A DNA stretch of 64,000 nucleotides from Clostridium sp. CAG:762. Its GTDB lineage: Bacteria > Bacillota_I > Bacilli_A > RF39 > UBA660. The notes beneath the pieces are model-generated. The model did not search any database, was not told the origin of the DNA, and saw only the letters and a program-made list of their open reading frames with translations. This document shows, in pieces, positions 1 through 64,000 of this stretch. Numbering within the stretch: position 1 is the stretch's first letter; each line of letters opens with the position of its first letter. The position numbers and the translations under genes were made by a program. The DNA is taken from the NCBI GenBank assembly GCA_000432575.1, contig HF996829.1, positions 35,272-99,271 on the forward strand, given 5' to 3'.

Positions 1-687
1 AATTGGCGCAACTGATGAACGCATACCTACATTACTAACATTAGCTATAGCCTTATTAGTCGCAGTCATAGCAATTATCGAGCCATATAATGTAGCCATA
101 GCAATAAGTGTATAAAATTCAACCATAGTATAGCTTAAATTCTTATTAGATATATTATTTAACTTAACTTGATTATCACTTAATAAATCATTTATTTTAT
201 TAATCAAATCTGAATAATTAACTTCACCACTATTATTCATAATCTCTTTCTTTATTAAATTACTACTTACTACTTTTTGACTTTCTATCTCATCAACCAC
301 ATATTTTAAAATTGTCTCATTAATACCATTTTTAAATACTACTATTCTAACATCATCTAAACTAAAAAGTAAATAACCAGTTATCTTATTATCAGTAAGT
401 AACTTCTTTGCATTGTCCAAATCGGTTACTACTGTATTGAATAACCTACCCTTATTATTCTTATCACTCAAATATGCAAATGTTTTTTTATAAATATCAT
501 TATCTTGATAAAAATGACTATCTACAATAGCAATATCAATAATATTTAAACTCTCTTCTTTTTCAATATTAGAAAAAGCCATATTAAAAAATGTCCCCAA
601 AATAATTGGAAAAATAAATGTCCAAAACAAAAGTGCTTTATTACGTAATAATATCTTCAATGAATACTTAAAATTATGCAAAAACAT
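1..687 (-). CDS. ABC-2 type transporter permease, 5' portion only (gene continues past the window's left edge)
   Basis: The reverse strand starts with ATG at 685-687, overlapping the upstream ATPase stop (TAATG). The translation MFLHNFKYSLKILLRNKALLFWTFIFPIILGTFFNMAFSNIEKEE... is hydrophobic and permease-like. It is not in the ORF track because no stop lies in the window. Confidence 0.5.
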   Translation of the reverse strand, partial: MFLHNFKYSLKILLRNKALLFWTFIFPIILGTFFNMAFSNIEKEESLNIIDIAIVDSHFYQDNDIYKKTFAYLSDKNNKGRLFNTVVTDLDNAKKLLTDNKITGYLLFSLDDVRIVVFKNGINETILKYVVDEIESQKVVSSNLIKKEIMNNSGEVNYSDLINKINDLLSDNQVKLNNISNKNLSYTMVEFYTLIAMATLYGSIIAMTATNKAIANVSNVGMRSSVAPI

Positions 688-1625
688 TAGTCTCTAAGTT
701 CCTTTCCTGTAAGTTCTAAGAAAACATCGTTTAAAGTAGGACGTTCAGCATATATCCTATTATAAGTAATCTTATTCTCTTTTAAATAAGAGATTAAATT
801 CTCCAAATTATTTTTACCTTTTTCATAAGTAACTACCAAAGTATTCATATTCACATCAATATTACAGACATTATTTAACTTCTTAATTTTATTTAAATCA
901 ACAGAATCAATATCATTCAATTCAACAGTGATCTTCTCTTCAATTTTTGTTTTCTTCTTTAATTCATCACTTGTCCCTTGAGCCAAAATTTTCCCCTTAT
1001 CTAAAATAATTATCCTATCACATAATATCTCAGCTTCTTCCATATAATGAGTCGTATAAACAATTGTAGCACCATCATCCCTAAGTTTCTTAATACCATC
1101 TAAAATATTATTTCTACTTTGTGGATCCACTGCTACAGTTGGTTCGTCAAAAAAAATTAACTTTGGTTTATGAGCAATACCACAAGCAATATTTAATCTT
1201 CTAAGTAATCCTCCCGATAATTGTTTAGGATAAAATTTCTTAAAATCTTTAATCCCCACCAAATCAATAGCATCCAAAACATACTTTTCTCTTACTGCTT
1301 TATCTTTAATATATAAACCACAAAAATAATCAATATTTTCATATACTGTTAATTCTTCAAATACTGCAACTTCCTGAAAAATAACACCAATTTTTTCCTT
1401 GATATCATAAGAATTAGGTCTCATTACTTTATCAAATATTTTAATACTACCCTTTTGAAATTTTAACAAAGACAAAATACAATTAATAGTAGTTGATTTA
1501 CCACTCCCATTAGGCCCTAACAAACCAAGTATTTCTCCATCTTTTACTTCAAAAGATAAATCATCAATTGCCCTTAAATTCTTATAATTTTTAGTTAAAT
1601 TTTTTACTTCGATTATATTTTTCAT
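687..1625 (-). CDS. ABC transporter ATP-binding protein
   Basis: Walker A GPNGSGKSTT, ABC signature LSGGLLRRL, Walker B IFFDEP and an H-loop; 312 aa. Confidence 0.9.
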   Translation of the reverse strand: MKNIIEVKNLTKNYKNLRAIDDLSFEVKDGEILGLLGPNGSGKSTTINCILSLLKFQKGSIKIFDKVMRPNSYDIKEKIGVIFQEVAVFEELTVYENIDYFCGLYIKDKAVREKYVLDAIDLVGIKDFKKFYPKQLSGGLLRRLNIACGIAHKPKLIFFDEPTVAVDPQSRNNILDGIKKLRDDGATIVYTTHYMEEAEILCDRIIILDKGKILAQGTSDELKKKTKIEEKITVELNDIDSVDLNKIKKLNNVCNIDVNMNTLVVTYEKGKNNLENLISYLKENKITYNRIYAERPTLNDVFLELTGKELRD

Positions 1626-1634
1626 AATTGCCTC

Positions 1635-1964
1635 CTAAAATATCTTTGACCCATTTATAACAGTTTTATCCAAACTCAAAAGAACTACACCATCATTAGT
1701 ATCAGCACCCAAAACACGCACCTCACTTTTAACATCACCTATATGCATTGGCTCAAAATTAGTAACAACAATAACTTGCTTACCAATTAAATTCTCGCAA
1801 GTATATAAATCTGTTATTTGAGCCGAAGATTCCTTAACATCAAGTTCACTTCCTAAATCTATCTTTAATTTATAAGCCTTATTTCTAGCTTTTTTATTGA
1901 CAGAAGCCTCAATTATAGTTCCCACTCTCATATCTACCTTATCAAAATCCTTTAATTCTATCAT
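1635..1964 (-). CDS. Stand-alone tRNA-binding protein (CsaA/Trbp111-like Myf/EMAP OB-fold domain)
   Basis: 109 aa with MIELKDFDKVDMRVGTIIEA...NLIGKQVIVVTNFEPMHIGDVKSEVRVLGA, the pattern of the MetRS C-terminal/CsaA tRNA-binding domain. Confidence 0.7.
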   Translation of the reverse strand: MIELKDFDKVDMRVGTIIEASVNKKARNKAYKLKIDLGSELDVKESSAQITDLYTCENLIGKQVIVVTNFEPMHIGDVKSEVRVLGADTNDGVVLLSLDKTVINGSKIF

Positions 1965-2172
1965 CTTCTCACCTCAAAAAATTTATTCAATAATATTGTA
2001 CCACATAATAATATAATTTTAAAAATATATTTAACATTTTCATCTTTTGCTATTGCGTTATATTTATTAAGACCATCTCAACATACAACAAAATTAATAA
2101 CAAACGTTTGTAATTAAATTATAGTATAGTAAAAAACAAATGTCAATATTATTTTAACATTTGTTTGATTTT

Positions 2173-2772
2173 TTAATCTAAAAAATTTACAATTATATCT
2201 AACAATTCATCTTTCATAACATCATAATTCAAATCCTTATGTTTATGATATACCACCTCATGACAATAATTATCAATTATTCCAATTAAAAGATGTACCT
2301 TTTCTTCAATATTCTTATCATTAAAACCGCCTTTGATTAAAATACTTGAGACTTTCATAGTCAAAAGCATCTCTCTATCATTAAATATATTAGCAATATC
2401 TTTATCTAAACAACTCATTGCCATTAACTCCTCATGTGGTTCCTTTTTAATAGTATGAGTTTTAATATAACTATCTATCATTTTTACAAAAACTTCTCTA
2501 ATATTCTTTTTATCTACATCCTTATTATCTATTATACCTAACATAGGAAACATAATCTTATCTGCATAATCTTTAGTCCCCTCAATAAATATATCTCTCT
2601 TATCATTAAAATATTGATATATAATACCAGTAGAAACATTTGCATATTTAGCTATATCCACACAACTAACATTATGATAACCCTTATTACACATCAATTC
2701 AAAACCCTTTTTAATTATTCTCTCCTTCTTAGCAATAGATGTCTTTTTAATAGGCTCTCTCACTTCACTCAT
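2173..2772 (-). CDS. TetR/AcrR family transcriptional regulator
   Basis: N-terminal HTH GYHNVSCVDIAKYANVSTGIIYQYF; 199 aa. Confidence 0.8.
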   Translation of the reverse strand: MSEVREPIKKTSIAKKERIIKKGFELMCNKGYHNVSCVDIAKYANVSTGIIYQYFNDKRDIFIEGTKDYADKIMFPMLGIIDNKDVDKKNIREVFVKMIDSYIKTHTIKKEPHEELMAMSCLDKDIANIFNDREMLLTMKVSSILIKGGFNDKNIEEKVHLLIGIIDNYCHEVVYHKHKDLNYDVMKDELLDIIVNFLD

Positions 2773-3082
2773 AAAATCCTCCTAACAATATTATAACACC
2801 TTTTTACTTATTTTTATTCACACCCTTTAAGACTACTTTCCATATCAATATTATTTATTTTTATAGATAATACTTTAGGCAAAAAATAAAATACTAAAAA
2901 TGATGACTTACCAGTCACAATCGTTTCCACTATAAAAGCCATCTATTCATATGAAAAATATTTCACATTAATTATATGCAATTAACACCCAAAAGTCAAT
3001 ATTAACATGATTTTCTTCATATTATTTTACAGAAGAATAAAAATTAAATAATAAAATACATTTTCCTAGAATAATATTAATT

Positions 3083-3895
3083 ATGAAATCATTAATATTA
3101 ATTATAAAAGGGTTTTTTATTGGTATTGCTAAAATTATTCCAGGTGTCAGTGGAGCACTTTTAGCAATCACATTTAATCTCTACGAAGAAGGTCTTAATG
3201 CTATTACTAACTTCTTTGATAACCCTAAAAAAAATCTATTCTTTCTTCTCAAAGTTGGATTTGGTATTATTTTAGGAATAATCATATTTAGCAAAGTCAT
3301 CACTTATTTTTTCAAATATTATTACTTTCTAACAATGTTCTTCTTTATAGGTTTAATTGGAGGAGGCATTATCCCTATAATTAAAAAAAATAAAAGCAAA
3401 AATTACCCTATTATACTTATATCATTCATCATCATCTATTTAATATCAACTCTAACTGGAAATAATAATATAAACATTGAAAATAATTTTACAAAAATTT
3501 TAATCTTCTCCATCTCAGGCTTAATCGATGCTGCTTCTACAGTTATTCCAGGAATAAGTGGTACCGCTTTACTTTTATTAATAGGAACATATAATCAAAT
3601 CATCACACTAATTAGCAACATTACTAACATTGAAATAATTATTTCCAATTTAGAAATATTTCTACCTTATACAATCAATCTATTTTTAGGTTTAATTATT
3701 TTCACCAAATTAATGCACTATCTTTTTAAAAACAAACGTGAAAAAACAATATCATTCATTATAGGAATATCATTATCAACTCTATTAATATTAATCATTA
3801 AAACTCTAAATACCCCACATCAAAATACCATATTAATACCAGCCATAATTCTCCTCATCATAGGATATATAATTGGAAAAAATTTGGATAATTAA
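3083..3895 (+). CDS. DUF368 family membrane protein (PopT-type putative undecaprenyl-phosphate translocase)
   Basis: Polytopic, with the duplicated signature PGVSGALLAITF...PGISGTALLLLIGTY typical of DUF368. Confidence 0.65.
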   Translation: MKSLILIIKGFFIGIAKIIPGVSGALLAITFNLYEEGLNAITNFFDNPKKNLFFLLKVGFGIILGIIIFSKVITYFFKYYYFLTMFFFIGLIGGGIIPIIKKNKSKNYPIILISFIIIYLISTLTGNNNINIENNFTKILIFSISGLIDAASTVIPGISGTALLLLIGTYNQIITLISNITNIEIIISNLEIFLPYTINLFLGLIIFTKLMHYLFKNKREKTISFIIGISLSTLLILIIKTLNTPHQNTILIPAIILLIIGYIIGKNLDN

Positions 3896-3969
3896 AAATA
3901 ATAAAGACAAAACCTTTATCTTTTTTTTATACTGATGTATAATAAAATTAGTAAAGTCGAGATGGTAGT

Positions 3970-5394
3970 ATGAAAAAGAAAATGTTAATTATTATAGTAG
4001 GAATTTTAATAGCACTAATCACAGTTGGAGGCATTATATTCTATTTTTTCATTCCTCCTAAAATACAATTGAATGGTAATAAAACAATAACAATTGCTTT
4101 AGAAGAAAAATACAAAGATGAAGGAATAAAAGTTATATGGCACAATACCAACATTACCAAAAAATTAAAAATTAAAACTACTAATAACATAGATAACACT
4201 AAAATAGGTAATTACTATATCGAATACAAATTTAAATACAATAATCAAGATTATCAAATAAAAAGAAAAATTAAAATAATTGATAATATAAACCCTGAAC
4301 TAACTTTAACTGAACCGATAGATACCATTATGTGCCCAAATGATAATTATCAATCACTTGGATATACTGCCTTAGACAACTTTGACAAAGACATAACCGA
4401 CAAAGTAAAAATAACCAAAGAAGAAATTGATTCATTACACTATAAAATCATTTATAATGTCAAAGATAGTTCAGGAAACACCGCTACAAAAACAAGAAAT
4501 ATTACCATTGAAGACAAAGAAAAACCAGTTATCAAATTAATAGGAAAAACAAATCGTAACTTATTAAAAGGATATAATTACAAAGAAGCAGGATATCAAG
4601 CTTTTGATAATTGTGATGGAGATATATCTAATAAAGTTACAATAACTGGACAAGTTGATACCAATACAGTAGGAACTTACACCATAACATATAAAGTAAA
4701 AGACAGTTATGGAAACGAAGCTGTCGCCTACAGAAAGGTAAATGTAATTAATCCAGATACTAGCAAAAATGTGATATACTTAACATTTGATGATGGACCT
4801 AGCACAAATATCACACCTCAAATACTAGATATTTTAAAAGAAGAAAATGTTCGAGCTACATTTTTTATAGTAGATTTCGGTGGTACAAAGACCGACATAG
4901 TAAAAAGAATAGTAAACGAAGGACACACAATTGCCATTCATGGTAAATCACACGTCTACAAAGAAATATACAAATCCGTTGACGACTATATGAATAATAT
5001 TAATTATATGAATGAAAAAATTAAAAAATTAACTGGAGTAGATACTAGGATAACAAGATTCCCTGGCGGAAGTTCAAATACCGTTAGCCGTTTTAACCCA
5101 GGAATAATGACCAAATTAACAAAAGAGGTAATTAATCATGGATATGTATATTTTGACTGGAATATCAGCAGTGGTGATGCTGGAGGTACAAAAAATGCAA
5201 TAGGAATATATAACAACGTTGTCAATGGTCTTCGATACAACCGTGCTAATGTAGTCCTAATGCATGACTTAAACAGCAAAACATATACCAAAGAGGCTTT
5301 AAAAAATATTATTATTTATGGAAAAGAAAATGGCTATATTTTCAAAAAAATTACAGATAATACCCCAATGGTTACAATGAAGGTAAACAACTAA
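3970..5394 (+). CDS. Membrane-anchored polysaccharide deacetylase (NodB homology domain) with two Ig-like (DUF5011-type) repeats
   Basis: N-terminal TM helix, two about 80-aa repeats (ALDNFDKDITDKV.. / AFDNCDGDISNKV..), then a NodB domain with IYLTFDDGPS, HTIAIHGKSH and VVLMHD motifs. Confidence 0.75.
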   Translation: MKKKMLIIIVGILIALITVGGIIFYFFIPPKIQLNGNKTITIALEEKYKDEGIKVIWHNTNITKKLKIKTTNNIDNTKIGNYYIEYKFKYNNQDYQIKRKIKIIDNINPELTLTEPIDTIMCPNDNYQSLGYTALDNFDKDITDKVKITKEEIDSLHYKIIYNVKDSSGNTATKTRNITIEDKEKPVIKLIGKTNRNLLKGYNYKEAGYQAFDNCDGDISNKVTITGQVDTNTVGTYTITYKVKDSYGNEAVAYRKVNVINPDTSKNVIYLTFDDGPSTNITPQILDILKEENVRATFFIVDFGGTKTDIVKRIVNEGHTIAIHGKSHVYKEIYKSVDDYMNNINYMNEKIKKLTGVDTRITRFPGGSSNTVSRFNPGIMTKLTKEVINHGYVYFDWNISSGDAGGTKNAIGIYNNVVNGLRYNRANVVLMHDLNSKTYTKEALKNIIIYGKENGYIFKKITDNTPMVTMKVNN

Positions 5395-5462
5395 AAAGAA
5401 TCAATAATATGAATCGTTTCATACTAAAGATTCTTTTTTATTACAAAAATATTAACAAAATA
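5395..5462. terminator. Putative bidirectional terminator between convergent genes
   Basis: Inverted repeat AAAGAATC..GATTCTTT followed by a T-run. The loop is long, so the call is weak. Confidence 0.35.
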
Positions 5463-6410
5463 TTATTCAATAACAAGAATTTGACCAATGCTAAGAAGAT
5501 TACTAGAAAGATTATTTAGAGCCTTTAAATTATCAACAGAAGTATTAAATTTTTTTGCAATTGAATATAAACTATCCCCCTTTTGAACTGTATAAGTAGT
5601 TTGTTTATGGGAAGTTGGAATCTTTAAAACCTGACCAACACTTAATAGATTGGATGTAAGGTTATTAAATTTTTTTAATTTATCCACAGTCGTACCTAAC
5701 TTTCTTGCTATAGAGTAAAGACTATCGCCTCTTTGAACAACATAAGTTTCGCTTGGTAGTTCTTGCGATGGTGTTGTTATAGGTATTTTAAGTACCTGAC
5801 CAATGCTAAGAGTGTTAGAGACAAGCTTATTTAACTTCTTAATTTCATCTACAGTTGTATTATATTTTCTCGCTATTGCATAAAGATTATCACCACTTTT
5901 AACTGTATAATTAATAGTTCCTGGTGTTACTGTTGAAGTAGTACTTGATTTTATTTTTAACACTTGCCCTATTTTTAAAGTATTAGAAGTTAGATTATTT
6001 AGTTTTTTTAGTTCATCAACGGTAAGACCAAATTTTTTAGAAATAGCATATAAACTGTCGCCTGCCTTAACAGTGTATGTTTCATCACTTACTGCAAATG
6101 GAGAAGTATATTTATAGCCAGCATATTCAGCAATAGCTTTTATAACTGCCTCAGCCAATTGTTTATAGTTATCTTGTAAATATTTAACTTTATCTGGAGT
6201 ATCATCAATAAAACCATATTCAACAATGACAGGCTGTGTACGACCTGTATTTCTATGCATAAAATAATAGTCTTTACTTGTATCAGATGGAAGCCGGCGC
6301 TGATAATATTTACGAACGGACTGACCAGTATCAGCAATGTTGTTCAAAATGTCTTTGGCAAGAACGTCGCTGTTGCGAAGGGCGTAAATTACCTCGGCGC
6401 CAGTACCACC
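5463..6410 (-). pseudogene. C-terminal segment of a split N-acetylmuramoyl-L-alanine amidase (distal part of the Amidase_3 catalytic domain plus 4 LysM repeats); the N-terminal segment lies at 25920..26200
   Basis: The reading frame is open from an in-frame TGA at 6420-6422. The translation reads LSPGGTGAEVIYALRNSDVLAKDILNNIADTGQSVRKYY...VEYGFIDD, followed by four repeats of YTVKxGDSLYxIAxKxxTxVxxLKxLNxLxSNxLxxGQxLKIP (LysM). Confidence 0.8.
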
Positions 6411-6434
6411 TGGTGATAGTCAAAATGTAACTTT

Positions 6435-7286
6435 TTATTTTTTTGTTAAATTAATTATATAATTTTCAATTATTTCTTTATTTTCAGTCATCTCTTGTTG
6501 TAAATTTGATAAATCAGTTTTTAGTTTTTTTACTATATCTTTATATTTATCTGTAAAATGTTCATTAATCTTCCAATGAAGATACTCTTTATATTTATTA
6601 GTATAATCTTCAGTTAATTTACTTTTGTCAACTTTTGAACATAATAACACAAATCCCATGAATACACAAAAAACATCTATATGATTTTTCTTATCATTAA
6701 CTAAATATTTTAAAGAACAATATATTAATATTTCTAAAAAATAAGCAGTTTGATAAAAATATAGTATAAATAAATCTTCATCTTTGTTCCTATTCACTTC
6801 TATCATCATACTAACTACAATAGAACTATGAGTATATAAACATAATTTTTCATATGTGTCTTCTAGTAATAATTGTAGTTCTTCTTTATTAAATTCTTCA
6901 AATAAAATTGGACTAATTTCCTTTAATTTAAATTTAAAATTGTTCAATATTGCTGTAGGACGAGTATTTTTGCTTCTACCACATTTTTCTAAACTCTTAA
7001 ACTCTTCATAAGTATCTATAGGATCAAAATATATCATCATTGACATCATTACTTTCTCCATGCACGAACGCATTAATGTCGCAGAATCTACTATATTATT
7101 TCTTCTTAAAGTTTTATATACATTATTAATAGTATTATTTGCTTGATACAATAAATTAATTGTTTCAATACTAATATCAGCAGTTACTGATATATTCTTT
7201 AGATATCTCTTTATATATCTTCTCATTGGTTTTATAAAATTATTCTTTACTAATTGTTCAATAAATATTAAATTTTTTTCTTCCAT
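6435..7286 (-). CDS. Hypothetical protein (283 aa) at the left end of the element
   Basis: ORF only; no recognised motifs. AT-rich and Lys/Asn-rich. Confidence 0.45.
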   Translation of the reverse strand: MEEKNLIFIEQLVKNNFIKPMRRYIKRYLKNISVTADISIETINLLYQANNTINNVYKTLRRNNIVDSATLMRSCMEKVMMSMMIYFDPIDTYEEFKSLEKCGRSKNTRPTAILNNFKFKLKEISPILFEEFNKEELQLLLEDTYEKLCLYTHSSIVVSMMIEVNRNKDEDLFILYFYQTAYFLEILIYCSLKYLVNDKKNHIDVFCVFMGFVLLCSKVDKSKLTEDYTNKYKEYLHWKINEHFTDKYKDIVKKLKTDLSNLQQEMTENKEIIENYIINLTKK

Positions 7287-7315
7287 TTTGCCACCAAATA
7301 TAAATTTTATATTCT

Positions 7316-7639
7316 TTATTCTTTTATATCATATTCTAATGATAATTTATTAAAAGTTTCTAAATCACATTTGCTTTTTAGTTCATTCATATATAAAGAT
7401 TTATAAAAAGACCATCTTTGAATAAAATCAGCAATTGACATTTGATCTATTGAAATATATTGAGCATTTGGTTTTAATTCTTCAATAGATTCATAAATGA
7501 TAGACTCTTTTTGAAATTTCGATTTTGCCTTTAATGTTATTTCTTTTAACTTTTCACGATTTGGGTATGATGAATTTAATTGTTTGTCAATATCTTGTAT
7601 ATCCTTTATTAATTCTAATATATCTTTTTCTAGTTTCAT
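7316..7639 (-). CDS. Hypothetical protein (107 aa)
   Basis: ORF only. Confidence 0.4.
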   Translation of the reverse strand: MKLEKDILELIKDIQDIDKQLNSSYPNREKLKEITLKAKSKFQKESIIYESIEELKPNAQYISIDQMSIADFIQRWSFYKSLYMNELKSKCDLETFNKLSLEYDIKE

Positions 7640-7651
7640 AATTAATCACCT

Positions 7652-8194
7652 CTACTTCATTTCAATTTCCTTTTCATCAACATATTGGTAATTTAACAAA
7701 TTATCACTAGTAATCACACTTTTACCCAGCTCATTCTCTAAATCTTTTCTTGCATTACCAGCAATTTTGCCACCTCGTCTTGCTACATCAATGTTTTCAT
7801 TTAATCCTTTTGGATTTTTCTTTTTGCTATTTCTCTAGTTGCAATTTCACCTAAATCAGCTAATGTCACTTCTACATCGGTCATATTATCTCTTAATGAT
7901 TCTTTCCTAAGTCCTTTAAATGATTTATACTCTTTTGCAGTCATACCAGACCATTCTTTATAAATTTCATTTGTTAGAATTGCATACTCTTTTGATTCAG
8001 TTATTCCTCCATCTTTCCATACATCTGTAAGTTGTTTTCTATCTTGAATACCTTTAATTCTTTTTGCAATCCATTTTTCATCATAACCTTTAGTTCTATA
8101 TAAGTCTATTGCTCTTTGTGCTGCTAATGAAGGATCAAAAATTTCATCTATTCTCTCACTTCCTAGTTTAGCAAGCCATTGTTTTATAGGCTCT
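7652..8194 (-). pseudogene. C-terminal part of a split and frameshifted Bro-N/DinD-like (DNA-damage-inducible protein D family) gene
   Basis: Frame 1 gives ..EPIKQWLAKLGSERIDEIFDP..EYAILTNEIYKEWSGMTAKEYKSFKGLRKESLRDNMTDVEVTLADLGEIATREIAKRKIQKD*. A -1/+1 shifted frame continues with GLNENIDVARRGGKIAGNARKDLENELGKSVITSDN..*, the conserved DinD tail. The shift lies in the run GCAAAAAGAAAAATCC at about 7805-7830. Confidence 0.65.
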
Positions 8195-8197
8195 CTG

Positions 8198-9865
8198 TTA
8201 AGACCCAAATGACACGTTTTGGGTCTTAACATCTTGAGGCGTTAGAGCAATTTTAAATTCAGAACCTGTTTTTAATATAAATCTAATTACATTTGGATCT
8301 TTCTCTCCATTTTTTAATACTTCTCCAACTACAATTTTCTCTACAAAATTTTCAAAAGTGTTTTCATCAAATTCCGTTAAAGTGCAAGGAATATTTATAA
8401 TCTTTTCTATTTCTTTTATTTTAGTAGAAATATTTTTATTATCCTCATTTAATTTTTGTAGTTCCTTTAATTCCTCATCTAAATTAGATAATTTTGTTTT
8501 TATTTCTTCTTCTTTTAAATCATAAACTTCTTTTGTAATACTATTATCTAATCTCATATCAACTAATTTTAATAACTTATCTTGTAATACTTTTTTATTG
8601 TTTTCTATTTCGTTAATACTCTTTTGATAATCATTATCATTAATAACACCTTTTATTGTGTTTAAAAGAAGTTCTTTTGTTTTATGCTTATTCTTAACAA
8701 TATTATTATAAAGTTCTATAAACATTTTTTCTAATATATCTTCTCTGATATATCTTGAATCTTTACAATCTTTCTTATCATAGACTCTTTGATAACACAT
8801 CCAATAATAAGGAATAGTACCATCTTTTTTCTTGCTTCCATGTCTTCTAACATAAGTTGTTCCACAAAATCCACAAGTTATTTTACTACTAAAAGGATAC
8901 CTTTTACTATAATTTGTTGGGTGTTTACTTCCTTCAGGTATTACTTTACTACTTCGTTTTTCGTATATCTCCTGTGCCTTATTCCAAACTTCTCTTGTTA
9001 TTATAGGAATATGATGGTCTTTTACATAGTATTTTTCTTTCTCTCCAAAATTTTGAACTGCTCTATGCGAAATAGGATTTTCAATATACCATTTTTGACT
9101 AATTAAATCTCCAACATATTTCTCATTGATAATCATATTCCTTATTCTACTACTTGTCCATCTTTTACCAGTATAAGTTAATATTCCTTTTTCATTTAAT
9201 AATCTTGCTATTGTTTGTGTACCTTTACCATTAATATACCAATCAAATACTTGTCTAACAATTTTGGCTTGTTCTTCGTTTATTTCAAGTTCTTTTGTTT
9301 CTTTATTCCAAACATATCCATATATTCTAGCAATACCATTCATTTCGCCACGTTTCATTTTGGCTCTCATACCCATTTGAACATTTTGAGATGTTGATTC
9401 ACTTTCTGCTTGTGCAAATGCACTATAAAGTGTTAAAAACATTTCGCTATCTAATTCTAGAGTATGAATATTTTCTTTTTCAAAATATACATCTACATTA
9501 TGTTCACGAAGTAATCTAACATATTTTAAAGTATCAAGTGTATTTCTAGCAAATCTTGATATAGACTTTGCTATGATAATATCTATCTTACCATTTAAAG
9601 CATCATCTATCATTCGCATAAATTCTGTTCTTTTCTTAACTTGTGTTCCACTAATACCCTCATCAGCATATACACCAGCAAATTCCCAATCTGGATTAGA
9701 TTTAATATAATTCGTATAATGATTAATTTGTGAAGAATAACTTGTTAATTGTTCTTCGGAATCAGTGCTTACTCTTGCATAAGCACAAACTTTTTTAATT
9801 ATTCTTTTAACGGAATTTTTAATATTATTTTTGAGATTAGCTGCAATAATCTCAACTTGTGCCAT
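8198..9865 (-). CDS. Large serine recombinase (resolvase/invertase N-terminal domain + recombinase domain + zinc ribbon + coiled-coil)
   Basis: AYARVSTDSEEQ catalytic Ser motif, IIIAKSISRFARN, zinc ribbon CGFCGTTYVRR..YYWMC; 555 aa. Confidence 0.9.
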   Translation of the reverse strand: MAQVEIIAANLKNNIKNSVKRIIKKVCAYARVSTDSEEQLTSYSSQINHYTNYIKSNPDWEFAGVYADEGISGTQVKKRTEFMRMIDDALNGKIDIIIAKSISRFARNTLDTLKYVRLLREHNVDVYFEKENIHTLELDSEMFLTLYSAFAQAESESTSQNVQMGMRAKMKRGEMNGIARIYGYVWNKETKELEINEEQAKIVRQVFDWYINGKGTQTIARLLNEKGILTYTGKRWTSSRIRNMIINEKYVGDLISQKWYIENPISHRAVQNFGEKEKYYVKDHHIPIITREVWNKAQEIYEKRSSKVIPEGSKHPTNYSKRYPFSSKITCGFCGTTYVRRHGSKKKDGTIPYYWMCYQRVYDKKDCKDSRYIREDILEKMFIELYNNIVKNKHKTKELLLNTIKGVINDNDYQKSINEIENNKKVLQDKLLKLVDMRLDNSITKEVYDLKEEEIKTKLSNLDEELKELQKLNEDNKNISTKIKEIEKIINIPCTLTEFDENTFENFVEKIVVGEVLKNGEKDPNVIRFILKTGSEFKIALTPQDVKTQNVSFGS

Positions 9866-10199
9866 TTAATACCTCACTTTCACTTTTATTTTTTTTGAAC
9901 TTGCAGTCGTGTTCTCATTAATTATTATACTAAATTTTTGACTAATTCTATAGTCATTAATAAAAACTTTTAATTTTTTCTTTCAACACATAAAATTGTT
10001 TTTCATTAATTAATTCTAATTTTAATAATTTTGATATTATAGATAAATTAATTGTTTCATCAATAATATTATCTATTTCTATTTGTGTTAATATCTTTTC
10101 TTTGTTATCATCTTCTTTCATAGTTAAAATTACCCCCTTTCTTTTTATTATTTTTTAAACTTCATTTTCATAACTAATCTCAAATCCTTTCCGTTAATT

Positions 10200-10619
10200 T
10201 CATCTATAAGGTTTTAACAATTCTTCCATTTCTAATCTTTCTTCTTCAATAGGTGGTATTGTTTCTTCTCGTTTTCCATTCCAAACTTCTACACCATCAG
10301 GATCCACTCTAATATGTGGACCATTTCTACCATTTATTAATTCATCTTCATTATTTGCTATATCTAAAACAGTTATAAATAATTTAATATTGTTATTAGA
10401 ACTATAAGAATTAAGATAACCCTTAATAAATACTTTAGTCCCTTTAACAAAAAAATCTTTATATATTTCATAAAGATTTCGGTTAATATTTAAACTAGAA
10501 TATACTTTTCTTTTATCATATTTAAGAGTGGTTAATCCAAACTTAATATAATCTTGATTATTATCCATTATATTATTAATTGTTCCAGATATAATTATTT
10601 CATTTAAATCTACATTCAT
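10200..10619 (-). CDS. OB-fold protein, possibly SSB-like (139 aa)
   Basis: Weak call: N-terminal b-rich region ISGTINN..FVKGTKVFIKGYL and an acidic C-terminal tail EEERLEMEELL. Confidence 0.3.
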   Translation of the reverse strand: MNVDLNEIIISGTINNIMDNNQDYIKFGLTTLKYDKRKVYSSLNINRNLYEIYKDFFVKGTKVFIKGYLNSYSSNNNIKLFITVLDIANNEDELINGRNGPHIRVDPDGVEVWNGKREETIPPIEEERLEMEELLKPYR

Positions 10620-10759
10620 ATATCATTTCCTTTCGTTTAATTAATTTAAATTATTTAAATAATTTTAAACTTATATTATTTATTATAATTATTTATTAAT
10701 ATTATTTATTCTGTTAGAAGTTATTCGCTATACATATAGGCAGTATCTTGCTATTTAAT

Positions 10760-11032
10760 CTAGAAGATATTTGCTAAATATATTTTTCTAGCACTATCGT
10801 CATTATCAATTTTAAGATAATTATTTCTTCTCAAAGTTGTTATTGAACTAGATATAGTTCTTTTAGATACTTTTAATAAATTACTTAAATATCTATTACT
10901 TGCATAACAATATCCATCTTTCATTGATAAAGTTGTTATTAAGCCCATTAATAGTTTAGTAGTAGAAGATAAAACTTCATCTAGTAAAACTACCATCGGT
11001 ACTTGTATATATTTTAAATTAGTTAAATCCAT
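10760..11032 (-). CDS. HTH protein of the phage replisome-organizer/RepA_N-like type (90 aa from an internal Met; the track ORF extends to 11191)
   Basis: Motif GYCYASNRYLSNLLKVSKRTISSSITTLRRNNYL, paralogous to 18183..18710. A GGAGA RBS lies 8 nt upstream of the ATG at 11030-11032. Confidence 0.5.
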   Translation of the reverse strand: MDLTNLKYIQVPMVVLLDEVLSSTTKLLMGLITTLSMKDGYCYASNRYLSNLLKVSKRTISSSITTLRRNNYLKIDNDDSARKIYLANIF

Positions 11033-11332
11033 AATATCATTCTCCTTTTCTTTAATTTTTTGCAACAAAAAAACTTGTAAACACATATTACAAGCCATAA
11101 CAATTAATAAACGACTTAAAATAAATACACAATGTGAAATAAACACATCTTTAATGGTTGCTTGAAGTAAAACATATAATACATATTTCAATCCCTTTTA
11201 TTCTTTTTGTTTAGTTCTTTGAAATATGTTTTACTTCAAACTAGTTCATCTCATATTTCTATAAGATAGGTTCTAACATAAGCCTCCAATCTTACTGAAC
11301 CTTATTTGCTAACGACTATCTATGTGTCTTCT

Positions 11333-11596
11333 TTAGCAAATGTGATACTCATACATTCCTGTATGATATTCTTTGAATCTTAGATAATTATTATTTTGTA
11401 ATTGTTCTAAGATTTTTCTTAGTCCTTTGTTTTTTATTCGAACTGTCTGTTGAATATCTCCTACATTTAGATGTGAGATAGTTCTTTCAAATCCCTCTGC
11501 ATATAGATATGCAAATATTTCTTTTGCTTTAGGTTTGATATTCTTATCTTCCCATATCTTGTGGTTTGATATATCTAGATGTTTTAAGTTTCTCAT
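11333..11596 (-). CDS. Small winged-helix/HTH DNA-binding protein (87 aa)
   Basis: ..EIFAYLYAEGFERTISHLNVGDIQQTVRIKNKGLRKILEQL.., divergent from the XRE gene. Confidence 0.4.
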   Translation of the reverse strand: MRNLKHLDISNHKIWEDKNIKPKAKEIFAYLYAEGFERTISHLNVGDIQQTVRIKNKGLRKILEQLQNNNYLRFKEYHTGMYEYHIC

Positions 11597-11747
11597 TCAT
11601 ATCTTGTCCTCCTTTCTTTTTGGAAATTAAGTTTCCATAATCCGACAATACATCATAAATATTATATTGTCAACCCTGTTTCCGTTTTTTTCTTGCATAT
11701 TTCTATTTTTTGTTATATAATTAAGTTGTCAGAGGAGATGATTAGGA

Positions 11748-12257
11748 ATGTTAAATAAAAAAAAATCTGATGAGACACTTGCAGAATTAGTAAGAAATGC
11801 ACGAAAAGAAAAAGGATTATCTGCAAGGAAACTAGCTAACCTACTTAATTTAAGTCATACTGAAATAAATAATATAGAGAGTGGTTATAGAGTTAAGCCA
11901 TCAATTATTGTATTAAAAGGATTAGAACAATATTTAGGTATTCCTTTTACTAAATCTGCAAAACTTGTAGGATATTCAAAAGAAACAATAAAATATGGTG
12001 AAGATGAAATTATTGTTAGCTATGAAATGTATGATAAGAAAATAAAAGAATTTAAAGAAGAAATTAGAAATGCCGAAAATACCATTGAATTAAAAAGACA
12101 TATAGCAATGGATACAGAAGAATATTTTAAAGATATACATAATTATTTAAAAGAACAGAAAGATATTGATAAAAAATTATTAGATAAGGCAAATTCTATT
12201 GAAAGATTTTTATCAGAAATACAAAGAAAATACGAGAGTATTTTCAAAGAAAAATAA
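11748..12257 (+). CDS. XRE-family (Cro/CI-type) HTH transcriptional regulator
   Basis: LSARKLANLLNLSHTEINNIESGYRVKPSIIVLKGLEQYLGI. Confidence 0.75.
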   Translation: MLNKKKSDETLAELVRNARKEKGLSARKLANLLNLSHTEINNIESGYRVKPSIIVLKGLEQYLGIPFTKSAKLVGYSKETIKYGEDEIIVSYEMYDKKIKEFKEEIRNAENTIELKRHIAMDTEEYFKDIHNYLKEQKDIDKKLLDKANSIERFLSEIQRKYESIFKEK

Positions 12258-12377
12258 CCTTTTACCATTATTGGTATTAGGTTATTTTTTGTATAAAAAA
12301 GGATATTACGTTTTGTTGCGTTAGCAATGAAAGTAGTAGACTTTTTTCTTTTTTATGAAGTCATAAGACAAAATAAA

Positions 12378-12430
12378 AAAGGCACCAATACTTTTTACGA
12401 TAGTTTACAGTATTGGTGCTTATTGGGTTT
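12378..12430 (+). terminator. Rho-independent terminator (stem GCACCAATACT/AGTATTGGTGC, then a T-rich tail)
   Basis: 11-bp perfect stem downstream of 11748..12257, followed by TTATTGGGTTTTT. Confidence 0.5.
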
Positions 12431-12504
12431 TTAAAGGATCTCCTTTGGCACACTATTCCTAGTTGGCATTATGCCGACTTGGTAGTGTGTTACTATAATG
12501 GAAT

Positions 12505-12545
12505 TATAGTTTTTAAAAACAGATTAACTTTATCAATTAATCTGT
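12505..12545 (-). terminator. Rho-independent terminator for the 12563..13711 gene
   Basis: Stem CAGATTAA/TTAATCTG, followed on the minus strand by TTTTTAAAAA. Confidence 0.5.
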
Positions 12546-12562
12546 TTAATTTAAATAAATAA

Positions 12563-13711
12563 CTATTTTTTCCTAATTGTTAATACAGCAGGATTTACAG
12601 TTCCTTTTTCTTCTGAATCTTCAATACCATATTGTTTATTCCAATATTTTCTATATTCTTCACCTTGTTTTGCAAAATGTGATAGAGCATTTGCAGTAGC
12701 TCCAGCCATAAATCCACTTAATCCTAACTCTTCATTGTATACTTGTTGTTCAGCTTCTTCAAATGAAATACCTTCTTCAAATTTCTTCATCATTGAAATA
12801 GTTGCTTTAACAACAAATACTGAATAACCATCATTACTATTATTATCAGCAAATTGTAACCATTCTTCTGCTGTTTCAGGTTTAACTAAAGTTAATCCCT
12901 CTTTCATTAATGTGTATTTAGCTTTTTTAGCTGCTAAATCTGCACGTTCTATTGCTTTATTTCTTTCTTCTTCGGCTTTTAATCTTCTATCTCTTTGCTT
13001 ATCAACAATAACATCACCAAAGAATTTTCTTTTTGAATCTTCAATATCTTCTGGGCTTCTTCTATCATAGCCATATTCTATATATGGATTAGAATATAGT
13101 TCTTCGCCAGTTTCTTCTAATGTTATAGATGAAATTGCAGAACCATAGCCTATAAATGGTATTCCAGAATGTTCTGTTTCAATATTTGAAAAATAATTTA
13201 CATTTCTTAATGTATCAGTTTCATTTTGCTCAACTCCGTACCACCAAGCTTTATATGAAATTCTTTCCCCAATATGTTTTTTTAGGTTTTCAAACATTCT
13301 AATAGCATTTTTTTCTTTGCTATGTTTTGCAATATATTCAGCAAAAGTCATATCTCCTTCTTCCATTGGTAAGAAAGAACCTGCTTGAGTATGGCATACA
13401 TAATTATAACCATTACATTTCATGTTGCTAATTAGAATTCTATAATCTGGATTATTTCCATATTTTGCTTTAATTTCATCTAAACTATATCTTTTTCCAA
13501 AATAAATCCATCTAGAATAATTTGATTTTTCACCATCATAAGTTTTTTCACCATCTACAACATATTCTTTGTCGTAAAAACGGAATCCTTGCATTTTACC
13601 ATCATTTTCAATTTGCATAGGATTTCTTTCAGTCACTTCTTTTATTGAAGATTCACTAAATAATAGACCTCTGTAAATTTTCTCAACATAAGTTTTAGTT
13701 ATTTTTTCCAT
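12563..13711 (-). CDS. Hypothetical cargo protein (382 aa from MEKITKTY; the track ORF extends to 13780)
   Basis: Strong RBS GAAGGGGGAAATATT upstream of the ATG at 13709-13711. No recognised domains; a charged coiled-coil-like segment KQRDRRLKAEEERNKAIERADLAAKKAK. Confidence 0.55.
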   Translation of the reverse strand: MEKITKTYVEKIYRGLLFSESSIKEVTERNPMQIENDGKMQGFRFYDKEYVVDGEKTYDGEKSNYSRWIYFGKRYSLDEIKAKYGNNPDYRILISNMKCNGYNYVCHTQAGSFLPMEEGDMTFAEYIAKHSKEKNAIRMFENLKKHIGERISYKAWWYGVEQNETDTLRNVNYFSNIETEHSGIPFIGYGSAISSITLEETGEELYSNPYIEYGYDRRSPEDIEDSKRKFFGDVIVDKQRDRRLKAEEERNKAIERADLAAKKAKYTLMKEGLTLVKPETAEEWLQFADNNSNDGYSVFVVKATISMMKKFEEGISFEEAEQQVYNEELGLSGFMAGATANALSHFAKQGEEYRKYWNKQYGIEDSEEKGTVNPAVLTIRKK

Positions 13712-13806
13712 AATATTTCCCCCTTCAGAAAATCGTTTAATATAATAGCATAAATTAACTAGAATGTCAAGCAAATCCAACTGATTTGTATTAAAAGCAG
13801 GGAAAA

Positions 13807-14199
13807 CTATAATAAATTTAATGAATAATAATAATCATATACATTTAATTTTTGGTTAATTATAATATTTATTTCTTCATCATTAAAATCATATTGAAAG
13901 ATTTTAAATAATAATTCTACTAAAAAATTTTGCTTTTCTAATAATGATAATTCCATATATTTAGCTGATATAAATAATAAGTTTTTATATTTAGCAAAGT
14001 TAGTTATTACTTTTTTATAATTTGAATCTAATATTCCTAATACTTCTTTTAATAATCTAATGAAACTTTCGTCATATTTAGTAGAAAAACAATTTTCTTC
14101 AAGTATATGTATTGCTAATCTAACCTTATTAATCCCATTTAAATCATCAATAATATCAACTAAATTCATTACCCTTTCTGTATTATTTTCTAATAGCAT
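13807..14199 (-). CDS. Hypothetical protein (130 aa)
   Basis: ORF only. Confidence 0.35.
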   Translation of the reverse strand: MLLENNTERVMNLVDIIDDLNGINKVRLAIHILEENCFSTKYDESFIRLLKEVLGILDSNYKKVITNFAKYKNLLFISAKYMELSLLEKQNFLVELLFKIFQYDFNDEEINIIINQKLNVYDYYYSLNLL

Positions 14200-14373
14200 A
14201 AATCTTCCACCTTCCTAATTTGCCATTTAAGGCACTTTATTTCAAAGAACAGATAAGAGATTAAGCTTTACCTTAAAACCTCAATATGAGTGATTAAATT
14301 AGGTTTAATCTCGTTTTCTTGTCTTTTTATTTATCACTCAAACAATTAAAAAAATCAAGAGTGTTTTTTAATT

Positions 14374-15669
14374 TTATCTACTTAAATCAAAATCATCTTT
14401 ATCATATTCACCTTCATCATAATCTCTAACTCTTTCTTTGTAATAATCAGGTGCTTCAACATATTCAAATAATTCATCTTGATTAGTTGTTCCTTTAGAT
14501 ATTCTTACAACATCTCTCATATCAAACTCACTATTGTCATAACAATCTTTAACAACTTCAGCAGTTTCATCTTTAGTATAGTCATTACCTCGTTGTAATA
14601 GTTTCCTTAAAAACTTCTTTAATAATTGGAATAGTTCATTTAATCTATACATTAAACTTCTATTTTCTTGTTCTAGATTTTGATTTTCATATTCTAATTT
14701 ACTAATTTCTTTATTATACTTTTGATTTTCTTTTTCAAGTGATTTATAACTATTAGCATAACTATCAACTTCATTAAATATTGTTTGTAGTTTAGGTTGT
14801 AATTCCATTACTTTTTTAGATTCACTAATAACATTATTCATACTATCAAAAGTATCTTTTTTAACTTTAACAAAATCTTTATCAATAATAAGTGTTTGTT
14901 TAGTAGTTTTCATTTTTTCTTCAAAATCAGCCATTGCTTTATCAATTCTATCATTTCTTACATTTAATTCTTGATTAAGTTTTTTAGTAAGTTTTTTATA
15001 TTCCTTTATTTTAATATGCTGATTATCACTACCTTTAATACCTCGTTCTAAATCATAACCTTTTTCAGTTAGTCTTTTATGATACATATCTTGTAATTGA
15101 GATAATTGTAATTTATCTTTGATATATTGTTTTTTAGATATAGTATATCTTTCAGATTTAGTCCTATTATCTAATTTCTTAACAAGTGGAACAACAACAC
15201 AATGAATATGTGGTATTTCTTCATCTAAATGGACAGTTGCATAAAGTATTTGTTCTTTCTTATAGCCTAAATCATTATAAACAAATTCCATACAAGTATC
15301 TGCCCAATCTTTTATTTGTTCTCTAGACATATCTTTAAAGAAATTATGTGACGCAGTCATAACTAATTCATCAGCAACACAATTTCTTGAACTATTTAAC
15401 ATTTCGTGATATCTTTTCTTTCTATCAGCTCGTTCAGTTTTCATTCGTTCATTGTGTTCCTTTTTATATTCTTTTGTTAATTCATCAAAACCTTTAACAT
15501 ACTTAACATTTAATGGAACAAGTTCTATATTATTCTTACTTAATTCTATTTTTATATCTTTATTTGATTGATATACTTTCTTTTCACGTTTATTATGTGA
15601 TCCTATTTGTGCTAAATCAGGTATAGTCATAATAGGTTCACTTCTAAATATTGCATAATTTAAATTCAT
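14374..15669 (-). CDS. MobV-family (Mob/Pre, pMV158 MobM-like) relaxase
   Basis: Hallmark HxDE..PHxH motif (ATVHLDEEIPHIHCVVVPL), an N-terminal catalytic region, and a long C-terminal coiled coil. Confidence 0.8.
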   Translation of the reverse strand: MNLNYAIFRSEPIMTIPDLAQIGSHNKREKKVYQSNKDIKIELSKNNIELVPLNVKYVKGFDELTKEYKKEHNERMKTERADRKKRYHEMLNSSRNCVADELVMTASHNFFKDMSREQIKDWADTCMEFVYNDLGYKKEQILYATVHLDEEIPHIHCVVVPLVKKLDNRTKSERYTISKKQYIKDKLQLSQLQDMYHKRLTEKGYDLERGIKGSDNQHIKIKEYKKLTKKLNQELNVRNDRIDKAMADFEEKMKTTKQTLIIDKDFVKVKKDTFDSMNNVISESKKVMELQPKLQTIFNEVDSYANSYKSLEKENQKYNKEISKLEYENQNLEQENRSLMYRLNELFQLLKKFLRKLLQRGNDYTKDETAEVVKDCYDNSEFDMRDVVRISKGTTNQDELFEYVEAPDYYKERVRDYDEGEYDKDDFDLSR

Positions 15670-15971
15670 ATATTGTTTCTCCTTTCTTTTTTACACAACA
15701 AAAAAAGATATGTAATTAAACATACCTTACATTGCAACTAATCAAAATTAATATTTTTACTTTTACAATCATACTTATTTATTGAATTATATGATTACAA
15801 GAACACGACACTTTAATTATCTTAAAACTGATACTATAACACTCCAATTGCTTTGATTATCTTTTTTATCAGTAATATCTAGTTTTACATAATCTTTATA
15901 AAAATCAACAATTCCTTTAAAATAAAGTATATCTTGTATATTTTTATTCAATGTCATTTTATACAAAACAC

Positions 15972-16283
15972 TTCTGCATTCTTGCTAGGAACTGATTCAA
16001 TAATTCTAAACATTCCTTCAATATCAACAACGTCAGTCATACGATATTTTCCATCTTGTGCTTTTAATTTTAAAGCGTGACAATTTGTCACGGTTTCATT
16101 TCCTTCTTCTTTTAAACGTTGCTTAAGTTTTCTCCAATAGGCTTGCTTATCCTTACTTTCCGAAATAACTCCAACAAAATCAACAACACTTATAAAATAT
16201 TTTTCTTGTTCCTTATCCCAAACAGTTCTAATTGTTTCATTATTAAACATTTTATTTACTAAATGCATTTTATCTTGATTCAT
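15972..16283 (-). pseudogene. N-terminal part (Bro-N domain) of the split Bro-N/DinD-like gene
   Basis: MNQDKMHLVNKMFNNETIRTVWDKEQEKYFISVVDFVGVIS..TNCHALKLKAQDGKYRMTDVVDIEGMFRIIESVPSKNAEVF, then 3 element-derived codons and a stop (track ORF 15954..16283). Confidence 0.65.
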
Positions 16284-16397
16284 AAGATACCTCCTTTGCT
16301 GTATATATTATATCAAATATTTGTTCTTTTTTCAACATTTGTATAAGTAGTTTATCAATTATTTTATGTACACATTGTCGCAAGTTACGACAAAGTT

Positions 16398-18008
16398 CTA
16401 ATTATTCAGTATACTAAATTTATAGATAATTTCTATGTTTCTATCTTTATCTATAATAATTTTATCTATTAAAGCCCCAATTAATTCTCTTGATGGATTA
16501 TCTATATCAATTAATTTTTTTATTTTATCTTCGTAGTCTTTTATTTCTGACTTATTAACTTTCTTTTCTTCTTTTGAATCTTGTAGACTTTGAATTTTTT
16601 CTCTTATTCTAACTAGAGAATTTTCTGTTTCTCTAGAAATTCTTAAATACATTTCTTCAGATACTATGCCATAAAATTTATCTTGATATAACATATCTAA
16701 CTTACTAATTAATGATTTTTCTTGCTTTCGCAAATCATTTATATTGTTGTTAACTTCACTATTATCTTTTTTATTAATACTTTTAGATATTTCTGATATA
16801 TCTAATTTATTTAAATACTTCTTACAAGTATTTCTAATAACTTCTAGCAATGCTTCTTCTAATTTATCATACGGACTAAAATGAGGTTCACACATTCTTC
16901 TTTTAGGATCTCTTGAATATCTATTACAATTAATAGTCCAATAATCATGATTTTTTCTATAAGAAATTGTTAAAGTATTGCCACATTCCTTACAATATAA
17001 TAAATTTTCAAATAGTCTTTTTTCTCTCTTAGTAATAATAGTTTTAGTAGTTCTTTTAATATTATTTTGAACACTTTCAAATATAAATCTATCTACTAGT
17101 GGTTCATGGGTATTTTTAACTATATCCCAATTACTTTTCGGTAATGATTTTTTCTTTTTGGATTTATATGATACTTTAGTTTGTACACTTTGTACCATAT
17201 CACCAACATACATTTGATTTTTTAAAATCTTTTTAACAGAAGAAATAGTCCACATAGGATTATATTTAGCTTTTGAATTAGGATTCTTTTTCTTCAAACT
17301 ACTAGGTGTTTTAATATTATTATCATTCAAATAAGTGGTTATTTCAGAAAGTCCTACACCGTTATAAGCCATTTCAAATATCTTTTTTACTACCCATGCA
17401 TACTCTGGATCTGGTATTAAGTGCCCTTTATCATTTGGATCTCTTAAATATCCATAACTTGGAGCACTTCCAATAAATTTACCATTTCTCCTTTTGTCAT
17501 TTAAAACATTACGAATTTTAATAGAATTTTGTTTACTATAATAATCATTACAAGCAAATAACCATGTTGCTGAATCATTACTTGCTTGATTAATCGCATT
17601 ATCGTATCCTTCCAACATAGAAATAAATCTTATTCCATTTTCTGGAAAGAAGGTTTCAACATAATATCCTGTTAAAATATGATCTCTACCTAATCTTGAT
17701 AAGTCTTTTACTATTACAAGATTAATTCTTTTGGCTTTAATATCTTCAATTAATCTCTGAAATCCTGGTCTATCAAAAGTAGTACCAGAATATCCATCAT
17801 CTACATATTCATCTACAAAAATAAATCCTTTTTCTTTGATAAAATTCATTAGTATATTTCTTTGATTAAGGACACTCTCACTTTCAGATTCGTAAGATTT
17901 GCCTTCATCAGCTTCTGATAATCTTATATAAATTCCTGCTTTGTAGTAATCTGGCATCACATTTAAAGTGTTATACAAGCTTACTCTCCTTTCCTTGTTG
18001 TATAACAA
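16398..18008 (-). CDS. Large serine recombinase (second copy, outer element)
   Basis: GIYIRLSEADEG catalytic Ser motif, VIVKDLSRLGRD, zinc ribbon CKECGNTLTISYRKNHDYWTINCNRY..RRMC; 536 aa. Confidence 0.9.
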   Translation of the reverse strand: MLYNKERRVSLYNTLNVMPDYYKAGIYIRLSEADEGKSYESESESVLNQRNILMNFIKEKGFIFVDEYVDDGYSGTTFDRPGFQRLIEDIKAKRINLVIVKDLSRLGRDHILTGYYVETFFPENGIRFISMLEGYDNAINQASNDSATWLFACNDYYSKQNSIKIRNVLNDKRRNGKFIGSAPSYGYLRDPNDKGHLIPDPEYAWVVKKIFEMAYNGVGLSEITTYLNDNNIKTPSSLKKKNPNSKAKYNPMWTISSVKKILKNQMYVGDMVQSVQTKVSYKSKKKKSLPKSNWDIVKNTHEPLVDRFIFESVQNNIKRTTKTIITKREKRLFENLLYCKECGNTLTISYRKNHDYWTINCNRYSRDPKRRMCEPHFSPYDKLEEALLEVIRNTCKKYLNKLDISEISKSINKKDNSEVNNNINDLRKQEKSLISKLDMLYQDKFYGIVSEEMYLRISRETENSLVRIREKIQSLQDSKEEKKVNKSEIKDYEDKIKKLIDIDNPSRELIGALIDKIIIDKDRNIEIIYKFSILNN

Positions 18009-18182
18009 CTAAAGCCAATTAAATTATACCATACAAATTTAATTTGGCACATTGTATCAATCACTATTTACCTTACTTTTAATAAATTTAATTACCAGTT
18101 CATAGAAATTAGGAGAATCATCTTTGAAAGTTTCTATTATATTAAACATAAGCCACCTCATTTAAGTATATGAGTGTCTTTA

Positions 18183-18710
18183 TCAATTTATATCTTCCTC
18201 CATTTCTTTAAAACTCTCTAGCTTTTTCTCCATCTCTTTTTGTTCTTCCTTAGTTGCTTCTTTTGATTCAATAGGTTCACCATGCCAGTATTCAACACCA
18301 AATTCATCCACATAATAAATTTTATCTAATATATCTTTTTTATTTTTATTATATTTATTATAATGGTTAAAATTATTTTGAATACTAGTATTAATATTTC
18401 CTTGAATACTTGTTATTCTTTTCTTTAATACCTCGGATAATTTTATTATCCTCTTTGAATTATTTGTTTCACTATTATTAATTTCTATATCAATATATCC
18501 ATTTTTTGATAAACTACTTATACTCTTTGATACAGTTGGTTTGGTACAATCAAACTTCTTCATAAAATATCTATTAGTAGGCCAACAATAGCCATTTTTC
18601 TTACATAGTGACACAATGTCTATTAATAATATTCTCTCAAAGTAAGTTAATCTATTATCTCCTAATACTGATTCTGGTAATACTAAACTTATAAATGGTT
18701 CTTTTTCCAT
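18183..18710 (-). CDS. HTH protein of the replisome-organizer/RepA_N-like type (175 aa), paralog of 10760..11032
   Basis: GYCWPTNRYFMKKFDCTKPTVSKSISSLSKNGYI; sits immediately upstream of the recombinase. Confidence 0.5.
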   Translation of the reverse strand: MEKEPFISLVLPESVLGDNRLTYFERILLIDIVSLCKKNGYCWPTNRYFMKKFDCTKPTVSKSISSLSKNGYIDIEINNSETNNSKRIIKLSEVLKKRITSIQGNINTSIQNNFNHYNKYNKNKKDILDKIYYVDEFGVEYWHGEPIESKEATKEEQKEMEKKLESFKEMEEDIN

Positions 18711-19105
18711 TATTTCTCCAATATAAGATTATCAAGTTTAGTAGTTCCATATTATCCTCCTTTCTTTACCAGTCTTTTTAGGAACACATAAAAAGAACTG
18801 AACACATTAGTCCACAACAAAAATAAGGGAATATTTCCAATCTTTTTTGTTGGATTAATATGTATTCAGTTCTTCACTGATTAATTATTATACATTATTC
18901 TTTAATGTATAATAAAGCTTTCTAATTTCTTTTTAATATTTACTATTTTATATTTATATATGTTTATATGTAATAGTCACATTCCCGTATGACTAGTTTA
19001 ATTATAACACTAATTATTGTATTTTCAATATGTAATCGTTAGACAATATCCGACAAATTATTTTATTTGTTAAAAATCATTAACACTAATTTGAGTGTTG
19101 TCAAC

Positions 19106-19390
19106 TCAAATACCATCATTATTTTCTTGCTGACTTTTTACAAAACTATTATATTCATCTACCTTAGTATTATAATCATTTAAAATATCTTTTATTAATG
19201 ACACAAGCCCTTCTTCTTCTGGAGTTTTATCATCAAATTCTTTGTTAATTGTGTATTTACTCTTTAAATTTTCATTTAACAAAAATTTTACCAATTCTTT
19301 AAAATCTATATCTTTCGAAAAATTATATGTTTCAATAAGATTTTTATCATGATATAGTTTTATATTATCTTGTTCTTTAATTATTTCCAT
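19106..19390 (-). CDS. Hypothetical small protein (94 aa)
   Basis: ORF only; overlaps the downstream gene start. Confidence 0.35.
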   Translation of the reverse strand: MEIIKEQDNIKLYHDKNLIETYNFSKDIDFKELVKFLLNENLKSKYTINKEFDDKTPEEEGLVSLIKDILNDYNTKVDEYNSFVKSQQENNDGI

Positions 19391-21842
19391 ATTCCTCTTC
19401 TCCTAACACATTTCCATATTTTTTATTTCTATTAGAAAATGATTTTCTACCACCATCTAAAATATTCATTATTTCTTCTTTATCATCCTGCGATTCTATT
19501 AAATAATTTTTATAATCTATTTCACCATCATTAGTCACAAATATATAATTAAATGCATCACCATATACCGCAACTGTAGGATTATGAGTTACAAAAATTA
19601 ATTGCTTAATTTTTTTCTTTTCTTTTATTATTGAAACTAGCTTTTGACTAATATAATCATTATCAATATTATCTTCAGGTTGGTCAAATAGTAATATTAA
19701 TTCGTTAAGTTCAAATAACATATCTAAATATGCTACCGACTTCATTCCTGGAGATTCCTTTGATAAATCAGTAATAGTTCTCTTATCAATTTGTTCAAAC
19801 AAATCCTTTTTTACCTTTATATCATCAATATTTATTTTTGAATTAATTTTAAAAAACTCTTTTTTAGGTTGAAATATTTCATTTTGTATGAATTTTGACA
19901 ATTCTGCGGATAAACTGTTGATATTAGCTTTTAGATTTCTTTCTCCATTAATATACTTCATTATTAAACTAAAATCACTTGAATCACTTTTTACTTTCGA
20001 AATTGTACTTGCTATTTTTTCATAAATTGTATCAATAAGATTATCTGGTACTTCATATGAAGTTGTAAATAAATATGGCATTTTAACATATTTCTTTATA
20101 ACAGGGCTTTCTTGTTTAAAATTATCAAGTAAATAATTTAACTTTTTAGAATCTAATATTATTTTAAAATTTCTTTTTATTATATTAATAATACTATTTA
20201 AATTTTTTCGTTGTTCTTGTATTATTTTTTTAGATTCATCTCTTTCACTTATAATTTTGTTTGTTCTCTCATTACTATTTTTTACAACTTCACTATATTT
20301 ATCAAGTAAAAATTTGTATTCACTATATTTTTCAATTATTGTACTATTAATATTTTTTAATTCATCAATATTTAATCCATAATTTTCAAATTCTTTTACT
20401 AATTCATTTAGAGATTTTGAAAGACTATTTATTTTAATAGATACTGAGTCACTGCTTATTTCTGCATAAGTATCATATGTATAATAGTCAGTTTTATCTT
20501 TTAAAATCTTTAAAATTGATGTTATATTTTTATAATTGATATCAATTGGTTTTACATTTTTAGCAATATCTATTATTTGATTAATATATGATAAATCATA
20601 ATCATCTATTTTAGGAAAATATGAAGATATTTGCTTATTAGCAATATCAGGATTTTTATATATTTCAGAAATCTTATCTTGTTCTAATACAGCAAGTGAA
20701 GATAATTGACCAGGATTAATTTTAATTCCATTATAATCAATTCCCAAAACGTTTTTAATATTAAAATTTTTATAATCTGTTGTTATTTTATTATTAGATT
20801 TATTTAAATTCTCAATTATTGCTAATAGTAATGACTTGCCACTTCCTCTTTTTCCAATTATTACATTTAAACCAGGCGAAAAATTAATATCCTTGTTTTT
20901 ACCATTAAGTTCAAAAGAAATACTACTAATAATATTAGGAGGAATTGGTATTTGTTCTTCAGCAGATTTAATAATTCTCGATTGTGGATCTAATACAGCT
21001 AATTCAAATGTTTCAAAAAAGTATTCCAATGAGCCAAAAATATAATTATATATTTGTGGATTATATGGTTCAGCATTATGCCAATCACTAAATTTAAAAT
21101 AACTAAAATAATTACCATAATTTATTATATAATCATATATTTTTTTACAATCCTTATCTGCTATTTCATACTTTTTATCATTTATCTTTTTCCTTATTTC
21201 AGATATAATGAATTTCTTTTCTTTTTCACTTTTATCTTTTAAATTTTTTTCAAACGCTTGAGTTTGTTCATAAAACCCTAACGCCCAATTATCACATGAC
21301 CTTTCATTAAAAGAGGCTGTAACATCAAAAGCACTAAATATTTTGTACATTGCATATTTATTTATATCATTAGACTCTTCTATTGATATTTTATCTAATA
21401 TACTTAAAATACCTCTTGCTTTATTTCCTTCAGGTACAAGGATTATTTTACATTTTAATTGTACAATACAATTTATTATTTCGTGAAATTTTGGTTTATT
21501 ATCATTCTTATAAAGATCATTCAATATTTTTTCCAATCTATTTCCATCTAGATTGTTATCGAAATAAACTCCCATTTGAAAAAAATCTTTATCATTTACA
21601 TAAACATCTAATTCAGTTCCATTTATTATTTCAATTGGTTTGTCTATAATATATTTCCGAATATCATCATAATATGATGATGAATAGACATCATGATCAG
21701 TAATGCTAAAAATGTTTATCCCCTTATCTAAAAGAGCATCCACATAATCCTTAGCACTCATTTGCTTTACTCTAGTTTTATCCTTACTTTTTGAATAATA
21801 TGAATGCATATGCATATCACATTTTAACCATTGTTGTTTCAT
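19377..21842 (-). CDS. PHP-domain phosphoesterase fused to an ABC/AAA-type ATPase (single-gene Ppl-like antiphage architecture)
   Basis: N-terminus MHMHSYYS..FSITDHD (PHP His/Asp motifs). Walker A GLNVIIGKRGSGKSLLL, Walker B LILLFDQPEDNID, and H-loop FVTHNP; 821 aa. Confidence 0.55.
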   Translation of the reverse strand: MKQQWLKCDMHMHSYYSKSKDKTRVKQMSAKDYVDALLDKGINIFSITDHDVYSSSYYDDIRKYIIDKPIEIINGTELDVYVNDKDFFQMGVYFDNNLDGNRLEKILNDLYKNDNKPKFHEIINCIVQLKCKIILVPEGNKARGILSILDKISIEESNDINKYAMYKIFSAFDVTASFNERSCDNWALGFYEQTQAFEKNLKDKSEKEKKFIISEIRKKINDKKYEIADKDCKKIYDYIINYGNYFSYFKFSDWHNAEPYNPQIYNYIFGSLEYFFETFELAVLDPQSRIIKSAEEQIPIPPNIISSISFELNGKNKDINFSPGLNVIIGKRGSGKSLLLAIIENLNKSNNKITTDYKNFNIKNVLGIDYNGIKINPGQLSSLAVLEQDKISEIYKNPDIANKQISSYFPKIDDYDLSYINQIIDIAKNVKPIDINYKNITSILKILKDKTDYYTYDTYAEISSDSVSIKINSLSKSLNELVKEFENYGLNIDELKNINSTIIEKYSEYKFLLDKYSEVVKNSNERTNKIISERDESKKIIQEQRKNLNSIINIIKRNFKIILDSKKLNYLLDNFKQESPVIKKYVKMPYLFTTSYEVPDNLIDTIYEKIASTISKVKSDSSDFSLIMKYINGERNLKANINSLSAELSKFIQNEIFQPKKEFFKINSKINIDDIKVKKDLFEQIDKRTITDLSKESPGMKSVAYLDMLFELNELILLFDQPEDNIDNDYISQKLVSIIKEKKKIKQLIFVTHNPTVAVYGDAFNYIFVTNDGEIDYKNYLIESQDDKEEIMNILDGGRKSFSNRNKKYGNVLGEEEYGNN

Positions 21843-21917
21843 TTATACTACCTCCACTACATAAAAAGCGCAATACAAAAACTTAAACAAGTGTAAGCCT
21901 GTACTAGCGCTTTAAAA

Positions 21918-23081
21918 TTATTTATTTCCCTTTGCTCTATTATGTGTCTGACATAACATTTGACAATTATCTATATCTGTAGATCCGCCTTTACTCCATG
22001 CAGTAACATGATCTGCATCCATTTCTTTTAATTCCCAAATTCTATTTTTATTATTATCATTTCCTATTGCACATAATGGACAATTACTTATATCTTTTAA
22101 TTTTGCATCTTGAGTTTGTTTTTCATATACAACTCGCTTTGTATTATCATCAAATACTCTAATATTCAAAAGTTTAGTATCTTTACATCCACCTAATATA
22201 TACTCACATATACCTTTAGTATCTTTAACTTGTGGATCAGCATATAATTTACATAATATTTCAGAAACCTTATTAGGATCATATGAATTGTTATGATATG
22301 TTTCATATAATCTTCCCCATTCAAGACCTCTCATATCTGATTTTACATCTTTAAATACAGTTGATACCCAAGTTATTACAGAATTGAAATATGTTCTTAA
22401 TTCTGTAATATTAGTATCAAATCTATGTTGACTCATGTAACTATCAATATTACCTTTACTTACCCAATTAAGAGCTGTTGCAAGATATTCTTGCCTATTT
22501 ACATCACCTTTTATATATGCGCTCCATTTTTGAATATTTGCATTTTGAGAATTAGAAAATTCTTCACGAGCCATAGTTACAAAAGGTCCAGAATAAATAG
22601 CATTTAATAATTCTTGATTATTTAGTGGAACACCTACAATATTAATTGTTTTAAACCATTCTTTAATTTCTGATTCTTCACCCTCACAAATATAAATTGT
22701 TAACTGTGAATCAAGAATCTTATCTTGTAAATTTTTAGCCAGTCCATCAAAATATTGCTCCATACAATGTTCATCTTTAATAGCAAATTTATCTGTAATA
22801 AATCTTCCAAAACTAGTAACTCTTTGTTGCCCATCTAAAATTTCATATTTATCTTCTCCAACTTTAACAAAATATAATAAACCTAGTGGATAACCTTTTA
22901 ATAATGAATTAATTACAGCAACATCCCTTTTTCCATCAGCATAAATATAGTTTCTTTGATATTCAGGTTGAATTGTTAATTTTCCACCCCATCCAAATAA
23001 GCCTTTTCCTTCATATTCATTATAAACAAATCCTTCATTTATATCTCTAACAGTTAAATCAGTTTTCAATATTGTTTTCAT
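21918..23081 (-). CDS. DUF262 (ParB-like) + C-terminal HNH nuclease: GmrSD-like type IV restriction endonuclease
   Basis: [14 protein letters not shown] (DGQQR motif) at the N-terminus and [31 protein letters not shown] (HNH) at the C-terminus. Confidence 0.7.
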
Positions 23082-24180
23082 TATTTACCTCCTTAAATTC
23101 TATTAATATTCTAGCATATACTCTTTTACCATTTATTAATGGACATGCAAGTCTTTCTCCTTTAAATGGAATGCCGACAATAAAAGCATCATATCCAGCT
23201 GATGCCAGAAGTCCAACAATCCTAAATTGTTCTGGATTATATTTATCCAAAAAAGTAATTGGAACTCCCATAACACCTTTGTAATCTGCCGGAATTGAAT
23301 CTGTAAAAGAAATATCAATAGCATCATAATTATCGTATTTTGGATATCCATGTTCCCTTATTTGTTTATGTTTACTATATTTTAAATTATCTTCCATTGT
23401 CATTAATTGTAATGGTTGATGTCTCCTTCCATGTTCTATATTGGTAAGCCATAAACAATTATTAGTAGAAACTATTCTAAGTCCTTCTTCATTTATGCGT
23501 GCTTCTGTACCATACAATTCATATGATTTTGGGACAATAAATCCCGAAATCCATCTACCCATTCCATTGCCTAACCATGCTCTATTCGTTCTTATCAAAG
23601 TAAATACTTCTTTATATGATATACAATTAATATTGCCAATTAATAAAAATTGTTTGTTTGCTTCTACTACCCACGATAAAAATTCCCTAAATAAACTAAA
23701 TGGTGGATTAGTGATTATTATATTAGCTTCATTGCGAAGTTTTTTTACTTCTTCAGATCTAAAATCACCATCACCTTCTAGATAATCCCACTTTAAATCT
23801 TCAATATCTATTCTTCCTGAATTGTTTTCATCTCTATCTAAAATAAATACCTTCCCATGTGTTTTAGTTTTATTTTTATCAAATTTTGGAGATTTTTCTT
23901 CAAAAAGCGATAGCTGAACCATTACATTTTCTTTTTTATCATTTGCATAACTAGTACTTATAAGTTTTTTTAATCCAAACCTTTCAAAGTTTTGTGCAAA
24001 AAATTTTGTAAAATTACTCCATTCTGGATCATCACACGGAAGTAAAACTATTTTGTCTCTAAACAAATTAGGATTATATTCTAAATATGCATTAACCTCC
24101 TTTTGTATATCTGAATATAATGTATAAAACTCATCATTTTTTGATTCTTTTGCTTTCTTTAGCATTTCTCTTTTTGGCAT
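23059..24180 (-). CDS. N6-adenine-specific DNA methyltransferase
   Basis: Motif [11 protein letters not shown]; an N-terminal [17 protein letters not shown] region; 373 aa. The start overlaps GmrSD-like gene by 23 nt. Confidence 0.7.
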
Positions 24181-24184
24181 ATAA

Positions 24185-24841
24185 TCACTTCCTACTAACT
24201 AAAATTTTTTCTAACTTATGTTCTAATTGATATAAAGTATTTTCACTAGATACATCTCCACCTAGGTCTTCAAGTGCTGAATATAATATTTGACGTTTTG
24301 ATGGATTTGAATTATTTGGTACCTCAATATCCGTATTTTTCTCATATATACCTAAAGTTCCATCTTCATTTGTTTTAGAATAATAATCTTTTCCAGTTAA
24401 ACTTGAATGAAAACTAATATTTTTAAAATGATGTCTATTTTTTGACAACATTAAAGCATCTTTCTTATCTTCTATTTCCTTTGCTGTTTCTTTCCATAGA
24501 TGAAGTCTATCAGTTGTTCCATTTATTTCAGTCATACTTTCAAATGCAGAATACATTTCTTCTGGACTCATATGGTAGAATTCTCTTACTCTAATTTTAT
24601 CTCCTATTTTTTCTTTACTTCTTAATTCTGGATTTATAGTATCTATGAATTTGTGTAATTTTATATCAGTTAATCTCTCAGTTACATCAAAAGTTGCATA
24701 AATATGAAAAGAAAAAGGAACCGCTTCAGAATTATTTAATTGTTTTACTCTTAGTTCAACATCATCTGCATATCCAATTTTGATATATTCTGGAAATGAT
24801 GGATTAGTTAATATATAAATTACACCACATTTTTCTTTCAT
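24185..24841 (-). CDS. GIY-YIG (T5orf172-type) domain protein, possible nuclease partner of the methyltransferase
   Basis: GVIYILTNPSFPEYIKIGYA...R..QLN at the N-terminus; C-terminal half unknown. Confidence 0.5.
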   Translation of the reverse strand: MKEKCGVIYILTNPSFPEYIKIGYADDVELRVKQLNNSEAVPFSFHIYATFDVTERLTDIKLHKFIDTINPELRSKEKIGDKIRVREFYHMSPEEMYSAFESMTEINGTTDRLHLWKETAKEIEDKKDALMLSKNRHHFKNISFHSSLTGKDYYSKTNEDGTLGIYEKNTDIEVPNNSNPSKRQILYSALEDLGGDVSSENTLYQLEHKLEKILVSRK

Positions 24842-24856
24842 ACACTCTCACTCCTA

Positions 24857-24886
24857 AAGTTTTAACTCAATAATATTATATCATAC
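24857..24886 (-). promoter_or_regulatory. Candidate extended -10 promoter (TGaTATAAT) for the GIY-YIG/MTase/GmrSD operon
   Basis: The minus strand reads ..AATTGTCGAATTGTATGATATAATATTATTGAG.. about 35 nt upstream of the ATG. Confidence 0.3.
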
Positions 24887-25081
24887 AATTCGACAATTTT
24901 TTAATTTTGACATTGAAATAATTACAAATTTTAATTTTCAAAATAGGTTTTGGGAGTATTCCCACAATAGAATTTCGTACAGGAGTACAAATTCATTGCT
25001 TGCTAGACAATAAATTTACTCCCAAACCAATTAATTCACATTTAAAAACTCTATCAGTTTCATCTGACAGAGTTCTACTTT

Positions 25082-25381
25082 TTAATAATATTTCTTCAAT
25101 ATCATTGGATTATCTTTTACTATTACTAAATTATATTTTATTTTTAATATTTCTTTTATCTTAGGTATAAGTCTACTAATATCACATCTACAATTAAATA
25201 TATCTACAGCAGAGTTAATATGATTTATTAAATTATATTCTGATAAGCAATATCTACTATATGAATTTGCTAAATAAAATACTACTAAATCAGGTATAAC
25301 ATATTTATTTAAATAATCATTAACATTGTTATAGAAAGGCAAATATATTTCTTCAAATTCTTTATCAGTTATATCACACAT
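25082..25381 (-). CDS. Hypothetical protein (99 aa)
   Basis: ORF only; 8-nt overlap with the tnpV-like gene. Confidence 0.35.
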   Translation of the reverse strand: MCDITDKEFEEIYLPFYNNVNDYLNKYVIPDLVVFYLANSYSRYCLSEYNLINHINSAVDIFNCRCDISRLIPKIKEILKIKYNLVIVKDNPMILKKYY

Positions 25382-25724
25382 AGATATACTCCTTTAAAAC
25401 TATTTCTTCTACCATATTTTTTATATTATTCATTTTACCTATCCATAACATTTTATTACTACTTTTTAATTCTTCAGTAATATTTTCTTTTTCAGCTAGG
25501 TCTTTAATTAACTTCTTCACCATCTCCATAACAATAGTATCAACATTATGAAGATATTCATTTAATGTATCACTAACAAGTAAATCAAAATATAATCCTA
25601 ATTTGTAATTCTTAATATAATTTAATCTTAATAACCCATATTTTCCTATATTATATTGTTTTTTATTTTCTAATATTAAATCTGGCAATAAATAATCACC
25701 ACTCTTAGTGTAACTAATATTCAT
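25374..25724 (-). CDS. tnpV: TnpV-family transposon protein (Tn4451 TnpV-like)
   Basis: SYTKSGDYLLPDL..GKYGLLRLNYIKN..YFDLLVSDTLNEYL..ITEELKSSNKMLWIGKMNNIKNMVEEIVLKEYIY matches the conserved TnpV pattern (GDYxxPDL, GxYG, GTLxxHL, VTExLKAxDxxxWxxxMNxI..AEEIV). Confidence 0.6.
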   Translation of the reverse strand: MNISYTKSGDYLLPDLILENKKQYNIGKYGLLRLNYIKNYKLGLYFDLLVSDTLNEYLHNVDTIVMEMVKKLIKDLAEKENITEELKSSNKMLWIGKMNNIKNMVEEIVLKEYIYV

Positions 25725-25919
25725 AACAGTTCTCCATTTCTTTCTATATTTATTTGGCTTTAATTGTTATACATTCGTTACACAATGACTATACTTCTAA
25801 TTTCAAATTTGGTAATAAATAATCACCAATTCTAGTGTAACTAATGCTCATAATTTTCCTCATTTCTTTCTATTTTATTTGGCTTTAATTGTTATACATT
25901 CGTTACACAATGACTATCG
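25684..25919. repeat. Imperfect tandem duplication (2 x about 110 bp, period about 127 bp, about 90% identical) of the right terminus, including the terminal inverted repeat and the 5' end of tnpV
   Basis: Copy 1 spans 25684-25794 and copy 2 spans 25811-25919. Both contain GGCTTTAATTGTTATACATTCGTTACACAATGACTAT, and copy 2 encodes a 21-codon remnant MSISYTRIGDYLLPNLKLEV*. Confidence 0.7.
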
Positions 25920-26200
25920 CCACCCCCTGCATTCAAGTGATTAGACACCACAACCACATTAGGATTGTTACCAAACGCATCCAACACCAAATTAGTTCTT
26001 TCATTTGGAGCCAATGTCTTATCACTATCACGCGTCAATGCAACAGGTATCCCCAGTTCCTTAAACCTATCATACATATACTTAGATATCATCAAATTAT
26101 AATCTTTTTCCTTCAAATTATTTCCCAAAGCACCCGAATCACTACCTCCATGACCAGGATCAATTACAATACCTACTAAAGATTTATCCATGTTTATCAC
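25920..26200 (-). pseudogene. N-terminal segment of the split N-acetylmuramoyl-L-alanine amidase (Amidase_3)
   Basis: MINMDKSLVGIVIDPGHGGSDSGALGNNLKEKDYNLMISKYM..GIPVALTRDSDKTLAPNERTNL..VVVVSNHLNAGGG, then an element-derived DSHCVTNV* (track ORF 25892..26200). Compare B. subtilis CwlC IFIDPGHGGSDPGA...FLSIHVNSGGGTG. Confidence 0.8.
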
Positions 26201-26656
26201 CTATATTAGTCTATGTAATAATAAAATTTTTGTTAAAACCAAATTAACCATAAAATATTAACTCAACATTTTTGTACATCTGTAGTGTACATTGCTCGGC
26301 TACAAAAACACTACTTAAGAATCAATAAATATAAAAAAAGAAAAAGCACTTATCAATTACAAAATACTATAAAGTTTCTACAACTCCTCCATACATTATT
26401 CACAATTTAGTTTTGTATACTATTGCTTTACATTTTACAATTTTTCCCTAAATTTTATCAACAATACCACAATCACATCAACTAATTCTATCTATATTCC
26501 TTATTTATCCTCTATTTTATACCTTTTTAACCGTTACTCAAGAATTATTATGTATATTCACCCTCAATTTTATATTATATACTATGTTTTTTTTCGTAAA
26601 ATGCACTAAATTTATAATACAAAGATAAATAAACAAAACTATCCCATGAGAGTCAA

Positions 26657-26929
26657 TTATCCTTTAATCTTACCACCTAACCACTTAGCCAGCAAATATC
26701 CCCCCAAAATAGAAAATAAAAAGTATATATGTACCACTCCATCATTTACTAACCTAAGTAACATAAAATAAAGGATTACATTAACAATAATAAAAAGTAT
26801 ATTAATAATTATTTTTAAAACAAGTCCCTTACAATATAAAAACTTATAATTAACACTTACTAAAATAAAGAAAACAATACCATATCCAAATGACATCAAT
26901 ATAGATTCTATTTGTAACAAAAGTTCCAT
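26657..26929 (-). CDS. yabQ: Sporulation membrane protein YabQ-like
   Basis: Small polytopic membrane protein immediately downstream of yabP, with a 1-nt overlap. Confidence 0.5.
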   Translation of the reverse strand: MELLLQIESILMSFGYGIVFFILVSVNYKFLYCKGLVLKIIINILFIIVNVILYFMLLRLVNDGVVHIYFLFSILGGYLLAKWLGGKIKG

Positions 26930-27237
26930 TATTTAAATAACCTTGTTAAAAAAGAATTCTCCTTTTCCTTTTTTAAAGAACTAGTTTCAAAATAACCCAA
27001 ACTATCAACGTGCCCTTTGATTGAAACATTTCCCTGATAAGTATCCAACTTAATAATTTCCAATTCGCTTCCCTTAATAACTAAATAACCAAGTGTCGTT
27101 TCCATCAAAAATTCCTCATTATCAAAACTTTCTATCTTCTTAACCCCACTTACTATAATGCTTTTCCTTTCTGCAATAGTAATACCATGACTAAAACTAC
27201 TACCAATTTCATTTACCTTGTCCATTATCTCACCCAT
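26929..27237 (-). CDS. yabP: Sporulation protein YabP
   Basis: ERKSIIVSGVKKIESFDNEEFLMETTLGYLVIKGSELEIIKLD..GNVSIKGHVDSL, the YabP family pattern. Confidence 0.7.
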   Translation of the reverse strand: MGEIMDKVNEIGSSFSHGITIAERKSIIVSGVKKIESFDNEEFLMETTLGYLVIKGSELEIIKLDTYQGNVSIKGHVDSLGYFETSSLKKEKENSFLTRLFK

Positions 27238-27267
27238 TTAATCATATGCACATATTAAAAAAAAAGA

Positions 27268-28068
27268 CTAATTTTTAAGTTTATTAGCCATTTCAACAAA
27301 AATATTTATATCCAACTGCTCAGCTCTAACAGATAAATCATAACCATACTTCTTTAAAACTTCCTCCACCTTCAGCAAATCATACCCTTTCAAATTGTTT
27401 CTTAAATTCTTCCTTTTAAAACAAAAACTGTCTCTCACAAGCTTATAAAACAAAGTCAAATCACAAACTTCCTGCTTCTTATCTCTTTTCTTTAAACATA
27501 TCACAGTACTATCAACCTTAGGTTTTGGAATAAATGAATTCTTACTAACATCAAATAACTTTTTAACCTCAAAATGATAATTCAAATAAACAGTTAAAGA
27601 ATTATAATCTTTATTCCCTGGTACAGCACAAAATCTATCAGCAACCTCCTTTTGTATCATAACGACAATATAAGAAACATCTATTGCATCAGTTATTAAC
27701 TTATTAATAATAGGTGTTGTAATGTAATAGGGCAAATTAGCAACCACATATAATTTCCTATAATTATATTCTTTTATATCCTTTACTACATCAGCCTTCA
27801 AAAAGTCCTGGAACTTTATATCGACATTATCAAAACTACAAAGATTATTTCTTAACACACTCTCTAACCTTGTATCTATCTCATAAGCTAAAACATTCCC
27901 TGCAACATACGCTAATTTACTAGTCAAAACACCACTTCCAGGACCTATTTCAATAACTAAAGTATCCTTATCTATTGGCAAAGAACTAACTATCTTATTA
28001 ATAATATTATCATCATTTAAAAAATTTTGCCCCAAAGACTTTCTAAAATTAAAATTCTTATCTATCAT
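27268..28068 (-). CDS. rsmA: 16S rRNA (adenine1518/1519-N6)-dimethyltransferase RsmA/KsgA
   Basis: FNFRKSLGQNFLNDDNII, EIGPGSGVLT. The start is taken at MIDKNFNF, which has a GGTGAG RBS (track ORF to 28089). Confidence 0.9.
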   Translation of the reverse strand: MIDKNFNFRKSLGQNFLNDDNIINKIVSSLPIDKDTLVIEIGPGSGVLTSKLAYVAGNVLAYEIDTRLESVLRNNLCSFDNVDIKFQDFLKADVVKDIKEYNYRKLYVVANLPYYITTPIINKLITDAIDVSYIVVMIQKEVADRFCAVPGNKDYNSLTVYLNYHFEVKKLFDVSKNSFIPKPKVDSTVICLKKRDKKQEVCDLTLFYKLVRDSFCFKRKNLRNNLKGYDLLKVEEVLKKYGYDLSVRAEQLDINIFVEMANKLKN

Positions 28069-28105
28069 AATCTCACCTACAAAAAGCACTAACTTAAGTT
28101 AGCGC

Positions 28106-28852
28106 CTATTTACCACTTCTAAGTATATCACAAGTAACATTATACTTCTTACCTATTGTTGTCTTAGCAATAGCTTCAGACTCGACAACTAAATCTATTT
28201 GAATCGATTTACTAAAACTAATCCCGCCTCCACGATCTAAAACAATAGCCAAAATTGGTTCCATACCATTTATATTAGAAATTCTAACAATTGAATACAT
28301 CGGTATAGACTTATCCATCGCTACAATCCTAAGTGTTCCAAACGTTGGATCATCATAATAAATAGTATCTCTTATTGAATAGCCAGATGCTGTCTTACCC
28401 GTAGTACAACCTCTACAATCATAACCATATCCTGTCATAACTAAATTCGTATAACTATTCAAAACAGGATAATTAGAAGTATCAATAGGATCATACCTTA
28501 CTACAGGCTTCTCTTCTACCTTAGGTTCTTCCTCTTTCTTTTCTTCTTCTTTGACTTCTTCTACCTTAGGAGTCTCAACTACCTTAGGTTCCTCATTTTG
28601 TTTATTCTCATCCGTTAATATTACTTCTTCTTGTTTTTCTTCTACTACCTCTTCTTTTTTATCTTCTGTATCAATTAAAATATCATCAACAAAAAACTTA
28701 GAAGTAGTATCTATCATTTTTACGGCATCACTATTCTCTACCGTAAACACTAGTTTCTCATCTTTATTTCTAGGCATTACGAGTACCACAAAAATTCCCG
28801 CAATCACAACTTCAAAAGCCGGCCAAAAAAACTTGGAAACTATTTTTCTCAT
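28106..28852 (-). CDS. YabE-like protein with a C-terminal 3D (MltA-like) domain and an acidic repeat linker
   Basis: N-terminal TM segment, an EEK/EEP-rich repeat linker, and a C-terminal TASGYSIRDTIYYDD..GTLRIVAMD (3D domain). Synteny metG-tatD-yabE-ksgA as in Bacillus. Confidence 0.6.
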   Translation of the reverse strand: MRKIVSKFFWPAFEVVIAGIFVVLVMPRNKDEKLVFTVENSDAVKMIDTTSKFFVDDILIDTEDKKEEVVEEKQEEVILTDENKQNEEPKVVETPKVEEVKEEEKKEEEPKVEEKPVVRYDPIDTSNYPVLNSYTNLVMTGYGYDCRGCTTGKTASGYSIRDTIYYDDPTFGTLRIVAMDKSIPMYSIVRISNINGMEPILAIVLDRGGGISFSKSIQIDLVVESEAIAKTTIGKKYNVTCDILRSGK

Positions 28853-28948
28853 TTTTTCACCTCTTAATTATTGTACTGAAAATGCCAAACTTTTCCATTC
28901 ATTTCGTGCATATCTTACTTCAGTAATAGAATTTTACCACAAAAGAAC

Positions 28949-29707
28949 CTATTTGTCAAATATCATCTTCACATTACCACTAGTCGCACTCATAACGCTA
29001 TCTAAACTAATACCCTTAATCTCCGCGATTTTCCTTGCAATTAAAGGAATATATGCAGGTTCATTAGAATTTCCTCGATATGGTTCAGGAGTTAAATAAG
29101 GAGAATCAGTTTCTAATAGAATATATTTTAAATCTATCTTTTTTATGACTTCAACTATATTCTTAGCATTTTTAAAAGTAATTATACCACCTACTCCTAA
29201 ATAAAAGCCCATCTTTATAAGTTCCAAAGCAGTTTCTACACTTCCAGAATAGCAATGCATAACCCCCCTCAATTTACCATTATATCTTCTTAAAATATTC
29301 ATCATGTCCCCTGTCGCATCCCTAGAATGTATAATCACAGGCATATCATATTTAATAGCAAGCTCTATTTGATGGATAAATACATCTTTTTGTAATTCCT
29401 TATCCGCTCCCTCATAGTGGTAATCCAAGCCAATTTCTCCAATACCAATTATTTTCTCATTTCTAATATTTTCTTCCAAAAAACTCATATAATTATTATC
29501 CAAATTATCCAAATTCAAAGGATGTATTCCTATCGTACCATATAAAGAATCATATTTACCAACTTTTTCCAGTACCTCCACATTACTCTTAATATCACAT
29601 CCTGAAATAATAATCTTTAAAACATTATTATCTAAAGCCCTAGCAATTACTTCCTCTATATTACTATAATATTCATCAAATAAATGAGCGTGTGTATCAA
29701 TAAACAT
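28949..29707 (-). CDS. tatD: TatD-family metal-dependent DNase
   Basis: MFIDTHAHL.., EIGLDYHY, and HSRDA motifs. Start at the internal Met, which has a GGGAAGTGA RBS (track ORF to 29755). Confidence 0.85.
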   Translation of the reverse strand: MFIDTHAHLFDEYYSNIEEVIARALDNNVLKIIISGCDIKSNVEVLEKVGKYDSLYGTIGIHPLNLDNLDNNYMSFLEENIRNEKIIGIGEIGLDYHYEGADKELQKDVFIHQIELAIKYDMPVIIHSRDATGDMMNILRRYNGKLRGVMHCYSGSVETALELIKMGFYLGVGGIITFKNAKNIVEVIKKIDLKYILLETDSPYLTPEPYRGNSNEPAYIPLIARKIAEIKGISLDSVMSATSGNVKMIFDK

Positions 29708-30061
29708 AAAAATCACTTCCCATATAAGCATAACTTCAAAACATTCTTTAGTCAAGAAAAAAACCTATACCTAAGTACAAGTTAATTTCTAATATGCAAA
29801 TAATATAAAAAACAAATAAGCATACCAAATAAATAAAATAAATCCAAAATTGAATACTCAGTTACTACTAAAATTAAAGCTAGTAACAAAGTTACTACAA
29901 AAAACAAAATACAACCATCAATACCACTAAATATTTTTGGCATAAATTATTTTTTTCCTCCCTATATCATATTTTAACGCATAAAACCACTATAACAAAA
30001 CAAAAAGACATTGTAAACAAAACAACAATATCTTTTTTTATTTAACAGAAGTCTATGTCAA

Positions 30062-31591
30062 CTATTTAACTTCAATTCTTTGAAATATTGGATCGGCAAT
30101 ACCAACTTTAGCACCACTTACATAACCACCAAATTCATTTACTGAAAACATATCTTTAATATCAGTATTCAATTGCTTAAATATTCTTTCGCTTGCACTT
30201 GGTATAAAAGGACTAAGAAAAACTGTACCGATTCTAATAGATTCAACTAAATTATATAAAACTGTAGCAAGTCTATCCTTTTTATTTTCTTCCTTTGCTA
30301 AAATCCAAGGCATTGTCTCATCAATATATTTATTGCAAGCTCTAAATAAGTCAAAAATATGCTCAAGTGCACTAGATACTTCCAACTTATCCATATCTTT
30401 GTCCACCTTATCCCTTAAAGACAAAGCAACTTTTATTAAATCATTATCCAATTCTTCACTACACCTTGTATTAGTAACAACACCATCAAAATATTTATTA
30501 ATCATACCAATTGTTCTATTAACTAAATTACCTAAAACATTAGCCAAATCAGCATTTGCTCTAGTAACCATCGCGTCAACTGAAAAATTACCATCATTTC
30601 CAAAAGGTACTTCTCTAAGTACAAAATATCTAACCGCATCTATTCCATACATTGCAATATATTCCCTAGGATCCTGATAATTTCCCGAACTCTTTGATAT
30701 CTTACCACCATCAATTACTAACCAACCATGTCCAAATACCTTCTTAGGAAGTTCTAATCCTAAAGCCATCAACATAATAGGCCATATAATCGTATGAAAC
30801 CTAACTATTTCCTTACCCACAATGTGTAAATCTGCAGGCCAATACCTTTTAAACTTACTGTCATCTTGACTTAAATATCCTAAAGCTGAAATATAATTAG
30901 ATAAAGCATCTATCCATACATAAACTATATGTTTATCATCAAAAGTAACAGGAATGCCCCATTTAAAAGAAGTTCTTGATACACATAAATCCTCAAGTCC
31001 TGGCTTAATAAAATTATTAATCATTTCATTTTTTCTCGAAACAGGTTGAATAAACTCTGGATGAGACTCAATATAATCAACTAATCTATCTTGATACTTT
31101 GATAACTTAAAAAAGTATGCTTCCTCCTTAACCTCGTGTACATCTCTTCCACAGTCAGGACACTTGCCGTCCTTAAGCTGTGTCTCCGTCCAAAAAGATT
31201 CACAAGGTGTACAATATAAACCCTTATATTCCCCCTTATAAATATCTCCTTGTTGATATAACTTTTCAAATATCTTTTGTACACAAGCAACATGCTCACT
31301 ATCAGTAGTTCTAATGAACTTATCATAACTAATATCTAAACTCTTCCATAAATCCTTTGCATTATCCACGATTTTATCAACATATTCCTTAGGACTAACA
31401 CCTGCCTCAATTGCCTTCTTTTCAATTTTTTGTCCATGTTCATCAGTACCAGTTAAGAAAAACACATCATATCCATTTAATCTCTTATATCTAGCAATAG
31501 CATCAGCTATAATTGTTGTGTAGCAGTGCCCAATATGAAAATTAGCAGATGGATAATATATTGGTGTCGTTAAATAAAATTTTTCTTTCAT
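30062..31591 (-). CDS. metG: Methionyl-tRNA synthetase (short form without the C-terminal tRNA-binding domain)
   Basis: HIGH motif ANFHIGHCYT, KMSKS motif KISKSSGN, and a Zn knuckle CTPCESF..CPDCG; 509 aa. Confidence 0.95.
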   Translation of the reverse strand: MKEKFYLTTPIYYPSANFHIGHCYTTIIADAIARYKRLNGYDVFFLTGTDEHGQKIEKKAIEAGVSPKEYVDKIVDNAKDLWKSLDISYDKFIRTTDSEHVACVQKIFEKLYQQGDIYKGEYKGLYCTPCESFWTETQLKDGKCPDCGRDVHEVKEEAYFFKLSKYQDRLVDYIESHPEFIQPVSRKNEMINNFIKPGLEDLCVSRTSFKWGIPVTFDDKHIVYVWIDALSNYISALGYLSQDDSKFKRYWPADLHIVGKEIVRFHTIIWPIMLMALGLELPKKVFGHGWLVIDGGKISKSSGNYQDPREYIAMYGIDAVRYFVLREVPFGNDGNFSVDAMVTRANADLANVLGNLVNRTIGMINKYFDGVVTNTRCSEELDNDLIKVALSLRDKVDKDMDKLEVSSALEHIFDLFRACNKYIDETMPWILAKEENKKDRLATVLYNLVESIRIGTVFLSPFIPSASERIFKQLNTDIKDMFSVNEFGGYVSGAKVGIADPIFQRIEVK

Positions 31592-31593
31592 AT

Positions 31594-32079
31594 CTATTCC
31601 TCTTTTCTATCGGTACTACCAAAACCACCTTCACGCGTCTTAGTAACTACCTCCTCATTATCACATATCATAAATTTTTGTATTATTCCCTGTACAAAAT
31701 GTTCACCTTTTTTTATAACAACATCTAAATCACCCTCATTTTGTAAAAACACAAAAATATGACCCTCATTACTTACATTATTATAATAATCTGCATCAAT
31801 GATACCTACTTGATTACACATCCGTATATTATATTTACATCCCATTTTACTGCGGACATACACTCCAAGAAATTCATCATCATTTAATCTTACCTTAACA
31901 CCAGTAGGTATCTTCAAAATTTCACCCTTTTTAATAGAAATATCTTCTATTACCTTAAAATCATAACCGGCACTTTTCAAAGTTGCCCTTTTTGGTAATT
32001 CATATTCATTATACAAATCAATGTTATCACAAATATCTTTTTTAAATTGTGCAAAACTTATTTTTTCAAAACGCCTCAT
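31594..32079 (-). CDS. dut: dUTP diphosphatase-like (dUTPase/dCTP deaminase fold)
   Basis: GIIDADYYNN (compare the GIIDxDYRG motif 3) and GVKVRLNDDEF..; 161 aa. Confidence 0.7.
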   Translation of the reverse strand: MRRFEKISFAQFKKDICDNIDLYNEYELPKRATLKSAGYDFKVIEDISIKKGEILKIPTGVKVRLNDDEFLGVYVRSKMGCKYNIRMCNQVGIIDADYYNNVSNEGHIFVFLQNEGDLDVVIKKGEHFVQGIIQKFMICDNEEVVTKTREGGFGSTDRKEE

Positions 32080-32264
32080 AACATCACTCCCATAACAAGT
32101 TTTTTCATAAATTTATTTTACACAATTTTCCATAAAAAGTAAATGTTTTTTTTGGTTTTATTTGCTACGCTGTTATAGTGCGTAAAAATAATTTCATAAA
32201 TTTATATATCCTAGTATAAAATTACTAAATCTTGGCAAAATATTTAGTATTGGAGGTAATAAAT

Positions 32265-32795
32265 ATGAAATCAACAGGAGTAATTAGAAGAGTAGATGAT
32301 TTAGGTAGAATTGTTATACCAAAAGAAATAAGAAATAATATGCGCATCAAAAGTGGCGAAGGTTTAGAAATATTTACTGATGACGAATGCTTAATTCTAA
32401 AAAAATTCTCTCCCATTGAAAACTTAGAATCACTAGCCACGAAATACACAGAAGCCATATATCAAGTAGTAAAACACAACATCATAGTAACCGACTTAAA
32501 CAAAGTCATCGCCATATCTGGTAACCTAAAGAAAAAATACTTAAATAACAACATCAGTCCCTTTGTAGAACGCAGTATTGAAAGAAGAGACAGTTTTGTT
32601 GAAAGACAAAAAAAAGAAGTCGAAATAATAGAAAACGTCAAAGAATATGGTTATTACTCATTTAGTTCAATTGTTTTAAATGGAGATATCCTAGGAAGCG
32701 TCATTATCTTATCGACCGAAACCCCACTTATTCAAGTAGAAGAGAAAATGGCCGAAATCCTATCTAAATTAATCAGTGGAAGTATTTCCATATAA
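32265..32795 (+). CDS. spoVT: Stage V sporulation protein T (AbrB-type swapped-hairpin N-domain + GAF-like C-domain)
   Basis: MKSTGVIRRVDDLGRIVIPKEIRNNMRIKSGEGLEIF, plus a C-terminal domain of about 120 aa. Start taken at the second Met of the track ORF (32232). Confidence 0.8.
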   Translation: MKSTGVIRRVDDLGRIVIPKEIRNNMRIKSGEGLEIFTDDECLILKKFSPIENLESLATKYTEAIYQVVKHNIIVTDLNKVIAISGNLKKKYLNNNISPFVERSIERRDSFVERQKKEVEIIENVKEYGYYSFSSIVLNGDILGSVIILSTETPLIQVEEKMAEILSKLISGSISI

Positions 32796-32848
32796 TAAAA
32801 TAATATTGCATTTTACCTAATAAATGTTATAATATGTTTGGTGATTTT

Positions 32849-33457
32849 ATGAACACAAATTATCATTTATTATGTAAAGAAGAAATACAAAAATTAAACA
32901 AAGTAAAAAAAATATTACTTCATAGTTGCTGTGCACCTTGTAGTAGTTATGTCATATCATTTCTAAGTAATTACTTTGATATCACCGTTTTATATTATAA
33001 TCCTAACATCTATCCTGAAGAAGAATATCTAAAAAGAAAAGAAGAACAAATAAGATTAATAAAAGAATTAAAAACAAAAAATAAACTAGATTATATAGAC
33101 TGCGATTATGAAAATGACAAATACGAAGAAGCCATCAAAGGATTAGAAAAATGTATTGAAGGTGGTAATAGATGTCAAATATGTTTTAAATTAAGACTAG
33201 AAAAAACTGCCCAAATAGCAAAACTTCATAATTACGACTACTTTACTACCACCTTAACAGTTAGTCCTCATAAAAATGCCAAAATAATTAATGAAATCGG
33301 TTCATCACTGGAAAATATTTATAATATTAAATGGCTTTATGCTGATTTCAAAAAAAATGAAGGCTACAAACAGTCTATAACTTTATCCAAGCAATATAAC
33401 TTATATAGACAAAATTACTGTGGATGCAGATATTCAAAAATGCCTAGTTCAAACTAA
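32849..33457 (+). CDS. queH: Epoxyqueuosine reductase QueH (DUF208)
   Basis: LLHSCCAPCSSYV.., RCQICF.., and YCGCRYS cysteine motifs. Start at MNTNYHLL, which has a GGTGA RBS (track ORF from 32834). Confidence 0.8.
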   Translation: MNTNYHLLCKEEIQKLNKVKKILLHSCCAPCSSYVISFLSNYFDITVLYYNPNIYPEEEYLKRKEEQIRLIKELKTKNKLDYIDCDYENDKYEEAIKGLEKCIEGGNRCQICFKLRLEKTAQIAKLHNYDYFTTTLTVSPHKNAKIINEIGSSLENIYNIKWLYADFKKNEGYKQSITLSKQYNLYRQNYCGCRYSKMPSSN

Positions 33458-33548
33458 GCATTTTTTAAAAAAACATTTTTTCCCATATTTCATTCATATT
33501 CCTTTGATAATTACTTACTATAATACTTAAGACAAGGAAGGAAATTAT

Positions 33549-34631
33549 ATGAAAAAAATAATTAACAAAGAAAAAATAATTACATTACTAACTGGAGCAA
33601 TAACAAGTACAATAATATGTCTTATTGGTTTTGCCTTATTTTATAACTTTTATATGAAAAATCTAGTTACTAACAAAACTAAAATTGAAAAACAAGTATC
33701 AATTACTGAAAACGGCATAGCAGAAGCAGTTGAAAAAGTTTATGATGCTGTAACCGTCGTAGAATCATTAAAAAATGACCAAGTTTACCAAACAGGAACT
33801 GGTTTTGTCTTTAAAATCGATGAACAATATGGCTACATTCTAACCAACCATCATGTCATTGAAGGAGCGGAAGAAATACAAATAATTCTAACTAATCAAG
33901 AAAAAATAAAAGCGAATATTGTAGGAAGTGATGAATACTCAGACATTGCTGTACTAAAAATAAATAAAGATAAAGTAATCAAAATAGCACCACTTGGTAA
34001 TTCAGTCAACCTAAAAGTAGGAGATACCTTATTCGCCGTCGGTGCACCACTTGATGCCGAGATATACTCAAATTCAGTAACACGTGGTATTTTATCAGGA
34101 AAAAACAGACTAGTTGAAGTTACTAATAACAAAATGAACACATATATCATGGAAGTATTACAAACTGATACAGCCATTAACTCAGGTAATTCAGGAGGTC
34201 CACTATGTAACTCAAATGGTGAAGTAATAGGTATCACCAATATGAAACTTGCCAGTACTGCTGTCGAAGGCATGGGCTTTGCTATTCCCATAGAAACCGC
34301 TGAACAATATGCTAACATTATAATTGAAGGAAAAACTATCGAAAGACCATACCTAGGTATTAGTATCTATGAAGCAAAAACCATGTTTACCTCTACCAGT
34401 GAAGGCATTTATATTGAATCAGTAGTAAACAATTCACCTGCAGAAAAGGCTGGTTTACAAGCTGGAGATAAAATAACAAAAATAAACAATGTTGATATTA
34501 AAAGTGTTTCTTACTTCAAATATACGCTTTATAAACAAAATGTAGGAAGTACTATTAAACTAACATATATAAGAAATAATCAAGAAAAAACAGTTGATAT
34601 CAAATTAGAAAGCCAAAATCAAAAAGCATAA
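33549..34631 (+). CDS. HtrA/DegP-type serine protease (trypsin-like domain + PDZ)
   Basis: Catalytic triad context TNHHV, D..DIAVLKI, GNSGGPL; a PDZ at the C-terminus; an N-terminal TM anchor. Confidence 0.85.
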   Translation: MKKIINKEKIITLLTGAITSTIICLIGFALFYNFYMKNLVTNKTKIEKQVSITENGIAEAVEKVYDAVTVVESLKNDQVYQTGTGFVFKIDEQYGYILTNHHVIEGAEEIQIILTNQEKIKANIVGSDEYSDIAVLKINKDKVIKIAPLGNSVNLKVGDTLFAVGAPLDAEIYSNSVTRGILSGKNRLVEVTNNKMNTYIMEVLQTDTAINSGNSGGPLCNSNGEVIGITNMKLASTAVEGMGFAIPIETAEQYANIIIEGKTIERPYLGISIYEAKTMFTSTSEGIYIESVVNNSPAEKAGLQAGDKITKINNVDIKSVSYFKYTLYKQNVGSTIKLTYIRNNQEKTVDIKLESQNQKA

Positions 34632-34676
34632 TAAAACTCCATGTACATAAGATTAACTTATTACATAGAGTTTTTT

Positions 34677-35024
34677 CTACCTATCTATATAATTATCTTT
34701 ATCCACCTTAATACTATCATCACTCATACTCTTAGGCGTATAATTAATAATATTTTGACTCTTCAAAAACTTATAAATTCCAGGAGCCCCAATAAAACTA
34801 AACAAACTAATCCATATACTTATAACTAAATCTTTCTCATAAAAACTATATACAAAAGGTATTCCAATTCCAAAAGATAATATTAAATTCAAGAAAAAGA
34901 TATGCCATTCTTTCTTTATAAAAGGCAAACTTTTACATTTTTGAATCGCAGCCATAACAACAGAACTTAAAGTAATAGAAATCATTAAAATATCTAAAAG
35001 TTTTTGAGTTACTAAAACATCCAT
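34677..35024 (-). CDS. Small membrane protein, holin-like (115 aa)
   Basis: Two or three TM helices and a charged C-terminal tail; weak call. Confidence 0.3.
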   Translation of the reverse strand: MDVLVTQKLLDILMISITLSSVVMAAIQKCKSLPFIKKEWHIFFLNLILSFGIGIPFVYSFYEKDLVISIWISLFSFIGAPGIYKFLKSQNIINYTPKSMSDDSIKVDKDNYIDR

Positions 35025-35036
35025 TATATCACCTCC

Positions 35037-35345
35037 TTAGCAATCTTTTTTGATAGGTATCTTATCTATTTCATCTCTTATATCATCTATTATTCCATCA
35101 CCACCTAATTTTTTATACTCAATATATAAATTATTAAGTGTTTCTTTTTCGTTTAAAGAAATACAACCCTTATTCTTGTGTAAGTAGTATTTGTCAACAT
35201 AGATATTCTTAATGATGGCAACAATAGATACACGATTAACTTCAATTGTACTAATTATTTTTTTAATTCTCTTATAAATAGCAATAATTAAAGTTGTTGT
35301 TACTGTAAGTACTATTTCAATTAAATAATCAACTAAATATTCCAT
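35037..35345 (-). CDS. Hypothetical membrane-associated protein (start at MEYLVDY)
   Basis: ORF with a GGAAGTGG RBS before the internal Met (track ORF to 35417). Confidence 0.35.
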   Translation of the reverse strand: MEYLVDYLIEIVLTVTTTLIIAIYKRIKKIISTIEVNRVSIVAIIKNIYVDKYYLHKNKGCISLNEKETLNNLYIEYKKLGGDGIIDDIRDEIDKIPIKKDC

Positions 35346-35427
35346 ATAACCACTTCCTACATAAATTCTATGTAGAAAAAAATTTATTGAATATTTAAAT
35401 AATACAAAAAAATGCAAATATTTAAAA

Positions 35428-38400
35428 TTATTTACATTTTTTTTCTTCCTCTAATTTTTTATAATAATCATATCTATTCTTTGCCCACACCTTCTGTTTT
35501 TGAAGTAATTCTTTATTCTCAATAACATTATATCTATTTTGACTACCTAAAAATTCCTCATAAAGATTAAAATCAACATTCTTACTATCAAGCGTAAAAT
35601 TTAAAGTAACAGGATCGTATCTAAAAGTTAAGAAATATCCACATTTCGTAGCCAAAGAAGCATTTTCTAAATCAGTTCCCATTCCCTTTTTAATACCATG
35701 CTCTATACAAGGAGCATATGCAATAATCAAAGATGGCCCTTTATGATTAATAGCCTCATCAAGTACTTTTAAATATTGTTCCTTATTATAACCAATATTA
35801 ACACAAGCTACATATACATTGGGATAACACATTGCCATTCTTGCTAAATCCTTTTTATAATTAGTCTTACCTGAAGATGCAAAAGATGCAATTGCCCCAA
35901 GAGAAGTAGACTTCGATGCCTGCCCACCAGTATTAGAATAAACCTCTGTATCAAGCACTAAAATATTAATATCATTATCAGTAGATAAAACATGATCTAA
36001 ACCACCAAAACCAATATCATAAGCAAATCCATCACCACCAATAACAAAAACAGTCTTAGGAAGTATATAATCTTTATTCTCTTCTAAATATTTATCATAA
36101 TCAAGATTATCATAAACATACTTACATATATTATAATCATTATAATTATCTAATAAATTTTTAACAAGTTCCTTATTCTTTCTACTAAATTTAGCATTCA
36201 TAAGATATTCTCTTAAATCATCACGCTTCTTTTGATAACTTATCTCAATTCCAAGACCATACTCACTATTATCTTCAAAAAGAGAACTAGCCCAAGCCAC
36301 CGAATATGGTGTTGATGGCGAAGATGCCCCATAAATTGAAGAACATCCTGTAGCATTAGCAATAACCAAACCATCACCCACATATTGTGTCAAATTCTTA
36401 ATATAAGGTGTTTCTCCGCATCCTGCACACGCTCCAGAAAACTCAAACTTTGGACGATTAAACATTATATTTTTAACATTCTTAACATCATAATTATAAT
36501 TAATATTTAAATTATTATTAACTAAATTATCAAAATCTTCTTGACGACATTTACTCTTATCATAATTAATTAAACATAAAGCCTTATTTCCCATCTTACC
36601 AGGACAAGCATTTACACATAAACCACATCCTGTACAATCTTCATAACTAATAGCAATCTTATAATTTGCATCCATATTACTCTTAGAAAGTACTGCCTTA
36701 ATAGAATTATCATTACTTTCCGTTAAAAATGGCCTAATAACCGCATGAGGACAAACAAAAGCACATTGATTACATTGAATACAATTTTCCTTTTTCCAAA
36801 AAGGTACTACCTCCGTAATATTTCTCTTTTCATACTTCGTACTACCACCTTCATAAATACCTTCCTTATTCTTCAAAAACGCTGAAACTGGCAAATCATC
36901 ACCTTTTAAATAATTAATAATCTCCTCATTATTTTTATAAACAATATCTTTATAACTTAAATCCTTCCATTTCTCTTCCACTTTAATTTCTACTAAATAA
37001 TCAAGAGCCTTATCCACTATAACATTATTAATTTCAATTATCTTTTCTCCCTTACTTAAAAACCTATGCTTATTCTGTGCTTTCATAATAGCCTTTACTT
37101 TATCTATCTTAATAATATTAATTAGTTTAAAAATAGCAATCTCCATACAAGTACTAATCTTATTCTTAAGCCCAACCTCATTAACTATCTTATTTGCATC
37201 TATTATATAAAATCTAATGTTTTTCGTAGCTAATAAATACTTAACCTTATCAGGTAAACTAGTAACTATCTCTTTTTCATTTAAATTAGTATTCAACAAA
37301 AGAATCCCATTATCACAGACATTATCTAAAATATCATACTTATACATATAGCTATCCTTAGAAACCACGACTAATTTAGGATTTAAAGGATAATATGGCT
37401 TTTGAAACTCCTCATTACCTATTCTCAAATAACTCCTAGTAACGCCTCCACTTTTCTTAGAATCATATTGAAAATAACCCTGTACATACTTATTAGTATT
37501 ATCACCAATAATCTTAAGAACATCTTTTGATGTTGAAACCATTCCATCAGACCCATAACCATAAAATAAATACTCATCTAAATCACTAGGTATAACAAAA
37601 TTTTTATCAAAATTCAAACTTAAATTAGTTACATCATCATTAATACCAATAGTAAAATTATTATGTATCTTACCTTCCTCAACATAATCAAAAATAGCCT
37701 TAATATGAGCAGGAGTAGTATTCTTAGAAGATAATCCATACCTACCACCATAAATATTAACATTCATATCCTTTAAAGCACTACAAACATCTAAATAAAG
37801 TGCCTCCCCATTAGAACCCGCTTCCTTACTACGATCTAATACAACAATATTCTTAACACTATTAGGTATTTTACTAAGTAAATGTTTATTACTAAAAGGA
37901 CGATATAAGTGTACCGAAATAACTCCATATTTTTTATTATACTTATCATTCAAATAAGAAACAGTTTCATGTATTGTATCACAAACACTACCCATAGCAA
38001 TAATTATCGTATCAGGATTATCTGCTCCATAATAATTAAACGGTTTATAATTAGTCTTACATATCTTATTAACCTTATCCATATAGTAACATACATCAAG
38101 AATTGCATCTTCATAAAATTTATTTCTCACTTCCATACATTGAAAATAAGTGTCCTCATTTTGAGCCGTTCCTCTAGTATTAGGCCTTTCTGGATTAATC
38201 GCCTTAACCCTAAAATCATTAAGACTCTTCTTATCAATCAATTCCTTTATTTTATCATTATTTATTAACCTAATCTTATTTATTTCATGACTTGTACGAA
38301 ACCCATCGAAAAAATGAATAAAAGGCAAACTAGACTTAATCGCCGCTAAATGAGCAACATTAGCTAAATGATAAGCCTCAATGGGATTATTTGAACATAA

Positions 38401-38811
38401 CATACATACCCCAGACATTCTTGTCGCATATATATCTTGATGATCACCAAAAATTGATAAAGCATGTGTCGATATACTGCGTGCCGCAACATGAATAACT
38501 AAAGGCAACATTTCTCCAGCTACTTTATATAACGAAGGTATCATTAAAAGCAAACCCTGACTAGCCGTAAATGTCGTAGCTAAGGAACCAGCTTGAAGTG
38601 CACCATGAACGAGTCCTATTGCCCCAGCCTCACTTTGCATCTCTACCACTTTAACTTTATTACCAAAAAAATTAACATTATCCTTAGTCATTTTATCAAC
38701 CAACTCTGCCATAGGAGAAGCAGGAGTTATTGGATATATTCCACATATTTCACTAAAGTTATAAGCCACACTAGCAACGGCATTATTCGCATCCATTGTT
38801 TTATATTTCAT
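35428..38811 (-). CDS. nifJ: Pyruvate:ferredoxin (flavodoxin) oxidoreductase
   Basis: 1127 aa with two 4Fe-4S ferredoxin motifs (CIQCNQCAFVCPHAVIRP, CTGCGLCVNACP) and a TPP-binding GGDGFAYDIGFGGLDHV. Confidence 0.95.
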   Translation of the reverse strand: MKYKTMDANNAVASVAYNFSEICGIYPITPASPMAELVDKMTKDNVNFFGNKVKVVEMQSEAGAIGLVHGALQAGSLATTFTASQGLLLMIPSLYKVAGEMLPLVIHVAARSISTHALSIFGDHQDIYATRMSGVCMLCSNNPIEAYHLANVAHLAAIKSSLPFIHFFDGFRTSHEINKIRLINNDKIKELIDKKSLNDFRVKAINPERPNTRGTAQNEDTYFQCMEVRNKFYEDAILDVCYYMDKVNKICKTNYKPFNYYGADNPDTIIIAMGSVCDTIHETVSYLNDKYNKKYGVISVHLYRPFSNKHLLSKIPNSVKNIVVLDRSKEAGSNGEALYLDVCSALKDMNVNIYGGRYGLSSKNTTPAHIKAIFDYVEEGKIHNNFTIGINDDVTNLSLNFDKNFVIPSDLDEYLFYGYGSDGMVSTSKDVLKIIGDNTNKYVQGYFQYDSKKSGGVTRSYLRIGNEEFQKPYYPLNPKLVVVSKDSYMYKYDILDNVCDNGILLLNTNLNEKEIVTSLPDKVKYLLATKNIRFYIIDANKIVNEVGLKNKISTCMEIAIFKLINIIKIDKVKAIMKAQNKHRFLSKGEKIIEINNVIVDKALDYLVEIKVEEKWKDLSYKDIVYKNNEEIINYLKGDDLPVSAFLKNKEGIYEGGSTKYEKRNITEVVPFWKKENCIQCNQCAFVCPHAVIRPFLTESNDNSIKAVLSKSNMDANYKIAISYEDCTGCGLCVNACPGKMGNKALCLINYDKSKCRQEDFDNLVNNNLNINYNYDVKNVKNIMFNRPKFEFSGACAGCGETPYIKNLTQYVGDGLVIANATGCSSIYGASSPSTPYSVAWASSLFEDNSEYGLGIEISYQKKRDDLREYLMNAKFSRKNKELVKNLLDNYNDYNICKYVYDNLDYDKYLEENKDYILPKTVFVIGGDGFAYDIGFGGLDHVLSTDNDINILVLDTEVYSNTGGQASKSTSLGAIASFASSGKTNYKKDLARMAMCYPNVYVACVNIGYNKEQYLKVLDEAINHKGPSLIIAYAPCIEHGIKKGMGTDLENASLATKCGYFLTFRYDPVTLNFTLDSKNVDFNLYEEFLGSQNRYNVIENKELLQKQKVWAKNRYDYYKKLEEEKKCK

Positions 38812-38867
38812 ACAATTCCTTCTTCCTATTATAATTTTATCACAAAATTAGAAAAAAAGATACCAAG

Positions 38868-39701
38868 TTACAAGATATCTTCCTTAATAAAATCAATTAT
38901 CTTTTCACCCATTTTATCCCCATTAACAACCAAATATTTCTTTTTAATTTGATAATCTTTCATAAAACTATCTATCTTATCACAAACCCCTTTATTATCT
39001 AAAAATATAATTCCATCAACCGCCTCCTGATAATAAAAAATGGCTCCACATAATTTCTTATTATAAATATCATTTTTAACATGCTTAGCATAACTAGCAC
39101 CAAGTTTTTTGTTTAAAACATTAGCATATATCAAACCAATATCGTTATTAATAATATAATTATAACTTACATCATCTACATATCTATCATAAATACTATC
39201 ATACATTGAAACTATCAAAATTTTCTTGTTTTCATTATAAAGCATATTGTTTTGATTATTTAAAACTATCCTCTTAATCTTAACTTCCTTATTTTTAGCC
39301 TTAATAAAAGCATAAACTATTCTAAAAACATTCTTACTCACCCTAAAACCCATACAAAAAAAAGAATAAAACTCCAATAATAAATTATCGTAATCTTTAT
39401 ATAAAATCATTGAAATATTAGGTAAAACTCTCATTATATCTTGATAAAAGCAATTATTTTCTACTAAAACATAATCACATTTATTAAACAAATAAAAAAT
39501 ATGACTCATATAAATCTTATTATTATAACTAGTATTAATATTAAATATCGTTGCATTTTCTCGTATTTCGTCATTAGTACTAGGACTCACACATACACTA
39601 CAACCCAAATACTTAAAAAAATTTCTCCATAACTTATTATTTTTATAATATAAATATGCCCTAGGTAGTCCGATTATCTTTTTTCTCATATATCTCTCCA
39701 A
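38868..39701 (-). CDS. DUF2229-like protein (family associated with CoA-substrate-specific enzyme activases)
   Basis: N-terminal IIGLPRAYLYYKNNKLWRNFFKYLGCSVCVSPSTNDEIRENA resembles the DUF2229 signature; moderate-to-low confidence. Confidence 0.4.
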   Translation of the reverse strand: MERYMRKKIIGLPRAYLYYKNNKLWRNFFKYLGCSVCVSPSTNDEIRENATIFNINTSYNNKIYMSHIFYLFNKCDYVLVENNCFYQDIMRVLPNISMILYKDYDNLLLEFYSFFCMGFRVSKNVFRIVYAFIKAKNKEVKIKRIVLNNQNNMLYNENKKILIVSMYDSIYDRYVDDVSYNYIINNDIGLIYANVLNKKLGASYAKHVKNDIYNKKLCGAIFYYQEAVDGIIFLDNKGVCDKIDSFMKDYQIKKKYLVVNGDKMGEKIIDFIKEDIL

Positions 39702-39726
39702 TAAAATCTATGTAAAAATATTCATT

Positions 39727-40374
39727 TTATTCTAAACTATCTATAAAACTTTGAAATAATCTTCTTTGATAAACATCATCATTTTCTTCTGGGTGCCATT
39801 GGCAAGCAAGAAAAAATCTTTTACTATTATCCTCAAATCCTTCAATAACATTATCTTCACTTTTGGCATTTACAAAAAGAAAAGAACCCTTTACTTGATA
39901 ATTATGTCTTGAGCATACCATTATTGTCTCACTCTTCAAAATACTATATAACTTAGAATTTCTTCTTATTTTTACAGAATGATTAACTTTATAATGATTA
40001 TTCACTCTTACATAATTACCTCCCTTATAAAAAGCCATAGATTGCATACCAAGACATATCCCTAACGTAGGAATGTCATTTTTATATAAATAATCTATAA
40101 TCCTAATATCAAAATCATAAAACTCATCACCTCCCTGTAAAATAATACCATTACACATCTTAATTAAATCTAACATCTTATTAAAATCATAATCAGTAAT
40201 TTTAGGTCCTTCTTCATAACCAAAATCAATATAATTATCTTTACACGGTGGAATAATTACCATAACATTAACGTTATATCTTTGAATAACCTCTAATAAT
40301 TTCTTATTAACAACCATAACAAAATTATTTTGACTAGTTATATCTGGCCTAGCTACAATACCTATTATTTTCAT
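39727..40374 (-). CDS. Class I glutamine amidotransferase-like/peptidase C26 (gamma-glutamyl hydrolase family)
   Basis: Catalytic Cys GICLGMQ and His/Glu QWHPE. Start at MKIIGIV, which has a GGGGA RBS (track ORF to 40422). Confidence 0.7.
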   Translation of the reverse strand: MKIIGIVARPDITSQNNFVMVVNKKLLEVIQRYNVNVMVIIPPCKDNYIDFGYEEGPKITDYDFNKMLDLIKMCNGIILQGGDEFYDFDIRIIDYLYKNDIPTLGICLGMQSMAFYKGGNYVRVNNHYKVNHSVKIRRNSKLYSILKSETIMVCSRHNYQVKGSFLFVNAKSEDNVIEGFEDNSKRFFLACQWHPEENDDVYQRRLFQSFIDSLE

Positions 40375-40545
40375 ATAATCCCCAAAATAAAATATGAAAA
40401 AAAATAAAAATATATAACACAATTTTCAAAATAACTCTAAAATCTTAAACCATTAAAACAAAAAATATCAATTTTTTACAAATTTAGTATTCTCTAACTA
40501 TTAAAACTATGTTATAATAATTACAAAGAATAAAGAGGTGCTAAA

Positions 40546-41211
40546 ATGAATGAATTACTTTTTTTAGTTACAATTATAGTGTGCATGACAGGAATAATCG
40601 CTTTTTACAAGTACCTTGGTCATGATGGACTATATCTTTGGATTATCATTGCAACAATATTTTCATTCATTGCATCATTTAGAACGATGCCCTTATGCAA
40701 CTTTAATGTTAATGGAGCCTTTCCAATTCTCAGTTCCATCTATATATGCATTTTTATTCTAATAGAAAAGTACAATAAAAAAGAAACTAAAAAAGTTATC
40801 TCAGTTACTATTTTCACGATGCTAATAACAATATTTTATTTCTATATATCTTCAGTATATAAACCAAGCATCTATGATAATACTTCCGTTTACCTAACCA
40901 AACTATTAGAAAATAATTTCCTTAACTTAATACTATTTACAATAATGCTAGGACTAAGTGAATATTTAATAATTATTATATATAAACACATTAAAGAATA
41001 TTATGATAATCCATTTGTTAAAAATTGTTTAACCACGATTGTAATAAGCATCATTGATACAGCTATATATTTACCTATTATTTATCTTGGTAACAATAGC
41101 ATGAATGTAACTTATGTTGTACTTGCTACCTATACATTTAAATTAATGACATCAATTCTTTATTTACCTTTTATCTATTATATATTAACATTAAAGAAGG
41201 TGAAAAAATGA
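40546..41211 (+). CDS. Putative VUT-family (DUF165/YhhQ-like) vitamin/queuosine-precursor transporter, paralog 1
   Basis: About 220-aa six-TM protein with a pattern resembling YhhQ; weak. Confidence 0.4.
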   Translation: MNELLFLVTIIVCMTGIIAFYKYLGHDGLYLWIIIATIFSFIASFRTMPLCNFNVNGAFPILSSIYICIFILIEKYNKKETKKVISVTIFTMLITIFYFYISSVYKPSIYDNTSVYLTKLLENNFLNLILFTIMLGLSEYLIIIIYKHIKEYYDNPFVKNCLTTIVISIIDTAIYLPIIYLGNNSMNVTYVVLATYTFKLMTSILYLPFIYYILTLKKVKK

Positions 41212-41870
41212 ATGAATTAATTTTATTAATAGAAATTATTGTTACGTTTTTCGCACTTATCATGGCAAATAAATTATATGGTAAAAATGGTCTTTACTTT
41301 TGGTTAATAATATCCATAATTGCATCGACCATTCTCAGTGTCAAAACTGTCATTATATTCAAATATGAAGTAAGTCTTGGCATTGTTCCATATGTATCTA
41401 ATTTCATTTGCATGAACATCCTAGTTCAAAAATATGGAACCGAACAAAATAGAAAAATAGTTATCTGCTCTATTATGTCGCTTATTTTCTCATATTTTCT
41501 TATATTAATATTAAATAACTGTAGTATAGATTATATTAATTTAGAAAATAACGAAGCATTTATCAATGTTTTTAAACTAGATATTATCAAATGCATAGCC
41601 TTTGTAATAGCCTACATCGCTTCCATTTTAGCGAATATTGAACTATACTATCAAATAAGAAAAACTAAAAATAAAATATGGATTAGTAACCTCATAAGTA
41701 CTATAATCATACAATTTACAGATACTGTTTTATATTCAATTATTGCCTACCTTGTTTTTGCCGACATAAAATTTTTTGTCTTTTCTATAATAATTACTAC
41801 TATCATTAAATACATCGTGGGTATAATTGGCACAGGAGCAATATATATATGTAAAAAAATAGAAGATTAA
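41208..41870 (+). CDS. Putative VUT-family transporter, paralog 2 (4-nt ATGA overlap with paralog 1)
   Basis: Same length and topology, and a similar N-terminus (MNELI..); weak. Confidence 0.4.
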   Translation: MNELILLIEIIVTFFALIMANKLYGKNGLYFWLIISIIASTILSVKTVIIFKYEVSLGIVPYVSNFICMNILVQKYGTEQNRKIVICSIMSLIFSYFLILILNNCSIDYINLENNEAFINVFKLDIIKCIAFVIAYIASILANIELYYQIRKTKNKIWISNLISTIIIQFTDTVLYSIIAYLVFADIKFFVFSIIITTIIKYIVGIIGTGAIYICKKIED

Positions 41871-41883
41871 GGAGTATAACAAT

Positions 41884-42549
41884 ATGAGAACAAGCAAAGA
41901 AGAACTAATATCTAACGAATTAAAACCAATAATATGTCAAAAAATAAAAGATGCTAGAATTAAGTTTGGATATTCATTAGAAGATTTAGCAAAAGCACTT
42001 AATTATCAAAAAAACAGACAAACATTACATAAATATGAAAACGGCACATTAAATATTCCTTATAATATTTTATTTGAAATATGTCGCATTTTTAATATCG
42101 AAGATATTGATATCAGTAATATGCCGATTGACAAAGAAACAAAAAATAAATTCGAGCATAAATTTGTTAAAGATTATGTAAATAGCACTAGAAAAGATAA
42201 ACACTTAACTCCATATATTGAAAAAATTGTAGAAACATACAAAAATGCTATTTACGAACCTATTACAAATGCAAGTGATTTAACTATCAAAGTTATAGAC
42301 GATTCCATGGAACCTGCCTATTTAAAAAATGATAAAGTGAACATTGTTAAATTAGATTCCTACAAAAACGGAGACGACATTGTTATAGCCATTAAAAATA
42401 ACATCTTAGCCGTACGTAGGCTATATAAATATCCTAAAGGCATAATTTTACAAGCATTAAATCCCAAATATCAAACAATTAATATAAATATTGTATCAAA
42501 TGATATGATATTAGGAAAAGTTGTATCCTTAAAAAGAGAAATAAAATAG
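41884..42549 (+). CDS. XRE-family HTH regulator with a C-terminal S24 (LexA/CI-like) peptidase domain
   Basis: N-terminal HTH LEDLAKALNYQKNRQTLHKYENG; C-terminal ..DDSMEPAYLKNDKV.. (Ser-Lys dyad context). Confidence 0.65.
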   Translation: MRTSKEELISNELKPIICQKIKDARIKFGYSLEDLAKALNYQKNRQTLHKYENGTLNIPYNILFEICRIFNIEDIDISNMPIDKETKNKFEHKFVKDYVNSTRKDKHLTPYIEKIVETYKNAIYEPITNASDLTIKVIDDSMEPAYLKNDKVNIVKLDSYKNGDDIVIAIKNNILAVRRLYKYPKGIILQALNPKYQTININIVSNDMILGKVVSLKREIK

Positions 42550-42554
42550 TAATT

Positions 42555-42597
42555 ATGAACTGAACCCCAAAAGTTGGACAGTTTATTAATAGTTTCT
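42555..42597 (+). repeat. Solo IS3-family terminal inverted repeat (copy 1), TGAACTGAACCCCAAAAGTTGGACAGTTTATTAATAGTTTCTA
   Basis: Identical 43 bp occur at 46278..46320 next to an IS3 transposase C-terminal remnant; begins with the TGAACTG typical of IS3/IS150-group IRs. Confidence 0.5.
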
Positions 42598-42598
42598 A

Positions 42599-43066
42599 TT
42601 GGGTATTACCGACATCACAATAAATAGTAATGGTTTATATTATACTGGTGGAGGTGCTGGCACTAGTTATAAAACAAATATAGGACAGTCAACAACAGGA
42701 AATATAACTGGAGTATATGATATGAGTGGAGGAGCATATGAATATGTAATGGGAAATTATAATAAAACAGCAGGTAATTCAGGTCTAACAGTAAGTGGAA
42801 TACCTGCAGAACATATAGATATTTATTCAGGAACAAGCGTATCAGCAAGCCACCTAGGGGATGCAACAGGAGAGACAGCAGGCTGGTATAGTGATTACGC
42901 GGACTTTGTTAATTCTTCTAATCCCTGGTTCACTCGTGGAGGTAATTTTTATGATACTATGTCGTATGGTGGTATATTTAGTTTTGGATTCCCTATAAAT
43001 GGTGAATATAGCACTGGAATAAGTAAAGAAACTCATTCTTTTCGTACAGTCCTCTCAATAAAATAA
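42599..43066 (+). CDS. Gly/Thr/Ser/Tyr-rich ORF with atypical composition, probably the 3' part of a truncated gene (TTG start in the track)
   Basis: ..GGGAGTSYKTNIGQSTTGNITGVYDMSGGAYEYVMGNY..NPWFTRGGNFYDTMSYGGIFSFGFP... Starts 1 nt after the IS repeat; markedly more G-rich than the neighbouring DNA. Confidence 0.3.
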   Translation: MGITDITINSNGLYYTGGGAGTSYKTNIGQSTTGNITGVYDMSGGAYEYVMGNYNKTAGNSGLTVSGIPAEHIDIYSGTSVSASHLGDATGETAGWYSDYADFVNSSNPWFTRGGNFYDTMSYGGIFSFGFPINGEYSTGISKETHSFRTVLSIK

Positions 43067-43151
43067 GAAAATCTTAATTTTACAATATCTATGAAAATTA
43101 TTTCATAAAAAGATAAAACCTATGTTATAATAGTATTGAGGTTGATATATT

Positions 43152-43577
43152 ATGAGTTTTATATGGTTGTTATGTAAAGTAATTTTGGCAATTGAAGGGT
43201 ATAATATTATAGTAGATTATATTATTACTAAGAAAGCATTTAATGATATCAAAAAAGAATATAATTTTTTAATTAAGCCTAAATATAATATTAGGGATAA
43301 TCTTTCTTTTAATATCTTAATTGATATTATTAGTATACATACTAAATTAAAATATTATCATGAATTTAAAAGTCTCTTAATTGAAGAATTTTTAAATGAA
43401 AACATTATTGTCGTTAAAATTCAAGAACAAACTACTTATATTGAAAAAGATAAAGACATGAATAATTGCAGTAATTATAATAAAGAAAATGATAACATTA
43501 TAAATAATTATAATAACAACAAAAATAAAAACAAACCTAAAAAACTTGTTAAAAAGAAAGAAGATAGAAGAAAGTAA
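43152..43577 (+). CDS. Hypothetical protein (141 aa) with an Asn/Lys-rich tail
   Basis: ORF only. Confidence 0.3.
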   Translation: MSFIWLLCKVILAIEGYNIIVDYIITKKAFNDIKKEYNFLIKPKYNIRDNLSFNILIDIISIHTKLKYYHEFKSLLIEEFLNENIIVVKIQEQTTYIEKDKDMNNCSNYNKENDNIINNYNNNKNKNKPKKLVKKKEDRRK

Positions 43578-43630
43578 CAATTACTATTTCTATCTTTTTT
43601 TAATTAGCATATAATTTTTTAGGTGAATAT

Positions 43631-44470
43631 ATGAAAAAGATATTTCAATTTATAGGTTTATTTGTATTAATATGTTTCAGTTTCTTTTATACCGAAAAAG
43701 CCATCACTGTATTAAACGAACAAGATCCTATCATGGTCGAAATAGAAAATAAAAAAGACCATTACTATCTCAAACCAATTGATGCTACTATTAAATATAA
43801 CACTATCATTCCAGGAATAAGAGGAAAAGAAGTAAATATTAATAAAACATATGATAACATGAAAAAAATAGGTTTCTTTAATGAAAAAAACATCATTTAT
43901 GATGATATTAAACCTAGTATTAGTTTATGCGATAACTATGATAAATACATAATAAGAGGTAATAGTATTAAAAACAGCATTGCCTTACTATTTATTATCA
44001 AGGAAGATAAATACCTAGATAATTTAATTAGAATTGCCAAAGATAAAGATATAACAGTCAATCTATTCATAACCACTGATTATCTAAATAATAACATATC
44101 TAAATTATATAAATTAACAAATACCGAAATATATAACTTTGGTAATGAAGGTATTTATCAAAAAGATTTAATCATATTAGGTAATAACATTATTAATAGA
44201 AATGCCAAAAATAGATCAAGTTATTGTTTAACCAAAGAAATGTTTACAGATACCCTAAATATTTGTACCAAAAATAAAATGCATACAATATATCCTAGTA
44301 AAATAATTAATAGTAACTTTTATAGTAATATAAAAAGTGATATTACTAAAGGAGATATTATCTTACTTGAATTAACTAATAATATGTTAGAAGAACTAAA
44401 TACTATCATTGATTTCATTAAGAAAAAAGGCATTAATATTATAGGTTTAAACGAATTATTAAATGAATAG
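43631..44470 (+). CDS. Degenerate polysaccharide-deacetylase-like (NodB-fold) protein with a signal/TM anchor
   Basis: Resembles PdaB/YlxY-like proteins, but the catalytic TFDDG motif is replaced (NSIALLFIIKEDKY). Confidence 0.4.
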   Translation: MKKIFQFIGLFVLICFSFFYTEKAITVLNEQDPIMVEIENKKDHYYLKPIDATIKYNTIIPGIRGKEVNINKTYDNMKKIGFFNEKNIIYDDIKPSISLCDNYDKYIIRGNSIKNSIALLFIIKEDKYLDNLIRIAKDKDITVNLFITTDYLNNNISKLYKLTNTEIYNFGNEGIYQKDLIILGNNIINRNAKNRSSYCLTKEMFTDTLNICTKNKMHTIYPSKIINSNFYSNIKSDITKGDIILLELTNNMLEELNTIIDFIKKKGINIIGLNELLNE

Positions 44471-44627
44471 AAAATTATTTACTATTATTTATTTACATAC
44501 GATAAAAGAACTTTAAAGAACTATAACCGCGATAGCAAACAACATAAAAGACTGTCTTGTCTTTTTTTCTTTTATATGATATAATCTATATTGTCTTTAT
44601 ACTTTATTAATTTATGAAAGGAGAAAA

Positions 44628-46274
44628 ATGAGTAAAATTAAAATGTTTAGTCTCGGTGGTTTAAACGAAACTGGTAAAAACATGTTTGTAATTGAAATAA
44701 ATAAAAACATCCTTATCTTCGATGCCGGACTTAAATATATGGATTCAGGAGCATTAGGAATAGATTATATCATTCCTAACACTGATTATTTAAAAGAAAA
44801 TATTAATAGAATAAAAGGGATCTTTTTAACACATGGTCATGATGAAAATATCGGGGCATTAGAAGACATTATTCCAAGTTTAGATGGAGTTAATATATAT
44901 GCCGCGAAATTCACTTTAGATATCATAAAAAAGAATTTTGAAGAAAGTCATATTCCAACAAATAAATTAATTGAAATCAAACCACACAAAACCATTACTG
45001 TAGGAGGCATCAACATATTTCCGGTTAGCCTAAGCCATTCTATTCCAGATAACCTAGGCTTTGCTATTTATACCGATGATGGTGTAATTTTCTATGCTAG
45101 TGATTTTGTATTCGATTCAATGATGACAGATGTTTATCAAACAGATGTTGGAAAACTAGCTTACATTGGTAAACAAGGTGTCCTATGTCTCCTAAGTGAG
45201 TCAATGTTTGCAAGTAGACCTGGTTTTACATCCCCAAATCATAGAATAGGTAGTCTAATCAAAGAAGCATTAAGCAACTGTGAAGGCAGAATTATATTTA
45301 ATACATTATCATCCCATTTATATAGAATACAAGAACTATTTAATGAAGTATCAAAGACAAAGAGAAAAGTAGTAATAATGGGAAAAAAGTTACAAAATAT
45401 AATAAACGATGCCATTACTAATAACTATTTGAATGTAAATAAAGACATCATAGGAGATTTAAGCAATATCAATGATAACAATGTTATTATCCTAGTATCA
45501 ACCGAAAAAGAAAAGCCATATTCTAACATTGTTAAAATCGTAAATGGCTATGATAAATTTATCAAATTAAAAGAAACAGACACAATGTTTATTGCAATAC
45601 CAGTATATGTAGGTAAAGAAAAAATATATTATGAAATGCTTGATAACATTGCTAAAACAGGTTCTAACATCATAACCTTATCTCCAAAAAACAATCTATC
45701 ACTTCATGCCTCTCAAGAAGATTTAATGTTAATGTTAAACCTAATGAAACCAAAATATTATTTCCCAATTAAAGGAGAATATCGTTTCCAAGTTGATAAT
45801 GGGGAACTTGCTTACAAACTAGGTATGCCAAAAGAAAATATCTTATTAAAACAAAATGGTGATGTTGTATCTATTACAGATGGAAAATTAGATAATAGGT
45901 TTGAGCATATTAACTGTGAACCTATCCTAATCGATGGAGACATGCCTGATGACATTGGTGAAATTGTCTTAAAAGATAGAGAATTACTTAAAGATAATGG
46001 TATTGTCATCGTATCTGTTACCTTAAATAAAGAAAATAAAAAGATAATTGCAGGACCTGAAATATTAACAAGAGGCTTCATTTATGTAAAAGATAACACT
46101 GTTTTAATTAGAGACATGTCTAAATTAGTAAGTGATTTAATAACCACTAATACAAGATTTCATTATGTTGACTATGTAAAATTAAAAAATTTAATTCGTG
46201 AAGAACTAAGCAAATTTTTATACAAAGAAACCGAATGCAATCCTATGATTATATCTATTATTCAAGAAATATAA
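44628..46274 (+). CDS. rnj: Ribonuclease J (metallo-beta-lactamase/beta-CASP)
   Basis: MSKIKMFSLGGLNETGKNMFVIE.., LTHGHDENIG (motif II, non-canonical), and a beta-CASP plus C-terminal domain; 548 aa. Confidence 0.9.
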   Translation: MSKIKMFSLGGLNETGKNMFVIEINKNILIFDAGLKYMDSGALGIDYIIPNTDYLKENINRIKGIFLTHGHDENIGALEDIIPSLDGVNIYAAKFTLDIIKKNFEESHIPTNKLIEIKPHKTITVGGINIFPVSLSHSIPDNLGFAIYTDDGVIFYASDFVFDSMMTDVYQTDVGKLAYIGKQGVLCLLSESMFASRPGFTSPNHRIGSLIKEALSNCEGRIIFNTLSSHLYRIQELFNEVSKTKRKVVIMGKKLQNIINDAITNNYLNVNKDIIGDLSNINDNNVIILVSTEKEKPYSNIVKIVNGYDKFIKLKETDTMFIAIPVYVGKEKIYYEMLDNIAKTGSNIITLSPKNNLSLHASQEDLMLMLNLMKPKYYFPIKGEYRFQVDNGELAYKLGMPKENILLKQNGDVVSITDGKLDNRFEHINCEPILIDGDMPDDIGEIVLKDRELLKDNGIVIVSVTLNKENKKIIAGPEILTRGFIYVKDNTVLIRDMSKLVSDLITTNTRFHYVDYVKLKNLIREELSKFLYKETECNPMIISIIQEI

Positions 46275-46277
46275 CTA

Positions 46278-46320
46278 GTTTTAATGAACTGAACCCCAAA
46301 AGTTGGACAGTTTATTAATA
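46278..46320 (+). repeat. IS3-family terminal inverted repeat (copy 2), identical to 42555..42597
   Basis: 43/43 identity in direct orientation. Confidence 0.5.
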
Positions 46321-46332
46321 GTTTCTAATTAG

Positions 46333-46470
46333 AGGATTGTAATCTGTAATTTACGGGTGACAATCCTTTTAATTTTTCTTTTATTCTATCATAATTATAA
46401 TAATAAATATAGTCATCAATCGCTAAAATTAATTCATCTAGTGTTTCAAAAATGTAACTTAAAAAGTTAC
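46333..46470 (-). pseudogene. Remnant of an IS3-family transposase (OrfB C-terminus only)
   Basis: The minus strand translates to ETLDELILAIDDYIYYYNYDRIKEKLKGLSPVNYRLQSSN*, the conserved C-terminal tail of IS3-family integrase-core transposases; no upstream body. Confidence 0.55.
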
Positions 46471-46475
46471 ACGGT

Positions 46476-46510
46476 CTCGTTAGGTCTCGTTAGGTCTGGT
46501 CTCGTTAACT
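46476..46510. repeat. Short tandem decamer repeat (GGTCTCGTTA x about 3.5)
   Basis: CGGTCTCGTTAGGTCTCGTTAGGTCTGGTCTCGTTAAC, at the point where the IS remnant is truncated. Confidence 0.5.
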
Positions 46511-46640
46511 TAACTGTGTCCTACTTAGACACAGTTAAATGAAAAAGGTCAGGCATTTAAAGAAAGTATATAATGTTTTCAAATTAAATGATATAATTTT
46601 TTTAAAGTGTAAATATATTATTTTAGGGATGTGGTTATAT

Positions 46641-47639
46641 ATGTTAGATATAGATTTTAATCAAATTATTGAAATGATTGAAAAACGGAAAAAAAATGCA
46701 TATAAAAAAGTAAATGAAGAAATGATTTTATTATATTTAGAAGTTGGTAAATTTTTATATGAGCTAAAAGAAGACAGTAATTATGGTGATAAAATAACAA
46801 CTAAAGCCTCAGATTTTATGAAAAATAATTATCCAACTATAAAAGGATTTACTAAAAGAAATATAGAACGTATGATTCAATTTTATAGTACTTATAAAGA
46901 TGATGAGATTGCGACACCACTGGTGACGCAATTGTCGTGGACAAACAATCTACTTATATTAAGTGGAGCTAAAAGCAAAGAGGAAAGACACTTTTATTTA
47001 AAATTATCTGTTAAAAATAATTATTCAAAAAGAGAATTAGATAGACAAATATCATCCGCATATTATGAAAGATATATGCTTTCAGGGGGAGAGCAATTAC
47101 CAATAGTAAATAAAACAGTAGATGAAGATGATTATCCAAATACTAGAATTTTAGATACATATAGTTTAGAGTTTTTAGATTTACCTAATGAATTTTCTGA
47201 AAAGGATTTGAAAAATGCAATTATAAAGAACTTAAAAGATTTTATATTAGAAGTTGGTAAAGATTTTACTTTTATTGGGGATGAATATAGAGTTCAAGTT
47301 GGAAATCATGACTTCTTTATTGATCTATTATTTTATAACAGAGAGCTATCTTGTTTAGTAGCATTTGAATTAAAATTAGGAGAATTTAAAGCAGAATATT
47401 TAGGGAAAATGAATTTATATTTAGAAGCACTAGATAGAGATGTGAAAAAAGAACTAGAGAATCCAAGTGTTGGGGTTATATTATGTAGTTCTAAAGATGC
47501 AGATGTTGTTGAATATTCAATTAGTAAAAACATGTCTCAGACTATGATTTCTAAATATAAGTTAGAATTAATTGATAAAAAATTATTAGAGACAAAACTT
47601 AAAGAAATGAAAAATTTGATAGATAATAATGATAAATAG
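46641..47639 (+). CDS. YhcG-like DUF1016 protein with a PD-(D/E)xK nuclease domain
   Basis: The C-terminal ..GDEYRVQVGNHDFFIDLLFYNRELSCLVAFELKLGEF.. has a D..ELK arrangement. Start at the internal Met (track ORF from 46539). Confidence 0.6.
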   Translation: MLDIDFNQIIEMIEKRKKNAYKKVNEEMILLYLEVGKFLYELKEDSNYGDKITTKASDFMKNNYPTIKGFTKRNIERMIQFYSTYKDDEIATPLVTQLSWTNNLLILSGAKSKEERHFYLKLSVKNNYSKRELDRQISSAYYERYMLSGGEQLPIVNKTVDEDDYPNTRILDTYSLEFLDLPNEFSEKDLKNAIIKNLKDFILEVGKDFTFIGDEYRVQVGNHDFFIDLLFYNRELSCLVAFELKLGEFKAEYLGKMNLYLEALDRDVKKELENPSVGVILCSSKDADVVEYSISKNMSQTMISKYKLELIDKKLLETKLKEMKNLIDNNDK

Positions 47640-47875
47640 TATTTTGAAAGTTAGTTGATATTATGATAAAAAATCACTAATTGAGACACAACTAATAAAA
47701 ATGTTTATTTTAAAAGAACATTTAACATTTGTAACTTAGTACTGATTTAATAATTTGATAGATATATATAGTTTCTAGATGTTGTATAATATGATGTTTA
47801 AATTATAATTTTGTATTACAAAAGATAAATAATTGTTATAAAGTATGATCAATAGCAAAAAAATAAAAATACTAC

Positions 47876-47905
47876 TTGACAAAATGTTTAATATAATATA
47901 TATTG
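47876..47905 (+). promoter_or_regulatory. Candidate sigma-A promoter upstream of secE (TTGACA-17-TATATT)
   Basis: ACTTGACAAAATGTTTAATATAATATATATTG. Confidence 0.35.
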
Positions 47906-47945
47906 TATTTAGACACGAGATAGTGTTTTTATTTTGGAGGAAAGT

Positions 47946-48119
47946 ATGAAAAAAATAGCTAGATATTTTAGCGGTGTTAAAAAGGAGATTAGTCGTGTTA
48001 GATGGCTAAGTAAAAAAAATTTAGTTAAATTTTCTATTGCTACTATTAGTTTTGTAGTTTTCTTTAGTTTATATTTTTACGCGATTGATTATATTACGGC
48101 ATGGCTTAGGACTTTATAA
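47946..48119 (+). CDS. secE: Preprotein translocase subunit SecE
   Basis: MKKIARYFSGVKKEISRVRWLSKKNLVKFSIATISFVVFFSLYF plus conserved position before nusG. Confidence 0.8.
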   Translation: MKKIARYFSGVKKEISRVRWLSKKNLVKFSIATISFVVFFSLYFYAIDYITAWLRTL

Positions 48120-48673
48120 TGGAATTAGAAAAAGAAAATAAGAAAAAAGAATGGTTTGTTGTTAATACTGTTTCAGGTCATGAATACAAGGTAAAAGAAA
48201 AACTTGAGATGCGTATTGAAACAATGGGGTTACAGGATCGTATATTTAGAGTTATTGTTCCTGAACAAAAAGAAATTGAATATAAAGATGGCGTAAAAAA
48301 AGAAAAAGTAAAGAAAATGTTTCCTGGTTATGTACTTATTGAAATGATTATGAATGATGATGACTGGTTTATCGTTAGAAATACTCAAGGTGTAACTGGT
48401 TTCATTGGATCGTCTGGTAAGGGTGCTAAACCAATACCATTATTACCACAAGAAGTTGATAAGATACTCGGTAATATGGGTATGAGTAGAATTGATATAA
48501 CTAAGGAATTAAAAGAAGGTAATAAGGTTAAGATAGTAAGTGGACCATTTAAAGATATGATAGGTAAAATTGCTAGTGTAGATTTAAAGGAACAAAAACT
48601 TACTGTATTAATTGATTTATTTGGTCAAGAAACTTCAGTAGAAGTGGAACTTGCTCAAATAGAAAATTTATAA
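48119..48673 (+). CDS. nusG: Transcription termination/antitermination factor NusG
   Basis: EWFVVNTVSGHEYKVKEKLE, KMFPGYVLIEM, and a C-terminal KOW (GNKVKIVSGPFKDMIGKI). Confidence 0.95.
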   Translation: MELEKENKKKEWFVVNTVSGHEYKVKEKLEMRIETMGLQDRIFRVIVPEQKEIEYKDGVKKEKVKKMFPGYVLIEMIMNDDDWFIVRNTQGVTGFIGSSGKGAKPIPLLPQEVDKILGNMGMSRIDITKELKEGNKVKIVSGPFKDMIGKIASVDLKEQKLTVLIDLFGQETSVEVELAQIENL

Positions 48674-48819
48674 AAATTTGAAAAGTTATTGCTAAAATAA
48701 AAAAAATGTGTTATTATTTTAAACGCAGCTGTATATTATATACAGATATATGGGACTTTTAGTGGGAGGCGGAAGCTAATTGAACCACATGCGAAAAATT
48801 ATTATAGGAGGTGTTTTTC

Positions 48820-49242
48820 GTGGCAAAACAAGTCGTTAAAAAGATTAAATTGCAAATCCCAGCAGGAAAAGCAACACCTGCTCCACCAGTTGGAACAGTA
48901 TTAGGACCTGCGGGTATTAATTTACAAGAGTTTTGTACTAAGTATAATGATGCTACTAGAGATAAGATGGGAGATATTTTACCAGTAGAAATTACTATTT
49001 TTGATGATAGAAGTTTCGATTTTGTAATTAAGACTCCACCTGCTGCTTTTATGCTTAAGAAAGCTGCTGGAATTAAAAAAGGCTCTACTAAGGGTAGTAA
49101 AGAAAAAGTAGGTAGTATTACTCAAGATAAATTAAGAGAAATTGCTGAAACTAAGTTAGTAGATTTAAATGCTTATGATGTAGAAAGTGCAATGAAGTCT
49201 ATTGAAGGTACCGCTAAAAATATGGGTATCGAAATTAAATAG
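48820..49242 (+). CDS. rplK: 50S ribosomal protein L11 (GTG start)
   Basis: [33 protein letters not shown]..; preceded by an AGGAGG RBS. Confidence 0.9.
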
Positions 49243-49310
49243 TATTCACATATAGGTAATACCTATGTGGAAGGAAAAAGTCCGCTAATAACCACATAAG
49301 GAGGATTAAG

Positions 49311-50003
49311 ATGAGAAAAAGTAAAAGACATATTGAAAACCTTAAAAAAGTTGAGAAGAATAAGTTATATTCAGTAGAAGAAGCTATTAAATTAGCTAAG
49401 GAAACTTCTAATAGTAAGTTTGATTCTACTTTAGAAGTGGCAATGAATCTTAACTTGGATGTTAAAAAAGCTGATCAACAATTAAGAGGGGCAGTTGTTT
49501 TACCTAATGGAACTGGTAAAAGTAAAAAGATATTAGTTCTTGCTAAAGCAGATAAAGCTAAAGAAGCTGTAAGTGCTGGTGCTGAATATGTAGGAGATAT
49601 TGATATGATAGATAAAATCGCTAAAGAAAATTGGTTTGATTTTGATGTTATTATTGCTACTCCTGATATGATGCCTGCTTTAGGTAAAATTGGTAAAATT
49701 TTGGGACCTAAAGGTTTAATGCCTAATCCTAAAACTGGTACTGTTACTACTGATGTTAAGAAGGCAGTAGAAGAAACTAAAAAAGGTAAAGTTGAATATC
49801 GTACTGATACATTTGGTAATGTACATGCAATATTTGGTAAAGCAAGTTTTGATGATGCAAAATTAGCAGAAAACTTAAAATCTTTTGTAGAAGTAATTTT
49901 AAAAGCTAAACCTCAAACAGTAAAAGGTAATTATGTTAAAAATATTTCTATTTCTAGTACCATGGGTCCTGGAATAAAAATCGATGTAAACTCATTTAAT
50001 TAA
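49311..50003 (+). CDS. rplA: 50S ribosomal protein L1
   Basis: 230 aa with the conserved L1 sequence; AGGAGG RBS. Confidence 0.95.
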
Positions 50004-50012
50004 AAAAATGTT

Positions 50013-50041
50013 TACAAAATAAGAAATGTGTTATATAATAC
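50013..50041 (+). promoter_or_regulatory. Sigma-A type promoter (TTTACA-17-TATAAT) for rplJL
   Basis: TTTACAAAATAAGAAATGTGTTATATAAT. Confidence 0.55.
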
Positions 50042-50169
50042 ATTAAAAAGCGAGTACCATAGACAGTAGGTATAAAGGTAAATCCTACCGAGGAACTTAT
50101 TAATTATGTTTTAATTATAAGCTTTCCTTGGTATGGGAAAGCTTATTTTAAATATATAAGGAGGAAACT
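50042..50169 (+). promoter_or_regulatory. Ribosomal protein L10 leader (autoregulatory 5'-UTR of rplJ)
   Basis: Conserved position; 9-bp stem AAGCTTTCC..GGAAAGCTT plus an upstream stem GTAGGTAT..AATCCTAC (compare L10(L12)4-binding leaders). Confidence 0.55.
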
Positions 50170-50664
50170 ATGGCTAATGTAAAGATTTTAGAACAAAAGC
50201 AAAATGTTATTAATGAGATTAAAGATAGAATTAATAATGCTGCTTCAGTTGTTGTCTTTGATTATCGTGGTTTGACTGTTAGTGAAGTTACTGAGCTAAG
50301 AAGAAAACTAAGAGAATCAGGTTCATCATTTAAAGTATATAAAAATACTTTAACTAAAAGAGCATTAAATGATTTAAATATCGATCTTCATACACATTTT
50401 GAGGGTCCAAGTGCTATATCATTTTCAACTGATGCTTTAGCCCCAGTGAAGGTATTAAGCGATTTTGCTAAGAAACATGAGGCTTTAGAATTAAAAGTTG
50501 GATTAATTGATGGTAAGATAACTGATACAACTGAGTTAGGTAAGTTAGCTACTATACCTGATAGGCAAACATTACTTACTATGCTTGCATGTGGACTTAT
50601 GGGTAAAGTTAAAGATTTATCTATATGCCTAGATTTATATTCTAAGAAATTAGAAGAAAAATAA
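50170..50664 (+). CDS. rplJ: 50S ribosomal protein L10
   Basis: 164 aa; conserved. Confidence 0.95.
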   Translation: MANVKILEQKQNVINEIKDRINNAASVVVFDYRGLTVSEVTELRRKLRESGSSFKVYKNTLTKRALNDLNIDLHTHFEGPSAISFSTDALAPVKVLSDFAKKHEALELKVGLIDGKITDTTELGKLATIPDRQTLLTMLACGLMGKVKDLSICLDLYSKKLEEK

Positions 50665-50695
50665 GAAAATAAAAAAAATTAAGGAGGAATTTAAA

Positions 50696-51064
50696 ATGGC
50701 TAAATTTAGTAAAGAAGAATTTATCAATGGTTTAAAAGAAATGACTATTCTTGAAGTTAACGAATTAGTAGAAGCAATGAAGGAGGAATTTGGTGTAGAT
50801 CCATCTGCAGTAGCTGTTGCCGCAGCACCTGCTCAAGCACAAGCTGAAGAAGGTCCATCAAAAGTAAATGTAGTATTAACTGCTGCTGGAGCTAATAAGA
50901 TTGCTGTTATTAAAATCGTTAGAGACTTAACTGGTTTAGGTTTAAAAGAAGCTAAAGATATCGCTGATAACGGTGGTAATGTTAAAGAAAACATTGATAA
51001 AGAAGAAGCTGAAAAAATCAAAGCTCAATTTGAAGAAGCTGGCGCTACTGTTGAATTAAAGTAG
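50696..51064 (+). CDS. rplL: 50S ribosomal protein L7/L12
   Basis: An Ala-rich hinge AVAVAAAPAQAQAEE and a C-terminal domain. Confidence 0.95.
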   Translation: MAKFSKEEFINGLKEMTILEVNELVEAMKEEFGVDPSAVAVAAAPAQAQAEEGPSKVNVVLTAAGANKIAVIKIVRDLTGLGLKEAKDIADNGGNVKENIDKEEAEKIKAQFEEAGATVELK

Positions 51065-51070
51065 TTTGAG

Positions 51071-51103
51071 AAATCCACAAAGATGTGGATTTTTTTTGAT
51101 ATA
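51071..51103 (+). terminator. Rho-independent terminator after rplL
   Basis: AAATCCACAAAGATGTGGATTTTTTTTG. Confidence 0.7.
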
Positions 51104-51277
51104 TTTATTTAAACAAATGTTTGAAATTACTTGACAAATAATATCTTGTTTGTTATGATTTATGTGTTTGTATGAGTTATATTTTATATATTGTTTTGTT
51201 TCAGTGAATTAAAATGCGATAGCAAAAAAGTAAGAAAATGATAAAAATTGTTGAAAGGGCTGATAATTATGAGTCAT

Positions 51278-51868
51278 TATTTTATAAATGATGATAATTT
51301 AAAGAATGAAGAGAAAGTTATTCATAGTGAAATACAAGGAATTAATTTGTCTTTTTTATCCAATAGTGGTGTTTTTTCTAAAGATAAAATTGATTATGGT
51401 ACTAAGTTACTTCTTAATAGTATAGATATTGATGATATGAAGGGTGATGTTTTAGATTTAGGGTGTGGAATTGGAGTAATTGGTATAACTATTAAAAGTA
51501 AAAATAATCTTGTTTTGGTAGATATGGTTGATGTTAATGAGAGGGCTATTAATCTGTCTAAATATAATATGGTATTGAATAGGGTTGATACTCATATATT
51601 TATTAGTGATATTTATTCAAATGTTAATAAAAAATATGATTATATTATTACTAATCCTCCTATTAGAGCTGGTAAAAAGGTAGTTCTTGGAATGATTCTT
51701 GGTAGTTATGATTATTTAAATGATAATGGTATTTTATATTTTGTTATGAGAAAAGATCATGGTGTTAAAACTGTAATTAAAAAAATGGAAGGTATGTTTA
51801 AGGTAGATGTTATAAACCGAGATAAGGGGTTCTATATAGTAAAATGTGTTAAAATGAAAAAAAGTTAA
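51278..51868 (+). CDS. ybxB: Class I SAM-dependent rRNA methyltransferase (YbxB/RsmC-like small-domain MTase)
   Basis: VLDLGCGIGVIG and ITNPPIRAGK motifs; located between rplL and rpoB as in Bacillus. Start at MSHYF (track ORF from 51248). Confidence 0.75.
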   Translation, partial: YFINDDNLKNEEKVIHSEIQGINLSFLSNSGVFSKDKIDYGTKLLLNSIDIDDMKGDVLDLGCGIGVIGITIKSKNNLVLVDMVDVNERAINLSKYNMVLNRVDTHIFISDIYSNVNKKYDYIITNPPIRAGKKVVLGMILGSYDYLNDNGILYFVMRKDHGVKTVIKKMEGMFKVDVINRDKGFYIVKCVKMKKS

Positions 51869-51985
51869 AAAAGTTTGTAAAATCAATTGACTTATTGTTA
51901 AATATTTGTTAGTATTATAAATTGGAAACGCATCTTTTTGGCGTGCTAAAAACTATTATAAACTAAGTATAGGGGTGAATTTTTA

Positions 51986-54900
51986 ATGGCTTATAAAGTT
52001 AAAAAAAGTGGCGATTATAGAGAAAGAAGAAATTTCTCTATGATTAAAAATTCCTTTGAACTTAAGGATTTGCTTGAAGTTCAAAAGGATTCTTATCAGT
52101 TATTTATAACTGAAGGTATCAAAGAAGTCTTTGATGAATTATTCCCAGTAGAAAGTTTTTCAGGTAGTTTATCTTTAGAGTTTGGAGACTATGTATTAGA
52201 TACTCCGAGATATTCTATTAAAGAATGTAAAGATAGGCAGATTACTTATGCTTCTCCTTTGAAGGTACAAGCTAGGCTTTTCAACAATGAGACAGGTGAG
52301 GTAAAGGAACAAGAAATTTTCTTGGGGGATATGCCTGAGATGACTGAGAGTGGCACATTTATTATAAATGGTGCAGAAAGAGTTATCGTATCCCAGTTAG
52401 TTAGATCTCCAAGTGTTTATTTTTCTAAGGAAATTGACAAAAATGGTAGACCAAACTTTGCTTCTAAGATTATTCCAAATCGTGGTACATGGTTGGAATT
52501 TGAGACTGATGCTAAGGATGTAATGTATGTTCGAATTGATAGAACTAGAAAAGTTCCTTTAACTACATTGCTTAGGGCTTTTGGTTTGTCTAGTGATAAA
52601 GAAATTATTTCATTATTTGGTAAGAGTGAGATTCTTGCTAATACTTTAGAAAAAGATAGTGCTAAAAATACTGATGAAGCATTGATTGAAATTTATGAAA
52701 AATTAAGACCTGGGGAACCTACAACACTTGATAGTGCAAAGAATCATTTAATTACTAGATTTTTTGATAGTTTTCGCTACGACTTGGCTAAAGTTGGTAG
52801 ATATAAGTTTAACAAAAAGTTAAATGTTAAGGAAAGATTACTTGGTTGTACACTTGCGGAAGATATGGTAGTAGATGGCAATGTTGTTTGTGCTAAAGAT
52901 ACACTTATTACTAAGCAAATTCTTGAAGAAATCTCTCGTTATTTAGATGAGGGATATGGACGTGAAGAAGTAACTATTAATGAGGAATTAGATAATCATA
53001 ATGTTGTACAAGTTATTAAAGTTTACTCTAATAATGATAAGAAGAAAGTTGTTAAGATTATTGGTAATGATTCTTCTAATAATTTAAAGACATTAAGTAT
53101 TGCTGATTTTTATGCATCAGTTTCATATTATTTGAACTTAATGGATGGTATTGGTTCACTTGATGAGATAGATCATTTAGGTAATCGTCGTATTAGACAG
53201 GTAGGAGAGTTATTACAAAATCAGTTTAAAGTAGGTATTAGTAGAATGGAGAGAGTTATTCGTGAGAGGATGACTACTCAAGATATTGAAACTGTAACTC
53301 CTAAAACACTTATTAATATTAGACCAGTTACGGCTGTAATTAAGGAATTTTTTGGTTCTTCTCAATTATCTCAATTTATGGATCAAGTTAATCCTATTGC
53401 AGAGTTAACTCATAAGAGAAGATTATCAGCATTGGGTCCTGGTGGACTTTCTCGTGATAGAGCTGGAATGGAAGTGCGTGATGTTAATGCTTCCCATTAT
53501 GGAAGAATTTGTCCTATTGAATCACCAGAAGGTCAAAATATCGGACTTATTACTTCACTTGCTAGTTATGCAAAAATTAATGAGTATGGTTTTATTCAAA
53601 CACCGTATCGTAAAGTTGAGAATTGTAAGTTAACTGAACAAGTTGATTATTTAACTGCGGATGAAGAAAGTGATTTTTATATTTCGCAAGCAACAGTTCA
53701 TGTTGATGATAATAATATTATTACTGATGAGACAGTAGCAGGAAGATATCGTGGTGAGAATGTAATTATACCACGTGAGAAAGTTGATTATATTGACGTA
53801 TCACCTCAACAAGTTGTTGCCATTACTACTAGTTTGATACCATTCTTGGAACATGATGATGCAACTCGTGCTTTGATGGGTGCAAACATGCAAAGACAAG
53901 CTTTACCATTACTTAAGACAGAGGCTCCTTTAGTGGGAACTGGTGTTGAGTATATTGCTGCAAAAGACAGTGGTTCTGTCGTTGTTAGTAAAGCAGATGG
54001 TATTGTTGATTATGTTGATGCTAAGAAAATTGTTATTAAGAATGCTAAGGGTGAAGATATTTATCATTTAGCTACATTTGAACGTTCTAACCAAGGTGAA
54101 ACATTTAATCATGTACCTATTGTTAGAAAAGGCGATAAGGTTCATGCTGGACAAATTATTGCTGATGGACCAAGTACTGATAAAGGTGAACTTGCACTTG
54201 GTAAGAATATGACTGTCGCATTTATGACATTTAATGGTTATAATTTTGAAGATGCTGTTATATTAAATGAGAAATTGGTTAAAGAAGATGCTTATACTTC
54301 GATTAGAATTGAAGATTATGAGACACAATGCCGTGATACTAAGTTAGGTCCTGAAGAAATTACACGTGATATTCCTAACGTTAGTGAAGATGCTAGAAGA
54401 AACTTGGATGAAAATGGTATCATTAGAATTGGTACAGAGGTAAAAGAAGGAGATATTCTAGTAGGTAAAGTTACCCCTAAGGGCGTTGCAGATTTAACTA
54501 GTGAAGAGAAATTGCTTCATGCTATATTTGGAGAAAAAACTAGGGAAGTTAGAAATTCTTCATTAATAGTACCTCATGGAGGGGACGGTATTGTTCACGA
54601 TGTTAAGGTATATACAAAAGAGGATAATGTTGATTTACCTAGTGGAGTTAGTAAAGTAGTTAGAGTATATATTGCTCAAAAGAGAAAGATATCAGTTGGT
54701 GATAAGATGGCTGGTCGTCATGGTAATAAGGGTTGTATTTCACTTATTTTACCTGAAGAGGATATGCCTTATCTACCTGATGGTACTCCAATTGATATTA
54801 TGTTAAATCCACAAGGTGTCCCATCTCGTATGAACATTGGTCAAGTATTAGAGTTACACTTGGGTATGGCTGCAAAGAAACTTGGTGTTCATGTTGCTAC

Positions 54901-55609
54901 TCCAGTACTTGATGGTGCTAAAGAAGAAGATATTAAAGCAATGTTAGAAGAAGCTAAAATGGATCCTGATGGTAAGACCGTTTTATATGATGGTAGAACT
55001 GGTGAACCATTTGATAATCGTATTAGTGTTGGTGTCATGTATATGATTAAATTGCATCACATGGTTGATGATAAGTTACATGCACGTGCAACTGGACCAT
55101 ATTCAGTTGTTACTCAACAACCACTTGGTGGTAAAGCACAGTTTGGTGGACAAAGATTTGGTGAAATGGAAGTTTGGGCACTTTATGCTTATGGAGCTGC
55201 TCATGTATTACAAGAAATACTTACTGTTAAATCAGACGATGTTATTGGCCGTGTTAAGGTATATGAAGCCTTAGTTAAAGGTAATCCATTACCTCAACCA
55301 GGTATTCCTGAATCATTTAGAGTATTAATTAAAGAATTCCAAGCTTTAGGTTTAGATATCTCAGTTATTAATGAGGATGATAGGGAAGTTGAGTTTAAGG
55401 AATTAGAAATAGAAGAGAATAAAGAGGAAAGTGGCGAATCATTTATTGAAGAGATTAGCATTAAGAAAGATGGAGATATGCTTACTGATGATTTTGGACA
55501 GGAGATTGGTCCTATTGACGATTATGCTACTGATGAAGAGATTGAGGATGATGAGGATTTTGCAGATATTTTCAATGATGATTTTGATGCAGAAGGAGGT
55601 GAATTCTAA
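51986..55609 (+). CDS. rpoB: DNA-directed RNA polymerase subunit beta
   Basis: 1207 aa; conserved throughout, with an acidic C-terminal tail. Confidence 0.97.
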
Positions 55610-58600
55610 TGCTTGAGGCTAATAGATTTAAAGCGTTAAAAATCGCCGTTGCTTCTCCTGAGAAGATTCGTTCTTGGAGTTATGGAGAAGTTAAGAAACC
55701 AGAAACAATTAATTATCGTACTTTAAAACCTGAAAGAGATGGTCTATTTTGTGAAAAGATATTTGGACCAACAAGAGATTATGAGTGTTCATGTGGTAAG
55801 TATAAGAGATTAAGATACAAAAATATTATTTGTGATCGTTGTGGTGTTGAAGTTACTAAGTCTAAGGTACGTCGTGAAAGAATGGGACATATTGAATTAG
55901 CTACTCCAGTAAGTCATATTTGGTATGTAAAGGGTATTCCTTCTTATATTGGATTATGCTTAGATATGTCTCCTAGAGACTTAGAAGAAGTTATATATTT
56001 TGTATCCTATGTTGTACTTGATGCTGGGGATACTCCGCTTGTTAAGAAGCAAACTTTGTCTGATAAAGAATATCGTGCTTACTATGAAAAATATGGAAAC
56101 AGTTTTAGAGTAGGTATGGGTGCTGCGGCTATTAAGGAATTACTTAGTGAAGTAGATGTTGAAAAGGAAAGAGAAGAATTATCTCAAGAATTAGAGACAG
56201 CACAAGGACAAAAGAGAGTTAGATTAGTAAAAAGATTAGAAGTTATTGATGCGTTTTATACTTCAGGTAATAAGCCTGAGTGGATGATTTTAGAAGCTTT
56301 ACCAGTTATTCCACCTGAACTTAGACCAATGATTCAACTTGATGGAGGACGTTTTGCGACTAGTGATTTAAATGATTTATATCGTCGTGTAATTAATAGA
56401 AATAATCGTTTAAAAAGGTTAATTGAACTTGGAGCTCCTTCTATCATTATTCAAAATGAGAAGAGAATGCTTCAAGAAGCAGTGGATGCTTTATTTGATA
56501 ATGGTAGACGTGGTAGAAATGTTACTGGTGCTGGAAACAGGCCTTTAAAATCATTATCTAGTATGCTTAAAGGTAAACAAGGTAGATTTAGACAAAACTT
56601 ACTTGGTAAACGTGTTGATTACTCGGGTCGTTCAGTTATAGTTGTAGGACCAGATTTAAAGATGTATCAATGTGGTATTCCAAAAGAAATGGCATTAGAG
56701 TTATTTAAACCACATATTATTAATGGTTTAGTATCAAGAGAACTTGCTAGTAATATAAAAGCGGCTAAAAAGATGATAGATAATCAAGATCCTAAAGTTT
56801 GGGATGTTGTTGAGGATGTTATTAAGGAATATCCTGTTATGTTAAACCGTGCACCGACATTACATAGACTTGGAATTCAAGCATTCGAACCTAAGTTAGT
56901 ATCAGGTCGTGCAATTAGGTTACATCCACTTGTAACAACTGCCTTTAATGCGGACTTTGATGGAGACCAAATGGCAGTACACGTGCCACTTAGTGAAGAA
57001 GCTAAGGCGGAAGCTAGAATCTTGATGCTTGGTTCTAACAATATTTTAAGCCCTCAAAATGGTAAACCAATAGTTACACCTAGCCAAGATATGGTACTTG
57101 GTAACTATTATATTACTATGGAGAAAGCTGGTATCGAAGGAGAAGGAAGAATATTTAAAAATGCTAATGAAGCTTTGATGGCTCATAGCCGAAGGGAAAT
57201 TACATTACATGCTCGTATCGCGGTACCTGTTAATTCATTTAAACATAAGGTATTTATTGAAAGTCAAAAGAATAAGTATTTAATTACTACTGTTGGTAAA
57301 CTTATGTTTAATGAGATTTTACCTGATTCATTCCCTTATATTAATGAACCAACTGATGCAAATATTGAAGGTATAACTCCAAATAAATATTTTGTTGAGT
57401 ATGGGGAAAATATACCAGAAAGGATTAAAGAAATGCCTTTGGCTAAACCTTTTGCTAAGGGAACTTTGGAAAAGATAATTGCTCAAGTGTTTAAGAGATA
57501 TAAGACTACTGAAACTTCTATTTTCCTTGATAAATTAAAGGATATGGGCTTTAAACAATCTACATATGCTGGTATTACAATAGCATTTTCGGATGTTGTA
57601 ACTAGTAAAAATAAGGCTCAAATAATAGAAGATTCTAATAAGGAAGTTGCTAAGATTAATAAGCAATATCAAAGAGGTTTAATTACTGATAAGGAACGTT
57701 TTGATTTAGTAATTGCTGTTTGGGATGAAGCTAAGAAACAAATTCAAAAGGAATTACAAGGTTATGCAGATACACTTGTTGATAATCCAATATTTATTAT
57801 GATGAATTCTAAAGCACGTGGATCTATTTCTAACTTTACACAACTGGCTGGTATGCGTGGTATCATGCAAAAACCTAATGGTGAGCCAGTAGAAATACCA
57901 ATTAAGTCATCATTTAGAGATGGGTTATCAGTATCTGAGTTCTTCTTATCAACACATGGTGCTCGTAAAGGTAGTGCTGATACAGCTTTAAAGACAGCGG
58001 ATTCAGGTTATATGACAAGAAGACTTGTTGATGTTAGCCAAGATTTAATTATTCGTGAAGAAGATTGTGGTACTATTCAAGGTGTTACGGTATGTGAATT
58101 CACTGATGAGAAGAATGGTGTTATTGAACCACTTTATGATCGTATTGTAGGAAGATATACTAATAAGAAGGTAATTAATCCTGAAACTAAAGATGTTATT
58201 ATTGATAAGAATGCTTTAATTACTGAGTCTATTGCTGATAAGATAGTTAAAGCCGGTATTAAGGAAGTTGAAATTAGAACTGTTCTTACTTGTAAGACTG
58301 ATCATGGTGTGTGTAGACATTGTTATGGTGTAAACCTTGCTACTGGTAACATGGTTGAAATTGGTGAGGCTGTTGGTATTATGGCGGCTCAAGCAATTGG
58401 TGAACCAGGTACTCAGTTAACTATGAGAACATTCCATACTGGTGGTGTAGCAGGAGCTGATATTACACAAGGTTTACCTCGTGTTGAAGAGTTATTTGAA
58501 GCACGTAGTCCTAAAGGTAAGTCAACTATTGCTGAAGTGGATGGTAAGATTACTAAGATAGAAGATGCTCAAGGTAAATGGAAGATTACTATTCATAACG

Positions 58601-59235
58601 ATAACGAAGATCGTGAGCATATAACTGCTTATGGTGCTAAGTTAAGAGTTGAGAAAGGTGATGTTGTAAGTGCTGGAGATCGTTTAACTGAAGGTAATAT
58701 TTCACCTAAAGAGTTACTTGCGGTAACTGATCCTATTACTGTTCAAGAATATATCTTAAAAGAAGTTCAAAAGGTATATCGTTCTCAAGGTGTTGAACCT
58801 AATGATAAACATATTGAGTTAATTGCTAAGAGAATGATATCTAAGATTAAGATTATGGAACAAGGTGATACTGATTTATTACCAGGTACTACGGTTTCAA
58901 TACTTGAATTTACTAAAGGTAATAGGGATGTTATTATCGAAGGTAAGAAACCCGCTATTGGAAAACCTATTTTACTTGGTATTACAAAGGCATCTTTGGA
59001 AACTGATTCGTTCTTATCAGCGGCATCTTTCCAAGAAACTACTAGAGTATTAACTGAAGCTTCAGTTAAGGGTAAGGTGGATAAATTACATGGATTAAAA
59101 GAGAATGTTATTATTGGTAAGTTAATCCCTGCTGGTACTGGTGCTAAGGAATATTTAGATGTTGATTATTCTTTGGAAAAGGAATACCTTGATGATGAAG
59201 CATCAGAGGTACTTGAAGACGAATATATAGATTAA
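55609..59235 (+). CDS. rpoC: DNA-directed RNA polymerase subunit beta'
   Basis: 1208 aa; NADFDGD catalytic motif and Zn-binding Cys clusters. The start overlaps the rpoB stop (TAATG). Confidence 0.97.
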
Positions 59236-59423
59236 TTTTCTAATTAAAAAAGATTACATTTATGAAGTGAACTATTTTGGGTTATTTCATTAGTAGTCTT
59301 TTTTTGTTTACTATTATTTTAGTTATAAAAATGGAGTTTAAGTAGTAATTTTTTAGAGTGTGATTGAAGTTTTTATGAAAAGTTTTGTTTTTTGTGTTAC
59401 AATGTTTTTAGGATGCAAGGTGA

Positions 59424-60122
59424 TTGTGTATGAATTTTGAAATGTTATTAGATGAAATAATTAATTTAAGTGGTGAAGAACAGCTTAATTATTTGAGTAA
59501 GTTTAATGATTATGATTTTAGTAAGGAAGAATTATTTGAGATATTTTCTTTAGTGGAAGAAGTTAATTATGAGAAGTTTTATCTTATGTTTAAAGAATTA
59601 CTTAGTAAATTAGGAATGTTAGATTATTATTTACTGGTTATTAATATGAATAAGGATTTAAATAACTTTTCTAAATATGGTAGAAGTGAGAATATGGATT
59701 CTTATTTTAAATATTTGTTAAAGTCAAATGATTTAAGTTATGAAGAAGATAATTTATATTATAATAATTTATTAAAATTATCTAGTAATGTAATTAGAAG
59801 ATTAAGTGAAGATAGGATAAATATATTAAGTAATATGGTTTATGAAAGAATAAGGTTAAATAAAAATATTAGTTTTAATGAGTTATCTTTTATTGGGGTT
59901 AGGACTTTGAAGGAATTAGGCTTGATTTCTATTAGTAATAAGATTAATAATACTATTTTAGATGGAGCATATGGTTATACCAATTTTAAGTTATATATGT
60001 TAACTAAACCAGAGTGTAAGATACAATTAGATTATAATAGACTAGAAAAAGAGTTTAATGGTGAAGAATTATTGTTTAGATTATTATATACTTTGTTTCA
60101 CGAAATTGAACATGTTAAGTAG
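59424..60122 (+). CDS. Hypothetical protein ending in a HExxH motif (FHEIEHVK*)
   Basis: ORF only, with HEIEH 4 aa before the stop. Followed 12 nt later by a second ORF in another frame. Confidence 0.35.
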   Translation: MCMNFEMLLDEIINLSGEEQLNYLSKFNDYDFSKEELFEIFSLVEEVNYEKFYLMFKELLSKLGMLDYYLLVINMNKDLNNFSKYGRSENMDSYFKYLLKSNDLSYEEDNLYYNNLLKLSSNVIRRLSEDRINILSNMVYERIRLNKNISFNELSFIGVRTLKELGLISISNKINNTILDGAYGYTNFKLYMLTKPECKIQLDYNRLEKEFNGEELLFRLLYTLFHEIEHVK

Positions 60123-60134
60123 GTTAATTTTTGT

Positions 60135-60671
60135 TTGAGTAGGGATAGTTATAAAAATGATTTGAGTAAGAAGTTAGCGGTTTCTTATAAAAGAGGATTT
60201 TTTATCGAGTCTTTAGTGGGGCACTCTAATATGGAAGATTATGATAATATTACTATTGAATATAATGCTAAATTGCTTGGTATGATTAGGACTTTGTCTT
60301 TTATTAAAAAAAATTTTAGTAGTTTATTTAATGAATCTTTTATTAGAGATAAGTATTTAGAGGTGAATAAGATTATTTTGGATAATTATTTGAATTACCG
60401 TAAATTTAATAGTTTATTTAGTAAGTATGATAGTGTTTATAATGATAGTCAGTATAAAGAAGATTTTGATAAAACTTTAACTATTCTTAATTTTAATAGT
60501 AAATTGGTTAACTATGGTAATAGGTTTTTAGATGAACAATTTATGTTATTATTAATGGGTGAAGATAATATATTTAGAAGAATTATTTTAAAGAAAAATA
60601 TTTCTTTTGATGAACAAGAGAACTTGATACTTGATAGTATTTATAAAAAAGATAGTAAAAAAAGAAGTTAA
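60135..60671 (+). CDS. Hypothetical protein (178 aa), possibly the downstream half of a disrupted HExxH protein
   Basis: ORF only; non-ATG start in the track. Confidence 0.3.
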   Translation: MSRDSYKNDLSKKLAVSYKRGFFIESLVGHSNMEDYDNITIEYNAKLLGMIRTLSFIKKNFSSLFNESFIRDKYLEVNKIILDNYLNYRKFNSLFSKYDSVYNDSQYKEDFDKTLTILNFNSKLVNYGNRFLDEQFMLLLMGEDNIFRRIILKKNISFDEQENLILDSIYKKDSKKRS

Positions 60672-60720
60672 TATTTACAAACAAAGATTATGTTGATAAA
60701 ATTAAAGAGGAGGATTTATT

Positions 60721-61200
60721 ATGCGTGAGATACCAAAGAAGAATTATTTTATATTATTTATTGTTATTGTTTTGAGTTTGATGATTGCTTTTTATTTTAG
60801 AAAGTGGTATAAGGCTTATGAGGATGGTTATTTATCTAAGTCAATAATGGGTAATTATTTGTTTGAAATTAATTACAAAGAATTAGATGATTATTTGGTG
60901 GAGAATCAAAGTGCGATTATTTATGTGAGTAAAGTTGGTAATGAAAAGATAAGAAATTTTGAGAAAAAATTTATTAATGCAATTAATCAAAATGATTTAA
61001 AAAATAAGATTTTATATTTAGACCTTAGTAATTATAAGGGTGATACTAATAATAAGTATACTATTAATGACAAGGATATTACTTCAGTGCCTAATATTTC
61101 TGTGTTTAAATATGGGAAATTAGATGATATTTATGTTATTGATGTTGATGGATACAGTATGGAGAAGATTATTTCATATTTGATTTTAAAGGGGGAATAA
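60721..61200 (+). CDS. Membrane-anchored hypothetical protein (159 aa)
   Basis: N-terminal TM helix; AGGAGG RBS. Confidence 0.4.
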   Translation: MREIPKKNYFILFIVIVLSLMIAFYFRKWYKAYEDGYLSKSIMGNYLFEINYKELDDYLVENQSAIIYVSKVGNEKIRNFEKKFINAINQNDLKNKILYLDLSNYKGDTNNKYTINDKDITSVPNISVFKYGKLDDIYVIDVDGYSMEKIISYLILKGE

Positions 61201-61201
61201 A

Positions 61202-61708
61202 ATGATAAATATTGTGTTATATGAGCCGGAGATACCTGAGAATACTGGTAACATTATGCGTACATGTGTGGCTACGGGTGCAAGGCTACATTTAATTTAT
61301 CCACTTGGTTTTATTTTGAATTCTGCTACCATTAAAAGAAGTGGAGTAAATTATATTGATAAGTTGGAGTATTATACGTATGATGATTGGGAGGACTTTT
61401 TGAATAAGAATGAGGGAGATTTTTACTTTTTGACAAGATATGGAAAAAAACCACATACTTCGTTTGATTATCGCGATAGTACTAAAAATATATATTTAGT
61501 GTTTGGAAAGGAGTCTACTGGTATACCTAAGGAGATACTTAAAAATAATTTGGATAGGTGTTTGAGAATACCTACAACGGGAAATGTTAGAGCTTTGAAT
61601 TTATCTAATTGTGTGGCTATTATGGTATATGAAGTGCTTAGACAACAAAATTATAATAATTTACTTACTAGTGATCCTTTTAAAGGGGAAGATTATTTGG
61701 AAAAGTAA
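61202..61708 (+). CDS. trmL: tRNA (cytidine/uridine-2'-O)-methyltransferase TrmL (SpoU-TrmD family)
   Basis: INIVLYEPEIPENTGNIMRTCVATGARLHLIYPLGF, plus a C-terminal knot region. Confidence 0.85.
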   Translation: MINIVLYEPEIPENTGNIMRTCVATGARLHLIYPLGFILNSATIKRSGVNYIDKLEYYTYDDWEDFLNKNEGDFYFLTRYGKKPHTSFDYRDSTKNIYLVFGKESTGIPKEILKNNLDRCLRIPTTGNVRALNLSNCVAIMVYEVLRQQNYNNLLTSDPFKGEDYLEK

Positions 61709-61745
61709 AAAGCTGATTATTTGATGTAACCAGCTTTTTTAAATT
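61709..61745. terminator. Bidirectional terminator between convergent trmL and the thioredoxin-like gene
   Basis: Stem AAAGCTG..CAGCTTT followed by TTTTTAAATTTTT; overlaps the last codons of the minus-strand gene. Confidence 0.45.
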
Positions 61746-62169
61746 TTTCTATTATTTTTTCATATTTGACATTGCCATGAATACGACTTAGTTTTGATTT
61801 TTCTTCACCATTTGTGATAAATACTGTTGTAGGTGTCGAACCTTGATAATCTATATAACTTGAAAATGAGTTGCTTTCGTCTGCAGTGAAATTATCAGTA
61901 TTAACATAATATACTTTTATTTTATATTTTTTAGCAATGTCTTCTACTTTAGGTAAATATAACTGACAATATGGACATTTTGTTTTGCTTACTACTAGGA
62001 TGAAACTATCTTTGTTTTTCCATTTATTAAAGAATGTTTGATAATCTATTTCTTCTACTCTATGATTTTCGTAAAAGTAATAGAATCCCAAAGTTATTAA
62101 TACTAAGATAAAAATTATAAATGAAATAATAATTTTTTTACTATTTGTTTTTTTGTTTTTTTTATTCAT
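61717..62169 (-). CDS. Membrane-anchored thioredoxin-like protein (CxxC)
   Basis: N-terminal TM helix; SKTKCPYCQ active-site motif. Confidence 0.6.
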   Translation of the reverse strand: MNKKNKKTNSKKIIISFIIFILVLITLGFYYFYENHRVEEIDYQTFFNKWKNKDSFILVVSKTKCPYCQLYLPKVEDIAKKYKIKVYYVNTDNFTADESNSFSSYIDYQGSTPTTVFITNGEEKSKLSRIHGNVKYEKIIEKFKKAGYIK

Positions 62170-62269
62170 ATAAACACCTCATTATAATAATAACATTTTT
62201 TTTAATAAAATGCTAGATTATATTTTAATTTTTTGGTACAATTATTTTGAATATGGGAATTGTGATTAT

Positions 62270-63424
62270 ATGAAGAAGATATATATTTTTATTGTTTTGT
62301 TGCTTGTTTTATGTTTTATTTCTTTTTATTTCTTTTTTAATAGGGAGAAATCTTTTTCTATGGTTATGGCTGGTGATGCACTTATAACAGATAGTATTTT
62401 GAAGGATGCTTATGTTAAGAGTACTAATAATTATCAGTTTTCTAAGATGTTTAAGTACGTTTATGAGTATATTAAAGATTATGATTTAAGATATTATAAT
62501 CAGGAGACTCCAATAAGTGGTAATAGTTTGGGGTATTCCGGTATTATATGTTATAATACTCCTAGTAATTTTGCTATAGATATGATGAATATGGGTTTTA
62601 ATATGATAAGTCTTGCAACGAATCATGTTATGGATGGTAGATTAGTGATTAAGAATGAAAATGATTATTATTGTGATAAGAATGAGGAAGGTATTATAAA
62701 TAATATTAATTTTTTCAAGAGATTTGATAAGGTTTATACTTCAGGAATATATGATAGTAATGAAGATAGGGATAGGATAGTTATTAAAAAAAAGAATGGA
62801 ATTTCTTATACTTTTTTGAATTATACTTATGGTACTAATATGGATGGTATTATTGATTACGATCCCTATTTAGTGAATATATATTCTAATGAAAAGGCTA
62901 AGCAGGATATTGAGAAAGTGCGTGATAAGGTAGATGTGATTTTCGTGGCTATGCATTGGGGAGAGGAGAATAATCCTATTCCTACAGAAGAACAGAAGAA
63001 AATAGCTTCTTATTTATCTAAATTAGGGGTTAATGTTATAATAGGAACACATCCACATGTAGTTCAACCTATTGAATGGATTGATAATACTTTGGTAATA
63101 TATTCTTTGGGTAATTTAATTACAGCTCAGAGCGAAGAGTATGATTATAGTAGATTAGTGGGAATGATGGTTGATTTAAAAATAAGTAAGAAGGGTAATA
63201 AGATAATTATTAGTAATCCTAGATGTGAACTTACATATAGTTATTTTAATGTTGTTAATAATAGAAAAACTAATTTTGAAGTTATACCTTATAGTTATAT
63301 GAAAGAGGGTAACAGTAAGTATCTTAGATTATATGAAAAAGTCAGTAAAATTATTAGATTGTATGATAAAAGTATAGAAATAAATAAACTGGGTACTAAG
63401 AGTGTTGATACTGAGATAAATTAA
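62270..63424 (+). CDS. CapA-family metallophosphatase (poly-gamma-glutamate/capsule biosynthesis protein CapA-like)
   Basis: VFVAMHWGEEN, GTHPHVVQPIEW. Start at MKKIYIF (track ORF from 62210). Confidence 0.75.
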   Translation: MKKIYIFIVLLLVLCFISFYFFFNREKSFSMVMAGDALITDSILKDAYVKSTNNYQFSKMFKYVYEYIKDYDLRYYNQETPISGNSLGYSGIICYNTPSNFAIDMMNMGFNMISLATNHVMDGRLVIKNENDYYCDKNEEGIINNINFFKRFDKVYTSGIYDSNEDRDRIVIKKKNGISYTFLNYTYGTNMDGIIDYDPYLVNIYSNEKAKQDIEKVRDKVDVIFVAMHWGEENNPIPTEEQKKIASYLSKLGVNVIIGTHPHVVQPIEWIDNTLVIYSLGNLITAQSEEYDYSRLVGMMVDLKISKKGNKIIISNPRCELTYSYFNVVNNRKTNFEVIPYSYMKEGNSKYLRLYEKVSKIIRLYDKSIEINKLGTKSVDTEIN

Positions 63425-63443
63425 AAGAAGGATGATTACCTTC

Positions 63444-63704
63444 TTATCCACATTCACAGTTAATATTTTTATACTTTTCTCTTTGTTCTTCTGTATATTT
63501 TAATACTTCTTCCCAGTTACTGTCATATTCATAGTCATATTGATACTCTTTTTCATCACTTTTGGTTATGCTTTTATTATTTGAATTAAAATGACTGAAT
63601 ATTACACCTGTGATTGCTCCTACTAATAAGATTGGAAAAGTACATAGTAATACTACTTTTGATTTTCCTTTTGTTTTTTTATCTAATTCTTTTTTTAAAG
63701 CCAT
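63444..63704 (-). CDS. Small membrane protein (86 aa)
   Basis: One TM helix and a C-terminal CECG. Confidence 0.35.
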   Translation of the reverse strand: MALKKELDKKTKGKSKVVLLCTFPILLVGAITGVIFSHFNSNNKSITKSDEKEYQYDYEYDSNWEEVLKYTEEQREKYKNINCECG

Positions 63705-63805
63705 ATTTTATCCTCCTATAATTGATTTAATTATATATCTTAAAAAAAGAATTGTCAATCATAAAAAAAGATGATATAATTATATTATAGTAAAGGGTGT
63801 CAAAT

Positions 63806-64000
63806 ATGAGAAATGTTAGGATGTTATATTTTTTGCTTTTTATTATAGGTATTTTTTTAGTTATTTGTGTTTTTTACTGTAAAAAAGATGTTAATGTATG
63901 TAATAAACCTACTATAATGGAGGGGATGATACCAGTTTACTATGATAATGTAAATAAAGTGTGGAGAAAAACAAATGAAAACAATGATGGTAATAAGTGG
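63806..64000 (+). CDS. Hypothetical membrane-anchored protein, 5' part (runs off the window)
   Basis: MRNVRMLYFLLFIIGIFLVICVFY.. with no stop in the window. Confidence 0.3.
   Translation, partial: MRNVRMLYFLLFIIGIFLVICVFYCKKDVNVCNKPTIMEGMIPVYYDNVNKVWRKTNENNDGNKW

Follow-up and report, generated by a model that had tools for sequence, protein, structure and literature searches.

Two truncated ends of an IS3-family insertion sequence behind an exact direct repeat around rnj in Clostridium sp. CAG:762

Insertion sequences of the IS3 family have ends of the 5'-TG...CA-3' type, and members of the IS1447 subgroup carry a run of seven to nine A residues at the orfA/orfB junction that is used for +1 transcriptional slippage (PMC6211511). 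Within the same family, IS1397, ISKpn1 and ISPsy8 target REP/PU palindromes (PMC1525189). The locus of Clostridium sp. CAG:762 described here can be compared with such elements, as well as with homology-facilitated illegitimate recombination and ectopic, repeat-templated break repair. In work on natural transformation, homology-facilitated illegitimate recombination typically involves microhomologies of 3-10 bp.

The window, i.e. the whole stretch of 64,000 nucleotides that was analysed, contains a 43-mer in two exact copies on the + strand (42556-42598 and 46285-46327, 0 mismatches). A third copy with up to three mismatches was absent from the whole window, and the number expected from 100 shuffles was 0. 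The first-pass annotation had recognized the exact direct repeat, but had placed its copies at 42555-42597 and 46278-46320, which is off by 1 and 7 nt, respectively. Exact identity extends over 44 nt, including a preceding A common to both copies, while flank sequence accounts for a lesser resemblance upstream of it (93% over 55 nt). As had been noted, each copy immediately follows a gene: copy 1 starts 6 nt past the stop codon of an XRE-S24 gene (TAG, 42547-42549) and copy 2 starts 10 nt past that of rnj (TAA, 46272-46274). Three blocks meet in this region, termed A (XRE-S24), B (rnj) and C (secE-nusG), with the following features:

41884-42549, + strand: XRE-HTH/peptidase S24 regulator (Pfam HTH_3 and Peptidase_S24), last gene of block A
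42544-42555, + strand: left arm of the XRE-S24 hairpin, AAATAGTAATTA; right arm missing in the window
42556-42598, + strand: copy 1, IS nt 1-43, comprising the right inverted repeat and the complement of the OrfB stop codon
42599-43066, + strand: 155-aa ORF (CCZ57423), 3' fragment of a large paralogous gene; weak FGE-sulfatase-like match only
43152-43577, + strand: 141-aa ORF, native rnj neighbour, same position in L121-L130
43631-44470, + strand: 279-aa ylxY-like ORF of the polysaccharide-deacetylase family, native rnj neighbour, position kept in L121-L130
44628-46274, + strand: rnj, RNase J (TIGR00649, E 3e-136; Pfam RNase J domains)
46273-46284, + strand: left arm (AACTAGT) and loop of the rnj terminator, target copy TAA at 46282-46284; right arm and T-run missing
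46285-46327, + strand: copy 2, IS nt 1-43
46328-46446, - strand: C-terminal OrfB remnant, last ~40 codons, IS nt 44-162; homology ends at 46446/46447
46447-46640, + strand: start of block C, native region upstream of the DUF1016 gene, with two hairpins and GGTCTCGTTA repeats
46641-47639, + strand: gene for a 332-aa DUF1016/YhcG PDDEXK nuclease, a cassette preceding secE that varies between strains; not a transposase

The 43-mer forms the extreme tip (43 nt) of an IS3-family element of 1,438 bp, which encodes its transposase on the minus strand. The earlier proposal of an IS3-family terminal inverted repeat was to be given up if no intact IS carried the 43-mer; intact elements of 1,434-1,438 bp in related loci do carry it at their tip (for example that of L131's relative L031, at 42 of 43 nt, and that of L130). 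The L031 element (2171-3608) comprises orfA, orfB and the left inverted repeat, and that of L130 (11658-13095) occupies the same site 3' of rnj as copy 2. In both, orfA encodes 168 aa with an HTH_Tnp_1 domain, and orfB encodes HTH_21, rve and rve_2 domains. Intact copies have TGATATGAACCCCGTTTCTTGGAC as left inverted repeat and ...GTCCAACTTTTGGGGTTCAGTTCA as right end, in keeping with the 5'-TG...CA-3' type, and the tips in the window read TGAACTG... According to the ORF coordinates of the intact relatives, orfB lies in the -1 frame relative to orfA, and a run of seven A residues can be read on the minus strand at the orfA/orfB overlap in L031 and L130. Target duplications, which are readable only with both flanks (copy 1 in the window has a single flank), are short, 3-4 bp being the range for the family, and span 3 bp: TAA in L130 and at the rnj site of the window, TTT in L031, TAT in L157 and GTA in L166, and at further sites ACT (L171), ACT or TACT (L182) and CAT (L183).

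Length (1.43-1.44 kb), TG...CA ends, the domain content of orfA and orfB, the -1 frame of orfB and 3-bp duplications are shared with the IS150-like/IS1447-like Firmicutes subgroup of the IS3 family, and an A7 run has been described for IS1447-type elements (PMC6211511). The window, in contrast, retains no more than 43 nt and 162 nt from the right end. Both the subgroup and the name of the element are presumptive and follow annotation and the inverted repeats of IS150-type elements. NCBI labels the homologues as 'IS3 family transposase', and among the named elements of annotated plasmids, ISBth167 comes closest (~65% DNA identity). Thousands of gut contigs encode OrfB homologues with more than 85% identity, and many of these contigs consist of a stand-alone ~1.43-kb piece; the clade, highly abundant among gut Bacillota, also occurs on Fusobacterium plasmids. 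In a scan of a genome collection, the first 24 nt of the inverted repeat were conserved among IS3-family ends across phyla, and among the matches listed with these 24 nt none agreed with the 43-mer at 43 of 43 positions.

Copy 2 runs on directly into OrfB, as the first-pass annotation had seen, and copy 1 stops at IS nt 43, beyond which it has no sequence in common with the intact IS. From 46328 to about 46446/46447, the minus strand translates into a peptide ending in FETLDELILAIDDYIYYYNYDRIKEKLKGLSPVNYRLQSSN and a stop codon. A profile search matched this remnant to Pfam rve_2 (E 3e-17), and it aligns to positions 331-369 of the 369 positions of the NCBIfam IS3 transposase. Together with copy 2, it is 91% identical to nt 1-162 of the L031 element and, as counted by hand from the sequences, matches that of L130 at 158 of 162 nt. 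Beyond IS nt 1-43 and 1-162, no IS DNA was found in the window, neither orfA nor the catalytic core, and the left inverted repeat is absent throughout at up to three mismatches. Both copies are thus relics rather than elements, the window holding no complete autonomous copy. They are inert, with neither a transposase nor a second end, and without a fold more stable than that of shuffled sequences.

That the repeat sits just past two stop codons and contains a small imperfect hairpin could also point to a short non-autonomous, MITE-like element or to a terminator or protein-binding motif recruited by the host. This reading is exceedingly improbable. There are only two copies in 64 kb, both accounted for as IS tips, and copy 2 continues into transposase coding sequence. 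A MITE was rejected, as the window contains no left end with three or fewer mismatches and a repeat search revealed no inverted partner of the 43-mer; there is no second inverted repeat. A function of the 43-mer itself was rejected as well: its fold is no better than that of shuffles (z = -0.7 and -1.4), no terminator-like site was called at it, and the counts of promoter-like and terminator-like sites equal the shuffle expectation. Of the earlier suggestion that solitary inverted repeats represent MITE-like derivatives or deletion scars, the latter half holds; each relic is a truncated, single end.

Both copies lie just past stop codons because the IS apparently inserts into the loops of terminator hairpins. 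In strains free of the IS, the XRE-S24 hairpin stands between XRE-S24 and a convergent Mur ligase gene, the normal downstream neighbour; the empty site in L136 reads AAATAGTAATTA-actcac-TAATTACTATTT and folds with -11.5 kcal/mol (z = -7.5). The outer TG tip of copy 1 points toward XRE-S24. For rnj, the empty site is preserved in L121 as aACTAGTtttaaatACTAGTttttttt, while at this point L130 carries the complete IS with TAA behind it. At all eight reconstructed empty sites of this IS clade, the target duplication falls within the apical loop of a hairpin whose stem measures 7 bp or more, a criterion that was set after the first sites had been seen and is also met by 5.4% of window positions as background. 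This small sample was restricted to sites with both flanks readable (six sites and two more on finished Fusobacterium plasmids), and further OrfB-based look-ups for insertion sites contributed one new site each.

The eight target hairpins differ in sequence and mostly resemble ordinary intrinsic terminators consisting of a stem and a T-run, which suggests that the clade may recognize structure rather than sequence. IS1397, ISKpn1 and ISPsy8 from the same family also insert at the loops of extragenic palindromes right behind genes and thereby spare coding sequence (PMC1525189); yet these elements target one repeated sequence family (REP/PU), whereas the targets here are eight unrelated hairpins. 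The one likely effect of the relics is the loss of the 3' terminator arms of XRE-S24 and rnj.

A comparison with related strains, as called for in the first-pass annotation, revealed that the 3.7-kb interval between the copies is out of place and that the layout is rearranged at the IS relics relative to more than 30 contigs of the same species, in which the three blocks are far apart. In one contig of 1.38 Mb, they are located at about 177, 900 (reversed) and 1,024 kb. In the window, block A is followed by IS nt 1-43, the 3' fragment of the 566/612-aa paralogue, the 141-aa and 279-aa ORFs and rnj, then by IS nt 1-162 and DUF1016-secE-nusG. The interval lies between two blocks that in the normal layout are ~110 kb apart, with inverted relative orientation. 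The blocks themselves are well preserved: 31884-42555 (block A) is 99.3-99.6% identical to positions 1-10672 of L131-L140, block B shows 1 mismatch in 3,218 nt relative to L122, and 46447-58673 (block C) is 100.000% identical to 8329-20555 of L150 (12,227 nt). The latter has the normal layout with an intact 566-aa gene, and the block C portion of the window begins 34 nt past the stop codon of that gene. Other strains carry Fic instead of DUF1016 upstream of secE.

The interval had been described as a region upstream of rnj remodelled into three odd ORFs. While the locus is indeed rearranged at the relics, the 141-aa and 279-aa ORFs are normal neighbours that precede rnj in every normal strain examined. 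The former has no Pfam family at threshold, and the latter matches TIGR02873 with E 5e-24, under the curated cut-off. Only the 155-aa ORF is a fragment. Its stretch 42598-42910 is identical to the 566-aa gene of block C in L150 and 42911-43066 to the 612-aa gene of block B, with the switch between these paralogues lying within 42872-42910. A protein-cluster look-up among ~15 billion proteins returned the 155-aa hybrid on one contig only, that of CAG:762. Fragment versions of 155, 114 and 105 aa, as well as a 61-aa + strand ORF across the IS162 junction, gave no exact hit in a contig index. Moreover, the three junctions were absent from the more than 30 other same-species contigs examined, and those of IS nt 43 with the gene fragment and of IS nt 162 with block C had 0 k-mer matches in JGI metagenome contigs, where the species may be poorly represented. 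Around DUF1016, the rearranged layout was not found either, all 10 contigs being normal or too short.

A discrete 3.7-kb segment bounded by direct repeats of an IS end, whose outer tips border target DNA precisely at TG, the state expected after transposition, might have been moved together with rnj as a unit whose functional ends are the 43-mers, be it a composite transposon or the product of one-ended transposition. It is very unlikely that this happened. IS3-family elements transpose by means of one left and one right end that are inverted relative to each other, but here both are right ends in direct orientation, and the window contains no left inverted repeat. Furthermore, the left border of the segment joins the inner side of copy 1 rather than an IS tip, the tip at rnj is that of an ordinary insertion with a complete IS at this point in L130, and the 3.7-kb unit lacks a flanking target duplication. 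A composite transposon was rejected on the grounds that its two ends would be right-type and direct, with neither IS complete.

Taken as a whole, the locus is probably best explained by truncated IS ends at terminator loops combined with a biological rearrangement. With moderate confidence, a sequence of insertion, inversion and templated repair may be inferred from the end product. The IS would first have entered both terminator loops, after XRE-S24 and after rnj. Then, block A would have come to lie next to block C through an illegitimate ~110-kb inversion, one breakpoint of which fell within the IS copy behind XRE-S24. Such an inversion entails a sign change of the GC skew at ~42 kb, and the skew indeed changes sign at 41-42 kb in the window. 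In the normal layout, it remains negative over XRE-S24 and on into the Mur ligase genes; as no flip occurs at XRE-S24 there, a replication origin was rejected as its cause in the window. Finally, a break at the XRE-S24 relic could have been repaired with the rnj locus as template, with IS homology as its anchor at the right-hand side and an illegitimate join closing the left-hand side. About 3.7 kb would thereby have been copied and flanked by IS nt 1-43 in direct repetition.

Homology-facilitated illegitimate recombination and ectopic repeat-templated break repair likewise combine one join in a shared repeat, here IS nt 1-162, with an illegitimate one, here with 1-bp microhomology, although in the present case the process is read from the end product alone. 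Read base by base, both IS-internal junctions (IS43/TTGGGT and IS162/AAAAATG) share only 1 bp. The elements are cut from inside at nt 43 and nt 162, each joined to sequence of the secE-nusG block or of the paralogue. After the implied inversion, genes spanning at least 42 kb run head-on to the skew, which counts against a rearrangement. The order and number of the events cannot be derived from one window, and the rearranged arrangement is seen in this contig alone.

The source of the window, Clostridium sp. CAG:762, whose consecutive accessions CCZ57421-57429 follow the gene order found here, is a short-read population assembly, which raises the question of an assembly chimera. The IS, probably complete, would then truly be inserted after XRE-S24 and rnj in members of the population, with the path of the contig made by an assembler or gap closer at multi-copy sequences; this is possible, though less likely. 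On the same tentative footing, the ends at nt 43 and nt 162 would be contig-end artefacts instead of deletions. Such an origin would fit a layout without counterpart among the other contigs examined, as well as the normal layout of L150, a re-assembly which its name places in the same series of studies, despite 100% identity over 12.2 kb of block C. In addition, every seam lies at the IS or at the paralogous gene family, where assemblers err, contigs of other assemblies also end at this paralogue region, and the exact repeat of 44 nt equals k-1 for k = 45, as the end of a unitig would leave. In metagenome contigs of a different species, one and the same flank adjoins either IS end, so that IS-borne shuffling of flanks is common in assemblies. 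The GC-rich 3' end of the 566-aa gene, sought as a genome-wide repeat behind the contig break, was met only at that gene among the loci examined. Against a chimera, a de Bruijn graph would need reads that contain the two junctions with 1 bp in common, and the switch between the 566-aa and 612-aa genes offers only 30-39 nt of identity, inconsistent with k = 45. Short-insert pairs cannot bridge an IS of 1.4 kb, and a scaffolder would consequently lack links for three wrong joins; the window also contains no Ns.

The striking exact repeat around rnj is thus two dead ends of a common IS, an ordinary relic whose target preference is modestly interesting. The contig with CCZ57421-57429 in the CAG:762 reference assembly has a layout unlike that of any other contig of the species examined and should be checked before it is used for synteny, replication skew or strain variation. 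Tentatively, the clade may read the apical loops of terminators by structure, a 'safe-haven' strategy that spares genes and splits terminators, with the copies in the window as real footprints of a recent IS-anchored break repair that duplicated a segment with the essential gene rnj. Terminator loops thus appear to be the insertion sites of an IS clade that Firmicutes of the human gut carry extremely often. Should this be confirmed, such targeting would help to predict where these elements land, why they are tolerated and how they cause read-through of neighbouring genes.

The window holds two exact instances of the 43-mer TGAACTGAACCCCAAAAGTTGGACAGTTTATTAATAGTTTCTA, 42556-42598 (copy 1) and 46285-46327 (copy 2), each of them on the + strand; allowing up to 3 mismatches brought no third copy, and chance would be expected to yield none. 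The first-pass annotation had recognised the two identical direct repeats, with coordinates off by 1 and 7 nt. As the A preceding the 43-mer is common to both copies, the exact repeat measures 44 nt, while downstream of TTTCTA the copies are wholly unlike each other. To the right of copy 2, the minus strand of 46328 to ~46447 codes for a product ending in FETLDELILAIDDYIYYYNYDRIKEKLKGLSPVNYRLQSSN and a stop codon, which matches Pfam rve_2 (E 3e-17) and, in the NCBIfam model for IS3 transposases, the final 39 positions. The stop codon of this OrfB remnant is the CTA closing the 43-mer, which thus consists of the right inverted repeat and, in complement, that stop codon. The tip of the IS (TG) points toward the upstream gene.

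A complete element of 1,438 bp carrying the 43-mer is found in the comparison locus L031. Its orfA measures 168 aa and its orfB lies in the -1 frame; TGATATGAACCCCGTTTCTTGGAC is its left inverted repeat, and the duplicated target is TTT. Together with the transposase C-terminus adjoining copy 2, this element bears out the earlier reading of the 43-mers as IS3-family ends. Counted from the right-end tip, homology to the L031 element is confined in the window to two pieces, 46285-46446 (IS nt 1-162, 91% identity) and 42556-42598 (IS nt 1-43). Neither the left inverted repeat (up to 3 mismatches) nor orfA was found in the window, and with the left repeat missing, the proposed MITE-like derivative is not supported. 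Deletion scars, the other suggestion, are probable, as both copies are cut internally (at nt 43 and nt 162), but these truncations could be assembly products. The 43-mer itself gives no sign of function in its fold (z = -0.7 and -1.4 versus shuffles) or in promoter and terminator scans, which did not exceed shuffle level.

RNase J, XRE-S24 and NusG of the window are each sequence-identical on hundreds of contigs. Normal layouts were taken from every long contig read (10 of the hundreds of places per protein) and fall into three blocks: block A with GATase, Vut, Vut, XRE-S24 and then convergent Mur ligase genes; block B with pnp, HTH, 584-aa, 612-aa, 141-aa and 279-aa genes, rnj, radC and mreC; and block C with dnaB, rplI, a 566-580-aa gene, Fic or DUF1016, secE, nusG and rplK. 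One 1.38-Mb contig holds B at ~177 kb, A (reversed) at ~900 kb and C at ~1,024 kb. In the window, these blocks abut as follows.

Segments of the window around the two IS ends
Up to 42555: block A, 99.3-99.6% identical to ten strains, its last base directly before the IS tip
42556-42598, + strand: copy 1, IS nt 1-43
42598-42910: 3' part of the block-C 566-aa gene, identical to L150, a contig with the normal block C layout (313/313)
42872-42910: switch between the 566-aa and 612-aa paralogues, inside 30-39 nt of common identity
42911-46284: block B by sequence match, with the 3' end of the 612-aa gene, the 141-aa ORF, the 279-aa ORF and rnj
46282-46284: TAA as target-site copy, with IS nt 1-162 directly after it
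46447-58673: block C, 100.000% identical to L150 from 34 nt past the stop of its 566-aa gene, with the DUF1016 gene (332 aa, real start 46641), secE, nusG and the genes after them

The block B piece 42911-46284 differs from the comparison contig L122 by 1 mismatch in 3,218 nt. At the IS-internal junctions, nt 43 is followed by TTGGGT and nt 162 by AAAAATG. Only a single base is common to each pair of partners, hence both are illegitimate joins. The rearrangement suspected in the first-pass annotation is present in the sequence and wider than proposed, with three normally distant blocks in contact, although the reality of this block order is uncertain. The remodelling of ORFs upstream of rnj is not borne out: the 141-aa and 279-aa ORFs, which had been called odd, occupy the same place in block B of every long contig read and are thus regular rnj neighbours.

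A stretch of L150 (8150-8329), made up of the 566-aa gene's final ~180 nt and the next 34 nt, has 52% G+C in a genome of ~27%. It is absent from the window, being exactly what the rnj segment replaces there, and two contigs of other assemblies (L154, L155) start within it. The slot upstream of secE is strain-variable, with a Fic protein in most strains and DUF1016/YhcG in some. Upstream of the DUF1016 gene (46448-46545) lie two hairpins (GTAACTTaaaAAGTTAC and AACTGTGTC...GACACAGTT); GGTCTCGTTA is present three times both there and in L150 8330-8425, and once in the comparison contig L142 (~8370-8400). Elsewhere in the window, a 124-nt unit recurs as four diverged direct copies spaced by 150-168 nt (5475-6081), and a ~125-nt tandem duplication (25668-25917) includes an exact 44-nt repeat (25749-25792 / 25874-25917).

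The 584-, 612- and 566-580-aa genes (window 42599-43066; L121, a contig with an empty rnj site, 4578-8439; L150 6595-8295) are paralogues, for which a Pfam match was not found and which show a weak FGE-sulfatase-like motif. Over 1 kb they are ~76% identical. Between strains they are strongly mosaic: variants range from 591 to 612 aa, and different paralogues have patches in common, which suggests frequent gene conversion. Since natural 612-type alleles with 566-like patches exist in other samples (e.g. protein variant P0214), the switch at 42872-42910 may be older than the rearrangement.

Across 1-41 kb of the window the GC skew is negative, beyond 42 kb it is positive, and gene orientation flips at the same ~41-42 kb. 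This looks like a replication origin, which is ruled out because in the normal layout (contig L136) the skew remains negative through XRE-S24 into the Mur ligase genes. The flip results from the juxtaposition of blocks A and C and, if real, corresponds to an intra-replichore inversion of ~110 kb.

Taken together, the locus combines three juxtaposed blocks with two ordinary IS insertions in terminator loops, both IS copies being cut internally through illegitimate joins. The shortest path we found would begin with an illegitimate ~110-kb inversion with breakpoints inside the IS after XRE-S24 and in block C. Repair of a break at the XRE-S24 IS relic could then have used the rnj locus as its template, with IS homology as the anchor on the right side and an illegitimate seal on the left, so that ~3.7 kb would have been copied and IS nt 1-43 left on either side. 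The events could equally well have come in another order; for instance, the nt-43 junction with the truncated 566-aa gene might have formed first and ectopic conversion from the 612-aa paralogue come second. Transposase-driven mobilisation of the rnj segment is excluded, as both ends are right-type and in direct orientation and the left border adjoins the inner side of copy 1.

Alternatively, truncations and block order might have been made in assembly, which we regard as possible but rather unlikely. CAG genomes are reportedly co-abundance-guided short-read population assemblies. The window proteins carry consecutive accessions in gene order (CCZ57421-57429, Clostridium sp. CAG:762), and among ~15 billion proteins CCZ57423, the 155-aa fragment (42599-43066), turned up on one contig only, of 134 kb. 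That the layout exists on the CAG:762 contig alone, that repeats lie at every seam, that L150 joins the normal layout to a 100%-identical block C and that a repeat of 44 nt suggests a unitig end would all suit a chimera. Yet junctions with 1-bp microhomology are impossible in a k-mer graph unless reads contain them, three false links would require bridging of a 1.4-kb IS, beyond short-insert pairs, and the window has zero Ns. The question bears only on the biological reality of truncations and block order; that the 43-mers are IS right ends in terminator loops stands either way.

The IS clade itself is very common in the gut. When one genome per species was scanned with the inverted repeat's first 24 nt (TGAACTGNACCCCAAAAGTTGGAC), this query proved conserved, among the matches listed (L001-L120), at IS3-family ends from Proteobacteria, Bacteroidota, Spirochaetota, Chloroflexota and Bacillota. 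Those matches include at least 17 AT-rich Bacilli/'Tenericutes' MAG contigs that agree with the 43-mer at 39-42 of its 43 positions and then continue into the same transposase end. In a few of all the matches listed (L001, L010), the inverted repeat abuts its own reverse complement to give a palindrome of ~43 nt. OrfB homologues of >85% identity, labelled IS3 family transposase by NCBI, occur on thousands of gut-metagenome contigs, many of them stand-alone and ~1.43 kb long, the signature of a multi-copy repeat. The nearest elements in annotated plasmids are Fusobacterium IS3-family elements (~71%) and ISBth167 (~65%). On the minus strand, intact copies (L031 ~3100-3110; L130, with a complete IS after rnj, ~12590-12600) hold an A7 run at the orfA/orfB overlap, a motif to which +1 transcriptional slippage has been attributed in the IS1447-type elements of Firmicutes (PMC6211511). 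In contigs of another spore-forming species (L156-L165), the same flank (e.g. the gyrA 3' end) adjoins the left IS end once and the right end in other contigs, and some contigs join flanks from different sites without target duplication; either the IS has mediated inversions or the assembler has shuffled sequence where IS copies lie.

The insertion sites share one property. Copy 1 starts 6 nt past the XRE-S24 stop codon and copy 2 10 nt past that of rnj, confirming the position immediately after gene stops noted earlier. The empty XRE-S24 site is a hairpin, AAATAGTAATTA-actcac-TAATTACTATTT, and so is that of rnj, ACTAGT-tttaaat-ACTAGT with a T-run behind it; at both sites the loop is where the IS is inserted, which accounts for its location directly after the genes. 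L121 shows the empty rnj site (agttttaa/atactag), and L130 carries its complete IS at exactly the position of copy 2, then TAA. Further sites of the clade were reconstructed wherever both flanks were available, namely L031, L157, L166 (Thomasclavelia isolate genomes), L171 (downstream of rpoC) and, for the ~71% identical relatives on finished Fusobacterium plasmids, L182 and L183. At 8/8 sites, a stem of at least 7 bp carries the 3-bp duplication in its apical loop, and a T-run usually comes next; only 5.4% of window positions satisfy the same criterion (naive P = 2.5e-8 for the first six sites, with a post hoc criterion and a small sample). Palindrome targeting is known within the IS3 family from IS1397, ISKpn1 and ISPsy8 (PMC1525189); while these target one REP/PU sequence family, the hairpins used here are unrelated in sequence. 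As a result of the truncated insertions, XRE-S24 and rnj of the window retain only the 5' arms of their terminators. The apparent terminator-loop targeting by a very common gut IS clade is the sole point possibly worth follow-up.
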